The notes under the pieces are model-generated. The model was not told where the DNA came from. It was given only the letters and a program-made list of their open reading frames with translations, and searched no databases. Both the position numbers and the translations under genes were made by a program. Of a DNA stretch of 64,000 nt, positions 1 through 64,000 are shown in pieces. The DNA is from Strigamia acuminata (lineage: Eukaryota). Location: the NCBI GenBank assembly GCA_949358305.1, contig OX442314.1, forward strand, positions 6,634,001 to 6,698,000, written 5' to 3'. Every line of letters starts with the position of its first letter. Within the stretch, counting starts at the first letter, position 1.

Positions 1-777
1 CCAATCCTACGGAAAGGGCCAATAGAGACATCAAAATAATGCTGGCTCTTTATTCAGACATTCACTCCCATTGGCCGAGATTCTTAAACGAATTTGCATT
101 TGCCTCGAGAACGGCTAAATCAGAAGCTACAGGCGCAACGCCATTCTTATTGAACACAGGAAGAAATGTACCTCTTCCCTTTGATCCTCGGATCATTCAA
201 CATGCAAAATGCATTTGACAAGAATAACCCGGAAGAATACGTATATAATTTACTTGGAATTTTACGTCGAGCACATCAAGAGATGCATTTGCGTATTCAA
301 GCAAATTATGAGAGACACGACAAGATTCACAGAAATAAATTTCACATTTGTGAATATACTGTCGGTGATTTGGTATGGAAAGCCACTCACATCCTTTCAA
401 ATAAAGAGAAAGGAATTACTAAAGGTTTCGCCGAGAAACGAGATGGACCGTGGGAAATTACGGAAGTTTTACCTGGAGGTGCTTATAAGTTGAGAAAATT
501 AGTTGATGGATCAATAGAACCATCCATAAATACTGATGATCTCTCACCTTATATCCCATCCTACCCGATTGAAACTTGGACTCTCGATCAAAAGAGTGGA
601 AAAGTAGAGAAACACCCAAACCCAGATTGGATGAACGAAAGTTCGATCATAAATAATTCAAGTGAATTAAATAATCAAGAATTAGGAAATAATTCTGCAA
701 ATATGAAATTTATTTTGAGTCACCCGCATACGCACTCAGCTGTTCGGGATGAAAAAAGTCCTGTTTTGAGATATTAA
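1..777 (+). mobile_element. Ty3/gypsy pol 3' end (integrase core end plus GPY/F C-terminal region), frameshifted
   Basis: Frame near the window start reads NPTERANRDIKIML...WPRFLNEFAFASRTAKSEATGATPF. ORF 166-777 is in a different frame and carries YTVGDLVW...DGPWEITEV...YKL. It is followed by a polypurine tract AAGGGGGA (837-844) and an LTR. Confidence 0.85.
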
Positions 778-844
778 TAAAATCATTTCGCAAGAATAAC
801 ATAAACTTATGAATAAAATTTATAAGTTGAGTAATTAAGGGGGA

Positions 845-2602
845 TGTATGACGGTTTATAAGTGCTATTTATTAATAACACGGCCAAATTTTAAGTGTTT
901 TTTGCGAAACCCGCATTTGTCAATGCTCCGAGTCGCCACTAGATGGCGCGATTATAATTCAGCGGTAAATTCGAATTGCGAGTTAAGAAAACTGGTAAAT
1001 AAATATAAGAATATATTTATTTGTATGAAACGACACTTTATTAGGATTAATATAAATATATATTAATAATTATTGTTCACACTAAGTGATGGGAATCTCT
1101 AGTTCAGCAGAAATGGAGATTTGATAATCCATCGATCAACCGATCGATGTGATTGGTGGATCCATTTCCGGTCCTGGGTATCCAGTTCCGGTTGTGGTGT
1201 GAATTAGCATATTGCTCCTCCGTATCCACTTCCGGCGATACGGGATTGGAGGGATTCGTGGAACCCATGTTCCAATTGGTTGATTGGATTAATCTCTAAT
1301 CCAGTCAGGTTATATAAACCCAAACAACCGGCCATCCGGCAGCTCTGTTTGATTATTTTCTGTTTGGTATTGTTACTTAAGAAATATGATTCGTTGTTCA
1401 CGTAAAAAAACCTTTTGGTTCTTTGTTGATTTATTCACAAAGAACCGTTGCATGATTCTACAGAATCATGCCACCGCCGGCAATTGAAGTCGAAGTGCTG
1501 GGATCATTATGTTGCATAAATGTTACAGTTTACGGTTGCGACGCCGAAGGAGAACCCGCCGTTGTGCAATTCAGTATCCTCCGGACAGGACCATGTGGTC
1601 TTTCTCGGTATGAACGTATTCCGTTACCGCAAGTAGCATCGTTGCTGTTGAGAATTAGTTCCTTCACCGGATGGTGCCAAAGCAGTCTGTTTTACAGTAA
1701 CCACGAGTAGCACCAAGTGTTTGGCAAGCTGATTCTCATGGTATTCGATGCCAAAGTAGTCGGTCTATTATTAGTACCGCGAGAGATTATACTGCTGTGC
1801 GGAGCCGCGAGCTATCGACTCCTGTGTACGTGATACCGTCAATCGCCAGACGAACGACCGTGTCGCGACGCAGGGGACGCTTGATACCGTTCTGCATTGC
1901 AAGGCGTATATTTTCTTTCGACGGCAATTGTGTGTTGCGACGGGAAGCCTAATCTTCATTTTATTTATAACAGCTAAATATTAACTTGGCGACAAGTTGA
2001 TTAACCAAGTCAGAAGACTTAATTACGATCACGATTACATCAAAGACGCAAATGTAACCGATAAGTTGACGACAACTTATCCACAAAATATCTAAATAAG
2101 AATTCACAACGATATGAATTAAATATAATTCATAAGCGGAATATTGATAAGTAAATGAATACATTTACTTACACCAATATCCTCCCAAAGTTGTGGCGGT
2201 GCAGACAAAGTCAACCGCAATGCTCAGATCATTCGATTTATCGACGTGCGATAATTTACACAGCGAACCAAGGAAACCAGCGAAGCCATATCGGACTCCA
2301 GGACACAGCCATCCGGCTTAGATGACATCTGTAAACCAGGTCGAGCGATGGGGAAACCGCTCCCTTATCCCAGACCCGTAGTGATATTATTCTAGGGCCA
2401 GTTGGCTAATTCTTTGTATAGTTTAATAGCTGATTTAACTTGCCAAATGTTGGCATTAGTCTTATGTATAATTTAGCTCACTGCATATTGTTTGCCAACA
2501 ATAAACTGTCTTGTATTTATCTCGTATTGTATTCACTGTTTATTTATTGCGATCTCTTCCCGGTACCATTGTTAAATGGGAGTTGTGGTCGTCACCGTCA
2601 CA
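845..2602 (+). mobile_element. 3' LTR (~1.76 kb) of the gypsy element, inserted in an intron of DEG/ENaC paralog A
   Basis: Starts TGTATGACGG directly after the PPT and ends CCGTCACA. Similar to 2735-4383 and ~19737-21454. The sequence after it matches the paralog B intron at ~25703. Confidence 0.8.
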
Positions 2603-2654
2603 GCTGCTTAATTGTAATACCAAACAAGAAGCATTTTCATCACATGTTCTTTAC

Positions 2655-5416
2655 CTGCATTTTAGATTTTTAAATTTGTTAAGTAAGCAAATCCGACAGC
2701 ATTCTATGTATTCGTTTTCGTTAGAGCATAGACTTGTGACAAATTAGCAATAGATGGCGCCACTAGTACTAGCGGCAAATTCAACCTCGAACTTACTATT
2801 CTCCGCAGAAATAGTTCACAAACATATTATTATGTTTATTACAATAAATGTAATCTAAATCGATAATATAAAGTTATATTATCAATATTCAATAAGATAA
2901 AGCAGGTATTCTTGCTTTATCACGGGTACGCGACATGAAACCCATTTTCAGAATGTATTTCCGTTCTGTGTATCCATTTCCTGTCCCCGGTATCCAGTTC
3001 CGATTTATGCTAAAGATTAACATAATCCAAATTTGCATCTCCGTATCCACTTCCTGCGATACGAGATTGGTGGAACCTAATCCCACCGAGTATAAAACTC
3101 CCTGACAACAGGAAGTTAGTTAGTTCTGTTTTCTGGTTATTTGGTATGTTCCGCATGTCAAATAACCGTTTCTCACTCAGGGCATGGTCCTACCGGACCA
3201 TGCATAGCATGGCTCTGCTGAGCCATGCAACCCCCGCCAACTGAAGGCGAAGTTCGGACTGTTAATGTTTCCGTCAAACGGTCTTGCCGAGGAGAAAGCC
3301 TCCCGCATAAGTATCCTCGTGGTCGGACAATATAATCACGTGTGATACCAAAGTATTTAGTAACCGTCGGTAGCACTGTTACTGCAAGAGATTGACTCCA
3401 TCACCTGATGGTGCCAAAGCAGTCTGCATGCAAAACATGCAGTTACCGCCAGTAGCACTATGTGTTTGGGAATGTTATATCTCTTCGGTGATGGTGCCAA
3501 AGCAGTCTACTTACGAGTAGTATCTCGGGTGATTAATTCTGTTGTGCAGAACTGCGGGCTATATCCCCCTGAGTATCAGTGCCGTCTCTCACCGCACTGT
3601 TATTTAGGGCACGCGCGATACTGTTCTGCTCGGCAAGGCGAACTTTGACGGCAATTGTGTGTTGCGATGTTTAACCTTTATTATATTTTGTAGTTGATAA
3701 ATACACCTTAATTGTTTAAACTTGGCAACAAGTTAACAACCGAAGTAAGTCACGAGACTTATTTCACTGTATGACGAATCAAATTCGTAACAATAAATTG
3801 AATACAATTTATTGAGTTAATTTATTAAACTCACAACATCGCGAATTAAATATAATTCGCAAGCGGAACCTTGGCGAATAAATGACTTCATTTATTCATT
3901 ACCAATTTCCAACCCTAGTTGTGGCGGTGCACATGAGTCAACCGCACCTCTCGAATCGAACCAAACAGCATTACACGGACCATTACACGATACGAACCCG
4001 GAACGCGAAGGAACCAGTTCCACGATTACGAAGCGCCGACGGAAACCGCGAGGACACAGCCAGCCCGGCTACGCGTAGATGACGTCTTTTAACTCGGTCG
4101 AGCGGGCGTTTTGCCGTTCCCGAACTCCGGATCACCAATAACCGTAATGTTATTATTTTAGGGCCATTCGGCCATTTTATTGTATAGTTAAATGTGCTTT
4201 TAACTTGCCAAATGTCGGCATTAGTTTATGTATAACTTTTAGATTTGATTCTATTGTTTGACAACAATAAATGTAGTGTTTTGAGAAACTTGTTGTCTTT
4301 ATTTTATCTCGTATTATTCACTATTTCACGCGACTTATACCCGGTACTATCATGCGATAGGAGTTGTGGTCGTCACCGTCACAAACTGATCGGTGAATTA
4401 AGCAAGATGAACTACAATTGTAAACAAGGTGTTGCCCAGGAATTTTAAGTCTTTAAATTAAACTTTACTTTGTTATAACTAAAATTTATTGTAGATGTTG
4501 AACCAGGATACATCGCTGGTAAAAGATAGGGATTTTTAACATTATTGAATGTCAGGTAAACCTAACGGCAAAGAGGAAAAAATTAATGTAGCAGTTACCA
4601 TTGTAATTTTATTAAGTTACTAGATAATAAGGCATTTTGCATGTCCAGTCGTAATTTTTTTTTAAATTCACTGTCAGTAATTTTCCGGCAAATGATTTGC
4701 TAGAAGCTTCAGCTTTGTCAATGAATAATATTAGTGTAACAATGAAGGTAGTGATAAATGCTCGTTTGTAGTTACCAAATCGAAATGTTGAGCATATTCC
4801 TAATCCACTGTCAGTTTCCGTCTGAACAACAGAAGTATCTGAATATCCCTATGCAAATTGTGATTTTGTGATTTTTAACTGAATATTTCTATTTTTTTTT
4901 AATTTTAATTTTTACTTTCATTTTTACACTGTCGATGTCATCAGTATTGTTAGTTGCTTTCCAAAGTGTATCCATATCGTAAGTTGGGTTTTTAATGCTC
5001 ATTAGTGCTTCGAGCATGTTATCACATGAAATGGATTCTGGTGTTTGTTTATTTGCTATAAGAGTTTCTTCCAAAAGCCTATTCATTTTCTTTGTATCTG
5101 AACTACTGACCATTAAGTCTGGTAAAGTAACTTTTTCTGATCTACTCGTTACGTCGACAGCTGTAGGATAACTGAAGTAATGCATTATTCTGTCGTATGT
5201 CTGATATGTGAGCATGCACATGCAAAATGAGAATAAAAGCAGCCAAAGGATTTGATGTTTGCTCCTCCAACGTTTCCCACTGTTTACAAAATCTTCCAAC
5301 CCAATTATATTGCAGTTGGGTTTGTTGGCATCATCCTTCATTAATTGGTGAATTGTCAAATGCAGTTTTTTTTTCATCAGTCGATTTTTCCTCATCAAAT
5401 AATTATTCTTCATCAT
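2655..5416 (-). pseudogene. DEG/ENaC paralog A: 5' exons only, disrupted by LTR insertions, remainder outside the window
   Basis: Exon 1 has IIGLEDF...ILWLLLFSFCMCMLTYQTYDRIMHYFSYPTAVDV...LPDLMV. Later exons align to B and D. The CYRIC-containing exon is split by a 1.65-kb solo LTR. Confidence 0.8.
2735..4383 (+). mobile_element. Solo LTR (gypsy-type) inserted into a coding exon of paralog A
   Basis: TGTGAC...GTCACA termini with near-perfect 4-bp TSD GACT/AACT. The flanks rejoin to the exon that is intact in paralog B (TAGAGCATGAACTGATCGG). Confidence 0.85.
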
Positions 5417-5739
5417 TTTGGTTCTTTCCAAATGCAAGCTCGCAGCTACCGAATGAGTTAGATAAAAAATGTTTGTGTGCTTGAGCGAACGGCCAAACTG
5501 AAAAACAAAACAACTTGAATTTTTTTATATTTTTTGTTTTTTGATTTTCCAATGTCAGAGATGCTATGTTTGTATGTTTTCTGGAAGTTCTTGGATAGCA
5601 TGAAATAACTAGGTGGACATGTTGGCATGTAGAATATACATAAGTGAATATTTATTACGTAAAAGTACAGGAGGCGCTGCTTGCGACAAGCGTCACATAA
5701 AATGATAAATTGTCAGTACTGATCAATGGACTTCAAACA

Positions 5740-7379
5740 CTCCAGTATCCCCTCAAAAGGGGAAACTACTAATTATAAAAATCAATAATCAAAAATGAAG
5801 ATTAACAAAATAAACTATACCAAATTATTAAAATATAAAACACGTTCGGCAGTCTTGTATTGCGTTTCGTCGTTTTGTTCAAAAGCCACACTGTATTGTG
5901 ACCAGTTGCCCACGCAGGCTGTTCACTTGCAACACAGCACTCCACAGCTCTCGCGCACCATGCGTTTCTCGTGTGCAACCTGTTGCGGTCTCCCACAACC
6001 CGGTGGAGCTGCGGGCTATTGGTCTCAACCAATTGGGACCCGGAAGTGCCCCTTCCGGAAGTGGGTGGGCCCCGCAGAGGCCCACGAGGGAAAGACAGTT
6101 CTCTTGTAGCCAGCATGACAAACGGTCGCTTCTGTGATTGCTCCTCCACACTGTATATGATGAAGACCCGAACGATCGACGTGGCGACTCTATCGCCCAC
6201 CGGGACCTGAGCGTCCGTGTAAGCCGCGTTCGTCCTGCGTTCTCCGTGAACGCTACGACGACGCGGCCCTACTGTACTCCGACCATGTGTGTCATGCGAC
6301 CAATGGCTGCCGTGCCACGTGGTCTTGTTAGGGATGGCTGTTCGCAACCATCACATTGGGAAATACACCTGAGACACCAATCATACCCCTAGACAACAAT
6401 AAAGCTACAATCATAACTAAATCTGTGTCTTTGGTTGTATTTCGGTGAATATTCATTGTGTGTGTTGTGTCCAGTGTCTGTGGCTCCCCCGACCACGTGG
6501 CGTCCGTCCAAACAATCACAGTATCATTGCTTGATGTCCTCTTCCATCCTTGTGGAATATTCATGTAGACTTTGTAGTCCAGGTCACTGTACAGATATGC
6601 ACATTTTACCTCTATGTGTGTATTGTTCCACCTTAGGAGCTCTACCAAAAGGCAGAAGAACAGACGGATTAGCACGTAATTAACGACGGGGGATAAGACT
6701 TTGTCAAAATTGATCCCGTACGTCTGTCTAAAGTCTTGTGCTACTAGGCACGCACGATAACGTGCAATGGCTCTTTGTGCGTTGCGTTTCAGCTTGAAGA
6801 TCCACTTCAATCCTAATACGGTGGAGTCCTTTAGTCATGGAACTTCTTCAAAAACTTGTCGTTTCTTGAGTGTTCTGAAGTCTTCATTAACTAAATCCAA
6901 TCATTCAACATTCTGGACCGAATCCATGGCTTCTTTGAATGTGATTGGCTCCTTGACAACTAAGTTTGCTCGAACTCTTGGATGATTCGCTGAATACAAA
7001 GTTGCTGTTGCTTTCGGAGTTGCTGGCTTCGGTTGCTTGAAATCGAAGTAGTTCGGATCAAAATCAATTTCTTCGGATTCGCAATAACGTTTGACATCTG
7101 GTATGCTGCGGAGTTTAGTTTCGTCTGGTGGATAATAGTAACTGTCACTGCGTCATGGCATCGTTCCTCCAGTTTGTGTAATTTCCTCACGCCTCTAGGC
7201 AGCATAAGGATTTGCCGGTGCTACGTGTATATCAATGGCAATGGCTGGACTTGTACCAGCTGTTTCTTGATGACTGGTGGAGAAACTGGTGGAGAATGTG
7301 TGGGTGTACCACAAGGAGAACTAGCTGTACTAGTTGGAGGCTTTGAAGTATCCGACTCCTCTTCCACGGCCTCGGTTGA
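5740..7379 (-). mobile_element. Degenerate Ty1/copia pol remnant (RT region)
   Basis: ORF 6328-6810 reads KWIFKLK...ARYRACLVAQDFRQTYGINF...EVKCAYLYSDL...VYMNIPQG and continues as DTVWLLNK once the 5897-6520 insert is removed. Boundaries are approximate. Confidence 0.75.
5897..6520. mobile_element. Solo LTR (624 bp) nested in the copia remnant
   Basis: TGTGA...TCACA termini and perfect 4-bp TSD GTAT. Confidence 0.8.
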
Positions 7380-7827
7380 TGTGGTGAGCAAGAGACGTTG
7401 CTGAGAGAGCAGAGAGTGAGACCATGTTAGTGTGAGCTTCCACGGTCCTAACCACAGCAGAGACAACTGCTGACTCTGCTCCGCTCACCATTCACCATTG
7501 TGACACTCAGTAGCAGGAAGATGTGCCTGCTGCAGTCTCCATTAGTGATCACGTGGACTGTACGAGGTAAGTACGGCAGAATCTTCATCTGTGGCAACCG
7601 ACCATGTCATACATGGGACTTAGGTTCTGTGTGTGACGGGACGGTTACTGGTGTAGCGTGCCTAACGGCACAGCCACACAGTGAGATAGGTGACCCCACC
7701 CGTAGACAACGATATTAAAGGCCAAAACAAAACAATCTGGAGTCCCTGTATTATTATTACGTGAGGATGCGTCCCTCCCATGGTGGTAATCCCCATATCT
7801 CTGTGGGTAAGACCATATCCAGTCACA
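7380..7827. mobile_element. Truncated copy of the ~550-bp solo-LTR family
   Basis: Ends CCAGTCACA. Similar to the reverse complement of 18356-18908 and to 9762-10262 and 27349-27858. Confidence 0.65.
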
Positions 7828-8461
7828 TGTTCGTTGTTAAATTTCAAATTTCATTTAACTTTAATATAAATTTACAAATGTAAACAGACACTATAACAAA
7901 ACTTTAAAATTTGTAAATCTATAATTTCTTGCAGTGGCTGCGGTCCCGAAAGTGGTCTTGGACAAAGAATATGGGCAACAGACTTCTGAGCCTTATCACT
8001 GATGTAGACTGCCATCTTTAGAGCACTGCCAGCTTAATCATTTAATCCCAAAACGGAAGATTCCCCATCATTTCTTCAAATTTTATTTATTCGAATTTTC
8101 GAATTTTTTGTTCATTTCTTCGAAAGTCTTTACTTCGAAAAGTAATTTTAAACTCCATTTTAAGTTCCATTTCTCCCACGAACAGTGCTCGAATTGGTCA
8201 TTTCTTCGAACTTCATTTCTCGAATCGGTCATTTCTTCGAACTTCATTTCTCGAATCAGTCATTTCTTCAAACTTCATTTCTCGAATCGGTCATTTCTTC
8301 GAAATTTGTTTCTTGAATTGGTCACTTTGTCAAAATTTATTTCTGCTAAGGGAAGCAAGAATACGCCATTTGATGACTGAAAGATGCACAATGTCTTCAT
8401 TAGCCTTCATTCGTGGCATTGCCCACAACTTTGCTAAGTTTGATTAACTTTCATTACTAAT

Positions 8462-8765
8462 TTAACATTTCAAAAATTGGAAATCTCCTACTTTAACATT
8501 TCAAAAATTGGAAATTTCCTACTTTAACATTTCAAAAATTGGAAATTTCCTACTTTAACATTTCAAAAATTGGAAATTTCCTACTTCAACATTTCAAAAA
8601 TTGGAAATTTCCTACTTTAACATTTCAAAAATTGGAAATTTCCTACTTTAACATTTCAAAAATTGGAAGTTTCCTACTTTAACATTTCAAAAAATTGAAA
8701 TTTCCTACTTTAACATTTCAAAAAATGGAAATTTCCTACTTTAACATTTCAAAAATTGGAAATTG
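8462..8765. repeat. Minisatellite, ~31-bp unit, about 10 copies
   Basis: Repeated TTTAACATTTCAAAAATTGGAAATTTCCTAC. Confidence 0.9.
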
Positions 8766-9761
8766 AGGGTCACTTCTCAGACAATCACTTCTCGAATGGG
8801 TCGTTTCTTCGAAAAAAAATGCCTGCGGAACGATCTATTCGAGAAACGTGGTCTTTGAAATGACAGTCTGAGAAGTGAAATTCGAAGAAGTGACCCAGAC
8901 TCAAACGGGAGGCTGTAGTCTACTGCCAAATAGCTCAATCAGCTTTCCAGTTTTTATGATTTTTAATATTTTTTCTTTCTATTTTGCTACTTGTATAAGT
9001 AGCAAAATTCACAACACTTTTCGTTTAACTATTGACAACGCGATGGCGAGAACGTAAGCCAACATTCAGCATGAGTTTTGGGCGTCATTGGATGACGGTG
9101 AATCGGAAGTGTAGAATTTTTGTCATAAATTATCAGAAATGACCGTTTGTTCCTTTGAGTTTGTATTTGGAGACCTCAAAAGACTCAATAAAATTGTTTT
9201 CGACCCAAATAGACATGGTTTATTTTTGCGAGACCAGAAAATTGATAAATCAGTAAATACAACTACTGTAGTTTTTCAACATAAATACGATCAAAACGAC
9301 TTACAAAAATTCAAAATAAGCAAGATTGCAGCCCAGTAAAAAGCTACCGGTGCTGAGTCCAGAATCAACTGTTGTATTTTTGTTTACTGTAAGTATACTT
9401 ATTTTCCATAGTAACTTTTGTGGGATGATTATTGATGCATTCATTTCTCATTAACTTGGCTTAGTCTGGGCGTGGAGGAGAGTAATTGAGTTTGAAAATT
9501 GTGTGTTTAATTATTTAAGCAAATCGTTTGTTCGGAAAATTTGAGTCTAGAAAGTGTATACTTTGGCATAAAAGGTCCACAAAAGCTAATTGGACCGAGC
9601 AGGAAATGATACGTTTACTATAATTACATATCAGTAGATTGATCCGCAAATGAAGTTGTTTTCATGGAATAAAAACTACACAATAATATAGATTTATATT
9701 ATTGTCTAGAGCAATTGGGAGAAGAATTGCCACACTTTCTTGGAAATACGACATGACGGAT

Positions 9762-10620
9762 TGTAACCGTTTGGCCACCCTAGTGGCCTACGCCACTCTA
9801 CACACCGCCTGATGGCCCCAAGCCATCCCCCTCACGAAGGAGTGGACCAGCCTAGTAAGGGAGGTAAGAGCTGAGTGGTGTGGTGAGAGAGCCGTTGCTA
9901 AGGGAGCCGAGAGTGAAGACGTGCCAGGGTGAGCTGCCACGATCCTAGCGATGGCAGAGACAACTGCCGACTCTGCTCCTCTCACCATTCACAACTGTGA
10001 CACTCAGGGGCAGATCGAGGTGACTGTTGCAGTACCATGAGTGGCTACATGGGTACAGGTGAGTACAACAGAATGTTCGTCCAACACGCCTTGTGTGTGA
10101 CGGGTCGGATGCCGGTATAGTGTGCCTAACAGCACAGCCACACAGTAAGATAGGTGATCCAACCCCTAGACAACGATTAAAGGCCAAAACCCAACAATCT
10201 GAGGCCCTGTCGCGTTATTTCGTGAGAGATATGCGTCCCTCCCGTGTAGTAAATCCCCATACTAAGGGATTAATTCATGTCTTGGAATGTGTCCTGGATA
10301 TCCACTTCCTGTTTTGGGTATCCACTTCCTGTCTCAGCTATCCACTTCCTGTCTCGGGTATCCACTTCCTGTCTCAAAGTATCCACTTGTGTATCCACTT
10401 CCTGTTTCATATCTAGGATTAAGTTTAATCCACAAAATGTTCTTTAGTATCTAGTTCCTGTATCACGGGATTGGTGGAGTTCATGGCACCCATGTTCCAA
10501 TTGGATAATTGGTTAAATCCCCTAATTTAACAAAGTGTATATATCTCCTGACAACAGGAAATTAAAGAGGTTATTCTGGTTTGGTTTCGAATTGTTGTTC
10601 ACTTGAAACTATTGTATTAT
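9762..10620. mobile_element. ~550-bp solo-LTR family copy joined to a fragment of the large gypsy LTR
   Basis: TGTAACC start with family similarity to ~10262, then GTATCCACTTCCTGT repeats shared with the LTRs at 845, 2735 and 19737. Confidence 0.6.
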
Positions 10621-11125
10621 TATGGTATCGTATTATTCCGCTTATTGCCCATGCCGTTGGTCGTGGGGCACTCTATACCGACATGCCGGTATAGAGTGAA
10701 ACACGCCGGTATAAGTGAAAGAACTAGTTTTTTGTTTTTTTTTTGTTTAAAAGAGCCCAGATGATAGTTTTTGTTAAAATTTGGGCCTGAAAGTTAAGTT
10801 TTCTTAATATTTCGAAGATTACTAATATATTTTGGAAAATTTATATAAATTTAGGCCAATTTCCTACATTTTGGACATCTAAATAGGCGTTTTAAGTATT
10901 TTTTGGGCTCAAAATTAAAAAAAAATTGTACTCACTTACACCAACATACTGTTAAAAACGGGGTTTATCGGTGTGCCAGTAATACTCACACTATACCGAC
11001 ATGTGGCAAGAAGTGGGTTAATACGGTAGGAATAGGTACAACCCCAATCAATTGAAGATGAAGGTCTCAATGTGAACGTGCCATGGAAGGAGATAATACA
11101 CCGTCTTGCTGAGCAACGAATACCT

Positions 11126-12824
11126 TGTGACGATTATAGGATCGTATTAACCAATGTTCACACTAGATAGCGCTGTTTAATAACCGCGCCATGTTTAAAT
11201 TCGATAAAACTAAGAAATATGATTAAAATCATATTTTGATGCAGTGAATAAAATATGAGTATTTTATGTAACAACTATTAAGTATAAATTACTTGAGATA
11301 TTGATTCTATCGAATCAATAACCCTTTACTTACCTTAAGGGAGAGAACCAATCGGACTCTTCTTGACCCAATTCCATATTAGGTCCGAACCCCAGTCTCT
11401 ATTAGGTCCGGACTAGTGATCCACGAATCCATCAATTCGGACACCCGATTGGCTACCGCCAATCTGATTATTCTACAGACTATATAAACTCTGGTCGGCT
11501 GACCAGTACCCCCTTGGCTTGATTCTGAATATGTCTATATTGTCTGTAGTTGAATTGTTGTTATCGTTTGATATCACTTTCTCTATCGACACATCAGGCC
11601 TCCTCAGCTCTTCACAGTTAGTATTCATTACTATATTGTTATTGTTGTTGTAGGGCTATTTCGGGAAGGCTAACTCCGGTAATAGACATGTTAAATACAT
11701 GAAATGGCCCCGTAACGTTAGCCTGCTGTTCTACGGGACAGTTGGAGTTCGTATGGTGGCATAATATAACGGTCTTACACAGTAAGACCTTGCTAAATGA
11801 AAGTGGGTCCCTCAGCTAACTGGCCTCAGTCTGCTGCAGGATAGTTGTTGTAATTATTCTCCCAGGTTCCCCACATTCGTGGCTGGACCTTCCGTATGTT
11901 AAAAGTCGGTTAAAGGCTTATTTATAGGCACACTACGCCGGGTTGGTAGCCCGTGAGCAATATCCGTGAAGATATTGCGTTAAATAACTACCTGGAACAT
12001 GGTAATCCAACAGCGACGGCTGGTTAATATTTTACCCGGTGCTCGATCTACTGATCCCGCCATCGTAAGGCATGCTGGCGGACGGTCCCCGCCCCATCGT
12101 ATACTCCGGGTTGGTAGCCCGTGAACGATATCTCAATATTGTGCTAAACAAACTACTTGGGTATTGGTAATCCTGTATTGGCAATCGTTGTTTTATTAAG
12201 TCCATAGAAATGTTTACCTAGTGGTTGGTACCACCAATAGCGATTAAAAGCGTACAAACAAATACTCGGCGTTTGATCACGAGATCTTGTTGTCGTAAGG
12301 CATGCTGGCGGATGGAGTCTCAACAACTCCTGCAACGTTCTCTCAATTGTTGTGACGGTCCCCGCCCAATTAATATTTATACAACAATTCATTTGTTGTA
12401 TTACACTAATCACTTTATATTTATTCGGGAATATTCTACAAGAATATTCCTTTCATTACGAAGGACTCTTCGTACTATTAGATATTCGAGCTGCGGACCA
12501 AATACGTCTCCGTAGCGTTATTTGTGACGATGCCGCAAGTCAGCCGTATCCCTCTGCCTTCGCCTGGATCCTCAACCAGTTGATGCCGCCCATTTACACG
12601 CGCTCAGAACCCCCATTCTATTTATTATGCCTAATAAATATATTATTGTATCACACAGAAAACTGTAAGTTATTTCTATATTGATTAGTCAGTCAAATCA
12701 CACAGAATTTTATAGCTTATCTCGGTTGGGTTGTTGCTAGTCTTAGCAACGTCTTGTATAAACCGATTTATATCTATCTCACTTAAAAAGGTTAATTATT
12801 TAGCCTAAAAGTAGAATCGTCACA
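11126..12824. mobile_element. Solo LTR (1.7 kb) of a second gypsy-like family
   Basis: Inverted termini TGTGACGATT...AATCGTCACA and perfect 4-bp TSD ACCT. Confidence 0.85.
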
Positions 12825-14637
12825 ACCTCTTTGCATGGTGAATACAACACTATGGTGTTATTTTCGAGGGAAGACGGTGTTTTTCACCAAATGTTGCCTT
12901 TGTAAAGGTTTGCTGTTTTTAATACTTTTAAGTCATGTTGGCCATTGGGAACGTTAGCAGTTACGTCATTTTAACATTTATCATTGATCAGAATCACCAC
13001 AGTGCCTAATAGAACAATTTTATTTTATTTCATTTTGTCAAACGAGAAACGTTTTCCAAGGGCATCATTTGGTAAAAAACATAGCCTAAAGGCGACTTTT
13101 GGGGGTGTTGCCGTTAAGGGGCGGTCCATAATTACGTAACGCTCCAAGGGGGGGGAGGGAGGGGGTATCAGATTTTGTTACCGGCAGGGCCGTTCCGACC
13201 CATGAGGCAAAGAGGCGGCCGCCTCAGGGCGGCAAACTGACAGGGGCGGCAATTTGAACCCAGAAATTCTTTTTTTTTTTTGCGGGGGGGGGGGGGCGGC
13301 ATTTTTAATGCTCGCTTCACCACACATATTTCCTAGGAACGGCCCTGTAAGTTGTCCCGCACAAAAACGAAGTAAACGCCATCTGTCCAGTGGCGTAGCT
13401 AGCATGGGTGACACCTGGGGCGGTTAAAATGTTAAAATCAACATTTTTTTCAATCCCGGCTGGGTTTCACCCCCCTATAGATATATGTATATGTATATAC
13501 AGTATAGCGGTTGTAGTCATTTTAGCGATGCTCGTTTTAGTGACAATATGGCAATTTTCCCGTCGGAGATTTCGTGATTTTAATTAATTGAACTGGCTTC
13601 ACTTTAGAGAAAAGAATGGTGTTACTCATGTGGCATTATTAATGGTATCATGGTTACGGTCATGTCGTAGTAAATGTTTTACACGTATTAGTCATTGAAA
13701 TTAAATCTCTTTAGTGCGCCAATGTAAGAGTTGATATGATATAATTTTTAAAACGTGAAGTTCGTTTGGTTGGCTTACCCTACTTACTTGATAGTACTTA
13801 CAGTTTCGAAGTTTTGTTTTGTGGAACCTTCACACTCGTTTCGTATGTATTCAAGCAGCGATGAAAAACAGGTGTATTGATGTTGTAGAGTCTTTGGCAG
13901 AAGAGTTATAGAAGATCAATGAGAATTTGAATAAATCATCACAAAGACACCGGTGAAAATATGGAAATCGTGATTACCATAATCATCAGACCAACATCTG
14001 CTGTGTCTATCATTAAAGTGTTTTTCTAATAGAAATAATATCTGCAATATGTGGTTGACATTCTTATTGACATTTTTATTGACATTTTTATGTCAACACA
14101 CTATACTTGTCAGGTTTTCTTCGACTATGACATTTTTGAAAAACAAAAACTATTTAACTCAAATCTCTTTAAAAATTGCAAATTATTTGTCAACATTAAA
14201 CATATTTAATTTATTTTCAGGCAATAGTTTTTAAATATTTAATTAAATTCATGAGTTATCATTTGCTGGCTGATGAGTCGAAGTGAAAATGAAGAAATAT
14301 TTATCAAAAACGGTCTAAAATGAAAAAATATTTATCAAAAAAGGTCTAAAATGAAGAAATATTTATCAAAAAAAGGTCTAAAATGAAGAAATATTTATCA
14401 AAAAAGGTCTAAAATACTGATATATCCGAATTTTAAATCTAATTTTAAAACAAGTGTTTGAAAAGCAATGTAACATTTAGCCTTGACTGACTGTGCGTGG
14501 ATCGATGTGTAGAGTGGAGAACCGATTGAAGCGTATGTGCCAAACTACCGCCAGACGTAGTGGCTACAGTTTATTCGTGGTAGCCGATGGCAACATCGAT
14601 TACCATTATTAGACGTTACGCGCGTGCAGAAATCAAT

Positions 14638-17196
14638 GGGTCACTACAAAACACGGGGTATACCCCAAATGGGGTACCCCATGGGGTATACCCCAAAGTC
14701 CTGGAATGTGTAATAAATAAATAAAAATTACTAAAATAATTGAAATGAAAATTACAAAAAAAAAATTTAAATTACATACAAAAATATGACATTACATGTT
14801 AGAAATCACAGAAATAAATTTTTATTTCAAAATATTTTAAATCACAAAAAATTTTTTAGTTATAAAAAATTACAAAAACTTTCAAATTTGACAAAAAAAA
14901 TTAAATCACACATGAAATTTTTTAGTTATAAATAATTACAAAAACTTTCAAATTCCACAAAAAAATTTAAATCACACAAGAAATATTTTTGTAAAAAAAA
15001 TTACAAGAAATTTTTTTGTTATAAAAAATTACAAAAACTTTGAAATTGCACAATGGTGGAAAATGGATACAAACTGGAACAGAAATAAAGACTTACAAAA
15101 TTGTGAAAAGATCAGCTGAAGAGGATGATCTCATTATAAAACACAACAAAGGTGACTACAAGGTTATTCGCAGAACTTACAAAAATGGATCAGAGTTGTC
15201 ATTTAAGAAGACTCACGTTTCAGTCATAGTCAATGGAAATAACCATGATTACATTTTTGTGCGATACTACTTTTCCGGACAAGAAGTGGATGTAGAGGTT
15301 AAATCAGTCACATCAAGAATGTACCATTTATTTTTGAAAATGTCAGATGGAATTTGTTTTTGAATAAGATGGCTGCAGTCACACTTGCAATTTAATAGCA
15401 ATGGCAGTATAGTTGGGTTATCAAAACTTAGTAATTCATCTTGACAGAACTTCACTGGACTTTCTGTGATGTCAAATACCTCATTGGAAACCTACAAAAA
15501 AAATATTTGAGTAAATGATAGTTCCTTCATAAAAAATTAAAAATAATGAAAGTTCTATTGTTAATTTATTTTTTAAAATTTTTTAAAATTTAGTTTCAAA
15601 TTTTTTCAAATTTAGTTACAAATTTTTCAAATTTAGTTATAAATTTTTTCAAATTTAGTTACAAATTTTTCAAATTTAGTTACAAATTTTTCAAATTTAG
15701 TTACAAATTTTTCAAATTTAGTTACAAATTTTTCAAATTTAGTTACAAATTTTTCAAATTTAGTTACAAATTTTTCAAATTTAGTTACAAATTTTTCAAA
15801 TTTAGTTACAAATTTTTCAAATTTAGTTACAAATTTTTCAAATTTAGTTACAAATTTTTCAAATTTAGTTACAAATTTTTCAAATTTAGTTACAAATTTT
15901 TAAAATTTAGTTACAAATTTTTAAAATTTAGTTACAAATTTTTAAAATTTAGTTACAAATTTTTAAAATTTAGTTACAAATTTTTAAAATTTAGTTACAA
16001 ATTTTTAAAATTTAGTTACAAATTTTTAAAATTTAGTTTAAATAAGGAATTTTTTAAAATTTAGTTTAAATAAGGAATTTATTAAAATTTAGTTTAAATA
16101 AAGAATTTTTTAAAATTTAGTTTCATTATTTTTTCAGAATTAATCTTCATTATTTTTGTTGAATTTATTTTTATTATTTGTTTGTTTTTATTTTCAACAT
16201 TATTTTTGTTGAATTTATTTTTATTATTTGTTTGTTTTTATTTTCAACATTATTTTTGTTGAATTTATTTTTATTATTTGTTTGTTTTTATTTTCAACAT
16301 TATTTTTGTTGAATTTATTTTTATTATTTGTTTGTTTTTATTTTCAACATTATTTTTGTTGAATTTATTTTTATTATTTGTTTGTTTTTATTTTCAACAT
16401 TATTTTTGTTGAATTTATTTTTTTCTGACAATATCTTTTGAAATTATTTATTTATTGACACTTTTATTGATTTATATACACAGATATTAATTTTAATTGA
16501 CGTATGGTAAAAAGAAATTTATTTTCATCTCATTTACCTTTTTGGGAGTTGATGTCCTGATATCATCTTCATTTTCTGAACTCTATTTATAAAGATTTTT
16601 TCAGAATTAATTTTCATTGTTTTTGTTGAATGTATTTTTTAAATTTTTACTGACAATATCTTTTTAAATTATTTACTTATTGACACTTTTATTTATTTAT
16701 ATATATATCCAGATATTAATTTTAATTGACATGTGATAAAAAGAAATTTATTTTCATTTCATTTACTTTTTTAAGAAATGATGTGCTAATTTCAACTTCA
16801 TTTTCTGAACTCTACTAGTATTTATAAGATTAAATATAAACATTAGAATTTCTTTTACTAATACAGAGTAATTCGAAATAATTTTAAAATTACCTCAGCT
16901 GAAAGGTTAACAATATCCAGCTCCCGGACAGCCATGGGGACTATTATTATTGATCACTTGTGCCTGGGTTTCAAGCTACATGAAGGGTAGTTAGAAAATG
17001 TGAGACAGACAGAAACAGAAATGAAATTTTCGTTTTTTTGAATGAAAACATTTGAAATTTTTATTTTTTTTTAGAGAATAAGAATATTTTTACATAATAA
17101 TTAATAGATTTATGACTATTTGTTTATTTTTAGAACTTTGGGGTATACCCCATGGGGTACCCCATTTGGGGTACACCCCGTGTTTTGTAGTGACCC
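14638..17196. mobile_element. Mutator-like non-autonomous element with ~60-bp TIRs
   Basis: TIR GGGTCACTACAAAACACGGGGT... and its reverse complement, perfect 9-bp TSD GAAATCAAT, an internal coding-like fragment (15040-15363) and minisatellites. Confidence 0.85.
15588..16040. repeat. 20-bp minisatellite (about 22 copies), followed by a 50-bp tandem repeat at ~16150-16420
   Basis: Repeated TTTAGTTACAAATTTTTCAAA. Confidence 0.9.
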
Positions 17197-18355
17197 GAAA
17201 TCAATGGTGAACAGCTGCAGGTTTCATACCTTGTTGCAGTAGCAACTCGAATTTGTATTTGGATTAACAAAAAGTCACTTTGGACTATCGATGTCAATGG
17301 ATTGAAACTGATTGTTGAAGATTGCAGAAAGAAAGCACACGTGCGCACAGGTTACATTGAACAGTGATTTATTTCAGTTAAAACCGGGTATATATGCAAA
17401 TAAGTTTCCCCCCTACAAACACAATAACTTGACCCATTTACATAGTGGGTCACCGAAGTGACCCTGGCGACCAAAACATGGTGTCGCCTCCAATTTCCTC
17501 CAATTGGCGCGTCCCTTTAAAACGCCAGTTTTTACATACCTGTACATTTTTGTAAATGATTGTAAATTTTCTTTCGAAAATATTTTCGGACATATTCGAA
17601 AATATCGTTTTTTTTTTGTTTTTTTTTTTTAAGGGGGGGGGGGCGGCATTTTTAATGCCGGCCTCACCACAGATATTTCCTTGAAAAAAAAACGGCCCTG
17701 GTTACGGGTCATTAGTAAAGAAGAGGGGGGTTCTCAATACTGTTACGGTCAATAAAAATTTTTTTTTAATGTTTTTAAAATTAAAAATATATGCAGTTTT
17801 GACACTGATTTTTGAAAATTTTTGGGGAGATGATTTCAGTTTTATTACGTAATTAGGGGGTGGGGGTTTGGGAATTTATTACGGCTTTATTACAGAGGGA
17901 GGGAGGGGGTCTAAAATGCCCAAAATTGGCGTACACACAGGTTGACCCTAACCATGTGTGCCGCGCGTGGTTACAGGTTTGCCGCAGCAATGCAGCGGTA
18001 GCAATAGGAGAAGCATCAGATTCTGACCTCTAGACACTAAATTAAGGCTATAAACCATTAAACACAGTCTCTTGTGCTCATTTCTACGGCCAGGCATTCA
18101 TCAGTACCAAAGAGGAATCAAGAAAATTTTAATTACCGGTAACTGTTTTCTTTGCAAATTATGGCCACAAATTTTGAGTGGGATTTTGCACCACTCGTGA
18201 CACGCCTACGGGCGACAGATGAGATTTGCTCAATAATGTCTAGCCCAAACTGCAAATCATTTCAATCATTTCACCAAATGTAGCCTTTGGAAAAGTTGTG
18301 TTGGCCTTAGCTGTCACTACATTTTGCCATTGGAAACATTAGCGGCTACATCATT

Positions 18356-18908
18356 TGTGACTGGATATGGTCTTACCCATTGTAGTATGGGGATTTACCA
18401 TCTTGGGTGGGACGCATACATTACGTAATAACGAGACAGGGACTCAGATTGTTGGGTTATGGTCTTTAATCGTTGTCCAGGGGTTGGGTCACCTATCTCA
18501 CTGTGTGGCTGTGCCGACGGTAACTGACCCGTCACACACAGGACGTGACCCCCTGGGTGATGTGGTCGGTCACATCGGACGAACATTTTGCCGCACTTAC
18601 CCGTACGGCCCATGTAGCCGCTCATGGAGGCTGCAGCAAGCACATCTACCTGCACAGTGGTGAATGGTGAGAGGAGCAGAGTCAGCAGTTGTCTCTACTG
18701 TAGTTAGGACCGTGGCAGCTCACCATGGCATGTCTTCACCCTCGGCTCTCTCAGCAACGTCTCTCTCTCAGCAACGTCTCTCTCTCACCACACCACTCAG
18801 CTCCCTCCTCCCCTGCTAGGCCGGTCCACTCCCATGAGGGGGACGGCTTGGGGCCACCAGGCGGTGTGTGGAGTGAAGCAGGCCATGTAGGGTGGCCAAG
18901 CGGTCACA
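18356..18908. mobile_element. Solo LTR (553 bp), complete copy of the small family
   Basis: TGTGAC...GTCACA with perfect TSD CATT. The empty site is visible in the related repeat at ~12965. Confidence 0.85.
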
Positions 18909-19306
18909 CATTTTAACATTTGCCATTGGCCAGAACAACCACAGTGCCTAATGGAAAAATTTTATTTTATTTCATTTTGCCAAACGGGAAACGTTTTCCA
19001 AGGCGACATTTGGTAAAAGCACAGCCTAAGGGTGACTTTTGGGGTGTCGCCCTTACGCATGATGTAACAATTAGATGGATAATTTTTTTGCTCTTATTAT
19101 TTCATTGCAAACATACTTACTTGTTAGGAATGACCCCTGAATTCATTTTTGCAATTGTGACAAAATATGGCTATAAATGCCTGATTACCCACCAGAAGGT
19201 GCTGTTGCGCCATTGTGGTGGTATTTTAGGTGTATTTGCTGTAAAACTAATAAAAGCCTTGAATAAAGTTATTTATGCTGTCTAAGTCGAAAGTATGTTG
19301 TATTAA

Positions 19307-19709
19307 CCTTCCCATAGCCATGGTGTTTACTACACATGTACAGCCATGGTCGGTCATTTCTGCCTTCTTTTAAAAAATCCTTCTGCACATGTGCAAAATC
19401 ACATTTTTCCTGGTGCAATCGCATTTTTATTGGTAAAAGCACATGTTTTAGGACTAATTTTAATACGCCACCTAGTGCAAACAGATGGCTAAGTGGTCTA
19501 TGGCGCTCCCATTAAGGGTGTTTTATGTTATAAATATTAAATTATCTTAATAATAATTGAAAAACTATTTGTATTTAGACAATATAAAATAAGAAAAAAA
19601 AGTTTTTGAGGAATAAAAGTTAACCTCATTAATTAATTTTCAAGAAAAAAAAATTACAGGGATTTTTCCACTTCTGTAATTTTTTTGACCCACCATGGCT
19701 ATGGGAAGG
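19307..19709. mobile_element. piggyBac-type MITE
   Basis: Perfect 19-bp TIR CCTTCCCATAGCCATGGTG and TTAA TSD on both sides. Confidence 0.85.
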
Positions 19710-19736
19710 TTAATAAATATTAAATGGCATTACTTC

Positions 19737-21454
19737 GTGATATCAAAGTATCACGACCAAAGTTACGAAGATTCATCTGCTCAAAACCGCATTAGTCAAT
19801 GCGCAATGTTGCCACTAGATGGCGCGATGGCAATTTAGCGGTAAATACAAAATGCGGAATTATATGAATAACACCATATATATTAAAGAATTGTTTTATA
19901 TATTCACGTGAATTATTCAACATAACAATAATATAAAGTTATATTATTGTATTATACGAACGAGAGAAGAATCTGTCCCATTCTTGGAAATGTGACAAAA
20001 CACAGATTAAAGGATTAATGCGTGACTTGGAAATGTGTCCTGGGTATCCACTTCCGGTCCCCGGTATCCATTTCCGGTCCCCGGTATCCATTTCCGGTTT
20101 ATGCTAAAGGATTAGCATAATTTGAACTTTGCATCTCTGTATCCATTTCTTGCGATACGGGATTGGTGGAACTTAATCCCACCAAGTATATAACCTCCTG
20201 TCAACAGGAAGTTAGTCAGTTGTAAAAGTTATAAGTATTTGTCTGGTTATTTGATTATGGTCATGTCAAATAACTGTCTCTTTGCAACTCGAGCATGGTT
20301 CTGCTGAACCATGCAACCCCCGTCAATTGAAGGCGAAGGTCGGGATGCTTATGTTTCCGTCAACGGTCTCGCCGAGAAGAAAAGCCTCTCGCTAAAAAGT
20401 ATTCTTCGTGGTCGAACAATAGAGCCATGTGCGGTACCAAAGTATTCAGTAACCGTCAGTAGCACTGTTACTGTAATGATTGACTCCAACACCTGATGGT
20501 GCCAACACAGTCTGCATGCAAAACATGTAGTTACCGCCAGTAGCACCAAGTGTTTGGGAACGCTAATTTCTTCGGTAGTGGTGCCAAAGCAATCTGTTTA
20601 TCAGTAGTACTTCGTGTGGTTAATTCTGTTGTGCGGGGCTGCGAGCCATACCCCCCTGAGTACCAGTACAGTCTCTCACCGTACTGTTACTTAGGGCACG
20701 CGCGATACGGCTCCACTCGACAAGGCGAAACTTATGACGGCAACTGTGTGTTGTGACGATTAACCTTAAATTCAATTGTAGCTAATATAAAATTCAATTG
20801 TTTAACTTGAAGCCAAGTTAACAACCGAAATAAGTTACGAGACTTATTTATTTTATGGCGAATCAATTCGTAACAATAAATTGGAAACAATTTATTAATC
20901 AAATCAGTTAAAAACATTTAACTCACAACAACACAAATTAAATATAATTCGTAAGCGGAACCTTGGTGACCAAATGGCTTCATTTGGTCAAACCAATGTC
21001 CAACCTAAGTTGTGGCGGTGCACATGAGTCAACCGCACCTCTCGGGTCAAACCCTCGATGCATTACACGACACGAACCAGTTACACGATACGAACCAGGA
21101 ACGCGAAGCCGACGGAAGCCACGAGGACACAGCCAGCCCGGCTAGCGATGACATCTATAACCTTCGGTCGAGCGGGCGTTCTGCCGTTCCCGAATCCAGT
21201 GATCCAAGAAATCGTAATGATATTATTTTAGAGCGGTTTGGCTACTTTGTGTATAGTTTAACTTGTATTCTTAACTTGCCAAATGTCGGCATTAGTCATT
21301 TGTATAACATTTATTCTTGATTATATGGTTTGATAACAATAAATGTATTGTTTTGATAACTCTGTTGTCTTTATTATCTCATATAATGATCACTATTCAC
21401 GCGACTTATACCCGGTACTATCATGCAATAGGAGTTGTGGTCGTCACCGTCACA
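19737..21454 (+). mobile_element. Solo LTR of the large gypsy family (left end approximate)
   Basis: Collinear similarity to 845-2602 and 2735-4383. Ends GGTCGTCACCGTCACA. Confidence 0.75.
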
Positions 21455-21544
21455 CAGTTAAAAATTCAATTTGCATTCATCAGAACCTCAAAAACTTTTT
21501 AAAATGCATTCGTCACGACTGTTAATCCCCACCAATGGCGTCGG

Positions 21545-22290
21545 CAAATCAGAGCGCTGGGCCACTACAAGGCCTTAAAATACATCGTAAGAACAGAGAA
21601 ATTTAAATATACAATCCAATTAGGCCTATACTGTATAAATTGGAAAATATTATTTACATAAACGAGGCGATATTTGCTTCCAATTTAAACTAACAGTTAT
21701 TGATTTGTAATTACAGAAATGACATCAATGATCCGCAGAAAGACAGTAATGGCCGCCAATGTACAAAGAAACACATCATCCCAACGGACCAAGCACGACT
21801 GAAATCTCGCTAGGATGTCTTTAGATTGCCATAATACCGATACTATCGATTCCCCGGCAGAAAATACACCAAAAACGTGTGTCATTCGATTTTTTGTTCT
21901 GCTCAAATTCTAATCCAGTCCGATATAGGTGTCAAGCAGAAAACAATCGCCTCTGCGAAGCGATTCGTGAAACGTGGCCAGAAACCGAACAAAGAAACCT
22001 CTGATCTCCAAACCAACGACGTTAAGTAATTTCCTTCTCACTGAATGGACTTATTAATGTTTAAAATTATTTTTTATTCTGCCGTATATAAAAGTAGGGT
22101 GGTCATTTTAAATTTATTCTAAAAACAAACGAAAAAAACCGATTTTAATTTTCATGCATTAAAATAAACGTAAGACGTTTTCGTCGCAAAACATGTGTTT
22201 AATTCGATTATCAAGTATAAATATAATATACAGTAATGCAAAATGGATACACCAGTAGGTTACAAGATTAAAATATTTAATAAACTGTGG
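21545..22290 (+). repeat. Dispersed repeat, also at ~57580-58757 and diverged/inverted at ~56020-56890
   Basis: Shared AATCAGAGCGCTGGGCCAC...ATGGCCGCCAATGTACAAAG...AAACATGTGTTTAATTC blocks. Confidence 0.75.
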
Positions 22291-23270
22291 TGTCGCTAAG
22301 GGGGGATGCAACTTCTAGTGCAATTAATCTTAATCCGTCCAAATGTTTTACCTACTGTTCTTGATTTTTGAAGTTTAACCCCATACAATAAGTTCATTCG
22401 TTGAAATGTTAACCCAATGTGCACAGACACATTTCTTATTTCTCTCACCACAGACCAATACTCATAGCAAACGCGACAAAAAACAGTAACAACAATTTCC
22501 AGTGGCACTCCTGCTCAATGCCACTCTGTTAATTTTTTTTGGTCAATTTTAGACCAGTTTAAATTTGATGATGATTGTAATGTAAAATTCAAACAACATG
22601 TGCTTTCCAGACGAAACAAGCAATAAACTTAACACACATCCATTTTAAAATAAAAACAACATAAAACTATATTTTTAAAATAGAAAATATATTTGATTCC
22701 AGAATAACATTTAATGTATATAATTTCAACCATTATTATTCTGGAATAGACTAAAAATCATAAGGAACTACTTTTCCTCGTAGCAATAGTTCAACTGCAG
22801 TTCTGAGTAATTGGACTAGGCCAATGGGAGCCCAGCTTCCAGGGCTCCTTTTGAATGTGGAACGAGTATAGTGAAATCTTTATAATAACGATTTTTGCTC
22901 GTGCATGTCAAACTAACAATTTGTGTTGATTCAATACATACTTTTGTGTAATTACGACATGAAATGTTCTTTTGTGCATTAACGAGCTTTAATGAGCACT
23001 ATTTTAGGGCCTCATTGTGAGTGGAAAGTACGATGTGTAAAGTTCGTAGGGAGTTAAAAGGGCACACAAAAAATCGGACTGGGCGCTGATAGACCCGGAG
23101 ACAAACTCAGACTTGACAATAATGATTTTTGCTGGTGGATGTTAAACAAACAATTCGTGATGATTAAATATACATTTATTTTTTAATCTGTGACAAAAGC
23201 AATTTTAAATATTCTTATATGTGCTTAGCTAATATTAGTAATATTTTATTTACACACATTAGAGTGTAAA

Positions 23271-26200
23271 TCAACGACCCATCTCACGATCCCGATACCA
23301 ATTATAAGTTTTTAAAATCCAATCGTACAAAGAGAGTAGTGACATTCCCAGACCTAGTCCTACAATGCTACCAAAATCGCTTAAGAATTGAGATATTGGA
23401 TACGCTTGTTTATCTTCTAAAATCTCAACAAAGCTATCAGTAAATCGGAATATTAGTATTGGGACTTTATCTCCTGGCAGTTTATTCTCCCAAAAATTGG
23501 TTTCGTATAAAGTAACTTGGCAAGGTTGTTTACATTTGCATTGTTTTTGATTCGAGTCAAGGTTGCTTAAATACGTGAAATGAGCGGTAGTTACGGCACC
23601 TGTAGTGTTACAAACTGGCCAATTAGGTTTTCCCATGTATGGTAATCTAAAACAAAGAGGAGATTGGTCAAAGATGCAAATGGTTGCAGTTTATCTGCCG
23701 AATTGGGATAGGTGTTTTTTGAACAGATTCAATCTGGTGATGCAGCAAATGAATCTTTAATCGCTGTCATGTCAAAACATGCTTGCAAATTTGTTTGTGG
23801 TTAATGATAGTGCATTGACCCATTGCTAACTTATAACTGGTCGCGGATTAGCACATCAGTCAATGTTTAGAAAAGCAAAAATGAAAATGGATGTGATAAA
23901 ATAATAGCTGCTGTATGAAAAGAAATGAAACATCTGAACTATACCTGCACTTAACACCTCGAAATAGATTGTTCTGCCAGCAAGCACTTTTACAGTTGAG
24001 GTAAGCACTTTTGTTCTCTTCACATGGATCGCGCTTTGTATTTCTTCGTATGATCTATTTCGCAAAAGGAATCTTAGTATGAGCATTTATATAATTAATT
24101 TCATTTTCTACCTGAAACTCTCGAAGTACTACTTCGTTGACACACGCATAGTTTACGGTCAACGGTGCCAAAATGTTAACTTCCTCTTCCCGATTATTTA
24201 TGATTAGCTGCGTGTTATTATAATCCAAAATATTTATATTAATAATTACTACTGTATGTGCACAAAATTTATTTTTTCTATTTTTCTATTCACAATTAGG
24301 AATACATGTGTATCCAAACCAAACACGAACCATTTTAACATCTTTTTTCAACTTTTTATGCTACTTTGTGCATGAATAAATAGACTTTCTCGTTATCTCA
24401 TTTAAGATTGATGCTTAAAAAAACACCGAGACTGTAAATTTATCGCATTATATTTTGGTTGTAAAATTTCAGGTGATTTCGAGTGAAAATATTTTTGTAC
24501 ACACCTTTAGCTGCGTATCACAAGCTTCTGAAGGAGTTAGATATCTACTAAACGTAATGAAAAGCTTAGTGATTTTGGTGCTTGTTTTATCTGTAAGACA
24601 GCGAAAAGGTCATAATTAATTTTCCAACTCGTCTGCAAGAAAGCAATTTTTAAAGTTAAATAATTCTGTGAAAAAAAGAAAAATTGAAAAATCTCAAAAT
24701 TCAAAAGCAAACTTTTTGAATACAGCCATTAATTAACTAAAATCACAAATTAATGTTGTATATTACCTTTTCTTATTTGTGAACAATTACCAAATGGAAG
24801 TGAAATAAGATTAGTTGATATTACCTGTAAACATAAAACTTTTATTGTTTGGTTTTTGTTTGAGGAATATGACTTATTATAGTTACATCATTCACAATAT
24901 GGTCGATAGCCACCGTTTCATCGATATTAAGCGATTCCCAGATGTTTTGCAATGACAAATTGCGGTTGAACAATTGCCAGGGTGATATGTTGCCACAGGT
25001 TTTATTGGGTTGTTTAAGTAAGTGTAATCGAGCTTTGCGAATTTCTTCATTACTTTTTTCACCACAAACTGTGACAAAAGGAAATTCGGTGTAGCGTCGT
25101 TGACTTATTCGAACGATTGTTGTGCCCGGTTCATTGAGGTAGTAATTGACACGAATGTGCAAGCAATACAAAGTAAATCCTGCAACAACTAATACGAATA
25201 TTAACTTCAACTTTTTTAAGACTGTATATATTTTGGTTTGCTCCTGAGTTTCATCAACTTTTTTTTTGCACATTTCATACAGACGCCTAATCTTATTGAC
25301 GGATCTTTTTTGGTGAATGTTTGATGCAACATAATATAAATACCAAATGATGTCAGGTAATGAGATTACGGATAGTCCGATAAACAAGCCCAGATTGCCT
25401 CCTAAATCTGATAATAAGGCAATAACATCATATGAGTACCGTTCTTCATAAACAGTGACTTTCTCATTAGTTATTGCTAATGATAAACTCATTGTTTTAT
25501 TATTTTTAGGTATGCCTAAATCAGTATGTGGTGTAAAAGTTATATGTTGACAAGGATGTTCACATCCGCAATCAGCAATTGGTTCTGCAAATATAACGAA
25601 GTCCTTAACATCATGATACGTCTGATTTGTATCATCTGCAAATTTGCAAAGTGGCAAATCTAGCTTCATGAACGGAAATCTTGTATAGAATATATTTAAT
25701 TAGCTGATTAATTGTGATACCAAACAAGAAGCATTTTCACCACATGTTCTTACCTGCATGTTAGCTTTTTAAATTCGTTAAGTAAGCAATTCCGATAGCA
25801 TTCTCTGTATTCGTCTTCGTTAGAGCATGAACTGATCGGTGAATTTTGCAATATGAACTACAAATGAAAACATTAAAAAGTGTTGCCCAGGAATTTCAAG
25901 TATTTAGGTAAAACCTTACTTTGTTATAACTAAAATTTATTTTTAATGTCGAACCAGGATACATCCGTGATAAAATAAAGTGATTTCCAACGTTACTGAA
26001 TGTCAGGTAAATCTTAGGGCAAAGAAGAAAGAATTAATGTAGCAATTGCTATTGTAATTTAATTAAATTACCCAATAATCAGGGTTATTGCATATCAAGT
26101 CGTAATTTTTTTGATAATTCACTTGCAGTAATTTTCCGACAAATAATTTGCTAGAAGCTTTAGCTATATCAATGCATAATATTGGTGTAACAATAAAGGT

Positions 26201-26871
26201 TGTGATAAATGCTCGTTTGTAGTTACCAAATCGAAATGTTGAGCATATTCCTAATCCACTGTCAGTTTCCGTCTGAACAACAGAAGTATTTGAATATCCC
26301 TATGCAAATATAGTTTAAATTGTGATTTTTAACTGAATTTCTCTATTGTTTTTTTTTTAATTTAAATTTTTACTTTCATTTTTAGACTGTCGATGTCATC
26401 AGTATTGTTAGTTGCTTTCCAAAGTGTATCCATATCGTAAGTTGGATTTTTAATGATCATTAGTGCTTCGAGCATGTCATCGCATGAAATGGATTCTGAT
26501 GTTTGTTTATTTGCTATAAGAGTTTCTTCCCAAAGCCTATTAATTTTCTTTGTATCTGAACTACAGACCATTAAGTCGGGTAAAGTAACATTTTCTGATC
26601 TACTCATTACGTCGACAGCTGTAGGATAACTGAAGTAACACGTTATTCTGTCGTATATCTGATATGTGAGCATGCACATGCAAAATGTGAATAAAAGCAG
26701 CCAAAGGATGTGATGTTTGCTCCTCCAACGATTCCTACTGTTTACGAAATCATCCAGACCTATTAAACTGCAGTTCGGTTTACTGGCATCATCTTTCATC
26801 ATTAGTTGAATTGCAGAACGTAGTTTGCTTAATCTTAGCATATTTCTTCTCAACAAGTGATTACCCTGCAT
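23271..26871 (-). CDS. Tandem two-domain DEG/ENaC (ASIC/pickpocket-like) channel, paralog B, 11 exons, about 792 aa
   Basis: Exons 26871-26374, 26299-26227, 26163-26072, 26012-25920, 25857-25754, 25679-24887, 24824-24767, 24590-24505, 24207-24112, 24054-23945, 23646-23271. All introns are GT-AG with compatible phases and no stops. Motifs: YFSYPT, LPDLMVC, Cys-rich thumb, LLSDLGGNLGLFIGLS, then a second TM1/FPFVTVC, second thumb and FLSDFGSIVGLGLGMS. Confidence 0.88.
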
Positions 26872-27348
26872 TATATTTATGCAGTTCCTGTAATTGGGGC
26901 CAGACCTGAGCTGAGTTTAGACTTTCAACCAACAATCGTCACCTGATGCTTGGAGAAATTGTTTTTCAAAACTATACGAGAGTTTCTCTGTTTGGTGTTG
27001 TATCCTTGAGCTAACAAGGCAACTATGCTCTTTATTTACCGTTAACTACAAAATTGATCCGTGTTTTTATTCCCTAGTAACGCCGCATGTAAAACTCATA
27101 AAATTATCCAAGCAGCAAGAATATTGATATACCGTAACATTCCATTGATTTAGAAAGTAGCAGTTTACAGTAAGTGTTGGATCTAACCTGATTAAAAGCT
27201 CCTCTTGTGTATAGACACCCAAGTAAGAACAGGACCCAAATGACATGTTTTGAATTGAAAGAATGGGTGCTGAAAACTGAGATCTCTTTATTACATTCTG
27301 TCCTTTCAATAAGAGAAATGCTTTCTAGAGACAATGATATAACGGTTA

Positions 27349-27858
27349 TGTGACTGCTTGGCCACCCAAGGGTCACCAGCGTCACTGCCACACACTGCTC
27401 AATGGCCCTAAGGTCATCCCTCCTCACGTAGTAGTATGACCCAGCATAGGGAAGGAAGGAGCTGAGTGGTGAGAAGAGAGAGTGAGAGAGAAGAGCACTC
27501 AGTCTCAACCGAGACAGGTGTGTGCAAAATAAGGTCCTGGAGCCAGCAAGGGCAGTCGTGCTCTGTGCTGACTCACCATTCACCACTGCGATGCTCAGTA
27601 GTGTGATGTTGGATCCACTACAGCCTCCCTGAGCATTTGCATGGGCCGTACTGGTGAGTACGGCAGAATAGTGATGTCCAACAGGCCACGTCATCCATGG
27701 GTCTCTCACCCTGTCTATGACGGGTCGGTCCATAAACAATGGATTAAAGGCCACCAACTAACAATCTGGAATGCCTGTCTAATTATGTACGTGAGTAAGC
27801 AGCCTATACCATGGTAACCAGTCCCCAGGCAGCCATGGTGAAAACCATACCAGTCACA
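27349..27858. mobile_element. Solo LTR, small family
   Basis: TGTGAC...GTCACA with TSD GTTA/GTTG. Confidence 0.75.
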
Positions 27859-28280
27859 GTTGCATCACTGGAAACTGACTTATCAAATTCACTTAAGCGC
27901 AGATCTGCAGATGGGGTCGTGGGAGTTTCTCAGGGCCGGGTCTCGTTGGGCAAAGAATGGGCCGCATCTCACACATCAATGTGTAAACTATCCCAAAAGA
28001 CAGCTGGCTTTGAAAACAAAATGGCGGACCCGCTGGTCCGCGACACACACGCTTGCTTGTTTAAATTCAAAGTAACTTTATTCAACAATACACTGGGTTT
28101 AAATAGTTCGATCGTCCGCTCCTATTGGCTGTTATAACAAAACGTTTATCGGACGTATCGACAATACGTCCGAACGCCCTCTGGCGACATGTTGTCGCCC
28201 GTCCTCTGTCTCAAACCCGAAAAACTCCACAAATGCATTTAAATGAGGTACACACGGCGGTTAAAATACAACTTTGAACA

Positions 28281-28910
28281 TGTCGTGATTCGACTTAGTG
28301 GTTAAAGATAATAATAATAACACTCGGGAATACAATACAAGTTATAATACTGCTTTATTAAACACGCTTACTAATACAGTATAGGTTAAGATGATTCCAA
28401 TGATGGTCCTCGGATTCGGCTGCGAATACGAGTCGCCGCTAAACAATGGCGGATCCAATTGTTTAGGCCTACGCGTGGTCTGTGTTGTTGTCTAGGGTTA
28501 TTTCCACGTGTTATAATAAACACGCGAGAATTCGCTTTCTCGTGCGAATTGAACGAATATCGTTTGGATATTTATTCTAGCTTAGATTGGCTACGCTAAA
28601 TAAATGTGGCTGTTGTACAGTTAGAATGGTCAGCGGGCACCGGTCCTCGATCAATCCGTGAAACGGCCTGAAAGGTGAGGTAAATGGTGCTCTTGCTGAG
28701 ATAGGTGAAACTGTAGTGACGTTTCCGGTCCGGTTCGGCAATATATATTGACCGGAAGTGACGTCATATGCAAATCATCGTGATTATGCAGGCTCGCAGA
28801 AACAAGGGACTAGTCAGTCTAGTCAGTGTTTCTGGCGCACTCTGGTGTCAAGAATAAATACTAATATAATTACTACTAATTATATCTTCTGGTGATGCCG
28901 AATCACCACA
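28281..28910. mobile_element. Solo LTR (630 bp)
   Basis: Termini TGTCGTGATTCG...CGAATCACCACA and perfect 4-bp TSD AACA. Confidence 0.75.
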
Positions 28911-31185
28911 AACATTTGATAAACTGAACCTAATTTTTGCTCATCTACATAGAGCAAAGCTACAGTCAATTACGGGGCGCATTCATACGCCTCAAGTTCA
29001 CCAACTATACTCTGGCCAACTGTAACTTGAGCCTATTTCCCATTGGATGAGCCTCATTACTCCTAACTGTGGTCTGTGTGCTACCACCAGAAAAATAGTT
29101 CAGTTTGGTTTTAAATTTGTTTTATTATTTTGATCATTGAAATGATGTAATATTTTTCGTATTTTATCAGAAAATGTATCTCCAAGTCATAAAGTAAAGA
29201 ATATGCTAGTTTATTTCAACATTCATGTTCATTAAGTTGATTGCTTGCTTTTTTCAGAAAGCAAACAATTATCTATTTTTTTTATCGGTTGTTTTGTCTG
29301 GATGCATTCAAAATGCAATTCTTGTGTTTTGATTCTTTTTTTTAGTATCACTACACTAGTGAAAAGGCTCAGCCAATGGGAAATAGGCCCAACCTACAGT
29401 TGGCCAGAGTATAACTATAATGTTGCAAGTGCTAAAGGACCGAATGAAGTTTTTGTGCATTCAAATACTACTAGTATGTCTATGTCACAAAACTGTTGGT
29501 TTATACGCAAATAAACAGACGTTTGAAAGCAATAAAACGAACATGTCGGCATTTATTCCAACTCTAACGACAACACATTGTAAACTACAACACTGGTTGC
29601 ACTACATTCTTGTGCAATCAGTTCTCGGCAATAATACATTAATCAATAAACTCAACACTCTAATTGCTTTGTGGTAAAAACACATCCACAAATCCCCTTC
29701 TTTTTACACAAAGAAAAATAGCATTTAACAAACAGTAAAAACAATTCAAGAATCGAACTTAATTAAACTCTTTCTTCTCTTCAACTTCAGTATAAACTCA
29801 TCCCTCGTATACACTTGAGTAAATTCGGCCCGCTGAGTGGTTTTGTTAGTGCGTCCGCAATCATCTCTGTCCCGGGGATGTGCTCAACTCGTACATGGTC
29901 TGTCTCCACTCTCGCCTTAATGAAGTGGAACTTGCGGTTCAAGTACTTGCTTCGCACGCGCTGAATTCTGTCTTGTAACATCTGTACCGCCGCTTGATTA
30001 TCGTTGTAGAGTTTAACCTCTTCGTTAAATGTCGCGCCCTAGTCATTCAAAACGGATTTCGTCCACGTTAAGTCTCGTATCGCATCCGAAATGCCATCGA
30101 GTTCGCTCTCACATGACGATTCAGCCACGTCGCCTTGTTTTCGGCATTTCCAATTGATTAGCGAATCGCCATCCTTGACCACGTATCCCGTAAACGTTCG
30201 TGCATCTGCCGTCGATTCCCAGCTGGAATCATACATCACGCTGCCTATGATTTCTTGATATAGAGTAGCGTCCACCGCCGGGCTGTCTGCAAACTCTTCC
30301 AGTTTCAGCCCCAGTTCGCATGGTGTGGCATTTGCGTTGCATTTGTCCAAACCAAAACGTCGTAGTATTTTTTCGGCGTATTTGTGCTGGAAAAGTCTGA
30401 TCTCGTTTTTGTCTCGTTCTACCTCTAATCCCAGAATGTATCTTAGTTCTCCCATGTGTACTAATTCGACAAATTTTCCCAATTGCGCCATTTTCTCGTC
30501 TCGAAACTCTGCGCTAGAACTGGCTGTGACAAGGTCGTCGACATAAACTCCCATCATTACTACGCCTTGCTCACTCCTGCATATGTATAGACCAGGATCG
30601 TCCGGTGAGCGCTTAAATTCGCACTTCGTCAATACCTCGTGCAACTTCTCGTTCCAGCAGCGCCCTGACTGCTTAAAACCGTACAAGCTTTTCTCTAGTC
30701 TGCACACGCAATTGCTCCCTTCAGCCTCGAAACCCTTTGGTTGCTCCATGTAAATCTTCTCCTTCAGTTTTCCATGTAGATATGCAGTCTTAACATCATG
30801 TTGATCCAGGAGTAAGTCTTCTTTGGCTGCTATGTCCAACAGTGTCCTTAACGATTCTATTCTGACCACTGGAGAAAATGTTTGGTTGTAGTCCATTCGC
30901 GGTCGCTGCCCGCATCCGACCGCTACGAGTCGGGCTTTGTAACGAGTTATCGAGCCGTCCGCATTAAACTTTATGCGAAAAACCCACTTGGATTTGACCG
31001 GCTTTGCATCGCTAGGTCGTGGCTCTATTTTCCAAACTTTATGTTGGTGCATAGAATCGATTTCCTCCTGCATGGCCTTTCGCCATTCGCTAGCATCATC
31101 CGACGCCACAGCTTCTTCATAACTATTCGGTGTGAATAATATTTCTGCCATTAGTGCCTGCTTCCTGGTCATTCTTGTTGAGCGT

Positions 31186-31302
31186 CGCGCTCCTCGCTGT
31201 CGCGCTCCTCGCTGTCGCGCTCCTCGCTGTCGCGCTCCTCGCTGTCGCGCTCCTCGCTGTCGCGCTCCTCGCTGTCGCGCTCCTCGCTGTCGCGCTCCTC
31301 GC
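31186..31302 (-). repeat. In-frame 15-bp tandem repeat encoding (RGARQ)7-RGAR
   Basis: Seven perfect CGCGCTCCTCGCTGT units plus a partial unit, located between integrase and RT. Confidence 0.95.
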
Positions 31303-31838
31303 AGTGCCTGCTCTCTAATTCTTGTTGAGTGTCGCACCCCTCGCTGTTGCAAATTCGCCTCTATTCCGTCTACGCGAGCTTGGTTGTTTGCTGCCAGAAC
31401 TTCCTTGGTGGTGCCTGGCCTCCGTCCTCCCCTCCGAGCAGGCAACTGTTCCGGTACTAGAGCCACAATAGATGGGTCCGGTTCGTCCATGTCTACATCT
31501 AAATCTATCGGTTCTTCGGATTCATCCGTCCGGTCAAGGTAAGTATCTCCCAGTCGTGACTCTTCAAAAACTACATCACACGATTCTGTGATTTTCCCTG
31601 TGTCTCGCATAAATACTCTATAAGCTTTAAGTTTAGTCGAGTAACCCACTAGTATGCCTTCTCTGGTTTTGTTTTTCAACTTGTTTTGTTGAAATTTTGG
31701 CTCTAACACGTGAGCCACGCATCCAAAGCGTCTTAAGTACTGTAGCTGACGTTGGGTATTCTCCCCTTCCAACGTTCGTAAGGCGTCTTGCCGTGTGTAC
31801 TCGTTTTGCATCTGTTGCGTAAATGAGCAGCTGTCAAT

Positions 31839-32246
31839 AAGGCTTTTTACTTACCGTTGGGTGGCGCCACTACGCGCATGCGCGTAGCGCAAATGAGGGG
31901 CAAAAACCAAAACAAGACAATAGAAACAGATCAAAATTCTATTTATTAATTTATTTTTTCAACATTTAAAAAAAAAATTTTTCCAGTTACTTCGGAAAAC
32001 CCATGTTGCATTCATTTTAATTTCAAATTTAATTTTTTTTTTTTTTGATTTTTTTTTTTTTTTTTAATAATTGAAATTAACATCGGTTTTCCGAAGTAAC
32101 TGGAAAATTTTTTTTTAAAATGTTGAAAAAATAAATTAATAAACAGATTTTTAGTCGTGTTGCTGTGGTGTTGTTGTGGTTTTTGCCCTACATTCGCGCT
32201 ACGCGCATGCGCTTGGAGCGCCGCCCAACGATAAATAAAAAGCCTT
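31839..32246. mobile_element. Near-palindromic MITE inserted in the copia integrase
   Basis: AAGGCTTTTTA...TAAAAAGCCTT with long imperfect TIRs. Removing it plus one AT restores the reading FWGEAILTAAHLRNR. Confidence 0.85.
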
Positions 32247-35200
32247 ATATGGCTTCGCCCCAGAACTTCTGTGGCAACTTCGAGTCCACTAATAAAGTTC
32301 GCATCGCTTCTGTCACAGTTCTATTCATTCGTTCTGCAACCGCGTTGCTTTCAGGTGAGTATGAGGTGGTCAATTCGTGTAGAATCCCTTTCTGAGTGAA
32401 GTATTGTCCCAAACTGTCGTTCAAAAACTCCCCGCCATTGTCCGACCGTATGCGTTTCACGAGTCGTCCCATCTGCAGTTCAATATGCGTCAAGAAGTCT
32501 TTAATCGCGGTCCCAGCCTCACTTTTAGTACTCAATACCCTCAAAAATACCATTCTGCTACAGTCATCAACCATAGTCAGTACATAACGTGCTCCCCCTA
32601 ATGTGGGTACGGGCATCGGCCCCATCAAATCAACATGAATCAACTCCATTATTTCTTGGGATTGTTGATATATAACGGCACGTCGTGGAACCCTTGTCAT
32701 TTTTCCTTTCGCGCATTCCAGACAAGTCTCATCTGGCAAATTGTCATCCCACTTCAAGCCTTTTACTAAATTTTGGCTTTTCATGTCTTCCAGATTTTTG
32801 AAATTTGGATGCCCCAATCTTTGATGCCATAAAGTTCGTGTCGCGCATTGTGTCACGCACGCTTCCTCGTTATCACGCTGCATATGAGCGTTTTCGTCGC
32901 TGAGTGTCCCAACCATGTCAAACATGAACTTGTCGTCCACACGTTGTGCCCTCATCACGTGATTCCCATCTTTATCTTGCACGTTGGCGCACTGCCACGT
33001 AAATGTCACAGTCAACCCTGCATCGACCATCTTGGGAACAGATAGTAAATTTGTCTGTAGTGTCGGGATATATAGAACATTGTTCAAACGTAACGTGTTC
33101 CCCGAAACATCTTCCGTGACGCGCATTTGCCCCCGTCCTGGTGACTTCGCTTCCGCCTTACCACTTGCCAAACCGACATCTTGTGGATATTGTTCAAAAG
33201 ATTCAAAATCTTCCTTGTGTGAAACCATATGGCTTGTTGCCCCTGAATCCAAAAGCTAACTTTCACATTCATCCTTCGTCGCCTCCTCGTTCCACCGCTC
33301 AACATCTCGACTAATTGGCAAAACTATTGCCCCACACGAGTATTCTCGTGGTTTGGTTGTCGGTCGTACTTCGCTTCGTGCTGAAGACTCAGCTGTTCTA
33401 TTTCCGCCGCGTCCTTTGTTCGGTGTTCTCGTATTTGTCCCAATTCCGCGTGAATGCGCGCTTCCCCTCGTTGCATCATTCGTTTTACTCTTGGACCAGC
33501 AGTCCCGGGCGTAATGCCCAATCTTGTGGCAATTATAACATTCTACATTGCATTTCCCCTTTGGTCGTTCCCATTTCCATCGTGACTTTTTTTCTTTACA
33601 CGCTGTCTTTCCTCTTTAAATCTCAATGCGGTTCGAGCTTCACCCAAAGCCAGGTCATTGCTTTGTCCCTCAAAAATTCGCACATTGTGCTCAAACTCAA
33701 CTCGCAGTCCTCGTGCTACGTAACTTAGCATTTCCTGATTGCTAAATATTTTCCCAAGTTCCGCTGCTTTGGTCTTTATTGCCTCCGCACGATTGATGTA
33801 AGTTTCAACCGTTTCTTTTTCGTTCATCTTCACCTGCGCTAATTCTATGCCGCATTTGACCACTTCAAAATCATTTTTCGGTTCCTTGTGAGTCTCAATC
33901 GTTTCCCACAGCTTTTTGGCGTTCGTTTCCATACTGTATCGCACTCCTTGCTCTCCTGAAAGTGACAGCATCAAGATCCCCATGGCCTCGTCATTTTTTC
34001 GCTCTCAATCCTCCCAAATGGCCCGCATCTGGCCGTAATTCGACTGTCCTAGTCGTTCTTTCTCCGGTTCGTCATTCACGATCACTGTCTTCCATAAGCC
34101 TTTCATCTTTAATACTGCACGCAATCTCATCTTCCACAGGAAATAATTCCTGTCGGTCAGTCTCTCAACCGTCGTTGATGAAGAAGAGACGTTCACGAAC
34201 GATTCCGCCGTCGCCATCTCGTGTCGAAATTCCGTAGCAGACGACAGAAATAAACGGGAATTAATTTCACGGCAAATATTTTCAAAAACTTAGTGACACT
34301 ATAAACTTGCGGTTTTCTGGCCCGTTTTTTTGCTTCAGCAGGTCAATTTGGCTTCAGTAATCAAACCATCCATCTGCTACCACTTGTTGGTTTATACGCA
34401 AATAAACAGACGTTTGAAAAGCAATAAAACGAACATGTCGGCATTTATTCCAACTCTAACGACAACACATTGTAAACTACAACACTGGTTGCACTACATT
34501 CTTGTGCAATCAGTTCTCGGCAATAATACATTAATCAATAAACTCAACACTCTAATTGCTTTGTGGTAAAAACACATCCACAAAAACATGTGTTTTAATA
34601 CATTTATAAGTACGATTTATAAACTTTTAGGGAATTAAATGGGGAACACAAAAGATCACACTGGTGCTGATAGACCAGGAACCATTCCAATAACTTTTAA
34701 AATAATGACTCTTTCTAGTGCATGTCAAACTAACAATTCGTGTTCATTAAATACTAGTACATACAGTATAGACCTTTTTTAAATTTGTGATGCAACAGAT
34801 TTAAAATATTTTATGTGAATAATTTTATTGAAGTAATATTTTATGACCAGGAAAGATCAAACACTTCACATGTGCAAATGATTTTAAGACGAGTTCCATA
34901 AAGATAAATAACTTTAAAATCATTTTTATAATAAATGAAGTAAACTCTATGACAAATGTAACTTTTAAAAACCAATGTCCATTTTATATCTTAAACATAT
35001 GGTAGCCAACCTATTTCCTTTTAAATTTAGCACTAACGTAACATGTGACGTATATGGATAGCTTTTATGTAGCCATATTTTATTGCTTCTTTTGGAAGCA
35101 AATCGACACGATCTTAATCTTATACCAATTATAACTGTTTAAAATACAAATGTAGAGAGACAGTAATGACATTCCCAAACCCAATCCTACAATACTACCG

Positions 35201-37090
35201 ACATCGCTTAACAATTGAGACATTGGATAAGCTTCTTGCTCTTCAATACTCTCCAACAATGTATCAGGGAATTCAATATCTATCATTGTCAAATTACTAC
35301 CTAAAAATTTAATTCCATGGCAAAAATATTTGTAAAAACTATTTTCACATGGTAGTTTACATTTGCATTGTTTCTGATTTGAATCAAAATTCTTTTTAGA
35401 TACATGAAATGAGCGAAAGTAGATTCCTTTGTTGTGTTACAAACTGGCAGATTCGGTCTCCAGAAATAAGGCAATCTGAAACAAACAGTAGAAGCTTAAA
35501 ATTTACATACAACCATGCACATTATTTATTTGCTGAATAAGATAAATGTGTTCATACTGTGTATGTTCTGTATGTTACATACACAATGCAATTAGAATTG
35601 AGATGTGAAAAAAGTGAAATATTTAAACTGACACACCTGCAGGTAATATTTTGAACTAAATTGTTTCTCATGCAAGCTTTTTTACACTTGAAATAAGCAC
35701 TTTTGTCCTTTTCACATGGATTGCGCTTTGTATTTCTTCGAATAGTCTATTTCATAAAAACAAGGTTGTTAAGTGTAAGCATTTATATAATTAGTTTAAT
35801 TTTCTACCTTAAATTCTTTAAGTGTTACCATGTTCAACCAATGATAGTTTACAGCTAACGGTGCCAGAATATTAACTTCTTCTTCCAGATTATTTGGGAA
35901 AAACTAAACACAGTTATAATTCAAAAGTAGGTGAATATGTATGTACAGACTTATCCATAAATCACAAAATGTACAGGTTTGGGCAATAATACAGTAAACC
36001 AAAAGTTTGAATAAAATTTATCTTTATCAACAAAAAATCTCACAGATTGTGTTCACAAATCCGAAGTAAACGTGAGATGATCAATTCACCAAGAAAATAA
36101 ATTGCAAGGCCGCTTGACATGCAAAGACTAATATGACCCCTTCCCCCCCCCCCCAACTTTTTGGCAACTTTTTGGGTGTGAAAAAAGGTTTAAGCTGATT
36201 TGGTACACAAGCTTTGATTGCACTTGCACAGAAATTTTCTGGCAAGCAGAAAGTTATACTTTCTACAGCAGTGACGGTGGACGGAAAAATTCTATTCTTT
36301 CTGGAATAGCAAAATTTATTTCCTATTCATTTTTAATTGCTGGAAATTTTTTTGGGTTGATGTTCGAATGGCGAATGACCCAATAGCGAAAATGTGCAGA
36401 TTTGTCATTCAAGATGAATTTTATTGTTTCCAATGATAAAATTTGACATTTTTGCCATTGACCATTGCATTTGAACATGATGTACGATTATTGCTGTCAT
36501 TAAACATTCTTTCTAATTCATTTAATATGTATAATATTTTATGAAATAAGTAATCAATGCAAAAGTTTACAGAGGGGCTTAGTAGTTACTACGCCGCAAC
36601 GTAGAACTGTAGTCTGTCCAAAAAGTTTACAATGTTCTCCTTTTTTAAAAATGTCACAAATTAGTTTAGCACTGCGTTTTAGTGATTTTGTATTCTGATA
36701 AAACTATTCACACCATTTAATAGTGTGAAGTTTGAGCTTCCTTGAAAAGTAATTTACAGCGTAGTACCAAAATATTTTTATTTATTTACCTTTCTTTTAG
36801 CATTGTTAGGCCTAATATTTGGCTTAATACTGCTAAATAACAACTGGAATTAGAAAATTGTCTGCGCAGAATGGGATGCGCAGTACGAATTTAGTATCAA
36901 GATGCCGGGCGCAACCTGTGGTTAAATTAAGGTTTGCCAACATTTGGAGTTGCACCAGTCGCTATTTCCGTTGCTGGTGCTGGTTTACATTTCCGCCAAA
37001 GAGGAGTGTTCTCTTAGGACGTAGTTCTACGTCAAAAGAGTTTTTATTTAATAACAAATGGTGTTGTAGTACAGTACGGTACCTTTAGAT

Positions 37091-37346
37091 CAGGGGTCGG
37101 CAAGTAATTTTAAGTGGGGTCCGGAAAAATTGAAAATTTTTATCGAGGTCCAGAAAAAGACAACAAAATAAAACAAAAAGAACACAAAAAACATCAAAAA
37201 CACCCAAAAAAAACCAAAAAAACCAAAAAAACACCAAAAAACACCAAAAATACCAAAAAAATATATAATAAAAAATATCTGGCGGTCCAAGTTTCGACCT
37301 TCCGCGGTCCGGATCCGGACCGCGGGCCGCCAGTTGCCGACCGCTG
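37091..37346. mobile_element. hAT-type MITE
   Basis: TIR CAGGGGTCGGCAA...TTGCCGACCGCTG and perfect 8-bp TSD CTTTAGAT. Confidence 0.88.
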
Positions 37347-37562
37347 CTTTAGATGTTGGTCACATAGTTTCGAAGGAAATAGATTATGAAATGTAATAAA
37401 AAGATAAGAGTTTGGGTCTTTTGATTGTTCTGAAAAACATTGGAAAGGTGTGAATAAATTTTCAGATGCATCTGCTAGAAATGATTTTTACTAGATAAAT
37501 TATTCCAATCAAAAAATTAAATTATCACAAAAAAGTGAGTTCTGTGAGAATAACCAAATATT

Positions 37563-37956
37563 AGGTGCATTCAAGTTAAAATTCAAATTTGACTTATCAA
37601 TAATTCATGTAAGTCATTTGACTTAACTCCAGTGGGCGTGTCATCAACATTCTTAATACGTCCAAGTGCCTCCTAGTGACGTATTGGTGGCCGTAATACA
37701 TAATATCCAACACACATGAATAATTAGGCCACTGGAATAAGTTATTCAAGAGGATGCCCCCAGTCAGTCAACCATGAAAAGAGGAACCCAGTAAGAAACT
37801 GGTCGAGGAATGAAGAATTGAATTTGCTCATTACCTATCTGAACAGCCAAAGGCATGATTAGTAATTGCTGACATTTTAAGCACAAATTCATGTTTGAAT
37901 TATTAATAATTCAGATTATTATAAGTCAAATTTGGATTTTAACTTTGAATGCACCG
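37563..37956. mobile_element. MITE, short member of the AGGTGCATTC-TIR family
   Basis: GGTGCATTCAA...TTGAATGCACC termini, similar to 50324-52084. Confidence 0.7.
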
Positions 37957-40900
37957 ATTGTTAAAGTGTGAAATAATAGAAATTAAATTGCTAATTTACT
38001 TATGTTTATCCGTGAACAATTGCCAAAAGGAAGTAGAAGAGGATGCTTTGATATGTTTAGCTCTGTTTTATATCCATACAATTTCTACAAAAATAATGAT
38101 TTTCAATGCCATTTGTTTTTAGGTAATATAAAATACTAGAATACCTCATTCTCAATATCAATGGTGTCATGGACACTGAGTGTTTTCCAAATATCTTCCA
38201 GTGACAATTTGTTGTTGAACAATTGCCAGGGCGATATTTCATTGCAAGTTTTGTTGGTCTGTTTCAGTAAGTGTGATCTGGCTTCGTCCATGGCATCATT
38301 TTGATTTTCACCACAGATCGTGACTGACTGATATTCGATGTAGCAGCGTTGATCTATTCTAACCATTGTTGTTATCAGTTCATCAATGTAGTAGTTGATG
38401 CGAATACGCAACCAATATAAAGTGAATCCCGCAGTCACAAATACTAGCGCAAACTTAAACCTTTTTAAGACTTCATTTGTTATGGTTTGCTCTTTACTTG
38501 CAATGACTTTCTTCTTGCATATCTCGTACAGAGGACGAATCTTATCGACGGATGTATTTCGGTGAATGTTTGTTGCAACATAATATAAATACCCAGTGAG
38601 TTCAGGTAACGAAATTAACGCTAGGCCAAAAAACAGGCCAAGATTGCCACCTAAATCCGACAGAAGAGCAATTGCGTCGTACGTGTATCGTTCTTCATAC
38701 ACGCTAATTTTGTCATTAGAAATTGCTAGAGATACAGATACAGTGTTTTTATCATCTGCTGTGCCTATTTCAGTGAAAGATGTAAAGGTTATTTGATGAC
38801 ATGGACGTCGACAGAGACACACAGTAATGGGATTTGTGGTCTCAATCAACTGCTTTGCAGCACCGTAATGCATGTATATGTCCTTCGAACATTTGCAAAG
38901 TGGTAAATCGATCTTCATGAAAGGAAATCTTTAATAGAAGATTTGTAATCATTATTTTTTTATGTAGAACTACATCTTTCTCTGCACTAAGCGGGCTGCA
39001 ACAATTGGACAGGAATGACACGGGAATGGAAATGCAATTTTTTTTATTTCTTACCTGCATGGTAGCTGCTTAAATTTCTTCAATAGACATCTCCGATAGC
39101 ATTCTCTGTATTCCTCTTGACTAGAGCATTCATTTATTGGTGAATTCAGAAAAATGAACTAAAATGTTTGAGTAAAATAAGGTGATTCGTAGGAATTTTC
39201 GGTCTTTGATAAAATTTTACTTTGTTATAACTCAAATAAACTTTTGTTGTTCCACCGGGATATTGTATTCCCACCCCGAAAATTTTTCCAAAATTGTAGA
39301 AACGAAAACCAACCTAAGGGCAAAGGAAAAAAAAGTAGACAACAACTATTTTTGCAATGTATTAAAATTACACCGTATTTCGATGCAGGGCATGTGTCAT
39401 CATAACTTGTTTCTATTTTAACTGTTACGACTTGTCCAACAAAAGATTCGCTAGATGCCTTAGCTATATATCAATAAATAATAAAGTGCATTGAAGTTGA
39501 TAGTGGTAAATGTTTGCTTATACATACGAAATTGAATTGATGAGCATAGTCCATGATAATTGATCATTTCTGTCAGAACAAATGTTTTGTTTGAATTAGA
39601 ATATCCCTATGCAAAATAAAGAGATTTAAATAATTTTTTTTAACTCATTAAAAGTTATTGATTCCATCTTTTTACTTTTATTTTTACGCTCACAACTTCT
39701 TTCGTCAAATTACTCGCTTCCCAAAGTTCCTCTAGATTGTAAGTTGGGATTGCCATTAGTGCGTTTAACTTGTTACTGCAGGCGGAACGTGAAGGTTTGG
39801 ATTTTGATTAAGTTTTATTCCAAAATCTCGACATTTCTTTTGTATTGCTACTACATATCAACAAAATCGATAGGACGACCTCTTCTGATCTACTCGTTAC
39901 ATCAACAGTCGTAGGATAACTTAAGTAATGCATTACCCTATCGTAAGTCTGATAAGTAAGCATGCATGTGCAAAATGAGAATAAAAGTAGCCAAAAGGTG
40001 TGACGCCTTGTCCAATGTTTTCTACTGTTTATGAAATCATCCAAACCAACTAAGCTGCATCGAAGTTTATTTGCATCATCCTTCAACAATCGATGAATTG
40101 CTGGACGTAGTCACCTCACCAAATTATTATTTTGCATTATATATTATTTAAATCAAAGGTTTTTTCTATAATGACAATTGATGATTATGAACAATTTAAT
40201 TATTGAAAGGAATAAGTGTAGATGTTATGATCTTTTTATCTGCTTTTGGTGGTGTGAAAAGGTACATACCTGCTTGTTATTCGACGTCTCTCAGTGCTGT
40301 GAGTTCAAAATTGACTGTAAATTCTCTTTTCTCATAGATCTTCTATTGATTTGTATAATTCTAATTAAAGTGCCTTTGGTGAGTGAATGAAAACTTAATT
40401 AGATTTTTGAAATGCATTTAATTATTTATAGTAAATGTTATGTTCAGAAAATTCGATAATACACTGCAGTCCACCTTGACACGAATTCTGTATCTTGGAC
40501 AGCCAGCCCATTTCTAGCATGCATAAGCTAATGGGAGTTAAAGAAAAATAAATTATTAATTTTAATTACCTACATGATCAATTTTAAAAATTAAAACTAC
40601 CTCCTCTATCTAGAACCGCCTATTTCTGGCACGGACAAGCTACAGTAATTATACGAAAAAGAAAATGGAGTTTTTAATAAATATACAATCAATTTTTGAA
40701 GTAAAACTTCTTTGGCGCAACAGAGACTCAAAATAGGAAATGACAATAAGTGACGGAAATGATGTAACAGTAAGGGGAAAAGCGAAGCACAATACAAGCA
40801 GTGAAGGGAGAGGAGCAAACCACAGACCAATACAAGATAATTGACTAACACAAAACACAAAACATGTGTTAATTTGTAATAAGTGGAGATGTTTTATGTC

Positions 40901-41943
40901 GTTGTAAGCAGTAAGCACATACTCTTTGTTGTCCCCTTGAAGAGTTGTACCAAGTTATGAGCCTTTACTTACCATTGTCACAGTGGCATAGATAGGGGGC
41001 GGGGGGAGGTGGGCCATTGTAACGTGTCATGCAACAAAACATACAGTTTCACCTCACTATGCAGGACGAGAAATGACATCCCTTCGTCCCACACAGTAGC
41101 GTCATCACAAATAAGACTATTTTGGCACCATCCGTGCTAAGATTCCTGTCTTTATACACTACAAGGTGCTACTCGCAGTTGCTAACCTGCTTTGGCACCA
41201 GATATGATGGCACAACCACCCATGAGTACTCATCAGTCATCCGAGTGGAAATTCCTCATAATACGAAGTCGTAGTAGCGCACATTAACAGTGACAGCTTC
41301 ACCTTCAATTGGTGGACTGTACAGTAGGTGTTTACTTCCTACAACATAAAACATGTCACACAACATTCATCACTGAAGTCACTGCGCACCACTCATTGTT
41401 CAAAGTCTGTGAACCAATCATTGTTTGTAGAATTTTGCGTCAGAGCTGCACATCAGCTCACTTGTCAGTACTCACCAACACAGAATTGTGATTTTGAAGC
41501 AAGGCAGTGAAGCGCAAAGGGCAATCCCTTAATATTGACGAAATTGTCGCAGTTTTCAAATTTTTGACTGAAAATTTGATAACTACTTATAAAAATACAT
41601 AATATTAAGTCCTGTCGTATTTTTCATGTTACAACTCCTTAATGTGCATAGAACAAATATTGCTCACTCGTTTCTGGCGTTTGTGTCAATTGGATGGAAG
41701 ATGTAATCGTATTTCTTTGCAAAATATTATTAATGTTTCTTTTGCAAAACTCTAAAGTATTGATTATTAAAACACCGGAAATATAATTCTTGAATGATTA
41801 ATGTCCAATAAAAAACATCGTAAAATTCACAAACCTGTTTAAACTTTCATTCCAAAGAAAGCAATAGCATTGCCAGTCAGCCGAGCCAAACTATTGTAGC
41901 ACACAAAACTGTTCCGTGTTAGGAGCAAACAAGTTTAGAATTT

Positions 41944-44535
41944 TGTAGTTTTTAGTGTCGAAGGTTGGGACAATGATAAGACGCGTGGTTAGGTTTAACA
42001 GCAAATGACTAACTTTATTCTAATTGCTAACACATTATATACAGGTGCGCTCAACCCTGATTGGTTTACGCCAAGTACGTCATCTGGACGTCGTGGGTGC
42101 GCAGGTGAAACGTTCACCTGGCGTGAAGACTGGGCACTCAAAACCAACACTTCCCCTGAGTGCCAGTCACCACATATTCCAACATTTTTACATCTCAAAA
42201 GTTAAAATAATTAAAAACACTTTTCTTAAACAATTCAAATATTAAACATATTTTTCTCAAACAATTCAAATATTTTGTTTTACTAATTAATACTCTTCAT
42301 ATCGAATTCTTCCTGGTGGTTTTCCATTTCGATTTGAATACAGCCTCCGAGTTCTCGAAGATTGTCGCGGAGGCGCTCGTACGTTTTTGATCTGGAGAGT
42401 TTCGACTTCCCCTTGTTCAGTCTCGTTCTCGACTTCATCATTGATCTTGATTTCGACTTCCCCTTGTTCCGTCTCGTTCTCGAAAATTTCTACTTCGTTC
42501 TCGTTCTCGGAAATTTCAACTTCGTTCTCGTTCTCGGAAATTTCGGCTTCGCTCTCGTTCTCGGAAATTTCGGCTTCGCTCTCGTTCTCGGAAATTTTGA
42601 CTTCGTTCTCGTTCTTGTCTAGTTCCACACTTGATTCCTCACTCGGCTGCAAAATCATATATTGCGCCATTTCCATTAATGTTTGACTTATCTGTTCTGC
42701 AAAGTCGTTTTTCAGTTTCTTCAAAATTGATTCGTATTCGAGCTTCTCGTGCCATTCGCGAATTTTTACGTTCTCGGTTCTAGTCTTCTTGACTTCCGCA
42801 GCTGTTTTCTTGTTTTCGGCTCTCGTCTTCTTGACTTCCGCAGCTGTTTTCTTGTTCTCGGTTCTCGTCTTCTTGACTTCCGCAGCTGTTTTCTTGTTCT
42901 CGGTTCTTGTCTTCTTGACTTCCGTACTTGCTTTTTCGGTCTTCATGTTCCCGGTTCTGACTTCGATTTCCATTGCGGTCGCAGCATCCTCGGTCTTGTC
43001 GACGATGTAATATAATCCGTTTCTTTTTTCGGCGGTGAATACGATTTCTCCCTTCGGGCTTATTATTTCTGCTGATTTATTGTCAAAAATCACCTTGTGT
43101 CCCCGCTCTGTGATCTTTCCGACTGACATCAAATTCGTTCGCAAATCCCGTACCAAGAGAGTCTCCGTCAAATCCAACTTCATATTTCCGTCTCCAGTTT
43201 TGACGACGATTTTCGCGGTTCCTTTTCCGTCGATGTTCGTACTCGCTTTACTGGCCAAATTCAATTTCTGGTTCTTCAGGAATTCGATCGTTGAAAATGT
43301 TGAATTGCTCGAGCACATGTGGGAACTTGCGCCGCTGTCCAAACACCAATTTCTCGGCCGTGACTTCTCGCATTTCAATGCTGTCTCGTTTTGTTCGCAG
43401 AAAAATAATTCGTACTTGGACTTCTCGGCTCTCGATGCGCTTTCCTTCTTGCTTTTACTTCGGCAATCGGCGATTTTGTGGCCGATTTTTCCGCAACCGT
43501 GGCACTTGAACTTGAAAGTCGGCTTTTCATCAGAATCCGATTCATCGTCGCCGTTCTTCGGCTGCCTCCGTTTTTGGAACGATTTCTTGGCCAACATTGC
43601 GTCGGATACTTCTTCTTTATCTTTTTCTTGAGAAATTGCTGCGGCTATAATTTTAGCTTTTAGCGCTTCCAGCGTCGGCAATGTGTCTCGCGATTCCATC
43701 GTGATCTTGAACGTATCGAATGATTTCGGCAAACTTTGCAACAGCAGCGTCCCAGTAAGTGTCGGATGGATTTCCATATCCATGTCGAGTAGCTTATCAA
43801 CCGCTTCAAAAAATCCCTTCAGATAGTCACGCACGTTTTCGTTCTCAGCCATTTTGTTTCCGCAAATTTGTTTCAGCAACATGCCCATATTTGCCGGTCC
43901 TTTCGCTTCGTAAATTTCGTCCAATTTTCTCCATAATTCGTTTGAGGTTTTACAGTTTTTCAACAATCGAATCTCCGACTGTTTTACGTGTAGCAAAATA
44001 TCGTATCTCGTGTTTCTGTCTCTCACGTCCCAATTTTCGGCGGCTTTCTTGGTGTTATTGTTGCTTGGATCAACTTCTGGTCGCTTCAATGTTCCGTCCG
44101 CGTACTTTAAGAGATCGTTCTTCCCCAAAATTGCTTCCATTTGGACTTTCCAGGCATCGTAGTTTTCTTTCCCCAGTGGTTCGATTCTAGCCGAAATTCC
44201 GCCTGCATTCGCCATCGTTTCTGATTTTGTTTCTCGAAACGGTTCGTATCAAAAACGTTTTGACTTCTTCGATCGTTTCGTCCCAAATCTCGATATTATC
44301 CGCAGTGGAAGCGTGCTGGGCCCATAACCTGTAGTTTTTAGTGTCGAAGGTTGGGACAATGATAAGACGCGTGGTTAGGTTTAACAGCAAATGACTAACT
44401 TTATTCTAATTGCTAACACATTATATACAGGTGCGCTCAACCCTGATTGGTTTACGCCAAGTACGTCATCTGGACGTCGTGGGTGCGCAGGTGAAACGTT
44501 CACCTGGCGTGAAGACTGGGCACTCAAAACCAACA
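41944..44535 (-). mobile_element. Non-autonomous Ty1/copia element (gag-protease only), recent insertion
   Basis: 206-bp LTRs at 41944-42149 and 44330-44535 appear identical. TSD AATTT, PPT next to 42150, PBS 44301-44329. Confidence 0.95.
42287..44215 (-). CDS. Copia Gag, CCHC zinc knuckle and aspartic protease with a repetitive Lys-rich then acidic tail, 642 aa
   Basis: LGKENYDAWK, CHGCGKIGHKIADC and WCLDSGASSHMC are present. No integrase, RT or RNase H motifs. Confidence 0.88.
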   Translation of the reverse strand: MANAGGISARIEPLGKENYDAWKVQMEAILGKNDLLKYADGTLKRPEVDPSNNNTKKAAENWDVRDRNTRYDILLHVKQSEIRLLKNCKTSNELWRKLDEIYEAKGPANMGMLLKQICGNKMAENENVRDYLKGFFEAVDKLLDMDMEIHPTLTGTLLLQSLPKSFDTFKITMESRDTLPTLEALKAKIIAAAISQEKDKEEVSDAMLAKKSFQKRRQPKNGDDESDSDEKPTFKFKCHGCGKIGHKIADCRSKSKKESASRAEKSKYELFFCEQNETALKCEKSRPRNWCLDSGASSHMCSSNSTFSTIEFLKNQKLNLASKASTNIDGKGTAKIVVKTGDGNMKLDLTETLLVRDLRTNLMSVGKITERGHKVIFDNKSAEIISPKGEIVFTAEKRNGLYYIVDKTEDAATAMEIEVRTGNMKTEKASTEVKKTRTENKKTAAEVKKTRTENKKTAAEVKKTRAENKKTAAEVKKTRTENVKIREWHEKLEYESILKKLKNDFAEQISQTLMEMAQYMILQPSEESSVELDKNENEVKISENESEAEISENESEAEISENENEVEISENENEVEIFENETEQGEVEIKINDEVENETEQGEVETLQIKNVRAPPRQSSRTRRLYSNRNGKPPGRIRYEEY

Positions 44536-47500
44536 AATTTAATAGACTGCAGTCTCATTCCAAACTCAGATCATCAGCCCAAAATCCGAGATCTTGTGTG
44601 ATCTTGGGTGCCAAACAGAAAAGCCAGCCCTAAAGCAACCCCACGCAATTTCTACAGTATACCGTAGTGCCAGGACCATATGGACAAAATTCACAGAAGA
44701 AACCAGGTGTTCGTATGAAATTACTAAATGAGTGGGTTTTTGCAACTGAACAGGCAATAAAGTGTGAGTACCTTTTTTAATTTGTCAATCTTCTAGAGAA
44801 GTAATTTGCACTGTACATGTTTAGCGTTGCACTGAGCTACAACAGTGCTTGGTTTTAATTTTCCTAAGTCGTTTTTATCGTATTTATGTTGAAAAACGAC
44901 AGTAGTTGTATTTAAGGATTTATCGATTTTCTTGCGAAAATAAACTGTGTCTGTTTGGGTCGAGAACAATTTTGCTCCCTCCTCCCCCAGGCTCGATCAT
45001 TCAACCAATGAGGGGACCATAAGGTAGTGTGTGGCAGTGCCACAGGTCACTTGGGTGGCCAAGCGGTCACATTGGTTTCGGCCTTTATTCACATGGTTGT
45101 CTAGGGCTTAGTTCCCAGAAGTGTTTTTCTTGTCTGGGTTGCATTGCTAGAACCCAAACAAATATCAACCCCTGACCATGTGGTTAAGAGACCACGTGGC
45201 CAGCGAGATCTGATTTCTGCTTTGTCTGCACACGCCTGCTGGCAGCTTCAGGTCGGTACCATCTCAGCGCACACGAGTGCGGACATGCATCCGTTCATGT
45301 TGCTGTTCCAGAAAGAACCGGTCAAAGAACGTCTCATTCATGAGACCTTGCCAGACCCAGCTTTACATTGGTTGTCAGATCACTTCCGGGACTGGCAGCA
45401 CCACCTGACAGGGGGTGCCGCCCAAAATAACATCTAGTAATAAGTGTCAGCAACAGACGGTCACACAAACTCCTGCTTCATAGATTCGATTTTCTGTGAA
45501 ATTAGAAATTATACGGTATATCTGGTAAATTATTCATTTTTGGAACGTGACATAGAATGACAAATGAAATCTTTTGCATTTAGATTAAACGCAAACAAAA
45601 AACTGCAACTTTATAAAGTTGATTTTCTTTGAAATTAGAAATTATACCCTACATCTGGTGAATTATTCTTACTTGGAAAGTAACATAAATAACAGATGTA
45701 GAATTTTGCATTTAGATTAAACTCACGCAAGAAACTTCAACGTCTAAAATTCATTTTCTTTAAAATTAGAAATTATACAGTACATCTGGTGAATTATTCA
45801 CTGTTGGAAAGTAACATGAATAACGGATGAAAAATTTTGAATTTAGATTAAACTCGTGAGGTGTCCGATCACTTCAGTGACCACCGTGAAGTCATCAACT
45901 GGAGAAACCGGTAAGTCAAATTTTGAATTGAAGATAGTTTACTCTGTACGGATCGGACAGTGCTCATCCGGAAAGCTGTGTGTTCCAGACAGGTTTGCTG
46001 GACCCAAAACTATACCCAGTAATTTGAAATTCCCTCTACCAGCCAGGTAGTCCGAACAACTTTCTGAGTGAAGTGTGAGTATCTTTTTTAATTTGCCAAT
46101 CTTCTAGAAAAATAATTTGCACTGTACATGTTTAGCGTTGCACTGAGCTACAACAGTGCTTAGTTTGAATTTTCGTAAGTAGTTTTTATCGTATTTATGT
46201 TGAAAAAAGACAGTAGTTGTAATTAAGGATTTATCGATTTTCTCGCAAAAAGAAATCACGTCTGTTTGGGTCGAGAACAATTTTATTGAGTCTTTTGAGG
46301 TGTCCAAATACAAAATCAAACGAACAAAGGCTTATTTCTGATAATTTATGACAAAAATTCTACACTTCCGATTCAGCGTCATCCAAATATCGCCCAAAAC
46401 TACTGCTGAATGTTGGCTTATGTTCTCGCCACCGCCTTGTCCGCCTGGATCTTACACATCCCCACTCTCTCTTAAACGCCAGTTTTTAAAGTAATTGCCT
46501 CTATTGCCTATGACCTACCTCCGCCGTTTAAACTGACTCCGGCCCCTACATGAACCAGGCGTCAATTTAAAGCTTTACGAGATCACTTTTTCGATGCGAT
46601 ATATTGCTTCCGTAACTTATCGCAGCCAAGTGAATACTGTAATCGTATTCATATTTGCTTGGAAAAATAATCGCACAGGCCTAGCCATTCCAGCTGAAAC
46701 AGTATTCTATTCAAATTTTTCTACATTGTTTCTAAAATTGTATCTTTAAAAAACTGATGGTGTTGTTTTTGGGTAAGGATGCCAGCTGGGCCTGATTCCC
46801 AGAGACATAAAAAGACAAAGAAAGACATAAATATAACATGAAGAGTCATAAAGATGACATGTAGAGTCATAAAGATGACATGTAGAGTCATAAAGATGAC
46901 ATGAAGAGTCATAAAGATAACATGAAAATATATAAAAAAGATATAAAAGGCATAAAAAGATATGAAAATCATAGAGAGACGTAAAAATGACATGAAAAGA
47001 CATGAAAAGACGTAAAAATGACATGAAAAGACATTAAAACCATATGAAACAACATGAAAAGACAAAATGGGAAGGAGGTGGGTCTAATTGGATTATGTTG
47101 ATGAGTGGATATGAGCGGCTTTGAACCCGTTTATGATTAGGACGATTTGTACCGCAATTGTATTTTCGAATTTTGAATTCTACTCTGTCATCGATCGGCG
47201 ATTCGAAGTACGAAGTACAACTGGTTCTTTGGTTCTGGGCGCGTGTAAACGAGCGGCATCACTGGTTTGGTCATACATTAAATTAACTCACCCATAATCA
47301 ATGGCTGGAACTGCTTTTGTTTCTTGAGACATGTGATGTTAGCTGGTATTGATGATGTTGATATTTGCAATTGCTTTTCTAAGTTTGCGTCGGTCAGTGT
47401 TGAATTTCGAGTGCCGCCTGCGAGTGCCTTGGCAGGGCCAGACCAAATAATTTTGTAGTCCTTGAAAGGTTTGTGTACCCCTGCCTGATATGGTACGCCT

Positions 47501-48145
47501 GATAGTGGACTTGGTTCCTTGACTGGCCGTGATGGAAAATAGGAATTCGCGTGTTTTTCATCCGCTGCCAATTGAGTTGTTTGTGGGATTGTAAAGCATT
47601 GTAGCAGTGTTCACTACCTTACACATATCATTATTAAATTTAGCACCGAGTTGACTACAGCGCCTCAGTTACTCTCTTTCGCCACACCAACACTAACAAC
47701 ATGTCTGTAACCAGAATAAAATAGTGTCTTGAATTCATGATTAGCCATTAGGAAACACTTTTTTTCAAGCGGTTAATTTAAAATGGAAGATTAAACTCTG
47801 TGTATGTCAATTTATGTAGACGTTAGTTGATTTTCTTGACGTATTTGTAAATTGACACCATTTTGGAGACCCATGTCATGAACTGGACTTAGGACTATTT
47901 TTCACTTCTATAATTAAGGTGATACTATTATTTGGTCTTTGGTAGTGAATTAATCCATATTCCTTCCAAAGACATGCATAAAGGTTAATTGATGGATTTT
48001 ACTGGCGTATGAAACAACCAATGTTAAAAAAATAATGATGTTGTTTCGTTTTTCAGTTTAGCCATCCCTCTGCATGTTTGCTCAAGCAAACAAACTTTGA
48101 TCAAACTCTTTCAGTAACTATACGAGCTTGGAAGGAACCAAAATA

Positions 48146-51100
48146 ATGGAGAATAATAGTTTGATGTGGAGATACAGAAGAGGGAAAAGTCAACTGCGTC
48201 TGACAATTCACCAATTAATGAAGGATGATGCCAACAAACCCAACTGCGATATAATTGGATTGGAAGATTTCGTAAACAGTAGGAAACGTTGGAGGAGCAA
48301 ACATCACATCCTTTGGCTGCTTTTATTCACATTTTGCACGTGCATGCTCACATATCAGACATACGACAGAATAATGCATTACTTCAGTTATCCTACGGCT
48401 GTTGATGTAACGAGTAGATCAGAAAATATTACTTTACCAGACTTAATGGTCTATAGTACAGACACAAAGAAAATGAATAGGCTTTGGGAAGAAACTCATA
48501 TAGCAAATAAAAAAATATCAAAATCCATTTCATGTGCTATCATGCTTAAAAAACTAATGACAATTGAAAACCCAACTTACGATATGGATACACTTTGGAA
48601 AGCAACTAACAATACTGATGACATCGACAGTGTAAAAATGAAAGTAAAAATTAAAATTAAAAAACAAACAATAGAGAAATTCAGTTAAAAATCACAATTT
48701 AAACTATATTTGCATAGGGATATTCAAATACTTCTGTTGTTCAGACGGAAACTGACAGTGAATTAGGAATATGCTCAACATTTCGATTTGGTAACTACAA
48801 ACAAGCATTAATCATTTCCTTCATTGTTACAATAATATTATTCATTGACATAGCTGAAGCTTCTAGCAAATCATTTGTCGGAAAATTACTGACAGTGAAT
48901 TTAAAAAAAAATTACGACTGGACATGCAAAGTGCCTTATTATTGGGTAACTTAATTAAATTACAATAGCAATTGCTACATTAATTTTTTCCTCTTTGCCC
49001 TTAGTTTTACCTGATATTCAATAATGTTGGAAATAACTATTTTGTATCAGTGATGTATCCTGGTTCAACATCTAAAATAAATTTAAGTTGTAACAAAGTA
49101 AAGTTTTACGTAAAAACTTGAAATTCCTGAGCAACACTTGTTAATGTTTACAATTGTAGTTTATATTGCAAAATTCACCGATCAATTCATGCTCTAACGA
49201 AGACGAATACAGAGAATGCTATCGGAATTGCTTACTTAACAAATTTAAAAAGGAAAAATGCAGGTAAGAACATGTGGAAAAAATGCTTCACAATTAAACA
49301 GCTAATTAAATATATTCTGTACAAGATTTCCGTTCATGAAGTTGGATTTGCCACTTTGCAAATTAGGAAATGATGCAGATAACATGTATCACATTGTTAG
49401 GCACTTAATTAAACATACAGAACCAATTACCCATTGCCAATGTCGACGTCCTTGTCAACATTTAACTTTTACACCATATACTGATTTAGGCATAGCTAAA
49501 AATAATAAAACGATGAGTTTAACATTAGCAATAACTAATGAGAAGGTTACTGTTTATGAAGAACGGTACACATATGATGTTATTGCCTTACTATCCGATT
49601 TAGGAGGAAATCTGGGCCTGTTTCTTGGACTATCCGTAATCTCATTACCGCACATCATTTGGTATTTATATTATGTTGCATCAAACATTCGCCGAAAAAG
49701 ATCCGTCAATAAGATTAGGCGTCTGTATGAAATGTGCAAAAACAAAGTCGATGAAACTGAAGAGCAAACCAAAATACATACAGTCTTAGAAAAGTTGAAG
49801 TTAATATTCGTATTAGTTGTTGCAGGATTCACTTTGTATTGCCTGCACATTCGTGTCAATTACTACGTCGATGAACCGGGCACAACAATCGTTCGAATAA
49901 GCCAACGACGCTACACCGAATTTCCTTCTGTCACAATTTGTAGTGAAAAAAGAAATGAAGAAATGCGCACAGCTCGATTGGACTTACTGAAACAACCCAA
50001 TAAAACCTGTGGCAACATATCACCCTGGCAATTGTTCAACAGCAAATTGTCGTTGCAAAACATCTGGAAATCGCTTAGTATCGCCCAAGTTTTACATGTT
50101 GGCTGTGTTGAGAAAAAGGATGTAACTATAATAAGTGATATTCCTCAAATAAAAACCAAACAATTAAAGCTTTATGTTTACAGGTACCATCAATTAATTT
50201 TATTTCACTTCCATTTGGCAATTGTTCACAAATAAGAAATGGTTATATATAAAATTAATTTCTGATTTTAGTTAATTAATGGTTCTATTCAAAGTCTACT
50301 TTTGAATTCTAGGATTTTTCAATAGGTGCATTCAAAGTCAAATGAATTATTTGACTGAAATGACTGAAATGACTGATTTGACTGATTTGACTTAACAGTC
50401 ACAGGAAATGATGCAATTTACATCATCAGATGATAATCGAAATTTGAAAATTCATAATCTGCTTATTTTCATGATTTTTTACAAGCTTTTCAAGACTTTT
50501 CACTCAGTTTTCGATGATTTTTGACGATTTTTGACGATTTTTACACAGTTTTTGACGATTTTTACCGAGGCTTTCACAATTTTTACCCAGTTTGTCACGA
50601 TTTTTACCCTTTTCACCCAGTTTTTCATGATTTTTACCCTTTTCACCCAGTTTTTCATGATTTTTCACAATTTTTACTTTGTTTTTCACATTACATAATT
50701 TTTACCCAGTTTTTCATGATTTTACACGATTTTTACCGGTTTTTCATTATTTTACACGATTTTTACCCAATTTTTCACGATTTTACATGATTTTTATCGT
50801 TTTTCACGATTTTACACGATATTTACCGAGTTTTTCACAATTTTTACCTTGTTTTTCACGATTTTTTACAATTTTCACCCAGTTTTTCATGATTTTTCAC
50901 AATTTTTACCCTGTTTTTCACTGCCCAGTGGAAATGCTCAAAACATAAATTACATGCAAACGAGGTTCAATATTTGCAAGGTTAGTAGCGCTCTTATAAT
51001 TAGGTTAGTAAAATGCTAACACAACACTAAGCTAGTTTACAATAATATTCAATGAATAAATTCAAAAAAAATTTCAAAAAAAAATTCAAAAATTCAAATA

Positions 51101-53863
51101 AATCAAGAAAATCTTCAAAAATGATGTTTTCAAGAAGTTGAAAGGTTTGTGAAGTCATCTGGTGCACTTCACGTGCTTTTCCTTGAAAATCTGGTCCAAA
51201 ATATCCATAATTCTACTGGTTGAAATATCCGAAACAATCCACACACTTCACGTGTATTTTTCTGGTCAAAATGTCCGAAATTCGCAATTTTCGCTGGTCT
51301 ATGGTGTCCAAATCGATTCCCACACTTCACGTGTGTTTTCCTCTCGAAATTTGGGTCCAAAAAACGTCCAAAAACATGCAAAACGTTCAAAAATGCCTCG
51401 CACGAGTCCAAATGGTACAAATCGTCGTCTGGGCGCATTCTGTGCTGCACGGCACGTCCTTCGCGAACGTTTCGGCGACGTTCCTCGTTGTTCGCGAACG
51501 TCCGTGCGACGTTCCTCGTTGTCCGCGAACGTCCGTGCGACGTTCCTCGTCGATTAGCGGTCAACGCCGCGAACGTGTCGGAAATGTGCGGCCCTGGCAA
51601 TCGTACGATCGGCGTGCGCTCGAAAACATAAATTTGTGTTTAAAAATGTCAGCAATTACTAACCTTGCTTTTGCCTAAGTATGGCTGTTCAGCTAGGTAA
51701 TGAGCACTGCTCATTTCTTGAGTCCTTGACCAGTTTCTTGCTGGATTCCTCTTTTCATGATAGACTGACTGGGGGCATCCATCTTGAATGGCTTATTCCA
51801 GTGGCCAAATAATTCATGTGCTCAGCCATGATTGGAGGAATTTTTCCATCAGCCACTTATTGATAAGTCATGATTGGAGTGACTTATCAATAGGCCACTT
51901 ATTGCAATTGAATTATCTTTTCAGTGATGTAAATTACATCATTTCCTGTGACTGGTAAGATATTTCAGTCACATCAGCCAAATAATTGTTCACTTTGTAT
52001 GGAATTTAGCCAAATGACTTATATGAATTATTGATAATTCAGATTATGATAAGTCAAATTTGGATTTTAACTTTGAATGCACCTATTGTCTTTTTTTTTC
52101 TGGAATTATTTAACTGTAAAAATTGCTTACTGCAGACGAATTAGAAAATTAATTCTGACCTTCTCACTTTCTTCCAGATAAAACAAGCACAAAAACCACT
52201 AGACTTGACATTATTTTCACTATAGGTCCAACTCCTGCAGAAGCTTGTGATCCGCAGATAAAGGTGTGTAAAAAAAATATTTTCACTCGAAATCACATGT
52301 AATTTTGCAACCAAAATGGAATGTTATAAATTGACAGTCTCAATGTCTTTTTAAGCAGCATTCTTAAATAAGATAACGAGAAAGTCTATTTATTCATGCA
52401 GAATGAAGCAAAAAAGTTCTTTAGATAATCCAAATCTAAAAGAAGTTAGAAAAATGGTTTGTGTTTGGTTCAGACACACATGTATTCCTAATTGTAAATA
52501 GAAAAAATAGAAAAATAGTTTTTGTGCACATAACTTACAGTTTTAATTATAAATATAAATATTTTGGATTATATTAACACGCAGCTAATCATAAATAATC
52601 GGGAAGAGGAAGTTAACATTTTGGCACCCTTGACCGTAAACCATCCATGTTACTACTTTGTAGTACTTCGAGAGTTTCAGGTAGAAAATGAAATAAATTA
52701 TAGAAATGCTCCTACTAAGATTTCTTTTGCGAAATAGATCATACGAAGAAATACAAAGCTTGATCCGTGTGAAGAGAACAAAAGTGCTTATCTCAAGTGT
52801 AAAAGAGCTTGCTGGCATAACAATGTACTTCGAGGTGTTAAGTGCAGGTATACTTCACATTTCTATTCATGCATCAGCTCCAATTTTATCACATCTATTT
52901 TTATTTTTCGCCGTTCTAAAGATTGACTGATTAGCCAATCCGCAGTCAGTAATTGCACTAGCATTAAACACACACAAACTTGCAAGCATGTTTTGACATG
53001 ACAGCGATTAAAGATTCATTTGCTGCATCACCAGATTGAATCTATTCGAAAAACACCTAACCCTTTTCAGCAGATAAACTGCAACCAGTTGTGACCGTCT
53101 GGCCACCGTGGCTACCTACGGTGATGCGTGTCACTCCACACACTGCTCTCTGGTCCCTGGCCACCCCTCTTGCGAGGTATACTGGCCTAGTGGGAAAGAA
53201 AGGAGCTGAGTGGTGGAGAGAAGAGACTGTGAGTCAGAGAGAGAGAGAGTTTGGACAGCACAGGATGAGGAAGTGTGCTCTTGAGGTCTCTCAGCCAGCC
53301 TGGGCAGTGCAGTGCCCCAGTTGACTCTGCTCGTCTCCATTATTACGTGAAGGTCCGGTCCCACCCACGGCGATCAATCCCCAGATTGCTGTGAGAGCGA
53401 AGACCCGTCACAGCTAGTCTTCAGTTATGTCAATTCTAGAAGAAGCATCTTTGACCAATCTCCTCTTTGTTTCAGATTACCATACATGGGAAAACCTAAT
53501 TTGCCAGTTTGTAACACTACAAGTGTCGTAACTACTGCTCATTTCACGCATTTAAGCAACCTTGACTCGAATCAAAAACAATGCAAATGTAAACAACCTT
53601 GCAAACATATTTTTTACAAAAGTACTTTTCGGAAGAGTCCTTACCTAAATGATGGAGTTACAGTTCTATTGTTGCAATTTGCTGATAGCTCTGTAGAGAT
53701 TGTAGAAGAGAAACAAGCATATCCAATATCTCAATTCTTAAGCGATTTCGGTAGCATTGTAGGACTGGGTTTGGGAATGTCACTTCTCTCTTTGTACGAT
53801 TGGATTTTAAAAACTCTTAATTGGTATCGGAATCAAGATGTGGGTTGTAGATTTGCACTCTAA
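48146..53863 (+). CDS. Tandem two-domain DEG/ENaC (ASIC/pickpocket-like) channel, paralog D, 11 exons, about 797 aa
   Basis: Exons 48146-48643, 48718-48790, 48854-48945, 49005-49097, 49160-49263, 49326-50121, 50184-50241, 52178-52263, 52585-52680, 52738-52847, 53476-53863. GT-AG introns, compatible phases and no stops. Two TM1-ECD-TM2 units. Confidence 0.88.
50324..52084. mobile_element. Non-autonomous DNA transposon in an intron of paralog D
   Basis: TIR AGGTGCATTCAAAGT...ACTTTGAATGCACCT flanked by AT on each side. Absent from the equivalent intron of paralog B. Confidence 0.8.
53090..53412. mobile_element. Truncated solo LTR (small family) in the last intron of paralog D
   Basis: TGTGACC...GTCACA, absent from the equivalent intron of paralog B. 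Confidence 0.7.
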
Positions 53864-54464
53864 TGAGTGTAAATAAAATATTACTAATATTAGCTAAGCA
53901 CATATAACACTTAAAATAAGATTAAAAAATAAATGTATATTTAATCATGACGAATTGTTAGTTCAACATGCACCAACAAAAATCATTATTTTCAAAGTCA
54001 GAGTGTGTCTCCAGCTCTGTCAGCGCCCAGTCAGAGTTTTTGTGTGCTTTTCTAACTCCCTAACTCTCAATTTTATATTTAATTGGGTAACTTGTGTAAG
54101 TTTGTACTTTTACTTATTGATGTAACCCATTTCATATTATTCGGCAAAAATTGTTGTTATGACTTATACTGCACCTTCTAGAAATAATTCATAAACATTA
54201 ATAGGTTCATTCTACCGTAATTTTTGTCCCTCAGTCCAGCACTGCCTATGGAGTTTGTAAATCGTATTTATAAATTAATCAAAAGCACAAGTTTTGTGAT
54301 TGTGACATAAACGTTGTAAATTGTTTTGAATGCACAAATACGAAAATCGGACCTTTTCTGTTTGCAATAGTCAGTTCGTGAACTTTGTGGCATATTGATA
54401 TGCTTCAAGAGTTCCGGCCTGTGTGTGCGGTGGTCTCTTTAATAGTTATTCTAACTCGTGTAAT

Positions 54465-55060
54465 CGATTTTTGTTGATGTAACTAAGTCTGCCTGTTGAT
54501 TTTACTAACTCTAGTTGATGTTTTTTGTTGATGTAACTAAGTCTTGCTGTTGATTTTACTAACTCTTGTTGATGATTTTACTAACTCTTGTTGTGGATTT
54601 AACTAACTCTTGTTGTTGATTTTACTAACTCTTGTTGTGGATTTAACTAACTCTTGTTGTTGATTTAACTAACTCTTGTTGATGATTTTACTAATCTCTT
54701 GTTGTGGATTTTACTATCTCATGTTATTGATTTTGCTTATTCTTGTTGTTTATTTTATTAACTCTTGTTGTTGATTTTACTAATTCTTGTTGTTGATTTT
54801 ACTAACTCTTGTTGTTGATTTTACTAACTCTTGTTGTGGATTTTACTAATCTCTTGTTGTTGATTTAACTAACTCTTGTTGATGATTTTACTAATCTCTT
54901 GTTGTGGATTTTACTATCTCATGTTATTGATTTTGCTTATTCTTGTTGTTTATTTTATTAACTCTTGTTGTTGATTTTACTAATTCTTGTTGTTGATTTT
55001 ACTAACTCTTGTTGTTGATTTTACTAACTCTTGTTGTTGATTTTAATAAGTCTTGTTGTA
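54465..55060. repeat. Degenerate 21-23-bp minisatellite
   Basis: Repeated TTGTTGTTGATTTTACTAACTC. Confidence 0.88.
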
Positions 55061-55337
55061 GAGTTTAAGGATTAATAATTGGTATCGGTATCAGGATATT
55101 ATTTAAATTAGGGTTTGACCGATATCAAAATTTTACGATAAAATTTCGGCCGATAACGTTACCGATATTTTATGACAATTAATTTTTTTAAGAGAACAGT
55201 TTATTTCAGCAAAAATAAACTGTTTAATTTAAAAAACTATGGTTGTTTAAAAATTAGTTATTCAATTAAATGGATACAAATAAATTCTTTTATCGAATTT
55301 ACAAAATGGTGCAATTTTTAATGGTGAAAAATCAAAT

Positions 55338-55650
55338 AAAATTGTGAAGAATGAATTAAAATTGTAAAGAATGAATTAAAATTGTGAAGAATGAATTAAA
55401 ATTGTGAAGAATGAATTAAAATTATGAAGAATGAATTAAAATTGTAAAGAATGAATTAAAATTGTAAAAAATGAATTAAAATTGTGAAGAATGAATTAAA
55501 ATTGTGAAGAATGAATTAAATTCGTAAAGAATGAATTAAAATTGTGCAGAAGCAATTATAACAGTAAAAAACAAATTAAAACAGTAAAAAACCAATTAAA
55601 ACAGTAAAAAACCAATTAAAACAGTAAAAAACCAATTAAAACAGTAAAAT
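55338..55650. repeat. 20-bp minisatellites
   Basis: Repeated AAAATTGTGAAGAATGAATT, then AAAACAGTAAAAACCAATT. Confidence 0.88.
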
Positions 55651-57237
55651 TAAATCAAAACTCTAGAAAACCTATTAAAATTATGAAAACATCGATTAAA
55701 AAGTCCGATACCGATATTGGCCAAACTCTTATTTAAATCTCTCATGTAATAAGTTTCAAAAAATTCTATTTATAACACAAATTCATACGCCAGAGCAAGA
55801 ATCATTATTGTAAAAGTCAAGTCTATCAGTACCCTTGTGTAGTGTATAGATACAATCCACATTAAAATAAATAACACAGCTGAAACAGTCAAGTTTACGC
55901 TTTACTCGACCTGCATCTATTCCCACCAACTCGGCCTGGACACACTGCGCCATCTGGCGACTAAATACAAGATACACTATACCTGGGTGATTTTTTTGTG
56001 AACTTGGGCTCAGTTTATTAAATGTGCACACATGTATTTTAACGTCCTTGTGTAACTCATTTTAGATTATCGAGCAATGGATTGTTGCTTGAAATAAACA
56101 CTGTACTTTCATACGGCAAAATAAAAAATAACTTGCAAACATTATTATTAATAAATGATACCTGTCACCGGTGCAGGGCTGTCTTCTACACTTTTATCAT
56201 CAAATTTTCCAAACCAAACACTGCCTGGTAAATTATGTAAAACAGACGCAAAATCTGAAAAAAATGTAGAATCAAAGAATAATCATAACAACAAAGTATA
56301 TTTCATGATTTAGACCTGTCACCATATTTAGTATTAGTGTACTACGTCGTCTATCGGATGTGATATAATTTATTTAAAGGCTTCAAAAAGTTAACTTACA
56401 TTTTATTCCCAGTGATTCAGTGTCAAGGATTCGTTTACAGTTGATCCATGTCGACCATGTCTTACGAATTGCGAAGCAGGGGCGACTCCTTTCTGATTAT
56501 CGCCCATCGGACACGATTTGAATAATTTGATAGAATAAAAACATTGAATAACATACTTTTCCAGTGTATTTTTCGCCAGGAAATCGATTTCCACCCGTGT
56601 GTCGACGATCTGAAGTCATCCCAGCAAGATTTGAGCCGTATTTTTGCTCCGTTGATATGATGTATTTGTACGTTGGCGGCCATTTGTGTTTCTGAAGTTT
56701 GTTGACGCCTTTTCTGTAATTATAAATCAAAAACTGTCAGTTAAGATCGAAATCAAATGTTGCCCGTTCATTTAAATAATATTTTATAATTTTTGTACTA
56801 CGAACTGTATTTGAATCGGGCAGCTAAATGTGCCTGTCTTTTTCACGTTGCAATTTAAGGCAGTTTTAGCTACCGAGCGCTCCGATTGGGCGAAACGATC
56901 CACGACAGTAATGATTGTGCTAACGCATTTTAAGGGTTTTTGAGGCCCTGGATTACAATTTCAACATTATTTTCGTTTTTAACGTGTCTCTCTGCCCAAG
57001 TGAAGTAATTTTATTGTTATTTATTTTGTCGGACCTTACTCTGTGTACGGAAGCTAACGTGGAACATTTTGCTTTATTTTTGCGGCTAAAATCTAATTTT
57101 AGTCCAAAAAATTGATTGTCAAACCAAAATACTGTAGACTGTTGGGGATAGAACTGTTTTTATTTCTTTGCTGAATTAGTTTTGCTAATAAAAAAACTTA
57201 AAAATAAAAATCGAATTAATTAAAAAAAAGAAGCAAT

Positions 57238-57309
57238 TAGCAGAGGATGGTTTCGATCCATCGGCCTCTGGGTTATGGGCCCAGCACGCTTCCACTGCGC
57301 CACTCTGCT
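57238..57309 (-). tRNA. tRNA-iMet-CAT: Initiator tRNA-Met (CAT)
   Basis: AGCAGAGTGGCGCAGTGGAAGCGTGCTGGGCCCATAACCCAGAGGCCGATGGATCGAAACCATCCTCTGCTA. It has the A1:U72 pair, GGG/CCC anticodon stem and the GATCGAAAC T-loop of eukaryotic initiators, followed by a T8 Pol III terminator (57222-57229). Confidence 0.97.
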
Positions 57310-57961
57310 GGTGGTCAAGAAGTGTAGGAGAAAACACACTCATTGCTGATAGTTTAAGTTGAATTTACAATCTAGTCAATGTTACCTTGTCGCACAATTA
57401 TCAATAATTTGGGCCCCTTCTACAGTTGATTCTGGCATGATGCGCAGTGTTGGACGGTTTGGTTGCTAAAAGTGCGTTTTTGGCCTAAAAAGTGCACTTT
57501 TAGTTGAATAAAAATGTTTTTTGGGCCTAAACAGTGCATTTTTGGTGCTGGACAAATTACCCTCACCTCGCAAGGCTTCGGCCAATCAGAGCGCTGGGCC
57601 ACCAAAACGGCCTTAAAATACATCGTATAAGAAAAGAGAAATTTAAATATATAATCCAATTAGGCCTATATAAATTGGAAAATATTATTTACATATATGC
57701 GGCGATATTGGCTTCCAATTTAAACTAACAGTTATTGATTTGTAATTATAGAAATGACATCAATGATTCGCAGAAAGACAGTAATGGCTGCCAATGTACA
57801 AAGAAACACATCATCTCAACGGACCAAGCATGACTCAAATCTCGCTAGGATGCCTTTATATCGCCATAATACCGGTGCTATCGATTCCCAGGCATAAAAT
57901 ACACCAGAAACGAGTGTGATTCGATTTTTTGATCTCCTCAAATTCTAATCCAGTACGATAG

Positions 57962-58411
57962 ACAAGCGACTAAATCCTGACATCCACCTCGCTCTTGATT
58001 GGTCCATATTTTGATTGTTGTGTTCCAAATTCCACCATCGCGCGATCACCGGCACTGTTCATTGTTGGGAGCGCTGGCGAATAACCCATCACCTTGCTGA
58101 CTTAATGATAATGACGGGTATTTTTTTTTATTATTTCTTAACAAGGGTGGGCTAGCGCCCCCCCCTTGACCCCCCCCCCCCCCCCCCCGCAAACCTCACC
58201 TTAACTGGTTTTATTAAAGTTAAGGGAATTGGGCATTTATTGACTCGTGATAAGTATGGGAAAAATTGTGATTGTTGCTCCCAACAATGAAAATTTGACG
58301 ATTCGCCCGTAAAGTGTAAAGCAGTAATCACAACGCGCCATTTTGAAACACAACAATCCAAATATTAGGACCAATCAAGAGCGAGGTGGATGTCAGGATT
58401 TAGTCGCTTGT
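57962..58411. mobile_element. Mutator-type MITE
   Basis: Perfect ~44-bp TIR ACAAGCGACTAAATCCTGACATCCACCTCGCTCTTGATTGGTCC and perfect 9-bp TSD GTACGATAG. The empty site is in the repeat copy at ~21920. Confidence 0.9.
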
Positions 58412-58868
58412 GTACGATAGGTGACGATAAGAAAACAATCGTGGAACATGGCCTGAAACCGAACAAAGAAATCTCTGATCTCCAAACCAACGACAGTAAG
58501 TGATTTCCTTCTCACTAAATGAACTTATTAATGCTTTTAAATTATTTTTTATTCTGCCATATAAAAGTACGGTGGTCATTTGAAATTTATTCTAACAACA
58601 AACGAAAAAAGACCGATTTTAATTTTCGTGCATTAAAATCAACGTAAGACGTCTTCGACGCAAAACATGTGTTTAATTCAATTCTAAATATAATATACAG
58701 TAATTTGAAATGGATATACAAGTAGATTATAAGATTAAAACATTTAATAAACTGTGTAAAATTGGTTGCCATATTGAAAAAGTGTGTTTGGATTGCACTT
58801 CAACTTGTTTTGTTTAAATTGTATGTGCATGCCCACTTCAACTAAATGTTACATCGAGACCAATTAAA

Positions 58869-59068
58869 NNNNNNNNNNNNNNNNNNNNNNNNNNNNNNNN
58901 NNNNNNNNNNNNNNNNNNNNNNNNNNNNNNNNNNNNNNNNNNNNNNNNNNNNNNNNNNNNNNNNNNNNNNNNNNNNNNNNNNNNNNNNNNNNNNNNNNNN
59001 NNNNNNNNNNNNNNNNNNNNNNNNNNNNNNNNNNNNNNNNNNNNNNNNNNNNNNNNNNNNNNNNNNNN
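58869..59068. other. Assembly gap (200 N)
   Basis: Run of N. Both flanks carry TCGAGACCAATTAAA. Confidence 0.99.
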
Positions 59069-59101
59069 TCGAGACCAATTAAAATTAATATTGTTTAAAT
59101 C

Positions 59102-59360
59102 TGCATTTAAGGATTAAAAATGTGCATTTAAGGATTAAAAATGTGCCTTTAAGGATTAAAAATGTGCCTTTAATGATTAAAAATGTGCATTTAAGGATTA
59201 AAAATGTGCATTTAAGGATTAAAGATATGCATTTAAGGATTAAAAATGTTCATTTAAGGATTAAAAATGTGCATTTAAGGATTAAAAATGTGCATTTAAG
59301 GATTAAAAATGTGCATTTAAGAATTAAAAATTTGCATTTAAGGATTCAAAATGTACATTT
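59102..59360. repeat. 21-bp minisatellite, about 12 copies
   Basis: Repeated TGCATTTAAGGATTAAAAATG. Confidence 0.9.
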
Positions 59361-59767
59361 TTATATGATAAAACGCATTTTGTATGTGTACCGTGGCACT
59401 CCAATTAAAGTGAAAAATTATTTTCACCCACAAATTAATTGAAAAATTACTCAAATCTATTTAATTGCACACTATTTATTTACCCACTATATTTATTTAT
59501 TTAAACACTTTTTTCCTTGATGTTTCCACCAAATATTAAATATCCCCGGTTTTATGTTTGTAACGCCAGTGTTGCCTTTGGCATACCTCGTTGGAACATT
59601 CTTGGCCTCGGGTGGCACTACCAGAAAGCCCTCTTTTATGGCTATTCCAAGAGTATGCTTGCAACCATATGTTTTATAGAATGTTGAGCAAGTACAAGTG
59701 GCTTCATCCCATTTGTCCCCAGTTATGGTTACAAACCGGAGACGAGTGTACGTTTGTCGGTAGGTAT

Positions 59768-62700
59768 TGTTGAGGATGTCGACGAGAAATAATGCAGTTT
59801 AATTGTTTAAACTAAATAAAGACGGTTTATTAGACCTGCGACTTGACTTGTTCGCAAGGTCAAACTTCAAAAAGCAATAATACACACTACGTCAATAGGC
59901 AGTACAAATCTTTATGCCATCTGACGTGCAAGAACGAATCACAATGTTATAAACAAAAACACACTAGTATGTTCACTGCAAAATATCTACTCAACATCTC
60001 CTCCGATGTTTTGGAGTGAACATTCATGTTACAAATACATTCTTTTTATCTGTACTAACAATTAAATTATTTAATCAATTATTCAATAACTTGAGATCTT
60101 CCAAGCATTTCTGAAGTTTTGGTCCGGTTAAAGCCTTCGTCAGGAAATCTGCTTGCATGCGTTCGCTCGCGATATGTTTAACCTTTATCCCGTTTCTTTG
60201 TAACTCCTCCTTAGTGAAGTGAAAACGTCTGTTCATCAACTTAGTACGCATTCGTTGCGTGGCTCCTTCCAATATCTGTATCGCACCGGAGTTATCATTA
60301 TAAATAACTTTGTTTTGCGTGTCCATTGTTTTTCCGCACAATTCTAATAAAAGGAACTCAGTCCAGATTAATTCTTGGAGTGCTTCAGCTATTGCATTGA
60401 GCTCGCTTTCGGTTGCGGAGAGCGCAACAGTCCTTTGCTTGGTGCTTTTCCAGTTTAAAAGGCTGTCACCGTGTTTAATTACATATCCAGTGAAGGATTT
60501 CGCATCTGAACTGGTGTCCCACGATGCGTCAGCGTAGCAATGTACCTCTCCGACCTTCTTGCGATAGAATAATCCTTGATCTGCTGTTCCTTTGATGTAT
60601 CGGAAAACTCTTTTTATGGCTTGTAAATGCATGGCTCGCGGATCTTTGTTGTACTGTGACAACGCGCTCACAGCGTAGCTAACGTCAGGGCGGGTCCCAG
60701 TTGCGAGATACATCATGGATCCTACCATTTCCTGGTAGAATCGCGCGTCGACTTTGGGACTATCTTCATAAATATCCAAGTTTTGGTTCGGATCAAGTGG
60801 GGTAACCGCCGCATTACAGTCAGTTAATCCATACTTCTGCAATATTTTTCTGATATACTTGTGTTGTGAGAGAAATATTCCTTCTTTGCTTTGATTTACC
60901 TCCAAACCAAGTATGAAAGTAAGTTCTCCGAGATGTACAAGTTCAATTTTCTTGGACAGCTGTGCCATGACTTGTTTTTTGAACTCGGGGGTTGAACTTA
61001 GGGTGACTGTGTCATCCACGTATAGCCCTAAATAGATAAAATCCTTGTTTTTTCTCAAAAGAAATAAGCACGGGTCACATAGTGACTGCTTGAACCCCAA
61101 TTTTAAGAGTTCCTTTCGCATCTTTTTGAACCAGCAGCGCCCACTTTGCTTAAGACCGTAGATACTCTTTAATAAATGGCAAACTTTCCCTTTTTCATTG
61201 GTTGTGTATCCTTGTGGTGCAAGCATATAAATTGTCTCTTCGAGTTTTCCATGAAGATACGCTGTCTTCACGTCATCTTGCTCAATTTCTATGCCCATTT
61301 TGGCTCCAATATTGATTAGCATGCGCAAAGTCTCCATCCGTATGACGGGTGCGTAGGTTTCATGGTAATCTGTTCCTGGCCTTTGCGCATAACCAGCGGC
61401 TACGAGTCGGGCTTTATATAGCGGGTTTTTACCATGTTTGTCGGTTTTTACGCGATATACCCATATCGATTTAATGGGCTTTGCTCCCTTTGGTAAATCA
61501 ACTTCTTCCCATACTTCGTGCTTCGCCATGGATCCCATTTCCTCATTCATAGCTTGCTCCCATTGAGCACGTTGAGGCGAACTCATGGCTTCTTTGTAAG
61601 ATGAGGGAACAATGATTTCTGCTCTATAAGCCGTATGCTGGGGTTTTGGTCCTTTGTAGTCCTTTTTCCTTTTCGAGCGTCTCAACCCTGGCGTGGTTGC
61701 GGGGTTTGGTTCCGACAATTTTCGTTTTCTTTCTTCTTCCGCCCTTTTAGAACGACGTAATCCGGATGGGCCCGCTTGATTTTCAGAAATTGTCTGTTTC
61801 CGTTGTTGCAAAACCTCCTTTGTCGTTCCTTTTGGACGACCCCGTTTAGGTTTTTGTGACATCTCTTCTGCCGGTGTTGACGACGATTCTGACTCCTCGT
61901 AATCCTCCAACTCTGATTCATCTTGTTCTTGCTCTTCAGAGCTCGAGGCGAAGAAGTCCGGCGCCGACCCAAAAGACTCGTCGTCACCATTCTCATCGTC
62001 TGTCTCTTGATATGCTGGGACATGTTGTTTGTGTTCAAGTGGAGGTCCAATATTTAATTCGACTCCATCTTCCTCTTTATTGCGTAACAATAATCCAAAC
62101 CCTAATTTGTCTTCTTCAAATCGTACATCACGTACCTCCATGATGCGTTCCTTTTCAGGTATAAATATTCGATAAGCTTTTCGATTTATCGAATATCCGA
62201 CAAAAATTCCCTTTTGTGTTTTTGAACCCAACTTTGTTTGTTGAAACTTTGGTTTTAGCACATGTGCAACGCATCCAAAGCGCCTCAAATGATCAACCGA
62301 TGGCTTTCGGTTGGTCCATTTCTCTTCTGGAGATAATCCATGTACAGAAGTCATACAATGATTTCGCGCATGAACGGCCGCATGCACAGCTTCACCCCAA
62401 AACTTTTTGGGTAATTGTGATGCAATCAGCATTGTCCTGGCCGCCTCCATAATGGTGCGGTTTGCACGTTCAGATATGCCGTTAGACTGGGCTGCATATG
62501 CCGTGGTGAATTCGTGCTTAATACCTTTCATTTTAAAGAATGCGGCTAGCGATGATGCGATAAATTCGCCCCCGTTATCGCTTCGTACCCGTTTTAAACG
62601 CAATCCCGTTTGTACTTCTTGTTGAGTAACAAAACTTTGAAATACCTCGGAAGTTTGTCCTTTCGTTTGCAAAATCTTCACGAAAATCTTACGGCTAGTA

Positions 62701-64000
62701 TCGTCAACGATGGTCAACACATAACTTCCATCCGAATATGTTGGCGGATTAATTGCCTCAACCAAGTCCAGGTGCAGCAATTCTAAAATTCGTGACGATT
62801 GCTTTCCTTGCACAGCCGTAAATGGCTTGGTGGTTGTTTTTCCCTTAATACACGCCTCGCATGTGTTGGGAATTTCGAATTTCATATTTAGTCCCCTGAC
62901 AATGCTTTGTTTCGACATCTGCATCAATGTCTTGAAATTGACGTGTGCCAAACGCTGGTGCCAATTGTCTTGTGTGACAACGTTTGCCTGTTCCGCATGC
63001 TTGCGACCTTCTTTCAATACGAAACAGTCCCCCTTACGGTTGGCTTCCATCACTACTTCATTTTTGTCAGTGAGTATCAATGCCTTTTGTTTTGTAAACA
63101 GTACCTGGCAGCCGCTATCTACTATCTTCGGGACAGACAGCAAATGTGTCTTCAATTTAGGCACGTACAAAACATTTTTCAGTTTGATGCCCGCACGTTC
63201 AGTCCGTATCTCCATATTGCCTTTGCCATCAGCTTGTAATTTATTCCCGATGCCTGCGGTGCTAATCTGCTGGATCCCTTCGTCAAATTGCCGGAACTTG
63301 CTTCTGTCCGACGTCATGTGGCTGGACGCGCCGGAATCTAACAGCCATTCAAATGAGATATTTGTCGTCTCAATTTCTTCTTTCTGAGCGACATGAAAAA
63401 CGAAATGAAATTCTGGCTCGTCCGTGGCGACAGCAACTGTTTCCTTTTTAACGCTGCCTCGCCCTCGTCCGCCTTGCTTTGACTTCGTGTCGTCACTGCG
63501 ATTCTTCTCGCTTTTCGGTCGCCAACAATCACGGGCATAGTGGCCTGGTTTGTCACAATTAAAACATTTAAAGTTTTCCTTTTTCTTGGCTTTGTATGCA
63601 CTTTCGGATGCATTTTCTCTACCGCCATCATGATTATTTCTGCGTAATTCGCGTTCTTCGTGCTTGAGTTGTGCACGGACCTCGTCCAATGTTAACGTCT
63701 TATTCGCACTCAACGCTTTCTTAGTTACGTTGTATTCTGTTTTCAGCCCGTGCAATATGTACGACGACATTTCTCGATCACTAAGAATCTTGCCCAACTC
63801 AGCGCTTTTGTTTGCTATCGCCTCTGCCCGATCCATATAAGTGTCGATATCCTCCGACTTCATCATTCGCAATTGCGCCAACTCGAACGTGCAATCAATT
63901 TTTTGGTCCTCTATGCGACCGGCCATGTGGGTTTCTATCTTTTTCCATAGCTCTTTTGCGATTTCCTCGCGACTGTATCGCATGGCTTGCTGCGTCGAAA
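59768..64000 (-). mobile_element. Ty1/copia retrotransposon, 3' LTR 59768-59996, 5' part beyond the window
   Basis: LTR TGTTGAG...CTCAACA with PPT GGAGGAGA (59997-60004) and an open gag-pol ORF. Confidence 0.93.
60075..63983 (-). CDS. Copia Gag-Pol polyprotein (5' truncated by the window edge)
   Basis: Uninterrupted 1302 aa with CFNCDKPGHYARDC, WLLDSGASSH, HLDL/RSDNGGEF/ERANR, YVDD and YADASW...ADFLTK in the copia order PR-IN-RT-RH. Confidence 0.95.
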   Translation of the reverse strand: MRYSREEIAKELWKKIETHMAGRIEDQKIDCTFELAQLRMMKSEDIDTYMDRAEAIANKSAELGKILSDREMSSYILHGLKTEYNVTKKALSANKTLTLDEVRAQLKHEERELRRNNHDGGRENASESAYKAKKKENFKCFNCDKPGHYARDCWRPKSEKNRSDDTKSKQGGRGRGSVKKETVAVATDEPEFHFVFHVAQKEEIETTNISFEWLLDSGASSHMTSDRSKFRQFDEGIQQISTAGIGNKLQADGKGNMEIRTERAGIKLKNVLYVPKLKTHLLSVPKIVDSGCQVLFTKQKALILTDKNEVVMEANRKGDCFVLKEGRKHAEQANVVTQDNWHQRLAHVNFKTLMQMSKQSIVRGLNMKFEIPNTCEACIKGKTTTKPFTAVQGKQSSRILELLHLDLVEAINPPTYSDGSYVLTIVDDTSRKIFVKILQTKGQTSEVFQSFVTQQEVQTGLRLKRVRSDNGGEFIASSLAAFFKMKGIKHEFTTAYAAQSNGISERANRTIMEAARTMLIASQLPKKFWGEAVHAAVHARNHCMTSVHGLSPEEKWTNRKPSVDHLRRFGCVAHVLKPKFQQTKLGSKTQKGIFVGYSINRKAYRIFIPEKERIMEVRDVRFEEDKLGFGLLLRNKEEDGVELNIGPPLEHKQHVPAYQETDDENGDDESFGSAPDFFASSSEEQEQDESELEDYEESESSSTPAEEMSQKPKRGRPKGTTKEVLQQRKQTISENQAGPSGLRRSKRAEEERKRKLSEPNPATTPGLRRSKRKKDYKGPKPQHTAYRAEIIVPSSYKEAMSSPQRAQWEQAMNEEMGSMAKHEVWEEVDLPKGAKPIKSIWVYRVKTDKHGKNPLYKARLVAAGYAQRPGTDYHETYAPVIRMETLRMLINIGAKMGIEIEQDDVKTAYLHGKLEETIYMLAPQGYTTNEKGKVCHLLKSIYGLKQSGRCWFKKMRKELLKLGFKQSLCDPCLFLLRKNKDFIYLGLYVDDTVTLSSTPEFKKQVMAQLSKKIELVHLGELTFILGLEVNQSKEGIFLSQHKYIRKILQKYGLTDCNAAVTPLDPNQNLDIYEDSPKVDARFYQEMVGSMMYLATGTRPDVSYAVSALSQYNKDPRAMHLQAIKRVFRYIKGTADQGLFYRKKVGEVHCYADASWDTSSDAKSFTGYVIKHGDSLLNWKSTKQRTVALSATESELNAIAEALQELIWTEFLLLELCGKTMDTQNKVIYNDNSGAIQILEGATQRMRTKLMNRRFHFTKEELQRNGIKVKHIASERMQADFLTKALTGPKLQKCLEDLKLLNN

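What the first reader, a model, noticed from the sequence alone, without database searches (positions are those of the whole stretch)
23271..26871. Second intact double-DEG/ENaC gene (paralog B): the fusion is a conserved family feature
B has the same 11-exon layout, mostly identical exon lengths and the same uninterrupted TM2-linker-TM1' exon (25679-24887). The more diverged paralog C also keeps this junction open (38136-38918) with an alignable linker (KIRRLYEMCKKK versus KIRPLYEICKKK). Conservation of frame and linker across diverged copies argues for selection on the fused protein rather than an assembly or annotation artefact.
Basis: partly seen in the sequence, partly recalled or inferred. 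Interest (0 to 1): 0.82.

Follow-up and report, generated by a model that had tools for sequence, protein, structure and literature searches.

The report
Fused double DEG/ENaC channel gene
An intact 11-exon gene in this (likely centipede) genome encodes two complete DEG/ENaC sodium-channel subunits joined head to tail in one protein; about twenty predicted proteins of the centipede Strigamia maritima share this layout, which would put two tied subunits into a channel family that normally builds its pore from three separate ones.

Summary
Paralog B (23271-26871, minus strand) has 11 GT-AG exons and an open 792-codon frame. Exon 6 (24887-25679) runs without a stop from the TM2 of one DEG/ENaC subunit through a 36-residue linker into the TM1 of a second. 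Copy D (48146-53863) matches it exon for exon.

The fusion is real and old. The two halves share five intron positions with phases 0,1,0,0,2, so exon 6 is the last exon of one tandem copy joined to the first exon of the next. In 20 Strigamia maritima proteins, 22-49% identical to exon 6, one HMMER match covers TM2, linker and TM1'. One of them is collinear with B over about 750 residues.

B and D are kept open by selection: 0 of 5000 neutral simulations stayed stop-free, and there are no frameshifts. The four TM segments have dN/dS 0.23; the ectodomains have about 1.

Two caveats. The linker's own dN/dS (0.57-1.37) cannot be told from neutral; its constraint shows only across species, as fixed length and 36-51% identity.

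No RNA data were available. No paper describing natural tandem DEG/ENaC subunits was found. How a two-subunit chain assembles in a trimeric family is inferred, not shown.

The parts
26374..26871 (-). B exon 1 (498 nt): ATG, cytosolic N-terminus, TM1, start of ectodomain 1
   Evidence: gene model; Pfam ASC profile 4-89 on this frame
26746..26769 (-). Pre-TM1 motif SLIGLDDF of half 1; aligns to the HG motif (SFHGIHNIV) of ASIC5, Gly kept, His replaced by Ile
26653..26712 (-). TM1 of half 1 (residues 54-73)
   Evidence: Hydropathy peak; coordinates
26227..26299 (-). B exon 2 (73 nt)
26164..26226 (-). Intron 2, 63 nt, GT..AG in copies A-D (70 nt in C). It is in frame and stop-free in A, B and D, so retention would add 21 hydrophobic residues.
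   Evidence: (21-residue gap against Strigamia P0001)
26072..26163 (-). B exon 3 (92 nt)
25920..26012 (-). B exon 4 (93 nt)
25754..25857 (-). B exon 5 (104 nt), Cys-rich segment of ectodomain 1
24887..25679 (-). B exon 6 (793 nt), the junction exon: end of ectodomain 1, TM2, linker, TM1', start of ectodomain 2
25319..25432 (-). Pre-TM2 and TM2 of half 1 (residues 370-407; LLSDLGGNLGLFIGLSVISL with G-L-S)
   Evidence: (dN/dS 0.09)
25211..25318 (-). Linker, 36 residues (408-443), basic, likely cytosolic; motif NKIxxLYxxCKKK
25148..25210 (-). TM1' of half 2 (residues 444-464)
   Evidence: (0 non-synonymous, 2 synonymous changes between B and D)
24767..24824 (-). B exon 7 (58 nt)
24505..24590 (-). 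B exon 8 (86 nt)
24112..24207 (-). B exon 9 (96 nt)
23945..24054 (-). B exon 10 (110 nt), Cys-rich segment of ectodomain 2
23271..23646 (-). B exon 11 (376 nt with stop): end of ectodomain 2, TM2' (23310-23402, G-M-S), 12-residue tail
   Evidence: (ASC profile 324-450)
48146..53863 (+). Copy D: intact 11-exon, 797-codon double gene. Exons: 48146-48643, 48718-48790, 48854-48945, 49005-49097, 49160-49263, 49326-50121, 50184-50241, 52178-52263, 52585-52680, 52738-52847, 53476-53863.
35100..40140 (-). Copy C: pseudogene of the same double gene. The junction exon (38145-38928) is still open. Exon 1 has two stops, the exon 8 donor is lost, and the last exon has a +2 frameshift.
2654..5413 (-). Copy A: exons 1-5 only, with an insertion before exon 5. 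No junction exon lies within the window.

Best explanation
Paralog B is an intact 11-exon gene whose 792-codon frame encodes two complete DEG/ENaC subunits (TM1-ectodomain-TM2, twice) joined by a 36-residue, likely cytosolic linker, and this chain would place two tied subunits side by side in a pore that is predicted to take its third subunit from another polypeptide. Shown: the gene structure; the open frame; the two ASC domains; the origin by tandem duplication of a 6-exon gene, with the last exon of copy 1 fused to the first exon of copy 2; selection on the frame and on all four TM segments; and the same architecture in about twenty Strigamia maritima proteins. Inferred: the topology (both termini and the linker inside the cell, two ectodomains outside); that both halves line a pore, since both keep the LSDxG...GxS TM2 motif; and that the short linker (25-52 residues across the family) keeps TM2 and TM1' close together, so the halves sit as neighbouring protomers of one trimer-like assembly rather than in two distant trimers. 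The fast-evolving ectodomains (dN/dS about 1) on conserved TM cores, the tandem array and the birth-and-death pattern suggest a diversifying sensory receptor family. The nearest solved relatives are the centipede antennal channels BRTNaC1 (heat) and PDPNaC1 (protons).
For: Gene model: 11 exons, all GT-AG, 792 codons, no stop. D is the same with 797 codons. Pfam ASC matches exon 1 (profile 4-89), exon 6 (two stretches; the better one at profile 351-454) and exon 11 (profile 324-450), each at 45-63 bits against a cut-off of 23.6. A profile I built from 42 single-length relatives finds two near-complete domains in B and in D. The halves are 26% identical over 157 residues. Each half has five introns, with phases 0,1,0,0,2, at profile columns 220/226, 245/245, 279/281, 314/314 and 351/351. 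B versus D: 300 nucleotide differences, 0 stops, one 3-nt indel. Placing 300 random substitutions gives a mean of 12.6 stops, and 0 of 5000 runs are stop-free. Introns carry 10 small indels per 1120 aligned nt (6 not a multiple of 3), against 1 in-frame indel per 2442 exon nt (run on the 10-exon model). dN/dS: four TM segments pooled 0.23 (p 0.0004); TM2-linker-TM1' 0.21 (p 0.0016); whole gene 0.74 (p 0.032). Relatives: of the 150 best representatives, 24 proteins have a single HMMER match running from TM2 to TM1', and 20 of those 24 are Strigamia maritima entries. B is collinear with T1JD34 (P0011): residues 55-805 against 46-787, 23.7% identity, E 8e-52. Linker length is 36 in 6 of 7 close relatives and 35 in the seventh; identity to B is 13-18 of 35-36 residues in the four Strigamia relatives. 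AlphaFold2 model of P0011: pLDDT 72.6, pTM 0.66; TM2 helix 359-400, a turn at 401-402, then helix 403-453 running into TM1'. Model residues 423-785 match BRTNaC1 (Z 20.1, 339 aligned, rmsd 5.0) and residues 51-381 match PDPNaC1 (Z 20.0, 317 aligned, rmsd 4.7). Contigs of three runs from two studies cover 28-30 of the 30 bins of the locus, including the linker bins. Engineered ASIC concatemers with 19-residue added linkers form functional trimers (PMC10329638, passages).
Against: I have no transcript evidence, so splicing, expression and the absence of internal starts are untested. The ectodomains evolve at dN/dS 0.99 and exons diverge about as fast as introns (p 0.126 vs 0.138), so constraint on most of the protein is weak or mixed with diversifying selection. 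The linker's dN/dS is not distinguishable from 1. Two of the four copies in the window are dead or truncated. The nearest copy switches along the gene, which suggests gene conversion and blurs pairwise dS. The structure model is of a 24%-identical relative, is of moderate confidence, and no inter-domain geometry could be read from it. Half 2 has no HG-like element before TM1', so its contribution to the lower pore may differ from that of half 1. A two-subunit chain does not divide into a trimer, so the proposed 2+1 assembly needs a partner that I have not identified. One low-depth X3 contig joins 24286 to 26349, with only 23 nt on its shorter side.
Confidence: 0.72

Rival explanations
1. The fused protein is real, but each half joins a different trimer. 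Three chains would then build two tethered pores (three first halves plus three second halves), or chains would bridge neighbouring trimers into clusters or lattices.
For: This solves the 2-into-3 arithmetic without an extra partner. In the domain tree the first halves and second halves of the B-like lineage fall in separate groups (window half 2 in a group with SH-aLRT 96; window half 1 in a weaker group, 81-91). That is compatible with each half type self-associating.
Against: Linkers are short (25-52 residues). The model of P0011 predicts a tight helix-turn-helix between TM2 and TM1'. From recalled dimensions of ASIC trimers (ectodomain about 85 Å wide), three such linkers could hardly all span two side-by-side trimers; this is inference.
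Confidence: 0.17
2. The locus yields two ordinary single subunits from the one frame, through an internal promoter or start in the linker, alternative polyadenylation, or cleavage of the linker.
For: B and D have a Met in the linker (YEMCKKK) and basic clusters (QKRS, RRKRS).
Against: The Met is absent in C and in the Strigamia relatives P0002, P0003 and P0004, and lies elsewhere in P0001. No stop separates the halves in any copy. The linker would be cytosolic, out of reach of furin-type enzymes (inference from topology). The fixed linker length argues for a retained tether.
Confidence: 0.06
3. B and D are young, unexpressed duplicates drifting towards pseudogenes in a transposon-rich array, and the open frames are leftovers.
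For: Ectodomain dN/dS is about 1. Exon divergence is about equal to intron divergence. C is dead and A is truncated. Ty1/copia elements lie between the copies.
Against: 0 of 5000 neutral simulations keep the frame open. About 13 frameshifting indels are expected at the intron rate and none is seen (my arithmetic). TM segments have dN/dS 0.23, p 0.0004.
Confidence: 0.03
4. Assembly or annotation artefact: two adjacent genes were wrongly joined.
For: Several multi-ASC database entries may be merged gene models. In P0064 (Polypedilum, three domains), P0126 (Helobdella), P0057 and P0009 the domains of one protein are each other's nearest relatives in the tree.
Against: In the window the junction lies inside a single exon of raw DNA, with no stop, no splice site and no gap. 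The only run of N is at 58869-59068. Three runs cover the region. Four copies in the window and 20 Strigamia proteins share the junction.
Confidence: 0.02

Closest known systems
BRTNaC1 and PDPNaC1, DEG/ENaC channels of Scolopendra antennae (PDB 8ymr/8ymw/8ymx and 9jf7; PMC9974506, PMC12714832)
   Same: They are the best solved-structure matches by sequence: exon 6 residues 2-114 align to BRTNaC1 302-412 (E 2.6e-8). They are also the best by fold, for each half of the Strigamia relative's model (Z 20). They share the small ectodomain and the centipede lineage.
   Different: They are ordinary subunits of 431 and 421 residues with two TM segments, and PDPNaC1 is described as a homotrimer (passages read). 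B carries two such units in one chain. The tail of the first and the N-terminus of the second are cut down to 36 residues, and half 2 has no HG-like element.
Uncharacterised Strigamia maritima proteins T1JEH2, T1JGJ4, T1JEG4, T1JD34, T1ITL7, T1IU28 and others (UniProt names as given by the source)
   Same: They have the same TM2-linker-TM1' junction (20 proteins). The closest ones have a 35-36-residue linker with NKIxxLY..KKK. T1JD34 is collinear with B along its whole length.
   Different: They are 22-49% identical to exon 6. Several are broken or merged gene models: P0001 repeats its N-terminus, and P0060 is joined to a WD-repeat protein. None carries a name or a described function.
Engineered ASIC concatemers
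   Same: Subunits are tied TM2 to TM1 by a cytosolic linker and still form working trimeric channels (PMC10329638, passages; PMC8871370, search listing only).
   Different: They are laboratory constructs, usually three subunits long with full native termini plus 19 added residues. B is natural, two subunits long, and has trimmed termini.
Two-pore-domain K+ channels (K2P); analogy recalled, not tested here
   Same: A pore-forming unit is duplicated in tandem within one chain, fixing the order and pairing of non-identical halves.
   Different: The fold is unrelated. Two K2P chains give the four pore domains needed, whereas two-unit chains do not divide into three.
Roughly 1000-residue multi-ASC proteins of crustacean type (cluster of P0083, with member XP_069977668.1 of Penaeus vannamei; unnamed P0052, P0073, P0111, P0086, P0089)
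   Same: They have two full ASC domains in one chain. Their first halves form one clade (SH-aLRT 97) and most second halves another (99), the pattern expected of one old fusion.
   Different: They fall outside the centipede clade in the tree, so they are probably an independent fusion. Most carry an extra partial ASC piece between the two domains. Five Logan contigs of 3.4-4.0 kb each hold a whole 1001-codon frame; I did not check whether these contigs are RNA.

Membership tests
DEG/ENaC (Pfam ASC, PF00858) | Sequence match to the ASC profile above the curated cut-off | tested here: met
   Exon 1 frame 49.5 bits, exon 6 frame 62.9 bits (2 stretches), exon 11 frame 45 bits; cut-off 23.6
DEG/ENaC (Pfam ASC, PF00858) | Subunit plan: TM1, a large Cys-rich ectodomain, then TM2; here expected twice | tested here: met
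   My own profile finds two near-complete domains in B and in D. Hydropathy peaks lie at residues 55-73, 404-422, 465-483 and 782-800 in 10-exon numbering.
DEG/ENaC (Pfam ASC, PF00858) | Pre-TM2/TM2 motif LSDxGG...GxS (selectivity-filter region; the motif definition is recalled) | tested here: met
   Half 1 has LLSDLGGNLGLFIGLSVISL and half 2 has FLSDFGSIVGLGLGMSLLSL. Half 1 aligns to BRTNaC1 LLSDIGGVLGLFLGI.
DEG/ENaC (Pfam ASC, PF00858) | HG motif before TM1 (recalled as widely but not universally conserved) | tested here: inconclusive
   In half 1, SLIGLDDF aligns to ASIC5 SFHGIHNIV, so Gly is kept and His is replaced by Ile. In half 2 the 36-residue linker has no Gly. I did not check how many accepted family members lack the motif.
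DEG/ENaC (Pfam ASC, PF00858) | ASIC-like subunit fold | tested here: met
   Tested on the collinear Strigamia relative P0011, not on B itself. Both halves match whole solved subunits at Z 20. The extension to B is inference from the collinear alignment.
DEG/ENaC (Pfam ASC, PF00858) | Trimeric assembly around a TM2-lined pore | not testable with these tools
   No assembly data exist; this needs expression and structure work.
Centipede double-ASC family (the Strigamia T1JEH2/T1JD34 group; defined here, not a published family) | One open frame running TM2, a short basic linker, then TM1', with two collinear full domains | tested here: met
Centipede double-ASC family (the Strigamia T1JEH2/T1JD34 group; defined here, not a published family) | Each half groups with the corresponding half of other members (a single origin of the fusion) | tested here: inconclusive
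   Window half 2 lies in a group with SH-aLRT 96 that also holds P0011 half 2, P0004, P0008 and P0012. Window half 1 groups with P0011 half 1 and P0016 at only 81-91. In P0009 and in the P0005/P0006/P0007 group the halves are mixed. It was a quick tree, with 14 near-duplicate rows dropped.

The most novel reading that the evidence does not exclude
Centipedes, and independently crustaceans, evolved natural two-subunit concatemers of a strictly trimeric channel family and expanded them into large receptor-like families. The tether fixes a non-identical neighbour pair in every pore and forces a new assembly rule: either two linked subunits plus one from elsewhere, or chains that bridge trimers into clusters. 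No published DEG/ENaC work describes this quaternary logic.
Probability: 0.45. Interest if true: 0.85.

Novelty: new variant of a known kind. Interest (0 to 1): 0.68.

Why it matters
DEG/ENaC channels (ENaC, ASICs, degenerins, pickpockets, FaNaCs) are textbook trimers of separate two-TM subunits. A natural, selected, expanded family of two-subunit chains raises a direct and testable question about stoichiometry and subunit order. Tandem pore domains did the same for K2P and two-pore channels. The family also offers ready-made natural concatemers for studying heteromeric gating. It points to an unrecognised, fast-evolving candidate sensory receptor family in myriapods, whose two characterised relatives sense heat and protons in the antenna. 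Finally, it warns annotators that "ASC-ASC" gene models in arthropods are not all merge errors.

Tried and rejected
- RNA evidence: the look-up of sequencing runs listed no RNA holder. The four runs laid were contigs that cover introns as well, so expression and splicing stay untested.
- Complex prediction on the two halves of P0011: no verdict (score 0.10, mark 0.34). It is not used either way.
- Whole genome: not held, so I could not take a genome-wide census or look for single-domain partners.
- Earlier findings of this scan: nothing by place, sequence or words.
- ESM Atlas: only generic ASC clusters.
- The search for homologous proteins: 'longer' gave only P0001 and 'near' gave only P0002. 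Nothing closer than 48% identity turned up, so the source species' own proteins are not in that collection.
- My first 10-exon model was replaced by the 11-exon model. With that change I withdraw my earlier reading of a frameshift in C's second exon; the 70-nt stretch is an intron.
- I considered a 57-nt intron that would remove C's TAA in exon 1. I rejected it because the donor is poor, no other copy has an intron there, and it would delete conserved residues (by eye).
- Literature: ten full-text searches and passages read in PMC5203786, PMC9974506, PMC12714832, PMC8438182, PMC9822975 and PMC10507113 turned up no description of natural tandem or fused DEG/ENaC subunits. Vizueta et al. 2020, which PMC8438182 cites for candidate PPKs in Strigamia, is not held, and supplements were not read, so a mention there cannot be excluded.
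- Summed contig depth at the locus is far above that of single contigs. That hints at many near-identical copies, but the tool warns that this figure is not a copy number.
Full report
What is there. The window is eukaryotic DNA, 25-48% G+C in 2-kb windows, with short GT-AG introns and Ty1/copia elements. No whole genome is held for it. It contains four copies of one DEG/ENaC-type gene and no other ASC-like pieces. These are A (2654-5413, minus strand; exons 1-5 only), B (23271-26871, minus), C (about 35100-40140, minus) and D (48146-53863, plus).

Gene model of B. My first pass gave ten exons. A 21-residue gap against the Strigamia protein P0001 and a GT..AG pair kept in all four copies then revealed a 63-nt intron at 26164-26226. 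The final model has 11 exons, all introns GT-AG, and 792 codons with no stop. D has the same layout with 797 codons. Nine of 11 exon lengths are identical; exon 6 is 793 vs 796 nt, and the last exon differs only in where the stop falls. It lies in a stop-free frame of 285 codons. A 264-codon open frame at this base composition has a chance probability of about 3e-9.

Two subunits in one frame. Pfam ASC matches the frames as follows, each at 45-63 bits against a cut-off of 23.6.
- Exon 1 matches the start of the profile (positions 4-89).
- Exon 6 matches in two stretches, the better one at the end of the profile (351-454 of 455).
- Exon 11 matches the end of the profile again (324-450).

A profile built here from 42 single-length relatives finds two near-complete domains in B and in D. 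Hydropathy shows the four expected TM segments. Both halves keep the pre-TM2/TM2 motif, with G-L-S in half 1 and G-M-S in half 2; the motif definition is recalled. The layout of B is:
- N-terminus, 53 residues
- TM1
- ectodomain 1, 296 residues
- TM2
- linker, 36 residues
- TM1'
- ectodomain 2, about 286 residues
- TM2'
- tail, 12 residues

Half 1 keeps the Gly of the HG motif: SLIGLDDF aligns to SFHGIHNIV of ASIC5. The linker before TM1' has no such element.

How the fusion arose. I aligned both halves of B to one profile. Each half has five introns, with phases 0,1,0,0,2, at columns 220/226, 245/245, 279/281, 314/314 and 351/351. The halves are only 26% identical over 157 residues. The gene is therefore an old tandem duplicate of a six-exon gene. 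The last exon of copy 1 and the first exon of copy 2 became one exon, which gives 6+6-1 = 11 exons.

Selection.
- Frame maintenance. B and D differ at 300 of 2376 coding sites, yet neither has a stop, and the only indel is 3 nt. Placing 300 random substitutions on B gives a mean of 12.6 stops, and 0 of 5000 runs stay open.
- Indels. Introns carry 10 small indels per 1120 aligned nt, 6 of them not a multiple of three. Exons carry 1 per 2442 nt (run on the 10-exon model). By my arithmetic about 13 frameshifts are expected and none is seen.
- dN/dS by the Nei-Gojobori method: whole gene 0.74 (p 0.032); four TM segments pooled 0.23 (p 0.0004); TM2 0.09; TM1' with 0 non-synonymous and 2 synonymous changes; TM2-linker-TM1' 0.21 (p 0.0016); ectodomains pooled 0.99.
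- The linker alone gives 0.70 (6 non-synonymous, 2 synonymous, p 0.65). Against C it gives 0.57 and 1.37.
- Across species the linker is constrained. Its length is 36 in six of seven close relatives and 35 in the seventh. Its identity to B in four Strigamia proteins is 13-18 of 35-36 residues, similar to the ectodomain flanks (27-30 of 82 and 43-45 of 87) and below TM2 (27-31 of 38).

Copy C is dead. It has a stop eight codons after the ATG together with a 36-nt shorter exon 1, and a TAA further into exon 1. It has also lost its donor (CA) where a G+C-rich insertion follows exon 8, and it has a +2 frameshift in the last exon. Its exon 6 is still open, and its dN/dS against B and D is 0.34. It was therefore functional for most of its history, but its open frame cannot be used as proof of selection. 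Copy A stops after exon 5.

Relatives.
- The exhaustive HMMER search with exon 6 found 289 proteins at E up to 0.001. Among the best 150, 24 proteins have a single match running from TM2 to TM1'.
- Of those 24, 20 are Strigamia maritima entries, one is Polypedilum vanderplanki, two are unnamed ENA records, and one (P0004) I did not look up. In all, 21 of the 31 names looked up were Strigamia.
- The closest relatives are 47-55% identical. B is collinear with T1JD34 at 23.7% identity over 801 columns. In the distant paralogues the linker is 25-52 residues, basic, and cannot be aligned.
- I built a quick tree of 106 domain rows, from 120 after dropping 14 rows of seven near-duplicate proteins. 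It places all window and Strigamia domains on one side of a weakly supported split (SH-aLRT 73). Window half 2 falls in a group with support 96 that holds the second half of P0011. Window half 1 falls with the first half of P0011 at 81-91. Other Strigamia groups mix their halves; they may be later duplications or merged gene models.
- A separate group of roughly 1000-residue proteins, one cluster of which includes a Penaeus vannamei entry, has its first halves in one clade (97) and most second halves in another (99). It lies outside the centipede clade, which suggests an independent fusion.

Structure. The best solved matches to exon 6 by sequence are the Scolopendra channels BRTNaC1 and PDPNaC1 (E 2.6e-8 and 4.1e-8), followed by ASIC5, ASIC1 and FaNaC. 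An AlphaFold2 model of T1JD34 (28-row alignment; pLDDT 72.6; pTM 0.66) has TM2 as helix 359-400, a two-residue turn, and helix 403-453 running into TM1'. Model residues 423-785 match BRTNaC1 53-414 (Z 20.1, rmsd 5.0, 339 aligned). Residues 51-381 match PDPNaC1 46-389 (Z 20.0, rmsd 4.7, 317 aligned). Each half is thus predicted to be a whole subunit. This was tested on a relative and extends to B only by inference.

Mechanism. Shown: one frame, two whole subunits, and selection on the frame and on the TM cores. Inferred: both termini and the linker are cytosolic. The short linker, predicted to fold back as a helix-turn-helix, would keep TM2 and TM1' close, so the halves sit as neighbours in one trimer-like pore and a third subunit comes from another chain. 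Engineered ASIC concatemers show that such tethers are compatible with function (PMC10329638, passages). The main rival is that each half joins a different trimer, giving twin pores or bridged clusters. Conserved TM cores with fast-evolving ectodomains, the tandem array, gene-conversion-like mosaicism and the dead copies all fit a birth-and-death sensory receptor family. The stimulus is unknown.

Novelty. The published centipede DEG/ENaCs are ordinary two-TM subunits (PMC9974506 and PMC12714832, passages). Ten full-text searches and six papers checked by passage gave no description of natural tandem DEG/ENaC subunits. One relevant paper, Vizueta et al. 2020, is not held. The Strigamia entries are public but unnamed. 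I rate this a new variant of a known kind.

Limits. There is no RNA evidence and no genome-wide census. Pairwise dN/dS comes from three copies and is affected by gene conversion. The tree is quick and partly unresolved. No assembly data exist.

Noticed in passing
window 60075-63998 (-), 30042-34004 (-), 42290-44248 (-), 6331-6834 (-): Ty1/copia-type LTR retrotransposon frames lie between the channel copies. One is a 1307-codon open gag-pol frame running off the window end (RVT_2, rve, gag, zinc knuckle). The others are broken into pieces.
   Followed up: partly
window 26700-26930 (B) against 48090-48300 (D) and about 5250-5480 (A): Divergence is mosaic. The first 200 nt around the start codon differ by 27-51% between B and the other copies, while later 100-nt windows differ by 1-19%, and the nearest copy switches along the gene. 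The N-terminal 53 codons have dS 0.88 against about 0.1-0.25 elsewhere. This looks like gene conversion among array members.
   Followed up: partly
window 26164-26226 (B), 48791-48853 (D): Intron 2 is 63 nt, in frame and stop-free in A, B and D. Its retention would insert 21 mostly hydrophobic residues into ectodomain 1 without breaking the frame.
   Followed up: no
window 50242-52177 and 52848-53475 (D): D's intron 7 is 1936 nt against 176 nt in B (one gap of 1759 nt in the alignment). Its intron 10 is 628 nt against 298 nt (a gap of 354 nt). I did not identify the inserted sequence.
   Followed up: no
window about 37300-37430 (C, after exon 8): A G+C-rich stretch (GGCGGCCCGCGGTCCGGATCCGGACC-like) starts exactly where C has lost its splice donor. 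It may be the end of an inserted element.
   Followed up: no
window 15594-16064, 8003-8447, 46721-47083, 59089-59442; N run 58869-59068: Long open frames here are made of short tandem repeats (for example a repeated FKFSYK unit), and there is one 200-N assembly gap. None of these overlaps the channel genes.
   Followed up: no
proteins P0083/P0153, P0052, P0073, P0111 (database, not the window): Crustacean-type proteins of about 1000 residues read ASC, then a partial ASC (C-terminal third), then ASC. Five Logan contigs of 3.4-4.0 kb each carry a whole 1001-codon frame, as spliced mRNA or an intron-less gene would.
   Followed up: partly
window 23200-27000, runs X1-X3: Summed contig depth reaches roughly 17 to 35 times that of single contigs and is highest over the TM2 segment (25359-25485). 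This hints at many near-identical copies in the genome, though the tool warns that the figure is not a copy number.
   Followed up: no

What the first reader, a model, noticed from the sequence alone, without database searches (positions are those of the whole stretch)
48146..53863. Natural concatemer: two DEG/ENaC subunits fused in one ~800-aa, four-TM polypeptide (paralog D)
Seen in sequence: within one exon (49326-50121) the first TM2/selectivity-filter motif (ERYTYDVIALLSDLGGNLGLFLGLS) runs without stop or intron through a ~40-aa basic linker into a second TM1 and post-TM1 motif (LKLIFVLVVAGFTLYCLHIRVNYYVDEP...FPSVTIC). A second Cys-rich ectodomain and TM2 (FLSDFGSIVGLGLGMS) follow. Established: DEG/ENaC/ASIC subunits have two TM helices and assemble as trimers. 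Inference: a covalent dimer cannot fill three-fold symmetry alone. It would need a 2+1 assembly with a monomeric partner, linked double trimers, or a half left outside the pore. I do not know of a characterised natural family with this design, but I cannot search to confirm novelty.
Basis: partly seen in the sequence, partly recalled or inferred. Interest (0 to 1): 0.92.

Follow-up and report, generated by a model that had tools for sequence, protein, structure and literature searches.

The report
Centipede channel with two fused subunits
This gene, likely from a soil centipede, carries two different DEG/ENaC ion-channel subunits in one reading frame, as do many centipede gene models; because these channels need three subunits, the predicted double protein would likely need a third, separate subunit to complete its pore.

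Summary
Confirmed, and larger than one gene. Gene D (48146-53863) models as 11 GT-AG exons, 797 codons, no internal stop. Exon 6 runs from TM2 of one DEG/ENaC module through a 39-residue linker into TM1 of a second. The halves repeat the same five intron phases but are only about 20-35% identical. Against intact paralogue B, both TM2 regions are constrained (pN/pS 0.14, 0.20) while both ectodomains change fast (1.46, 1.12). The junction recurs in 24 Strigamia maritima gene models among 152 proteins examined. In a model of one complete relative, the second half alone matches centipede BRTNaC1 over 321 residues (Z 19.8). Second halves mostly replace a gate glycine (Gly in 1 of 9, against 20 of 20 first halves). 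Separate three-module chains appear in S. maritima models and in shrimp. Ten paper searches found no natural tandem DEG/ENaC. No RNA or functional evidence was available. Best reading: a fused heteromeric pair completed by a third, single subunit (about 0.45), likely a sensory channel family.

The parts
48146..48643 (+). D exon 1: N-terminus, pre-TM1 loop (48245-48277; Ile-Gly where the family has His-Gly), TM1a (48308-48373), start of ectodomain A
48718..49263 (+). D exons 2-5 (48718-48790, 48854-48945, 49005-49097, 49160-49263): ectodomain A; end phases of exons 1-5 are 0,1,0,0,2
49326..50121 (+). D exon 6, the junction exon: Cys-rich end of ectodomain A, TM2a (49579-49680), 39-aa linker (49681-49797), TM1b (49798-49872), post-TM1 motif, start of ectodomain B
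50184..52847 (+). D exons 7-10 (50184-50241, 52178-52263, 52585-52680, 52738-52847): ectodomain B; end phases of exons 6-10 are again 0,1,0,0,2. Intron 7 is swollen by repeats to 1936 bp (176 bp in B)
53476..53863 (+). D exon 11: Cys-rich end of ectodomain B, TM2b (53723-53827; Ser at the lower-gate Gly, GxS kept), short tail, stop; AATAAA 9 and 65 bases after the stop
23271..26871 (-). Paralogue B: intact two-module gene, 11 exons, 792 codons, same intron positions
35083..40137 (-). Paralogue C: two-module gene, now broken (two stops in exon 1, frameshift in exon 11, insertion at the exon 8 donor); junction exon still open
2600..5460 (-). Paralogue A: exons 1-5 only, exon 5 split by an insertion; no junction exon in the window

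Best explanation
Gene D encodes, in one predicted 797-residue, four-helix chain, two long-diverged DEG/ENaC subunits (A then B) that likely sit side by side as two of the three walls of one cation pore, the third likely coming from a separate single-module subunit. Shown: the open junction exon, two ASC modules, repeated intron phases, constraint on both TM2 helices, a family of such genes, and different gate residues in A and B. Inferred: two neighbouring six-exon genes fused when the last exon of one ran into the first coding exon of the next. The cytoplasmic linker replaces A's tail and B's N-terminal loop and fixes the A-B order. The pore is then asymmetric (Gly from A, Ser or Asn from B at the lower gate). 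The fast-changing ectodomains likely tune each paralogue to a stimulus, so one gene delivers a matched receptor pair to a shared partner subunit. A sensory role rests on family behaviour and on the nearest solved relatives being antennal channels.
For: Junction inside one exon, with no GT[AG]AG donor consensus in it. Phases 0,1,0,0,2 in both halves, chance about 0.004-0.009. Matched exon pairs of the halves are 20%, 32% and 35% identical for the three that align above chance (z 3.1, 5.1, 12.8). D vs B pN/pS: pre-TM2/TM2a 0.14, TM2b 0.20, ectodomains 1.46 and 1.12; Fisher p 0.0002 and 0.012 for TM2 against ectodomain. 27 of 152 proteins have a TM2-to-TM1 junction; 24 are S. maritima, 19 of them of this A-B type, with module gaps of 38-67 residues. 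P0009, P0012 and P0022 hold both modules whole. AlphaFold2 model of P0009: pLDDT 69, pTM 0.63, four long helices; second half matches BRTNaC1 8ymr at Z 19.8, rmsd 4.4, 321 residues. Gate Gly (PDPNaC1 G375 = cASIC1 G436 per PMC12714832) is Gly in 20 of 20 A halves, 1 of 9 B halves and 32 of 33 single-module rows; the gate Asp is kept in 8 of 9 and the GxS Gly in 9 of 9 B halves. A single-module S. maritima model exists (P0024, T1IGW0). An engineered ASIC1a dimer gave currents in oocytes (PMC4529235 passages).
Against: No partner subunit is identified: the window holds no single-module gene, and P0024 is only a candidate. The selection figures come from one pair of paralogues with few changes in TM2 (3N/8S and 4N/6S), and ratios above 1 were not formally tested. 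The linker's sequence is not constrained (pN/pS 0.78 D-B, 1.51 D-C), only its length. The gate tally counts related sequences, not independent events. Recalled and untested: ENaC alpha also has Ser at that position and can conduct alone, so Ser does not forbid B-rich pores. One ancient fusion is favoured by a quick tree (A with A 87, B with B 90 and 81), but an AU test did not reject a separate origin for the window's subfamily (p 0.18). S. maritima proteins are automatic gene models and several are visibly wrong (P0001 has a doubled N-terminus). Two of the four window copies are broken, and D's exon 7 donor is weaker than B's.
Confidence: 0.45

Rival explanations
1. A-B chains assemble with each other only. 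Two chains give an A-B-A pore with one B left over, or three chains give two linked pores (AAB plus ABB), or chains cross-link trimers into clusters.
For: An engineered ASIC1a dimer is functional without added monomer, though the authors saw shorter products. The 39-residue linker is low-confidence in the model (residues 397-422) and could reach a neighbouring trimer. No partner gene lies in the cluster.
Against: It wastes a module or needs a B-rich pore with two Ser/Asn at a gate that is Gly in 32 of 33 single-module rows. No natural precedent was found.
Confidence: 0.3
2. Three chains make an A3 pore, and the B halves stand outside as tethered accessory or ligand-catching modules.
For: A keeps the canonical gate residues and a pre-TM1 Gly loop. 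B lacks that loop and deviates at three TM2 positions.
Against: TM2b is as constrained as TM2a (0.20 against 0.14) and keeps the gate Asp and the GxS Gly, as expected of a pore helix. The B fold is complete.
Confidence: 0.12
3. The gene yields separate A and B subunits, by linker cleavage, early polyadenylation or an internal start, so the fusion only ensures co-expression.
For: D's linker has a basic run. In-frame ATGs and three polyA-like hexamers occur in exon 6. Engineered ASIC concatemers gave shorter bands.
Against: The basic run differs in B, C and the S. maritima models and is predicted to be cytoplasmic. There is no stop after TM2a in D, B, C or the 19 S. maritima A-B models. The hexamers lie in coding ectodomain sequence, none between TM2a and TM1b.
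Confidence: 0.08
4. Artefact of assembly or gene prediction: two neighbouring genes merged.
For: Merged neighbours do occur in databases (Helobdella P0048, gap 184).
Against: The junction is intron-free in the window DNA, open in three paralogues, bridged in short-read contigs of other copies, and shared with another species.
Confidence: 0.03

Closest known systems
BRTNaC1 (PDB 8ymr) and PDPNaC1 (PDB 9jf7), Scolopendra antennal DEG/ENaCs
   Same: Best PDB matches by sequence (E 1.2e-16 and 5.1e-14) and by fold. Compact ectodomain. PDPNaC1 also lacks a canonical HG motif.
   Different: Single-module proteins of 431 and 421 residues with two TM helices; PDPNaC1 is described as a homotrimer. About 18-21% identical in the structural alignments, so heat or proton gating cannot be transferred.
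ENaC alpha-beta-gamma and other heterotrimeric DEG/ENaCs
   Same: Trimeric pore built from unlike subunits (PMC10148893 passages), the pattern proposed here.
   Different: The subunits are separate genes and chains; here two are predicted to be one chain.
Engineered ASIC1a concatemers (PMC4529235)
   Same: Head-to-tail linked subunits; dimer, trimer and tetramer constructs gave currents.
   Different: Artificial, identical repeats that keep their full tails. Here the linker is 39 residues and the halves are unlike.
Two-repeat channels such as TPC and K2P (recalled, not searched)
   Same: Tandem repeats of a pore-forming unit in one chain.
   Different: There 2 x 2 fills a four-fold pore exactly; two modules cannot fill three-fold symmetry. 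Unrelated fold.
Unnamed UniProt models of Strigamia maritima (T1JD34, T1ITL7, T1JEH2 and others)
   Same: Same A-linker-B design; T1JEH2 is 51% identical over 96% of the junction exon.
   Different: Listed only as 'Uncharacterized protein'; many are partial or mis-spliced.

Membership tests
DEG/ENaC (Pfam ASC PF00858) | ASC domain above Pfam's cut-off | tested here: met
   38.9, 71.6 and 55.2 bits against 23.6 for exon 1, junction ORF and last exon
DEG/ENaC (Pfam ASC PF00858) | Each module: TM1, Cys-rich ectodomain, TM2 | tested here: met
   Profiles find N and C modules twice each in D, B and C; cysteines per exon
DEG/ENaC (Pfam ASC PF00858) | ASIC/ENaC fold | tested here: met
   On relative P0009, not on D itself: Foldseek E 2.3e-17 to 8ymr; second half Z 19.8, rmsd 4.4, 321 residues. 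The first half was barely tested by VIA-align; the Atlas model aligns residues 40-400 to an ASC cluster at TM 0.70 by the target
DEG/ENaC (Pfam ASC PF00858) | TM2 gate Asp, Gly-Gly and GxS tract | tested here: met
   TM2a has all; TM2b keeps Asp and GxS but has Ser for the second Gly
DEG/ENaC (Pfam ASC PF00858) | Pre-TM1 His-Gly motif (not universal: PDPNaC1 lacks it) | tested here: not met
   A has Ile-Gly at the aligned place; D's linker has no Gly
Canonical DEG/ENaC subunit | Two TM helices per polypeptide | tested here: not met
   Four predicted; filed as a variant made of two family modules
Canonical DEG/ENaC subunit | Trimeric assembly | not testable with these tools
   Needs subunit counting or a structure
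Canonical DEG/ENaC subunit | Non-voltage-gated cation current, amiloride block | not testable with these tools
   Needs electrophysiology
BRTNaC1/PDPNaC1 orthologue | Forms a clade with them | tested here: inconclusive
   Unresolved in both quick trees

The most novel reading that the evidence does not exclude
Arthropods have built concatenated DEG/ENaC channels several times. Strigamia-type centipedes have a large, fast-evolving two-module receptor family that completes its trimer in a way unknown for this family: a shared third subunit, or paired pores made of three chains. A separate S. maritima clade and a shrimp clade encode the whole trimer in one chain. DEG/ENaCs thus have their own two- and three-repeat forms, like the multi-repeat voltage-gated channels.
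Probability: 0.65. Interest if true: 0.9.

Novelty: new variant of a known kind. Interest (0 to 1): 0.82.

Why it matters
The DEG/ENaC review read here describes subunits of two TM helices that form trimers. A conserved, expanded two-module chain cannot fill that symmetry alone, so it must use an assembly rule not yet described for the family. It also gives natural constructs in which subunit order is fixed by the gene, making the position-specific roles of gate residues in asymmetric pores directly testable. The family is a candidate sensory repertoire in a lineage that lacks odorant receptors and opsins (PMC4244043 passages). That paper lists 'sodium transport' among lineage-specific duplicates but never names ENaCs in its main text.

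Tried and rejected
No whole genome is held, so the family could not be counted in this species. No RNA holder was listed; this is no evidence on expression. Single-sequence AlphaFold2 of P0001 was useless (pLDDT 32). The complex prediction of two A modules plus one B module of P0009 gave no verdict (median 0.30, mark 0.34, alignment not used). The spliced D protein was not folded or searched whole; exons and the relative P0009 stood in. ESM Atlas gave only single-length ASC clusters; small clusters are not searched. Earlier findings of this scan: none by words or sequence. A third module up- or downstream of D was rejected within the window. Summed contig depth over TM2a is roughly a hundred times that of single contigs, but the tool says this is no copy number, so it was not used. 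The careful tree did not finish. AU tests neither rejected a single B clade (p 0.47) nor the opposite grouping (p 0.18); the two shrimp rows were left out of these tests. P0027 (gap 0) was set aside as a likely mis-splice and P0048 as likely merged neighbours. Only the best 150 of 956 hits were listed, so other tandem forms may lie among the rest. The literature search covers open-access papers only. In PMC4244043, supplement files 13-56 were not searched and five scans were unreadable; supplements of the other papers were not opened and could list such proteins. PMC8438182 reports 46 of 578 insect PPKs with three to five predicted TM helices, without calling them fusions in the passages read.
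Full report
What is in the sequence. The frame 49306-50232(+) runs from a Cys-rich ectodomain end through a TM2 motif, a linker and a second TM1 with its post-TM1 motif, without a stop. Pfam ASC matches exon 1, this ORF (two stretches) and the last exon, each above the curated cut-off. Checked by coordinates, gene D has 11 exons, GT..AG at all 10 introns, 797 codons and no internal stop. TM2a is aa 372-405, the linker 406-444, TM1b 445-469 and TM2b 752-786. The model is predicted from DNA and paralogue comparison.

The cluster. The window holds four copies. B is intact with the same 11 exons. C has two stops in exon 1, a frameshift in exon 11 and an insertion at the exon 8 donor. A has only exons 1-5 and is split by an insertion. 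Profiles find 7 N modules and 6 C modules, all inside these four genes. Two live and two dead copies among transposons look like birth-and-death evolution (inference).

Origin of the fusion. Exons 1-5 and 6-10 end in the same phases, 0,1,0,0,2, with similar lengths (73/58, 92/86, 93/96, 104/110); chance is under 0.01. This is what a fusion of two six-exon genes would leave, with exon 6 as the last exon of one plus the first coding exon of the next (inference). The halves are old relatives: three of six exon pairs align above chance in D, at 20%, 32% and 35% identity.

Both halves look functional. Between D and B, pN/pS is 0.14 around TM2a, 0.20 around TM2b, 1.46 and 1.12 in the ectodomains and 0.78 in the linker. 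TM2 differs from ectodomain at p 0.0002 and 0.012. This is one pair with few changes. D's short introns are 84-97% identical to B's while the proteins are 75-77% identical, which fits fast ectodomain change, as in receptor families (inference).

A family, not a fluke. The junction exon found S. maritima T1JEH2 (51% over 96%) and, through it, three more models, all with the junction. A profile search of 1.84 billion representatives gave 956 hits and listed 150. Of 152 proteins then in hand, 27 have a TM2-to-TM1 junction. Look-ups name 24 as S. maritima, one as Helobdella, one in a Penaeus vannamei cluster, and leave one unnamed. Nineteen S. maritima models are of the A-B type, three of them with both modules whole. 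That the window is a geophilomorph-like centipede is inferred from these nearest relatives. Contigs in two DNA-like runs of one study bridge the junction in diverged copies, with no indel rows listed.

Structure. With 24 aligned rows, AlphaFold2 gave P0009 (T1JD34, 791 aa) pLDDT 69 and pTM 0.63, with long helices at 38-72, 359-411, 419-453 and 755-790 and a low-confidence linker. Its best matches are the centipede channels BRTNaC1 and PDPNaC1; the second half alone aligns over 321 residues at Z 19.8. D itself was not modelled.

The halves differ at the gate. PDPNaC1's gates are Asp372 and Gly375, equal to cASIC1 Asp433 and Gly436 (PMC12714832 passages). The Gly375 position is Gly in 20 of 20 A halves and 32 of 33 single-module rows, but in 1 of 9 B halves (6 Ser, 2 Asn). 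B keeps the Asp (8 of 9) and the GxS Gly (9 of 9). A keeps a pre-TM1 Gly loop that aligns with single-module P0024; D's linker has none. A quick tree of the TM1 side groups A with A and B with B, but AU tests settle neither one origin nor several.

How it likely works. Constraint on both TM2 helices suggests that both line a pore. The fixed A/B difference suggests a fused heteromeric pair. The simplest completion is one single-module subunit shared by many tandem paralogues (0.45). Assembly from tandem chains alone, with a spare half or two linked pores, is the main rival (0.30); an engineered ASIC1a dimer did give currents (PMC4529235 passages). B outside the pore (0.12), separate products (0.08) and artefact (0.03) follow. 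The stimulus is unknown; the two characterised centipede relatives are antennal heat and proton sensors.

Three-module forms. A separate S. maritima clade (support 100) has modules m1, m2 and m3, 51-61% identical to one another. T1IZL2 holds m1, m2 and the start of m3; T1IU28 the end of m1, m2 and m3; T1IL99 the end of m2 and most of m3. No single model holds all three whole, and their exon structure was not seen. In shrimp, P0116 (1001 aa; five Logan contigs of 3.4-4.0 kb and XP_069977668.1) and two related clusters (81%, 67%) carry three TM2 modules with a shrunken middle ectodomain. The middle TM1 shows as a hydrophobic peak but was not found by the N profile. Unbroken ORFs on such contigs look like transcripts (inference).

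Literature. Ten searches listed no natural tandem DEG/ENaC. I read passages only of PMC5203786, PMC8438182, PMC9974506, PMC12714832, PMC4529235, PMC9822975, PMC7067487, PMC10148893 and PMC11152070. Of PMC4244043 I saw passages, section 9 and part of the supplements. The family review has no occurrence of 'fusion', 'tandem' or 'concatem'. Subscription papers and most supplements were not searched.

Verdict. The feature is real, conserved and apparently undescribed: a new architecture within a known family, with an open and testable assembly problem. Expression and function are unproven. Interest 0.82.

Noticed in passing
P0116 / P0153 (XP_069977668.1, Penaeus vannamei), P0158, P0159: About 1000-aa shrimp proteins with three DEG/ENaC TM2 modules and a reduced middle ectodomain, on Logan contigs of 3.2-4.2 kb: a likely independent single-chain trimer.
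   Followed up: partly
P0007, P0010, P0014, P0013 (S. maritima T1IU28, T1IZL2, T1IL99, T1ITG7): A second concatemer clade with up to three canonical-gate modules in fixed order; overlapping gene models imply a three-module chain.
   Followed up: partly
P0032 (unnamed ENA record): A 241-aa fragment with the same junction; its B side groups with the Strigamia B halves.
   Followed up: partly
P0015, P0021 (S. maritima T1JF12, T1IT41): Longer linkers (66-67) that keep a Gly-containing pre-TM1 loop before the second module, perhaps closer to the ancestral junction.
   Followed up: no
window 37346-37083 (-): About 260-bp insertion with an 8-bp target duplication exactly at C's exon 8 donor; looks like a hAT-type miniature element (label recalled).
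   Followed up: partly
window 50242-52177 and 53085-53445: Repeat insertions in D's introns 7 and 10, absent from B and skipped in contigs of other copies.
   Followed up: partly
window 29494-34584, 41944-44535, 60078-63998 (-): Long ORFs that read like copia-type retrotransposons (label recalled, not scanned); the first two have 99.5% and 100% identical flanking direct repeats of about 200 bp, so recent insertions.
   Followed up: no
window 1606-2602, 2970-4383, 20064-21454: Related copies of one element, one of which splits exon 5 of paralogue A.
   Followed up: no
window 49323-49325, 25682-25680, 38931-38929: The junction exon uses an AAG acceptor in D, B and C; S. maritima model P0001 mis-splices here.
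   Followed up: no
window 58869-59068: Assembly gap of 200 N.
   Followed up: no

Follow-up and report, generated by a model that had tools for sequence, protein, structure and literature searches.

The DEG/ENaC subunits characterized to date contain two membrane helices each, and three separate chains come together in a trimeric channel (PMC5203786, PMC9974506). As judged from sequence comparison, the closest solved relatives of the gene described here, gene A of Strigamia acuminata, are two single-subunit centipede channels, BRTNaC1 and PDPNaC1. BRTNaC1, the heat-activated channel of Scolopendra (PDB 8YMR/8YMW; PMC9974506), ranks first by sequence match among the chains of solved structure (E value of 2e-11), and this short subunit of about 430 amino acids belongs to the same broad tree clade as the two halves of gene A. 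It differs from gene A in having a single two-helix subunit per chain and lies outside both half clades. PDPNaC1, the proton-gated channel of the Scolopendra antenna (PDB 9JF7), matches with an E value of 4e-11 and, like both halves of gene A, is reported to be without the His-Gly motif; unlike gene A, it is a single subunit forming a homotrimer, and its gene has nine exons and eight introns compared with five introns per gene A half (PMC12714832). PDB 6WTH, of heteromeric ENaC, was a weak match only. Linked DEG/ENaC subunits have been made artificially, and engineered ASIC concatemers were reported to be full length at the membrane and conducting (PMC10329638). A search of the literature found no paper on a natural concatenated DEG/ENaC.

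Reading frame and introns of gene A

Gene A (48146..53863, plus strand, as are all its parts below) was analyzed within a window of 64,000 nucleotides, the whole stretch of DNA under study. It has 11 coding exons whose splicing yields a single open frame of 797 codons, encoding two tandem DEG/ENaC subunits. The Pfam ASC domain (PF00858) was recognized in exon 1 (39.5 bits), exon 6 (72.3 bits), and exon 11 (55.5 bits), relative to a curated cutoff of 23.6. Exon 1 (48146..48643) encodes the N-terminal tail, TM1 (approximately 48308-48370), and finger of half 1. Exon 6, the 796-nucleotide fusion exon (49326..50121), encodes the end of half 1 with its TM2 (49588-49674), a linker, and the TM1 (49795-49860) and finger of half 2, while exon 11 (53476..53863) encodes the end of half 2 with its TM2 (53735-53818) and the stop codon, which is followed by AATAAA at 53872. 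A tblastn search with E values up to 10 found no third repeat upstream or downstream of gene A.

The preliminary description of this DNA had proposed five introns in each half with the phases 0, 1, 0, 0, and 2 occurring twice, and all ten were recovered with GT..AG ends. In half 1 these are intron 1 (48644..48717, phase 0), intron 2 (48791..48853, phase 1), intron 3 (48946..49004, phase 0), intron 4 (49098..49159, phase 0), and intron 5 (49264..49325, phase 2), and in half 2 they are intron 6 (50122..50183, phase 0), intron 7 (50242..52177, phase 1), intron 8 (52264..52584, phase 0), intron 9 (52681..52737, phase 0), and intron 10 (52848..53475, phase 2). The ten junctions are predictions from the DNA and from comparison with paralogs. 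Retention of any single intron would introduce an early stop in nine of the ten cases; the exception is intron 2, whose 63 nucleotides are open in frame and whose counterpart is 64 nucleotides long in paralog C and corresponds to a segment missing from the Strigamia maritima model T1JEH2. Paralogs B, C, and D share the intron 4 donor at 49098, and an alternative donor at 49110 was ruled out because its GT is missing in all three. Intron 7 measures 1,936 nucleotides in gene A versus 176 in paralog B and contains an insertion with terminal inverted repeats (50320..52088, strand unassigned), which is missing in paralog B and in one contig from run X1.

Three paralogs were found in the window, all on the minus strand. 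Paralog B (23259..26871) is an intact two-subunit gene encoding 792 amino acids with 77% identity to gene A, and paralog C (35083..40137) is a broken two-subunit gene with 55% identity, in which exon 1 contains two stops, exon 8 carries an insertion at its end, and exon 11 is frameshifted. Both have ten introns as in gene A, with all ten splice-site pairs at the same places. Paralog D (2602..5413) consists of exons 1 to 5 only and contains two interruptions, both of them copies of a single repeat with LTR-like ends. Two of the four copies in the window are therefore broken, which we count against the fusion model proposed below. Between A and B, identical nucleotides number 404 of 439 in short introns and 2,092 of 2,391 in exons; since the short introns are as conserved as the exons, divergence is no marker of exon boundaries. 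Reads of runs X1 and X2 cover the introns, and none of the listed joints skips a GT..AG intron, so both runs behave as DNA.

Each half has two membrane helices flanking a large outer loop, and the cysteine series of the cysteine-rich thumb is aligned in both. The four strongest hydrophobic 19-mers in A, and likewise in B, are the four expected helices, two of which in A and three in B exceed a hydropathy of 1.6. The canonical arrangement is one subunit, with two helices, per polypeptide, whereas the gene A frame holds two: each half is a DEG/ENaC member, and the whole chain is not a canonical subunit. The His-Gly motif that precedes TM1 is missing in both halves, and in half 2 the entire segment is missing; this was counted against the fusion model, although it is not decisive, as the working channel PDPNaC1 also lacks the motif. 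The TM2 of half 1 reads D-L-G-G-N...G-L-S and that of half 2 has the variant D-F-G-S...G-M-S. Across the family, D-x-G-G-N was kept in all 12 first halves, and the second glycine was replaced in 11 of the 12 second halves that have a TM2, and these half-specific signatures persist at protein identities of about 25%. In the comparison of A with B, dN/dS was 0.12 and 0.14 for the two TM2 regions (one-sided p of 0.003 and 0.013) and 1.29 and 0.97 for the outer domains of the two halves (p of 1e-5 for membrane versus outer regions). As far as substitution patterns tell, purifying selection acts on the pore helix of each half.

AlphaFold2 modeling of T1JD34, an S. maritima relative 22% identical to exon 6 and not the gene A protein itself, gave two DEG/ENaC-like halves linked by helices (pLDDT 72, pTM 0.67). 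The best PDB matches of this model were BRTNaC1 and PDPNaC1, with a Foldseek E value of 6e-18 to BRTNaC1. Exon 6 modeled alone from a three-sequence alignment had a pLDDT of 32, and this model was set aside.

The junction between the halves

The two halves are joined inside a single exon, by a basic linker of about 40 amino acids (49675..49794, plus strand) extending from TM2 of half 1 to TM1 of half 2. This location supports the proposal, made in the preliminary description, that a fusion at the DNA level turned the last exon of one gene and the first exon of the next into a single exon. The linker is free of stops in gene A, in paralogs B and C, and in four S. maritima models, where a neutral stretch of 45 codons would be expected to be stop-free in approximately 3 of 100 cases. 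Of seven close family members, six have a spacing of 85 residues from TM2 to the region following the second TM1, and one has a spacing of 84. An RRKR sequence in the linker was considered as a furin-like cleavage site and rejected, being kept in neither B nor C and predicted to be cytoplasmic.

It would be very improbable, on these findings, that two 2-TM proteins are made from tandem genes that are in fact separate or were merged by assembly or annotation, the linker being open only incidentally. The gene A linker does contain a methionine (residue 423); this methionine is not conserved, being missing in paralog C and in T1JGJ4. The long proteins P0028, P0032, P0062, P0120, and P0122, whose halves are mutually closest, likely include merged tandem models and thus lend some credit to a merge, but the join lies within one exon, is stop-free in the seven sequences above, and leaves no space for a 3' end and a promoter, and neither AATAAA nor ATTAAA is present in the linker. 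Moreover, independent DNA contigs from runs X1 and X2, derived from diverged copies, span TM2 to the second TM1 collinearly. Summed contig depth over TM2 exceeded the depth of individual contigs about 100-fold, a figure that does not represent copy number. Between A and B the linker had a dN/dS of 0.75 with eight changes (p of 0.5), so that purifying selection was not significant there, a result counted against the fusion model.

Origin of the two-subunit gene

We consider it likely that the halves of gene A were brought together in a single ancient event in a centipede lineage, in which two tandem six-exon genes were fused at the DNA level, and that the product is a four-helix protein filling two neighboring places of one channel. 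Such a fusion would have removed the first gene's stop codon and 3' end together with the promoter of the second gene, the cytoplasmic C-terminal tail of the first and the N-terminal tail of the second would have become the basic linker, and the fused gene would then have been copied whole many times. A hallmark of DNA-level fusion is the presence of introns at homologous sites in both halves, and gene A has five in each, with identical phases and three of five sites exact. The retention of five introns in each half excludes a retrocopy.

When the introns were mapped onto alignments of the halves, the pairs 2/7, 4/9, and 5/10 coincided exactly in four of four profile or multiple alignments, while pair 3/8 was offset by 2 to 4 columns and pair 1/6 by 2 to 7 columns in a gapped region. 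The equivalent positions claimed earlier thus hold exactly for three pairs and in phase for all five, with two pairs displaced by a few columns. In a simple two-sequence alignment of the halves, two of the five matches were exact. The probability of at least three exact matches by chance was 1e-5 over 130 codons, or 0.01 if one tenth of sites can accept an intron, and that of the phase string by itself was about 0.007, using general intron phase frequencies. The halves are strongly diverged, as had been described, with 22 to 26% identity and an HHalign probability of 99.4. The intron match between the halves is ordinary; the notable part is the natural concatenation of DEG/ENaC subunits.

Nine S. 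maritima models represent the same fusion (T1JEH2, T1JGJ4, T1JEG4, T1IYF0, T1J963, T1JD34, T1ITL7, T1JBK6, and T1IPM9), with 22 to 58% identity to exon 6. It counts against the fusion model that the S. maritima proteins come from automatic gene prediction and that several are fragmentary or chimeric; in T1JEH2 the N-terminal part is repeated. Single-domain S. maritima models, e.g., T1IGW0, are present in the wider clade, and an Atlas search returned ASC clusters of 378 to 412 amino acids only. For phylogenetic analysis, 222 domain units were filtered at a minimum of 230 profile columns, which left 145, and 52 of these were selected after the first tree. The selection omitted P0096, whose branch had zero length and which is probably a chimera made of two halves, and P0074, which had a long branch. 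In the first tree, of 145 rows, the second half P0012 lay among the first halves until P0096 was removed, which we again count against the fusion model. The preliminary description had suggested a tree of the halves with single-domain DEG/ENaCs of the same genome, and in the 52-unit tree, which included S. maritima units, the 12 first halves formed one clade (100/98) and the 15 second halves another (98/90). Both fell in their own 27-row group, separate from P0089 (BRTNaC1) and P0085 (PDPNaC1).

A recent internal duplication within gene A or its subfamily would also give both halves a common intron pattern, but it has next to no probability: the halves are 22 to 26% identical compared with 49 to 77% for paralogs, and this origin was rejected by the AU test (p of 0.004, LG+G4). 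Together with the separate half clades, this rejection indicates one old DNA-level fusion followed by expansion of the whole gene. That the fusion is old also follows from its being common to S. maritima models as diverged as those above. The proposed ancient duplication and fusion thus stands as regards the age of the fusion, and the two genes may have been direct duplicates or already diverged paralogs. It is rather unlikely, in our assessment, that two neighboring paralogs which were already diverged and already heteromeric became fused, their introns matching because these were ancestral to the whole centipede clade. Trees joining either half clade to a second S. maritima family were not rejected (p of 0.153 and 0.154), half 2 carries a distinctive TM2 signature throughout the family, and two intron pairs lie a few codons apart, all in keeping with such an origin. 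The halves were nevertheless sisters in the best 52-unit tree (89/92; SH-aLRT of 94 in another tree), and with P0096 and P0074 omitted neither half clade contained a single-domain protein.

Channel assembly and comparison with known systems

A chain of two subunits cannot fill a trimer evenly; the alternatives are recruitment of a third partner, trimers linked to one another, a half left dangling, or a different symmetry. Since DEG/ENaCs are trimers, we tentatively favor the recruitment of one single subunit by the fused pair. The resulting pore would be asymmetric, with the usual D-x-G-G-N helix from half 1 and the variant helix from half 2. It is possible, though somewhat doubtful, that the fused chain instead assembles with itself, with three chains giving two tethered trimers, or two chains giving either a trimer with an outlying fourth half or a four-fold pore. 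No close single-subunit relative was found and the best four matches all cross the junction; in addition, none of 3,705 candidates matched in a search with the C terminus of half 2 (last exon), a weaker point in the same direction, and a tetrameric ASIC1a has been argued for (PMC4529235). The solved relatives, however, are homotrimers (PMC12714832), and the wider clade does include single-domain models such as T1IGW0. A short linker of conserved length would suit neighbors in one ring, and the conservation of both TM2s argues against one half lying permanently outside.

A sensory role is probable by analogy, given that the relatives BRTNaC1 and PDPNaC1 are antennal and that the outer domains change fast. 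The family looks large and sensory-receptor-like, and its single-subunit relatives sense heat and protons. Short linkers of natural origin and a pore that is asymmetric by construction would be further assets of gene A. Two-subunit models are easily written off as annotation merges, and the exon structure of gene A says otherwise. On a wider scale, we give even weight to the proposition that arthropods repeatedly made natural DEG/ENaC concatemers. Strigamia-like centipedes would have an old and expanded family with two repeats, in which two unequal subunits of a sensory channel are fixed, S. maritima would have a younger family with two or three repeats, and decapod crustaceans would have single chains of three repeats. 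The three-repeat models are T1IZL2/T1IU28, XP_069977668.1, KAK7028032.1, and KAK7013173.1.

Engineered ASIC concatemers resemble gene A in their C-tail-to-N-tail links and in their fixed order and stoichiometry (PMC10329638); they are man-made, with three subunits and full tails, whereas in gene A the pair is natural and inherited, its linker is trimmed, and its halves are widely diverged. Gene A can further be set beside channels of other architecture. In heteromeric ENaC, unequal alpha, beta, and gamma subunits surround one pore and are encoded by three separate genes with no covalent link; unequal subunits are common to ENaC and gene A, and the covalent link is found only in gene A. In two-pore (TPC), K2P, and four-repeat Nav and Cav channels, intragenic duplication fused subunits and led to an asymmetric pore. 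Their fold is unrelated to that of gene A, and four-fold channels divide evenly by two repeats, whereas a trimer does not. If arthropods did make DEG/ENaC concatemers repeatedly, these would parallel the series of voltage-gated channels with one, two, and four repeats.

Predicted structure and intron pattern of gene A

The region of gene A, which encodes two DEG/ENaC subunits (half 1 and half 2), was translated, and every candidate splice site was listed. After removal of ten predicted introns, a single frame of 797 codons remained open from the ATG at 48146 to the stop at 53861-53863, with intron phases of 0,1,0,0,2 in half 1 and again in half 2. The introns and phases claimed in the preliminary description were therefore borne out as a prediction from the DNA. 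Retention introduced an early stop for nine of the ten introns, the exception being intron 2 (63 nt), which is open. Exons 1, 6, and 11 each scored above the cutoff for Pfam ASC, and the halves matched each other by BLASTP (E value of 2e-17; 22 to 26% identity). An acceptor-like site upstream of the ATG (48030-48060, ending at 48057) suggests that gene A may have an untranslated first exon. An additional upstream repeat in the same frame was ruled out by an in-frame stop near 48099, and an assembly gap of 200 N lies outside the gene at 58869-59068.

The five introns of each half had been described as being at equivalent positions. Comparison of intron positions in HHalign and three MAFFT modes, using all family halves, confirmed this for pairs 2/7, 4/9, and 5/10, which shared an identical column and phase in all four alignments, each intron being at a constant distance from an aligned cysteine, but pairs 3/8 (offset by 2 to 4 columns) and 1/6 (offset by 2 to 7 columns in a gapped region) were only near. 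In a two-sequence alignment alone, pair 4/9 was eight columns apart. The chance of three exact matches was 1e-5, or 0.01 with strong site bias. The intron pattern shared by the halves is real; paralogous genes commonly conserve introns, and the match is good but ordinary evidence.

Paralogs, insertions, and the junction

Three further copies of gene A were found within the window by tblastn. Paralog B (26871-23259, minus strand) is intact, with 792 amino acids, 77% identity to gene A, and GT..AG at all ten projected intron sites. Paralog C (40137-35083, minus strand), at 55% identity, retains all ten introns in matching phases and a linker that remains open, and is broken by two stops, a frameshift, and an insertion with an 8-bp duplication. 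Paralog D (2602-5413) comprises exons 1 to 5 only and is repeat-interrupted, being cut twice (~4383 and 2601), with both interruptions starting with the same repeat end. Comparison with the paralogs settled the choice between candidate donors for intron 4; the intron 7 donor of paralog B is a conventional GTAATA. Between A and B, 404/439 nt of the short introns (92%) and 2092/2391 nt of the exons were identical; because the short introns are conserved as much as the exons, this divergence fails to mark exon boundaries.

Related inverted-repeat elements lie in intron 7 of gene A (50320-52088) and of paralog C (~37562-37961); the intron 7 insertion is absent from paralog B and is skipped by one contig of DNA sequencing run X1. 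The short insertion located where exon 8 of paralog C ends (37354-37083; 8-bp target duplication) is presumably hAT-like, judged on duplication length. Minus-strand frames with gag, protease, integrase, and RT motifs read by eye were observed at 30039-34004, 42287-44248, and 60075-63998, and we take these to be Ty1/copia-like retrotransposons; the last is open for 1307 amino acids and runs past the window edge.

Exon 6 of gene A contains the half 1 TM2, the half 2 TM1, and between them a basic linker of ~40 residues (Lys/Arg count of 10 to 15). The linker is stop-free, a search of it for a poly(A) hexamer found none, and its Met (residue 423) is absent from paralog C and from the Strigamia maritima model T1JGJ4. 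Among seven close members of the family, the spacing from TM2 of half 1 to the position after TM1 of half 2 was 85 residues in six and 84 in one. Contigs of two DNA runs, which come from one study and possibly the same sample as the assembly, crossed the junction collinearly from diverged copies.

Age of the probable fusion and other multi-repeat models

The best database matches were four S. maritima models, 51 to 58% identical to exon 6, all across the junction, and the best matches point to a related centipede as the probable source of the window. HMMER returned 339 proteins at an E value of ≤0.001, of which the 150 best rows were examined; ten more junction-spanning matches looked up among those listed comprised nine from S. 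maritima and one from Polypedilum. For the trees, 152 proteins plus A, B, and C gave 222 domain units, of which 145 were kept. FastTree (145 rows) placed the window halves within a 50-row clade that includes the single-subunit Scolopendra channels BRTNaC1 and PDPNaC1. In IQ-TREE, run on a 52-row subset picked after the FastTree result and omitting P0096 and P0074, the 12 first halves all fell in a single clade (100/98) and the 15 second halves all in a second one (98/90), the two clades grouping together at 89/92; eight member proteins carry no organism label. In the first tree, the second half of P0012 fell among the first halves beside P0096, a placement that was gone once P0096 was removed. 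A recent duplication within the window's subfamily was rejected (p-AU of 0.004), and the AU test allowed either half clade to be joined to a second S. maritima family (p of 0.153 and 0.154). From trees with many long branches and an outgroup split over more than one clade, our reading is a probable single old fusion followed by radiation of the whole gene. The separate half clades support the earlier interpretation of an ancient duplication and DNA-level fusion of tandem genes; the partners may have been copies of one gene (halves as sisters at 89/92) or paralogs that had already diverged.

The second S. maritima family (P0008 [T1IZL2], P0007 [T1IU28], P0009 [T1ITG7], and P0015 [T1IL99]) has repeats close to one another in their own clade (100/100), and its origin is separate and younger. 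P0008 covers repeats 1 and 2 and enters repeat 3, and P0007 has two repeats as well as the final part of another; they may represent either a naturally occurring chain of three repeats or merged gene models. Proteins of 970 to 1093 amino acids with two full repeats and a reduced middle one (P0038, P0043, P0051, P0090, P0091, P0099, P0101, P0127, and P0153-P0160) have first and third repeats that group separately in the 145-row tree, outside the centipede family. The cluster includes Penaeus vannamei XP_069977668.1, and further proteins have unbroken frames on Logan contigs of 3.4 to 4.5 kb, suggesting mRNA. Two Halocaridina rubra models, P0068 (KAK7028032.1) and P0132 (KAK7013173.1), have three full repeats each, which pair 1-1, 2-2, and 3-3 in the same tree (99, 100, and 93), as expected for a putative inherited single-chain trimer.

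Full-text searches of openly accessible main texts, partly aimed at tandem or fused forms, did not turn up any description of a naturally occurring DEG/ENaC with two repeats. "Fusion" or "fused" did not occur by term search in PMC8438182, PMC5203786, and PMC9822975, nor ENaC in the main text of the S. maritima genome paper (PMC4244043); the accessible part of PMC7067487 mentions decapod ENaCs, with no architecture described there. The double Pfam architecture was already visible, unnamed, in UniProt models.

Probable use of both halves and proposed assembly

Between A and B, the TM2 regions of the two halves had dN/dS values of 0.12 (10 changes; one-sided p of 0.003) and 0.14 (8 changes; p of 0.013), the values around the TM1s were 0.27 and 0.49, and that of the linker was 0.75 (not significant). 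The outer domains (exons 2-5 and 7-10) gave 1.29 and 0.97; replacement changes there are at least as fast as silent ones, consistent with either relaxed or diversifying selection. D-x-G-G-N was kept in all 12 first halves, and the second Gly was replaced in 11 of the 12 second halves that possess TM2 and in the outgroup row P0046 as well; these patterns suggest that the two TM2 helices are pore-lining yet unequal. AlphaFold2 was applied to the complete S. maritima model T1JD34, a relative only 22% identical to exon 6, in place of the gene A product (25 sequences; pLDDT of 72, pTM of 0.67); it predicted two DEG/ENaC-like halves with a helical linker between, closest to BRTNaC1 and PDPNaC1.

Family topology and the linker Lys/Arg suggest that the gene A chain would have four helices, with both termini and the linker cytoplasmic. 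DEG/ENaCs are trimers, and the fused pair may occupy two neighboring places of a channel, with a single subunit as the third. We tentatively prefer this pair-plus-single arrangement, at somewhat under even confidence, over self-assembly of the fused chain. Self-assembly, which would give linked trimers, a dangling half, or a four-fold channel, is, taken jointly, a possible but somewhat less likely outcome. Antennal relatives (accessible parts of PMC9974506 and PMC12714832), together with the fast outer domains, point to a probable sensory role. The point of interest is a natural, old concatenated DEG/ENaC that is family-wide. Among known systems, PDPNaC1 is described as a homotrimer in the accessible part of PMC12714832, and engineered ASIC concatemers, joined C to N, are described in that of PMC10329638 as full-length at the membrane and conducting.
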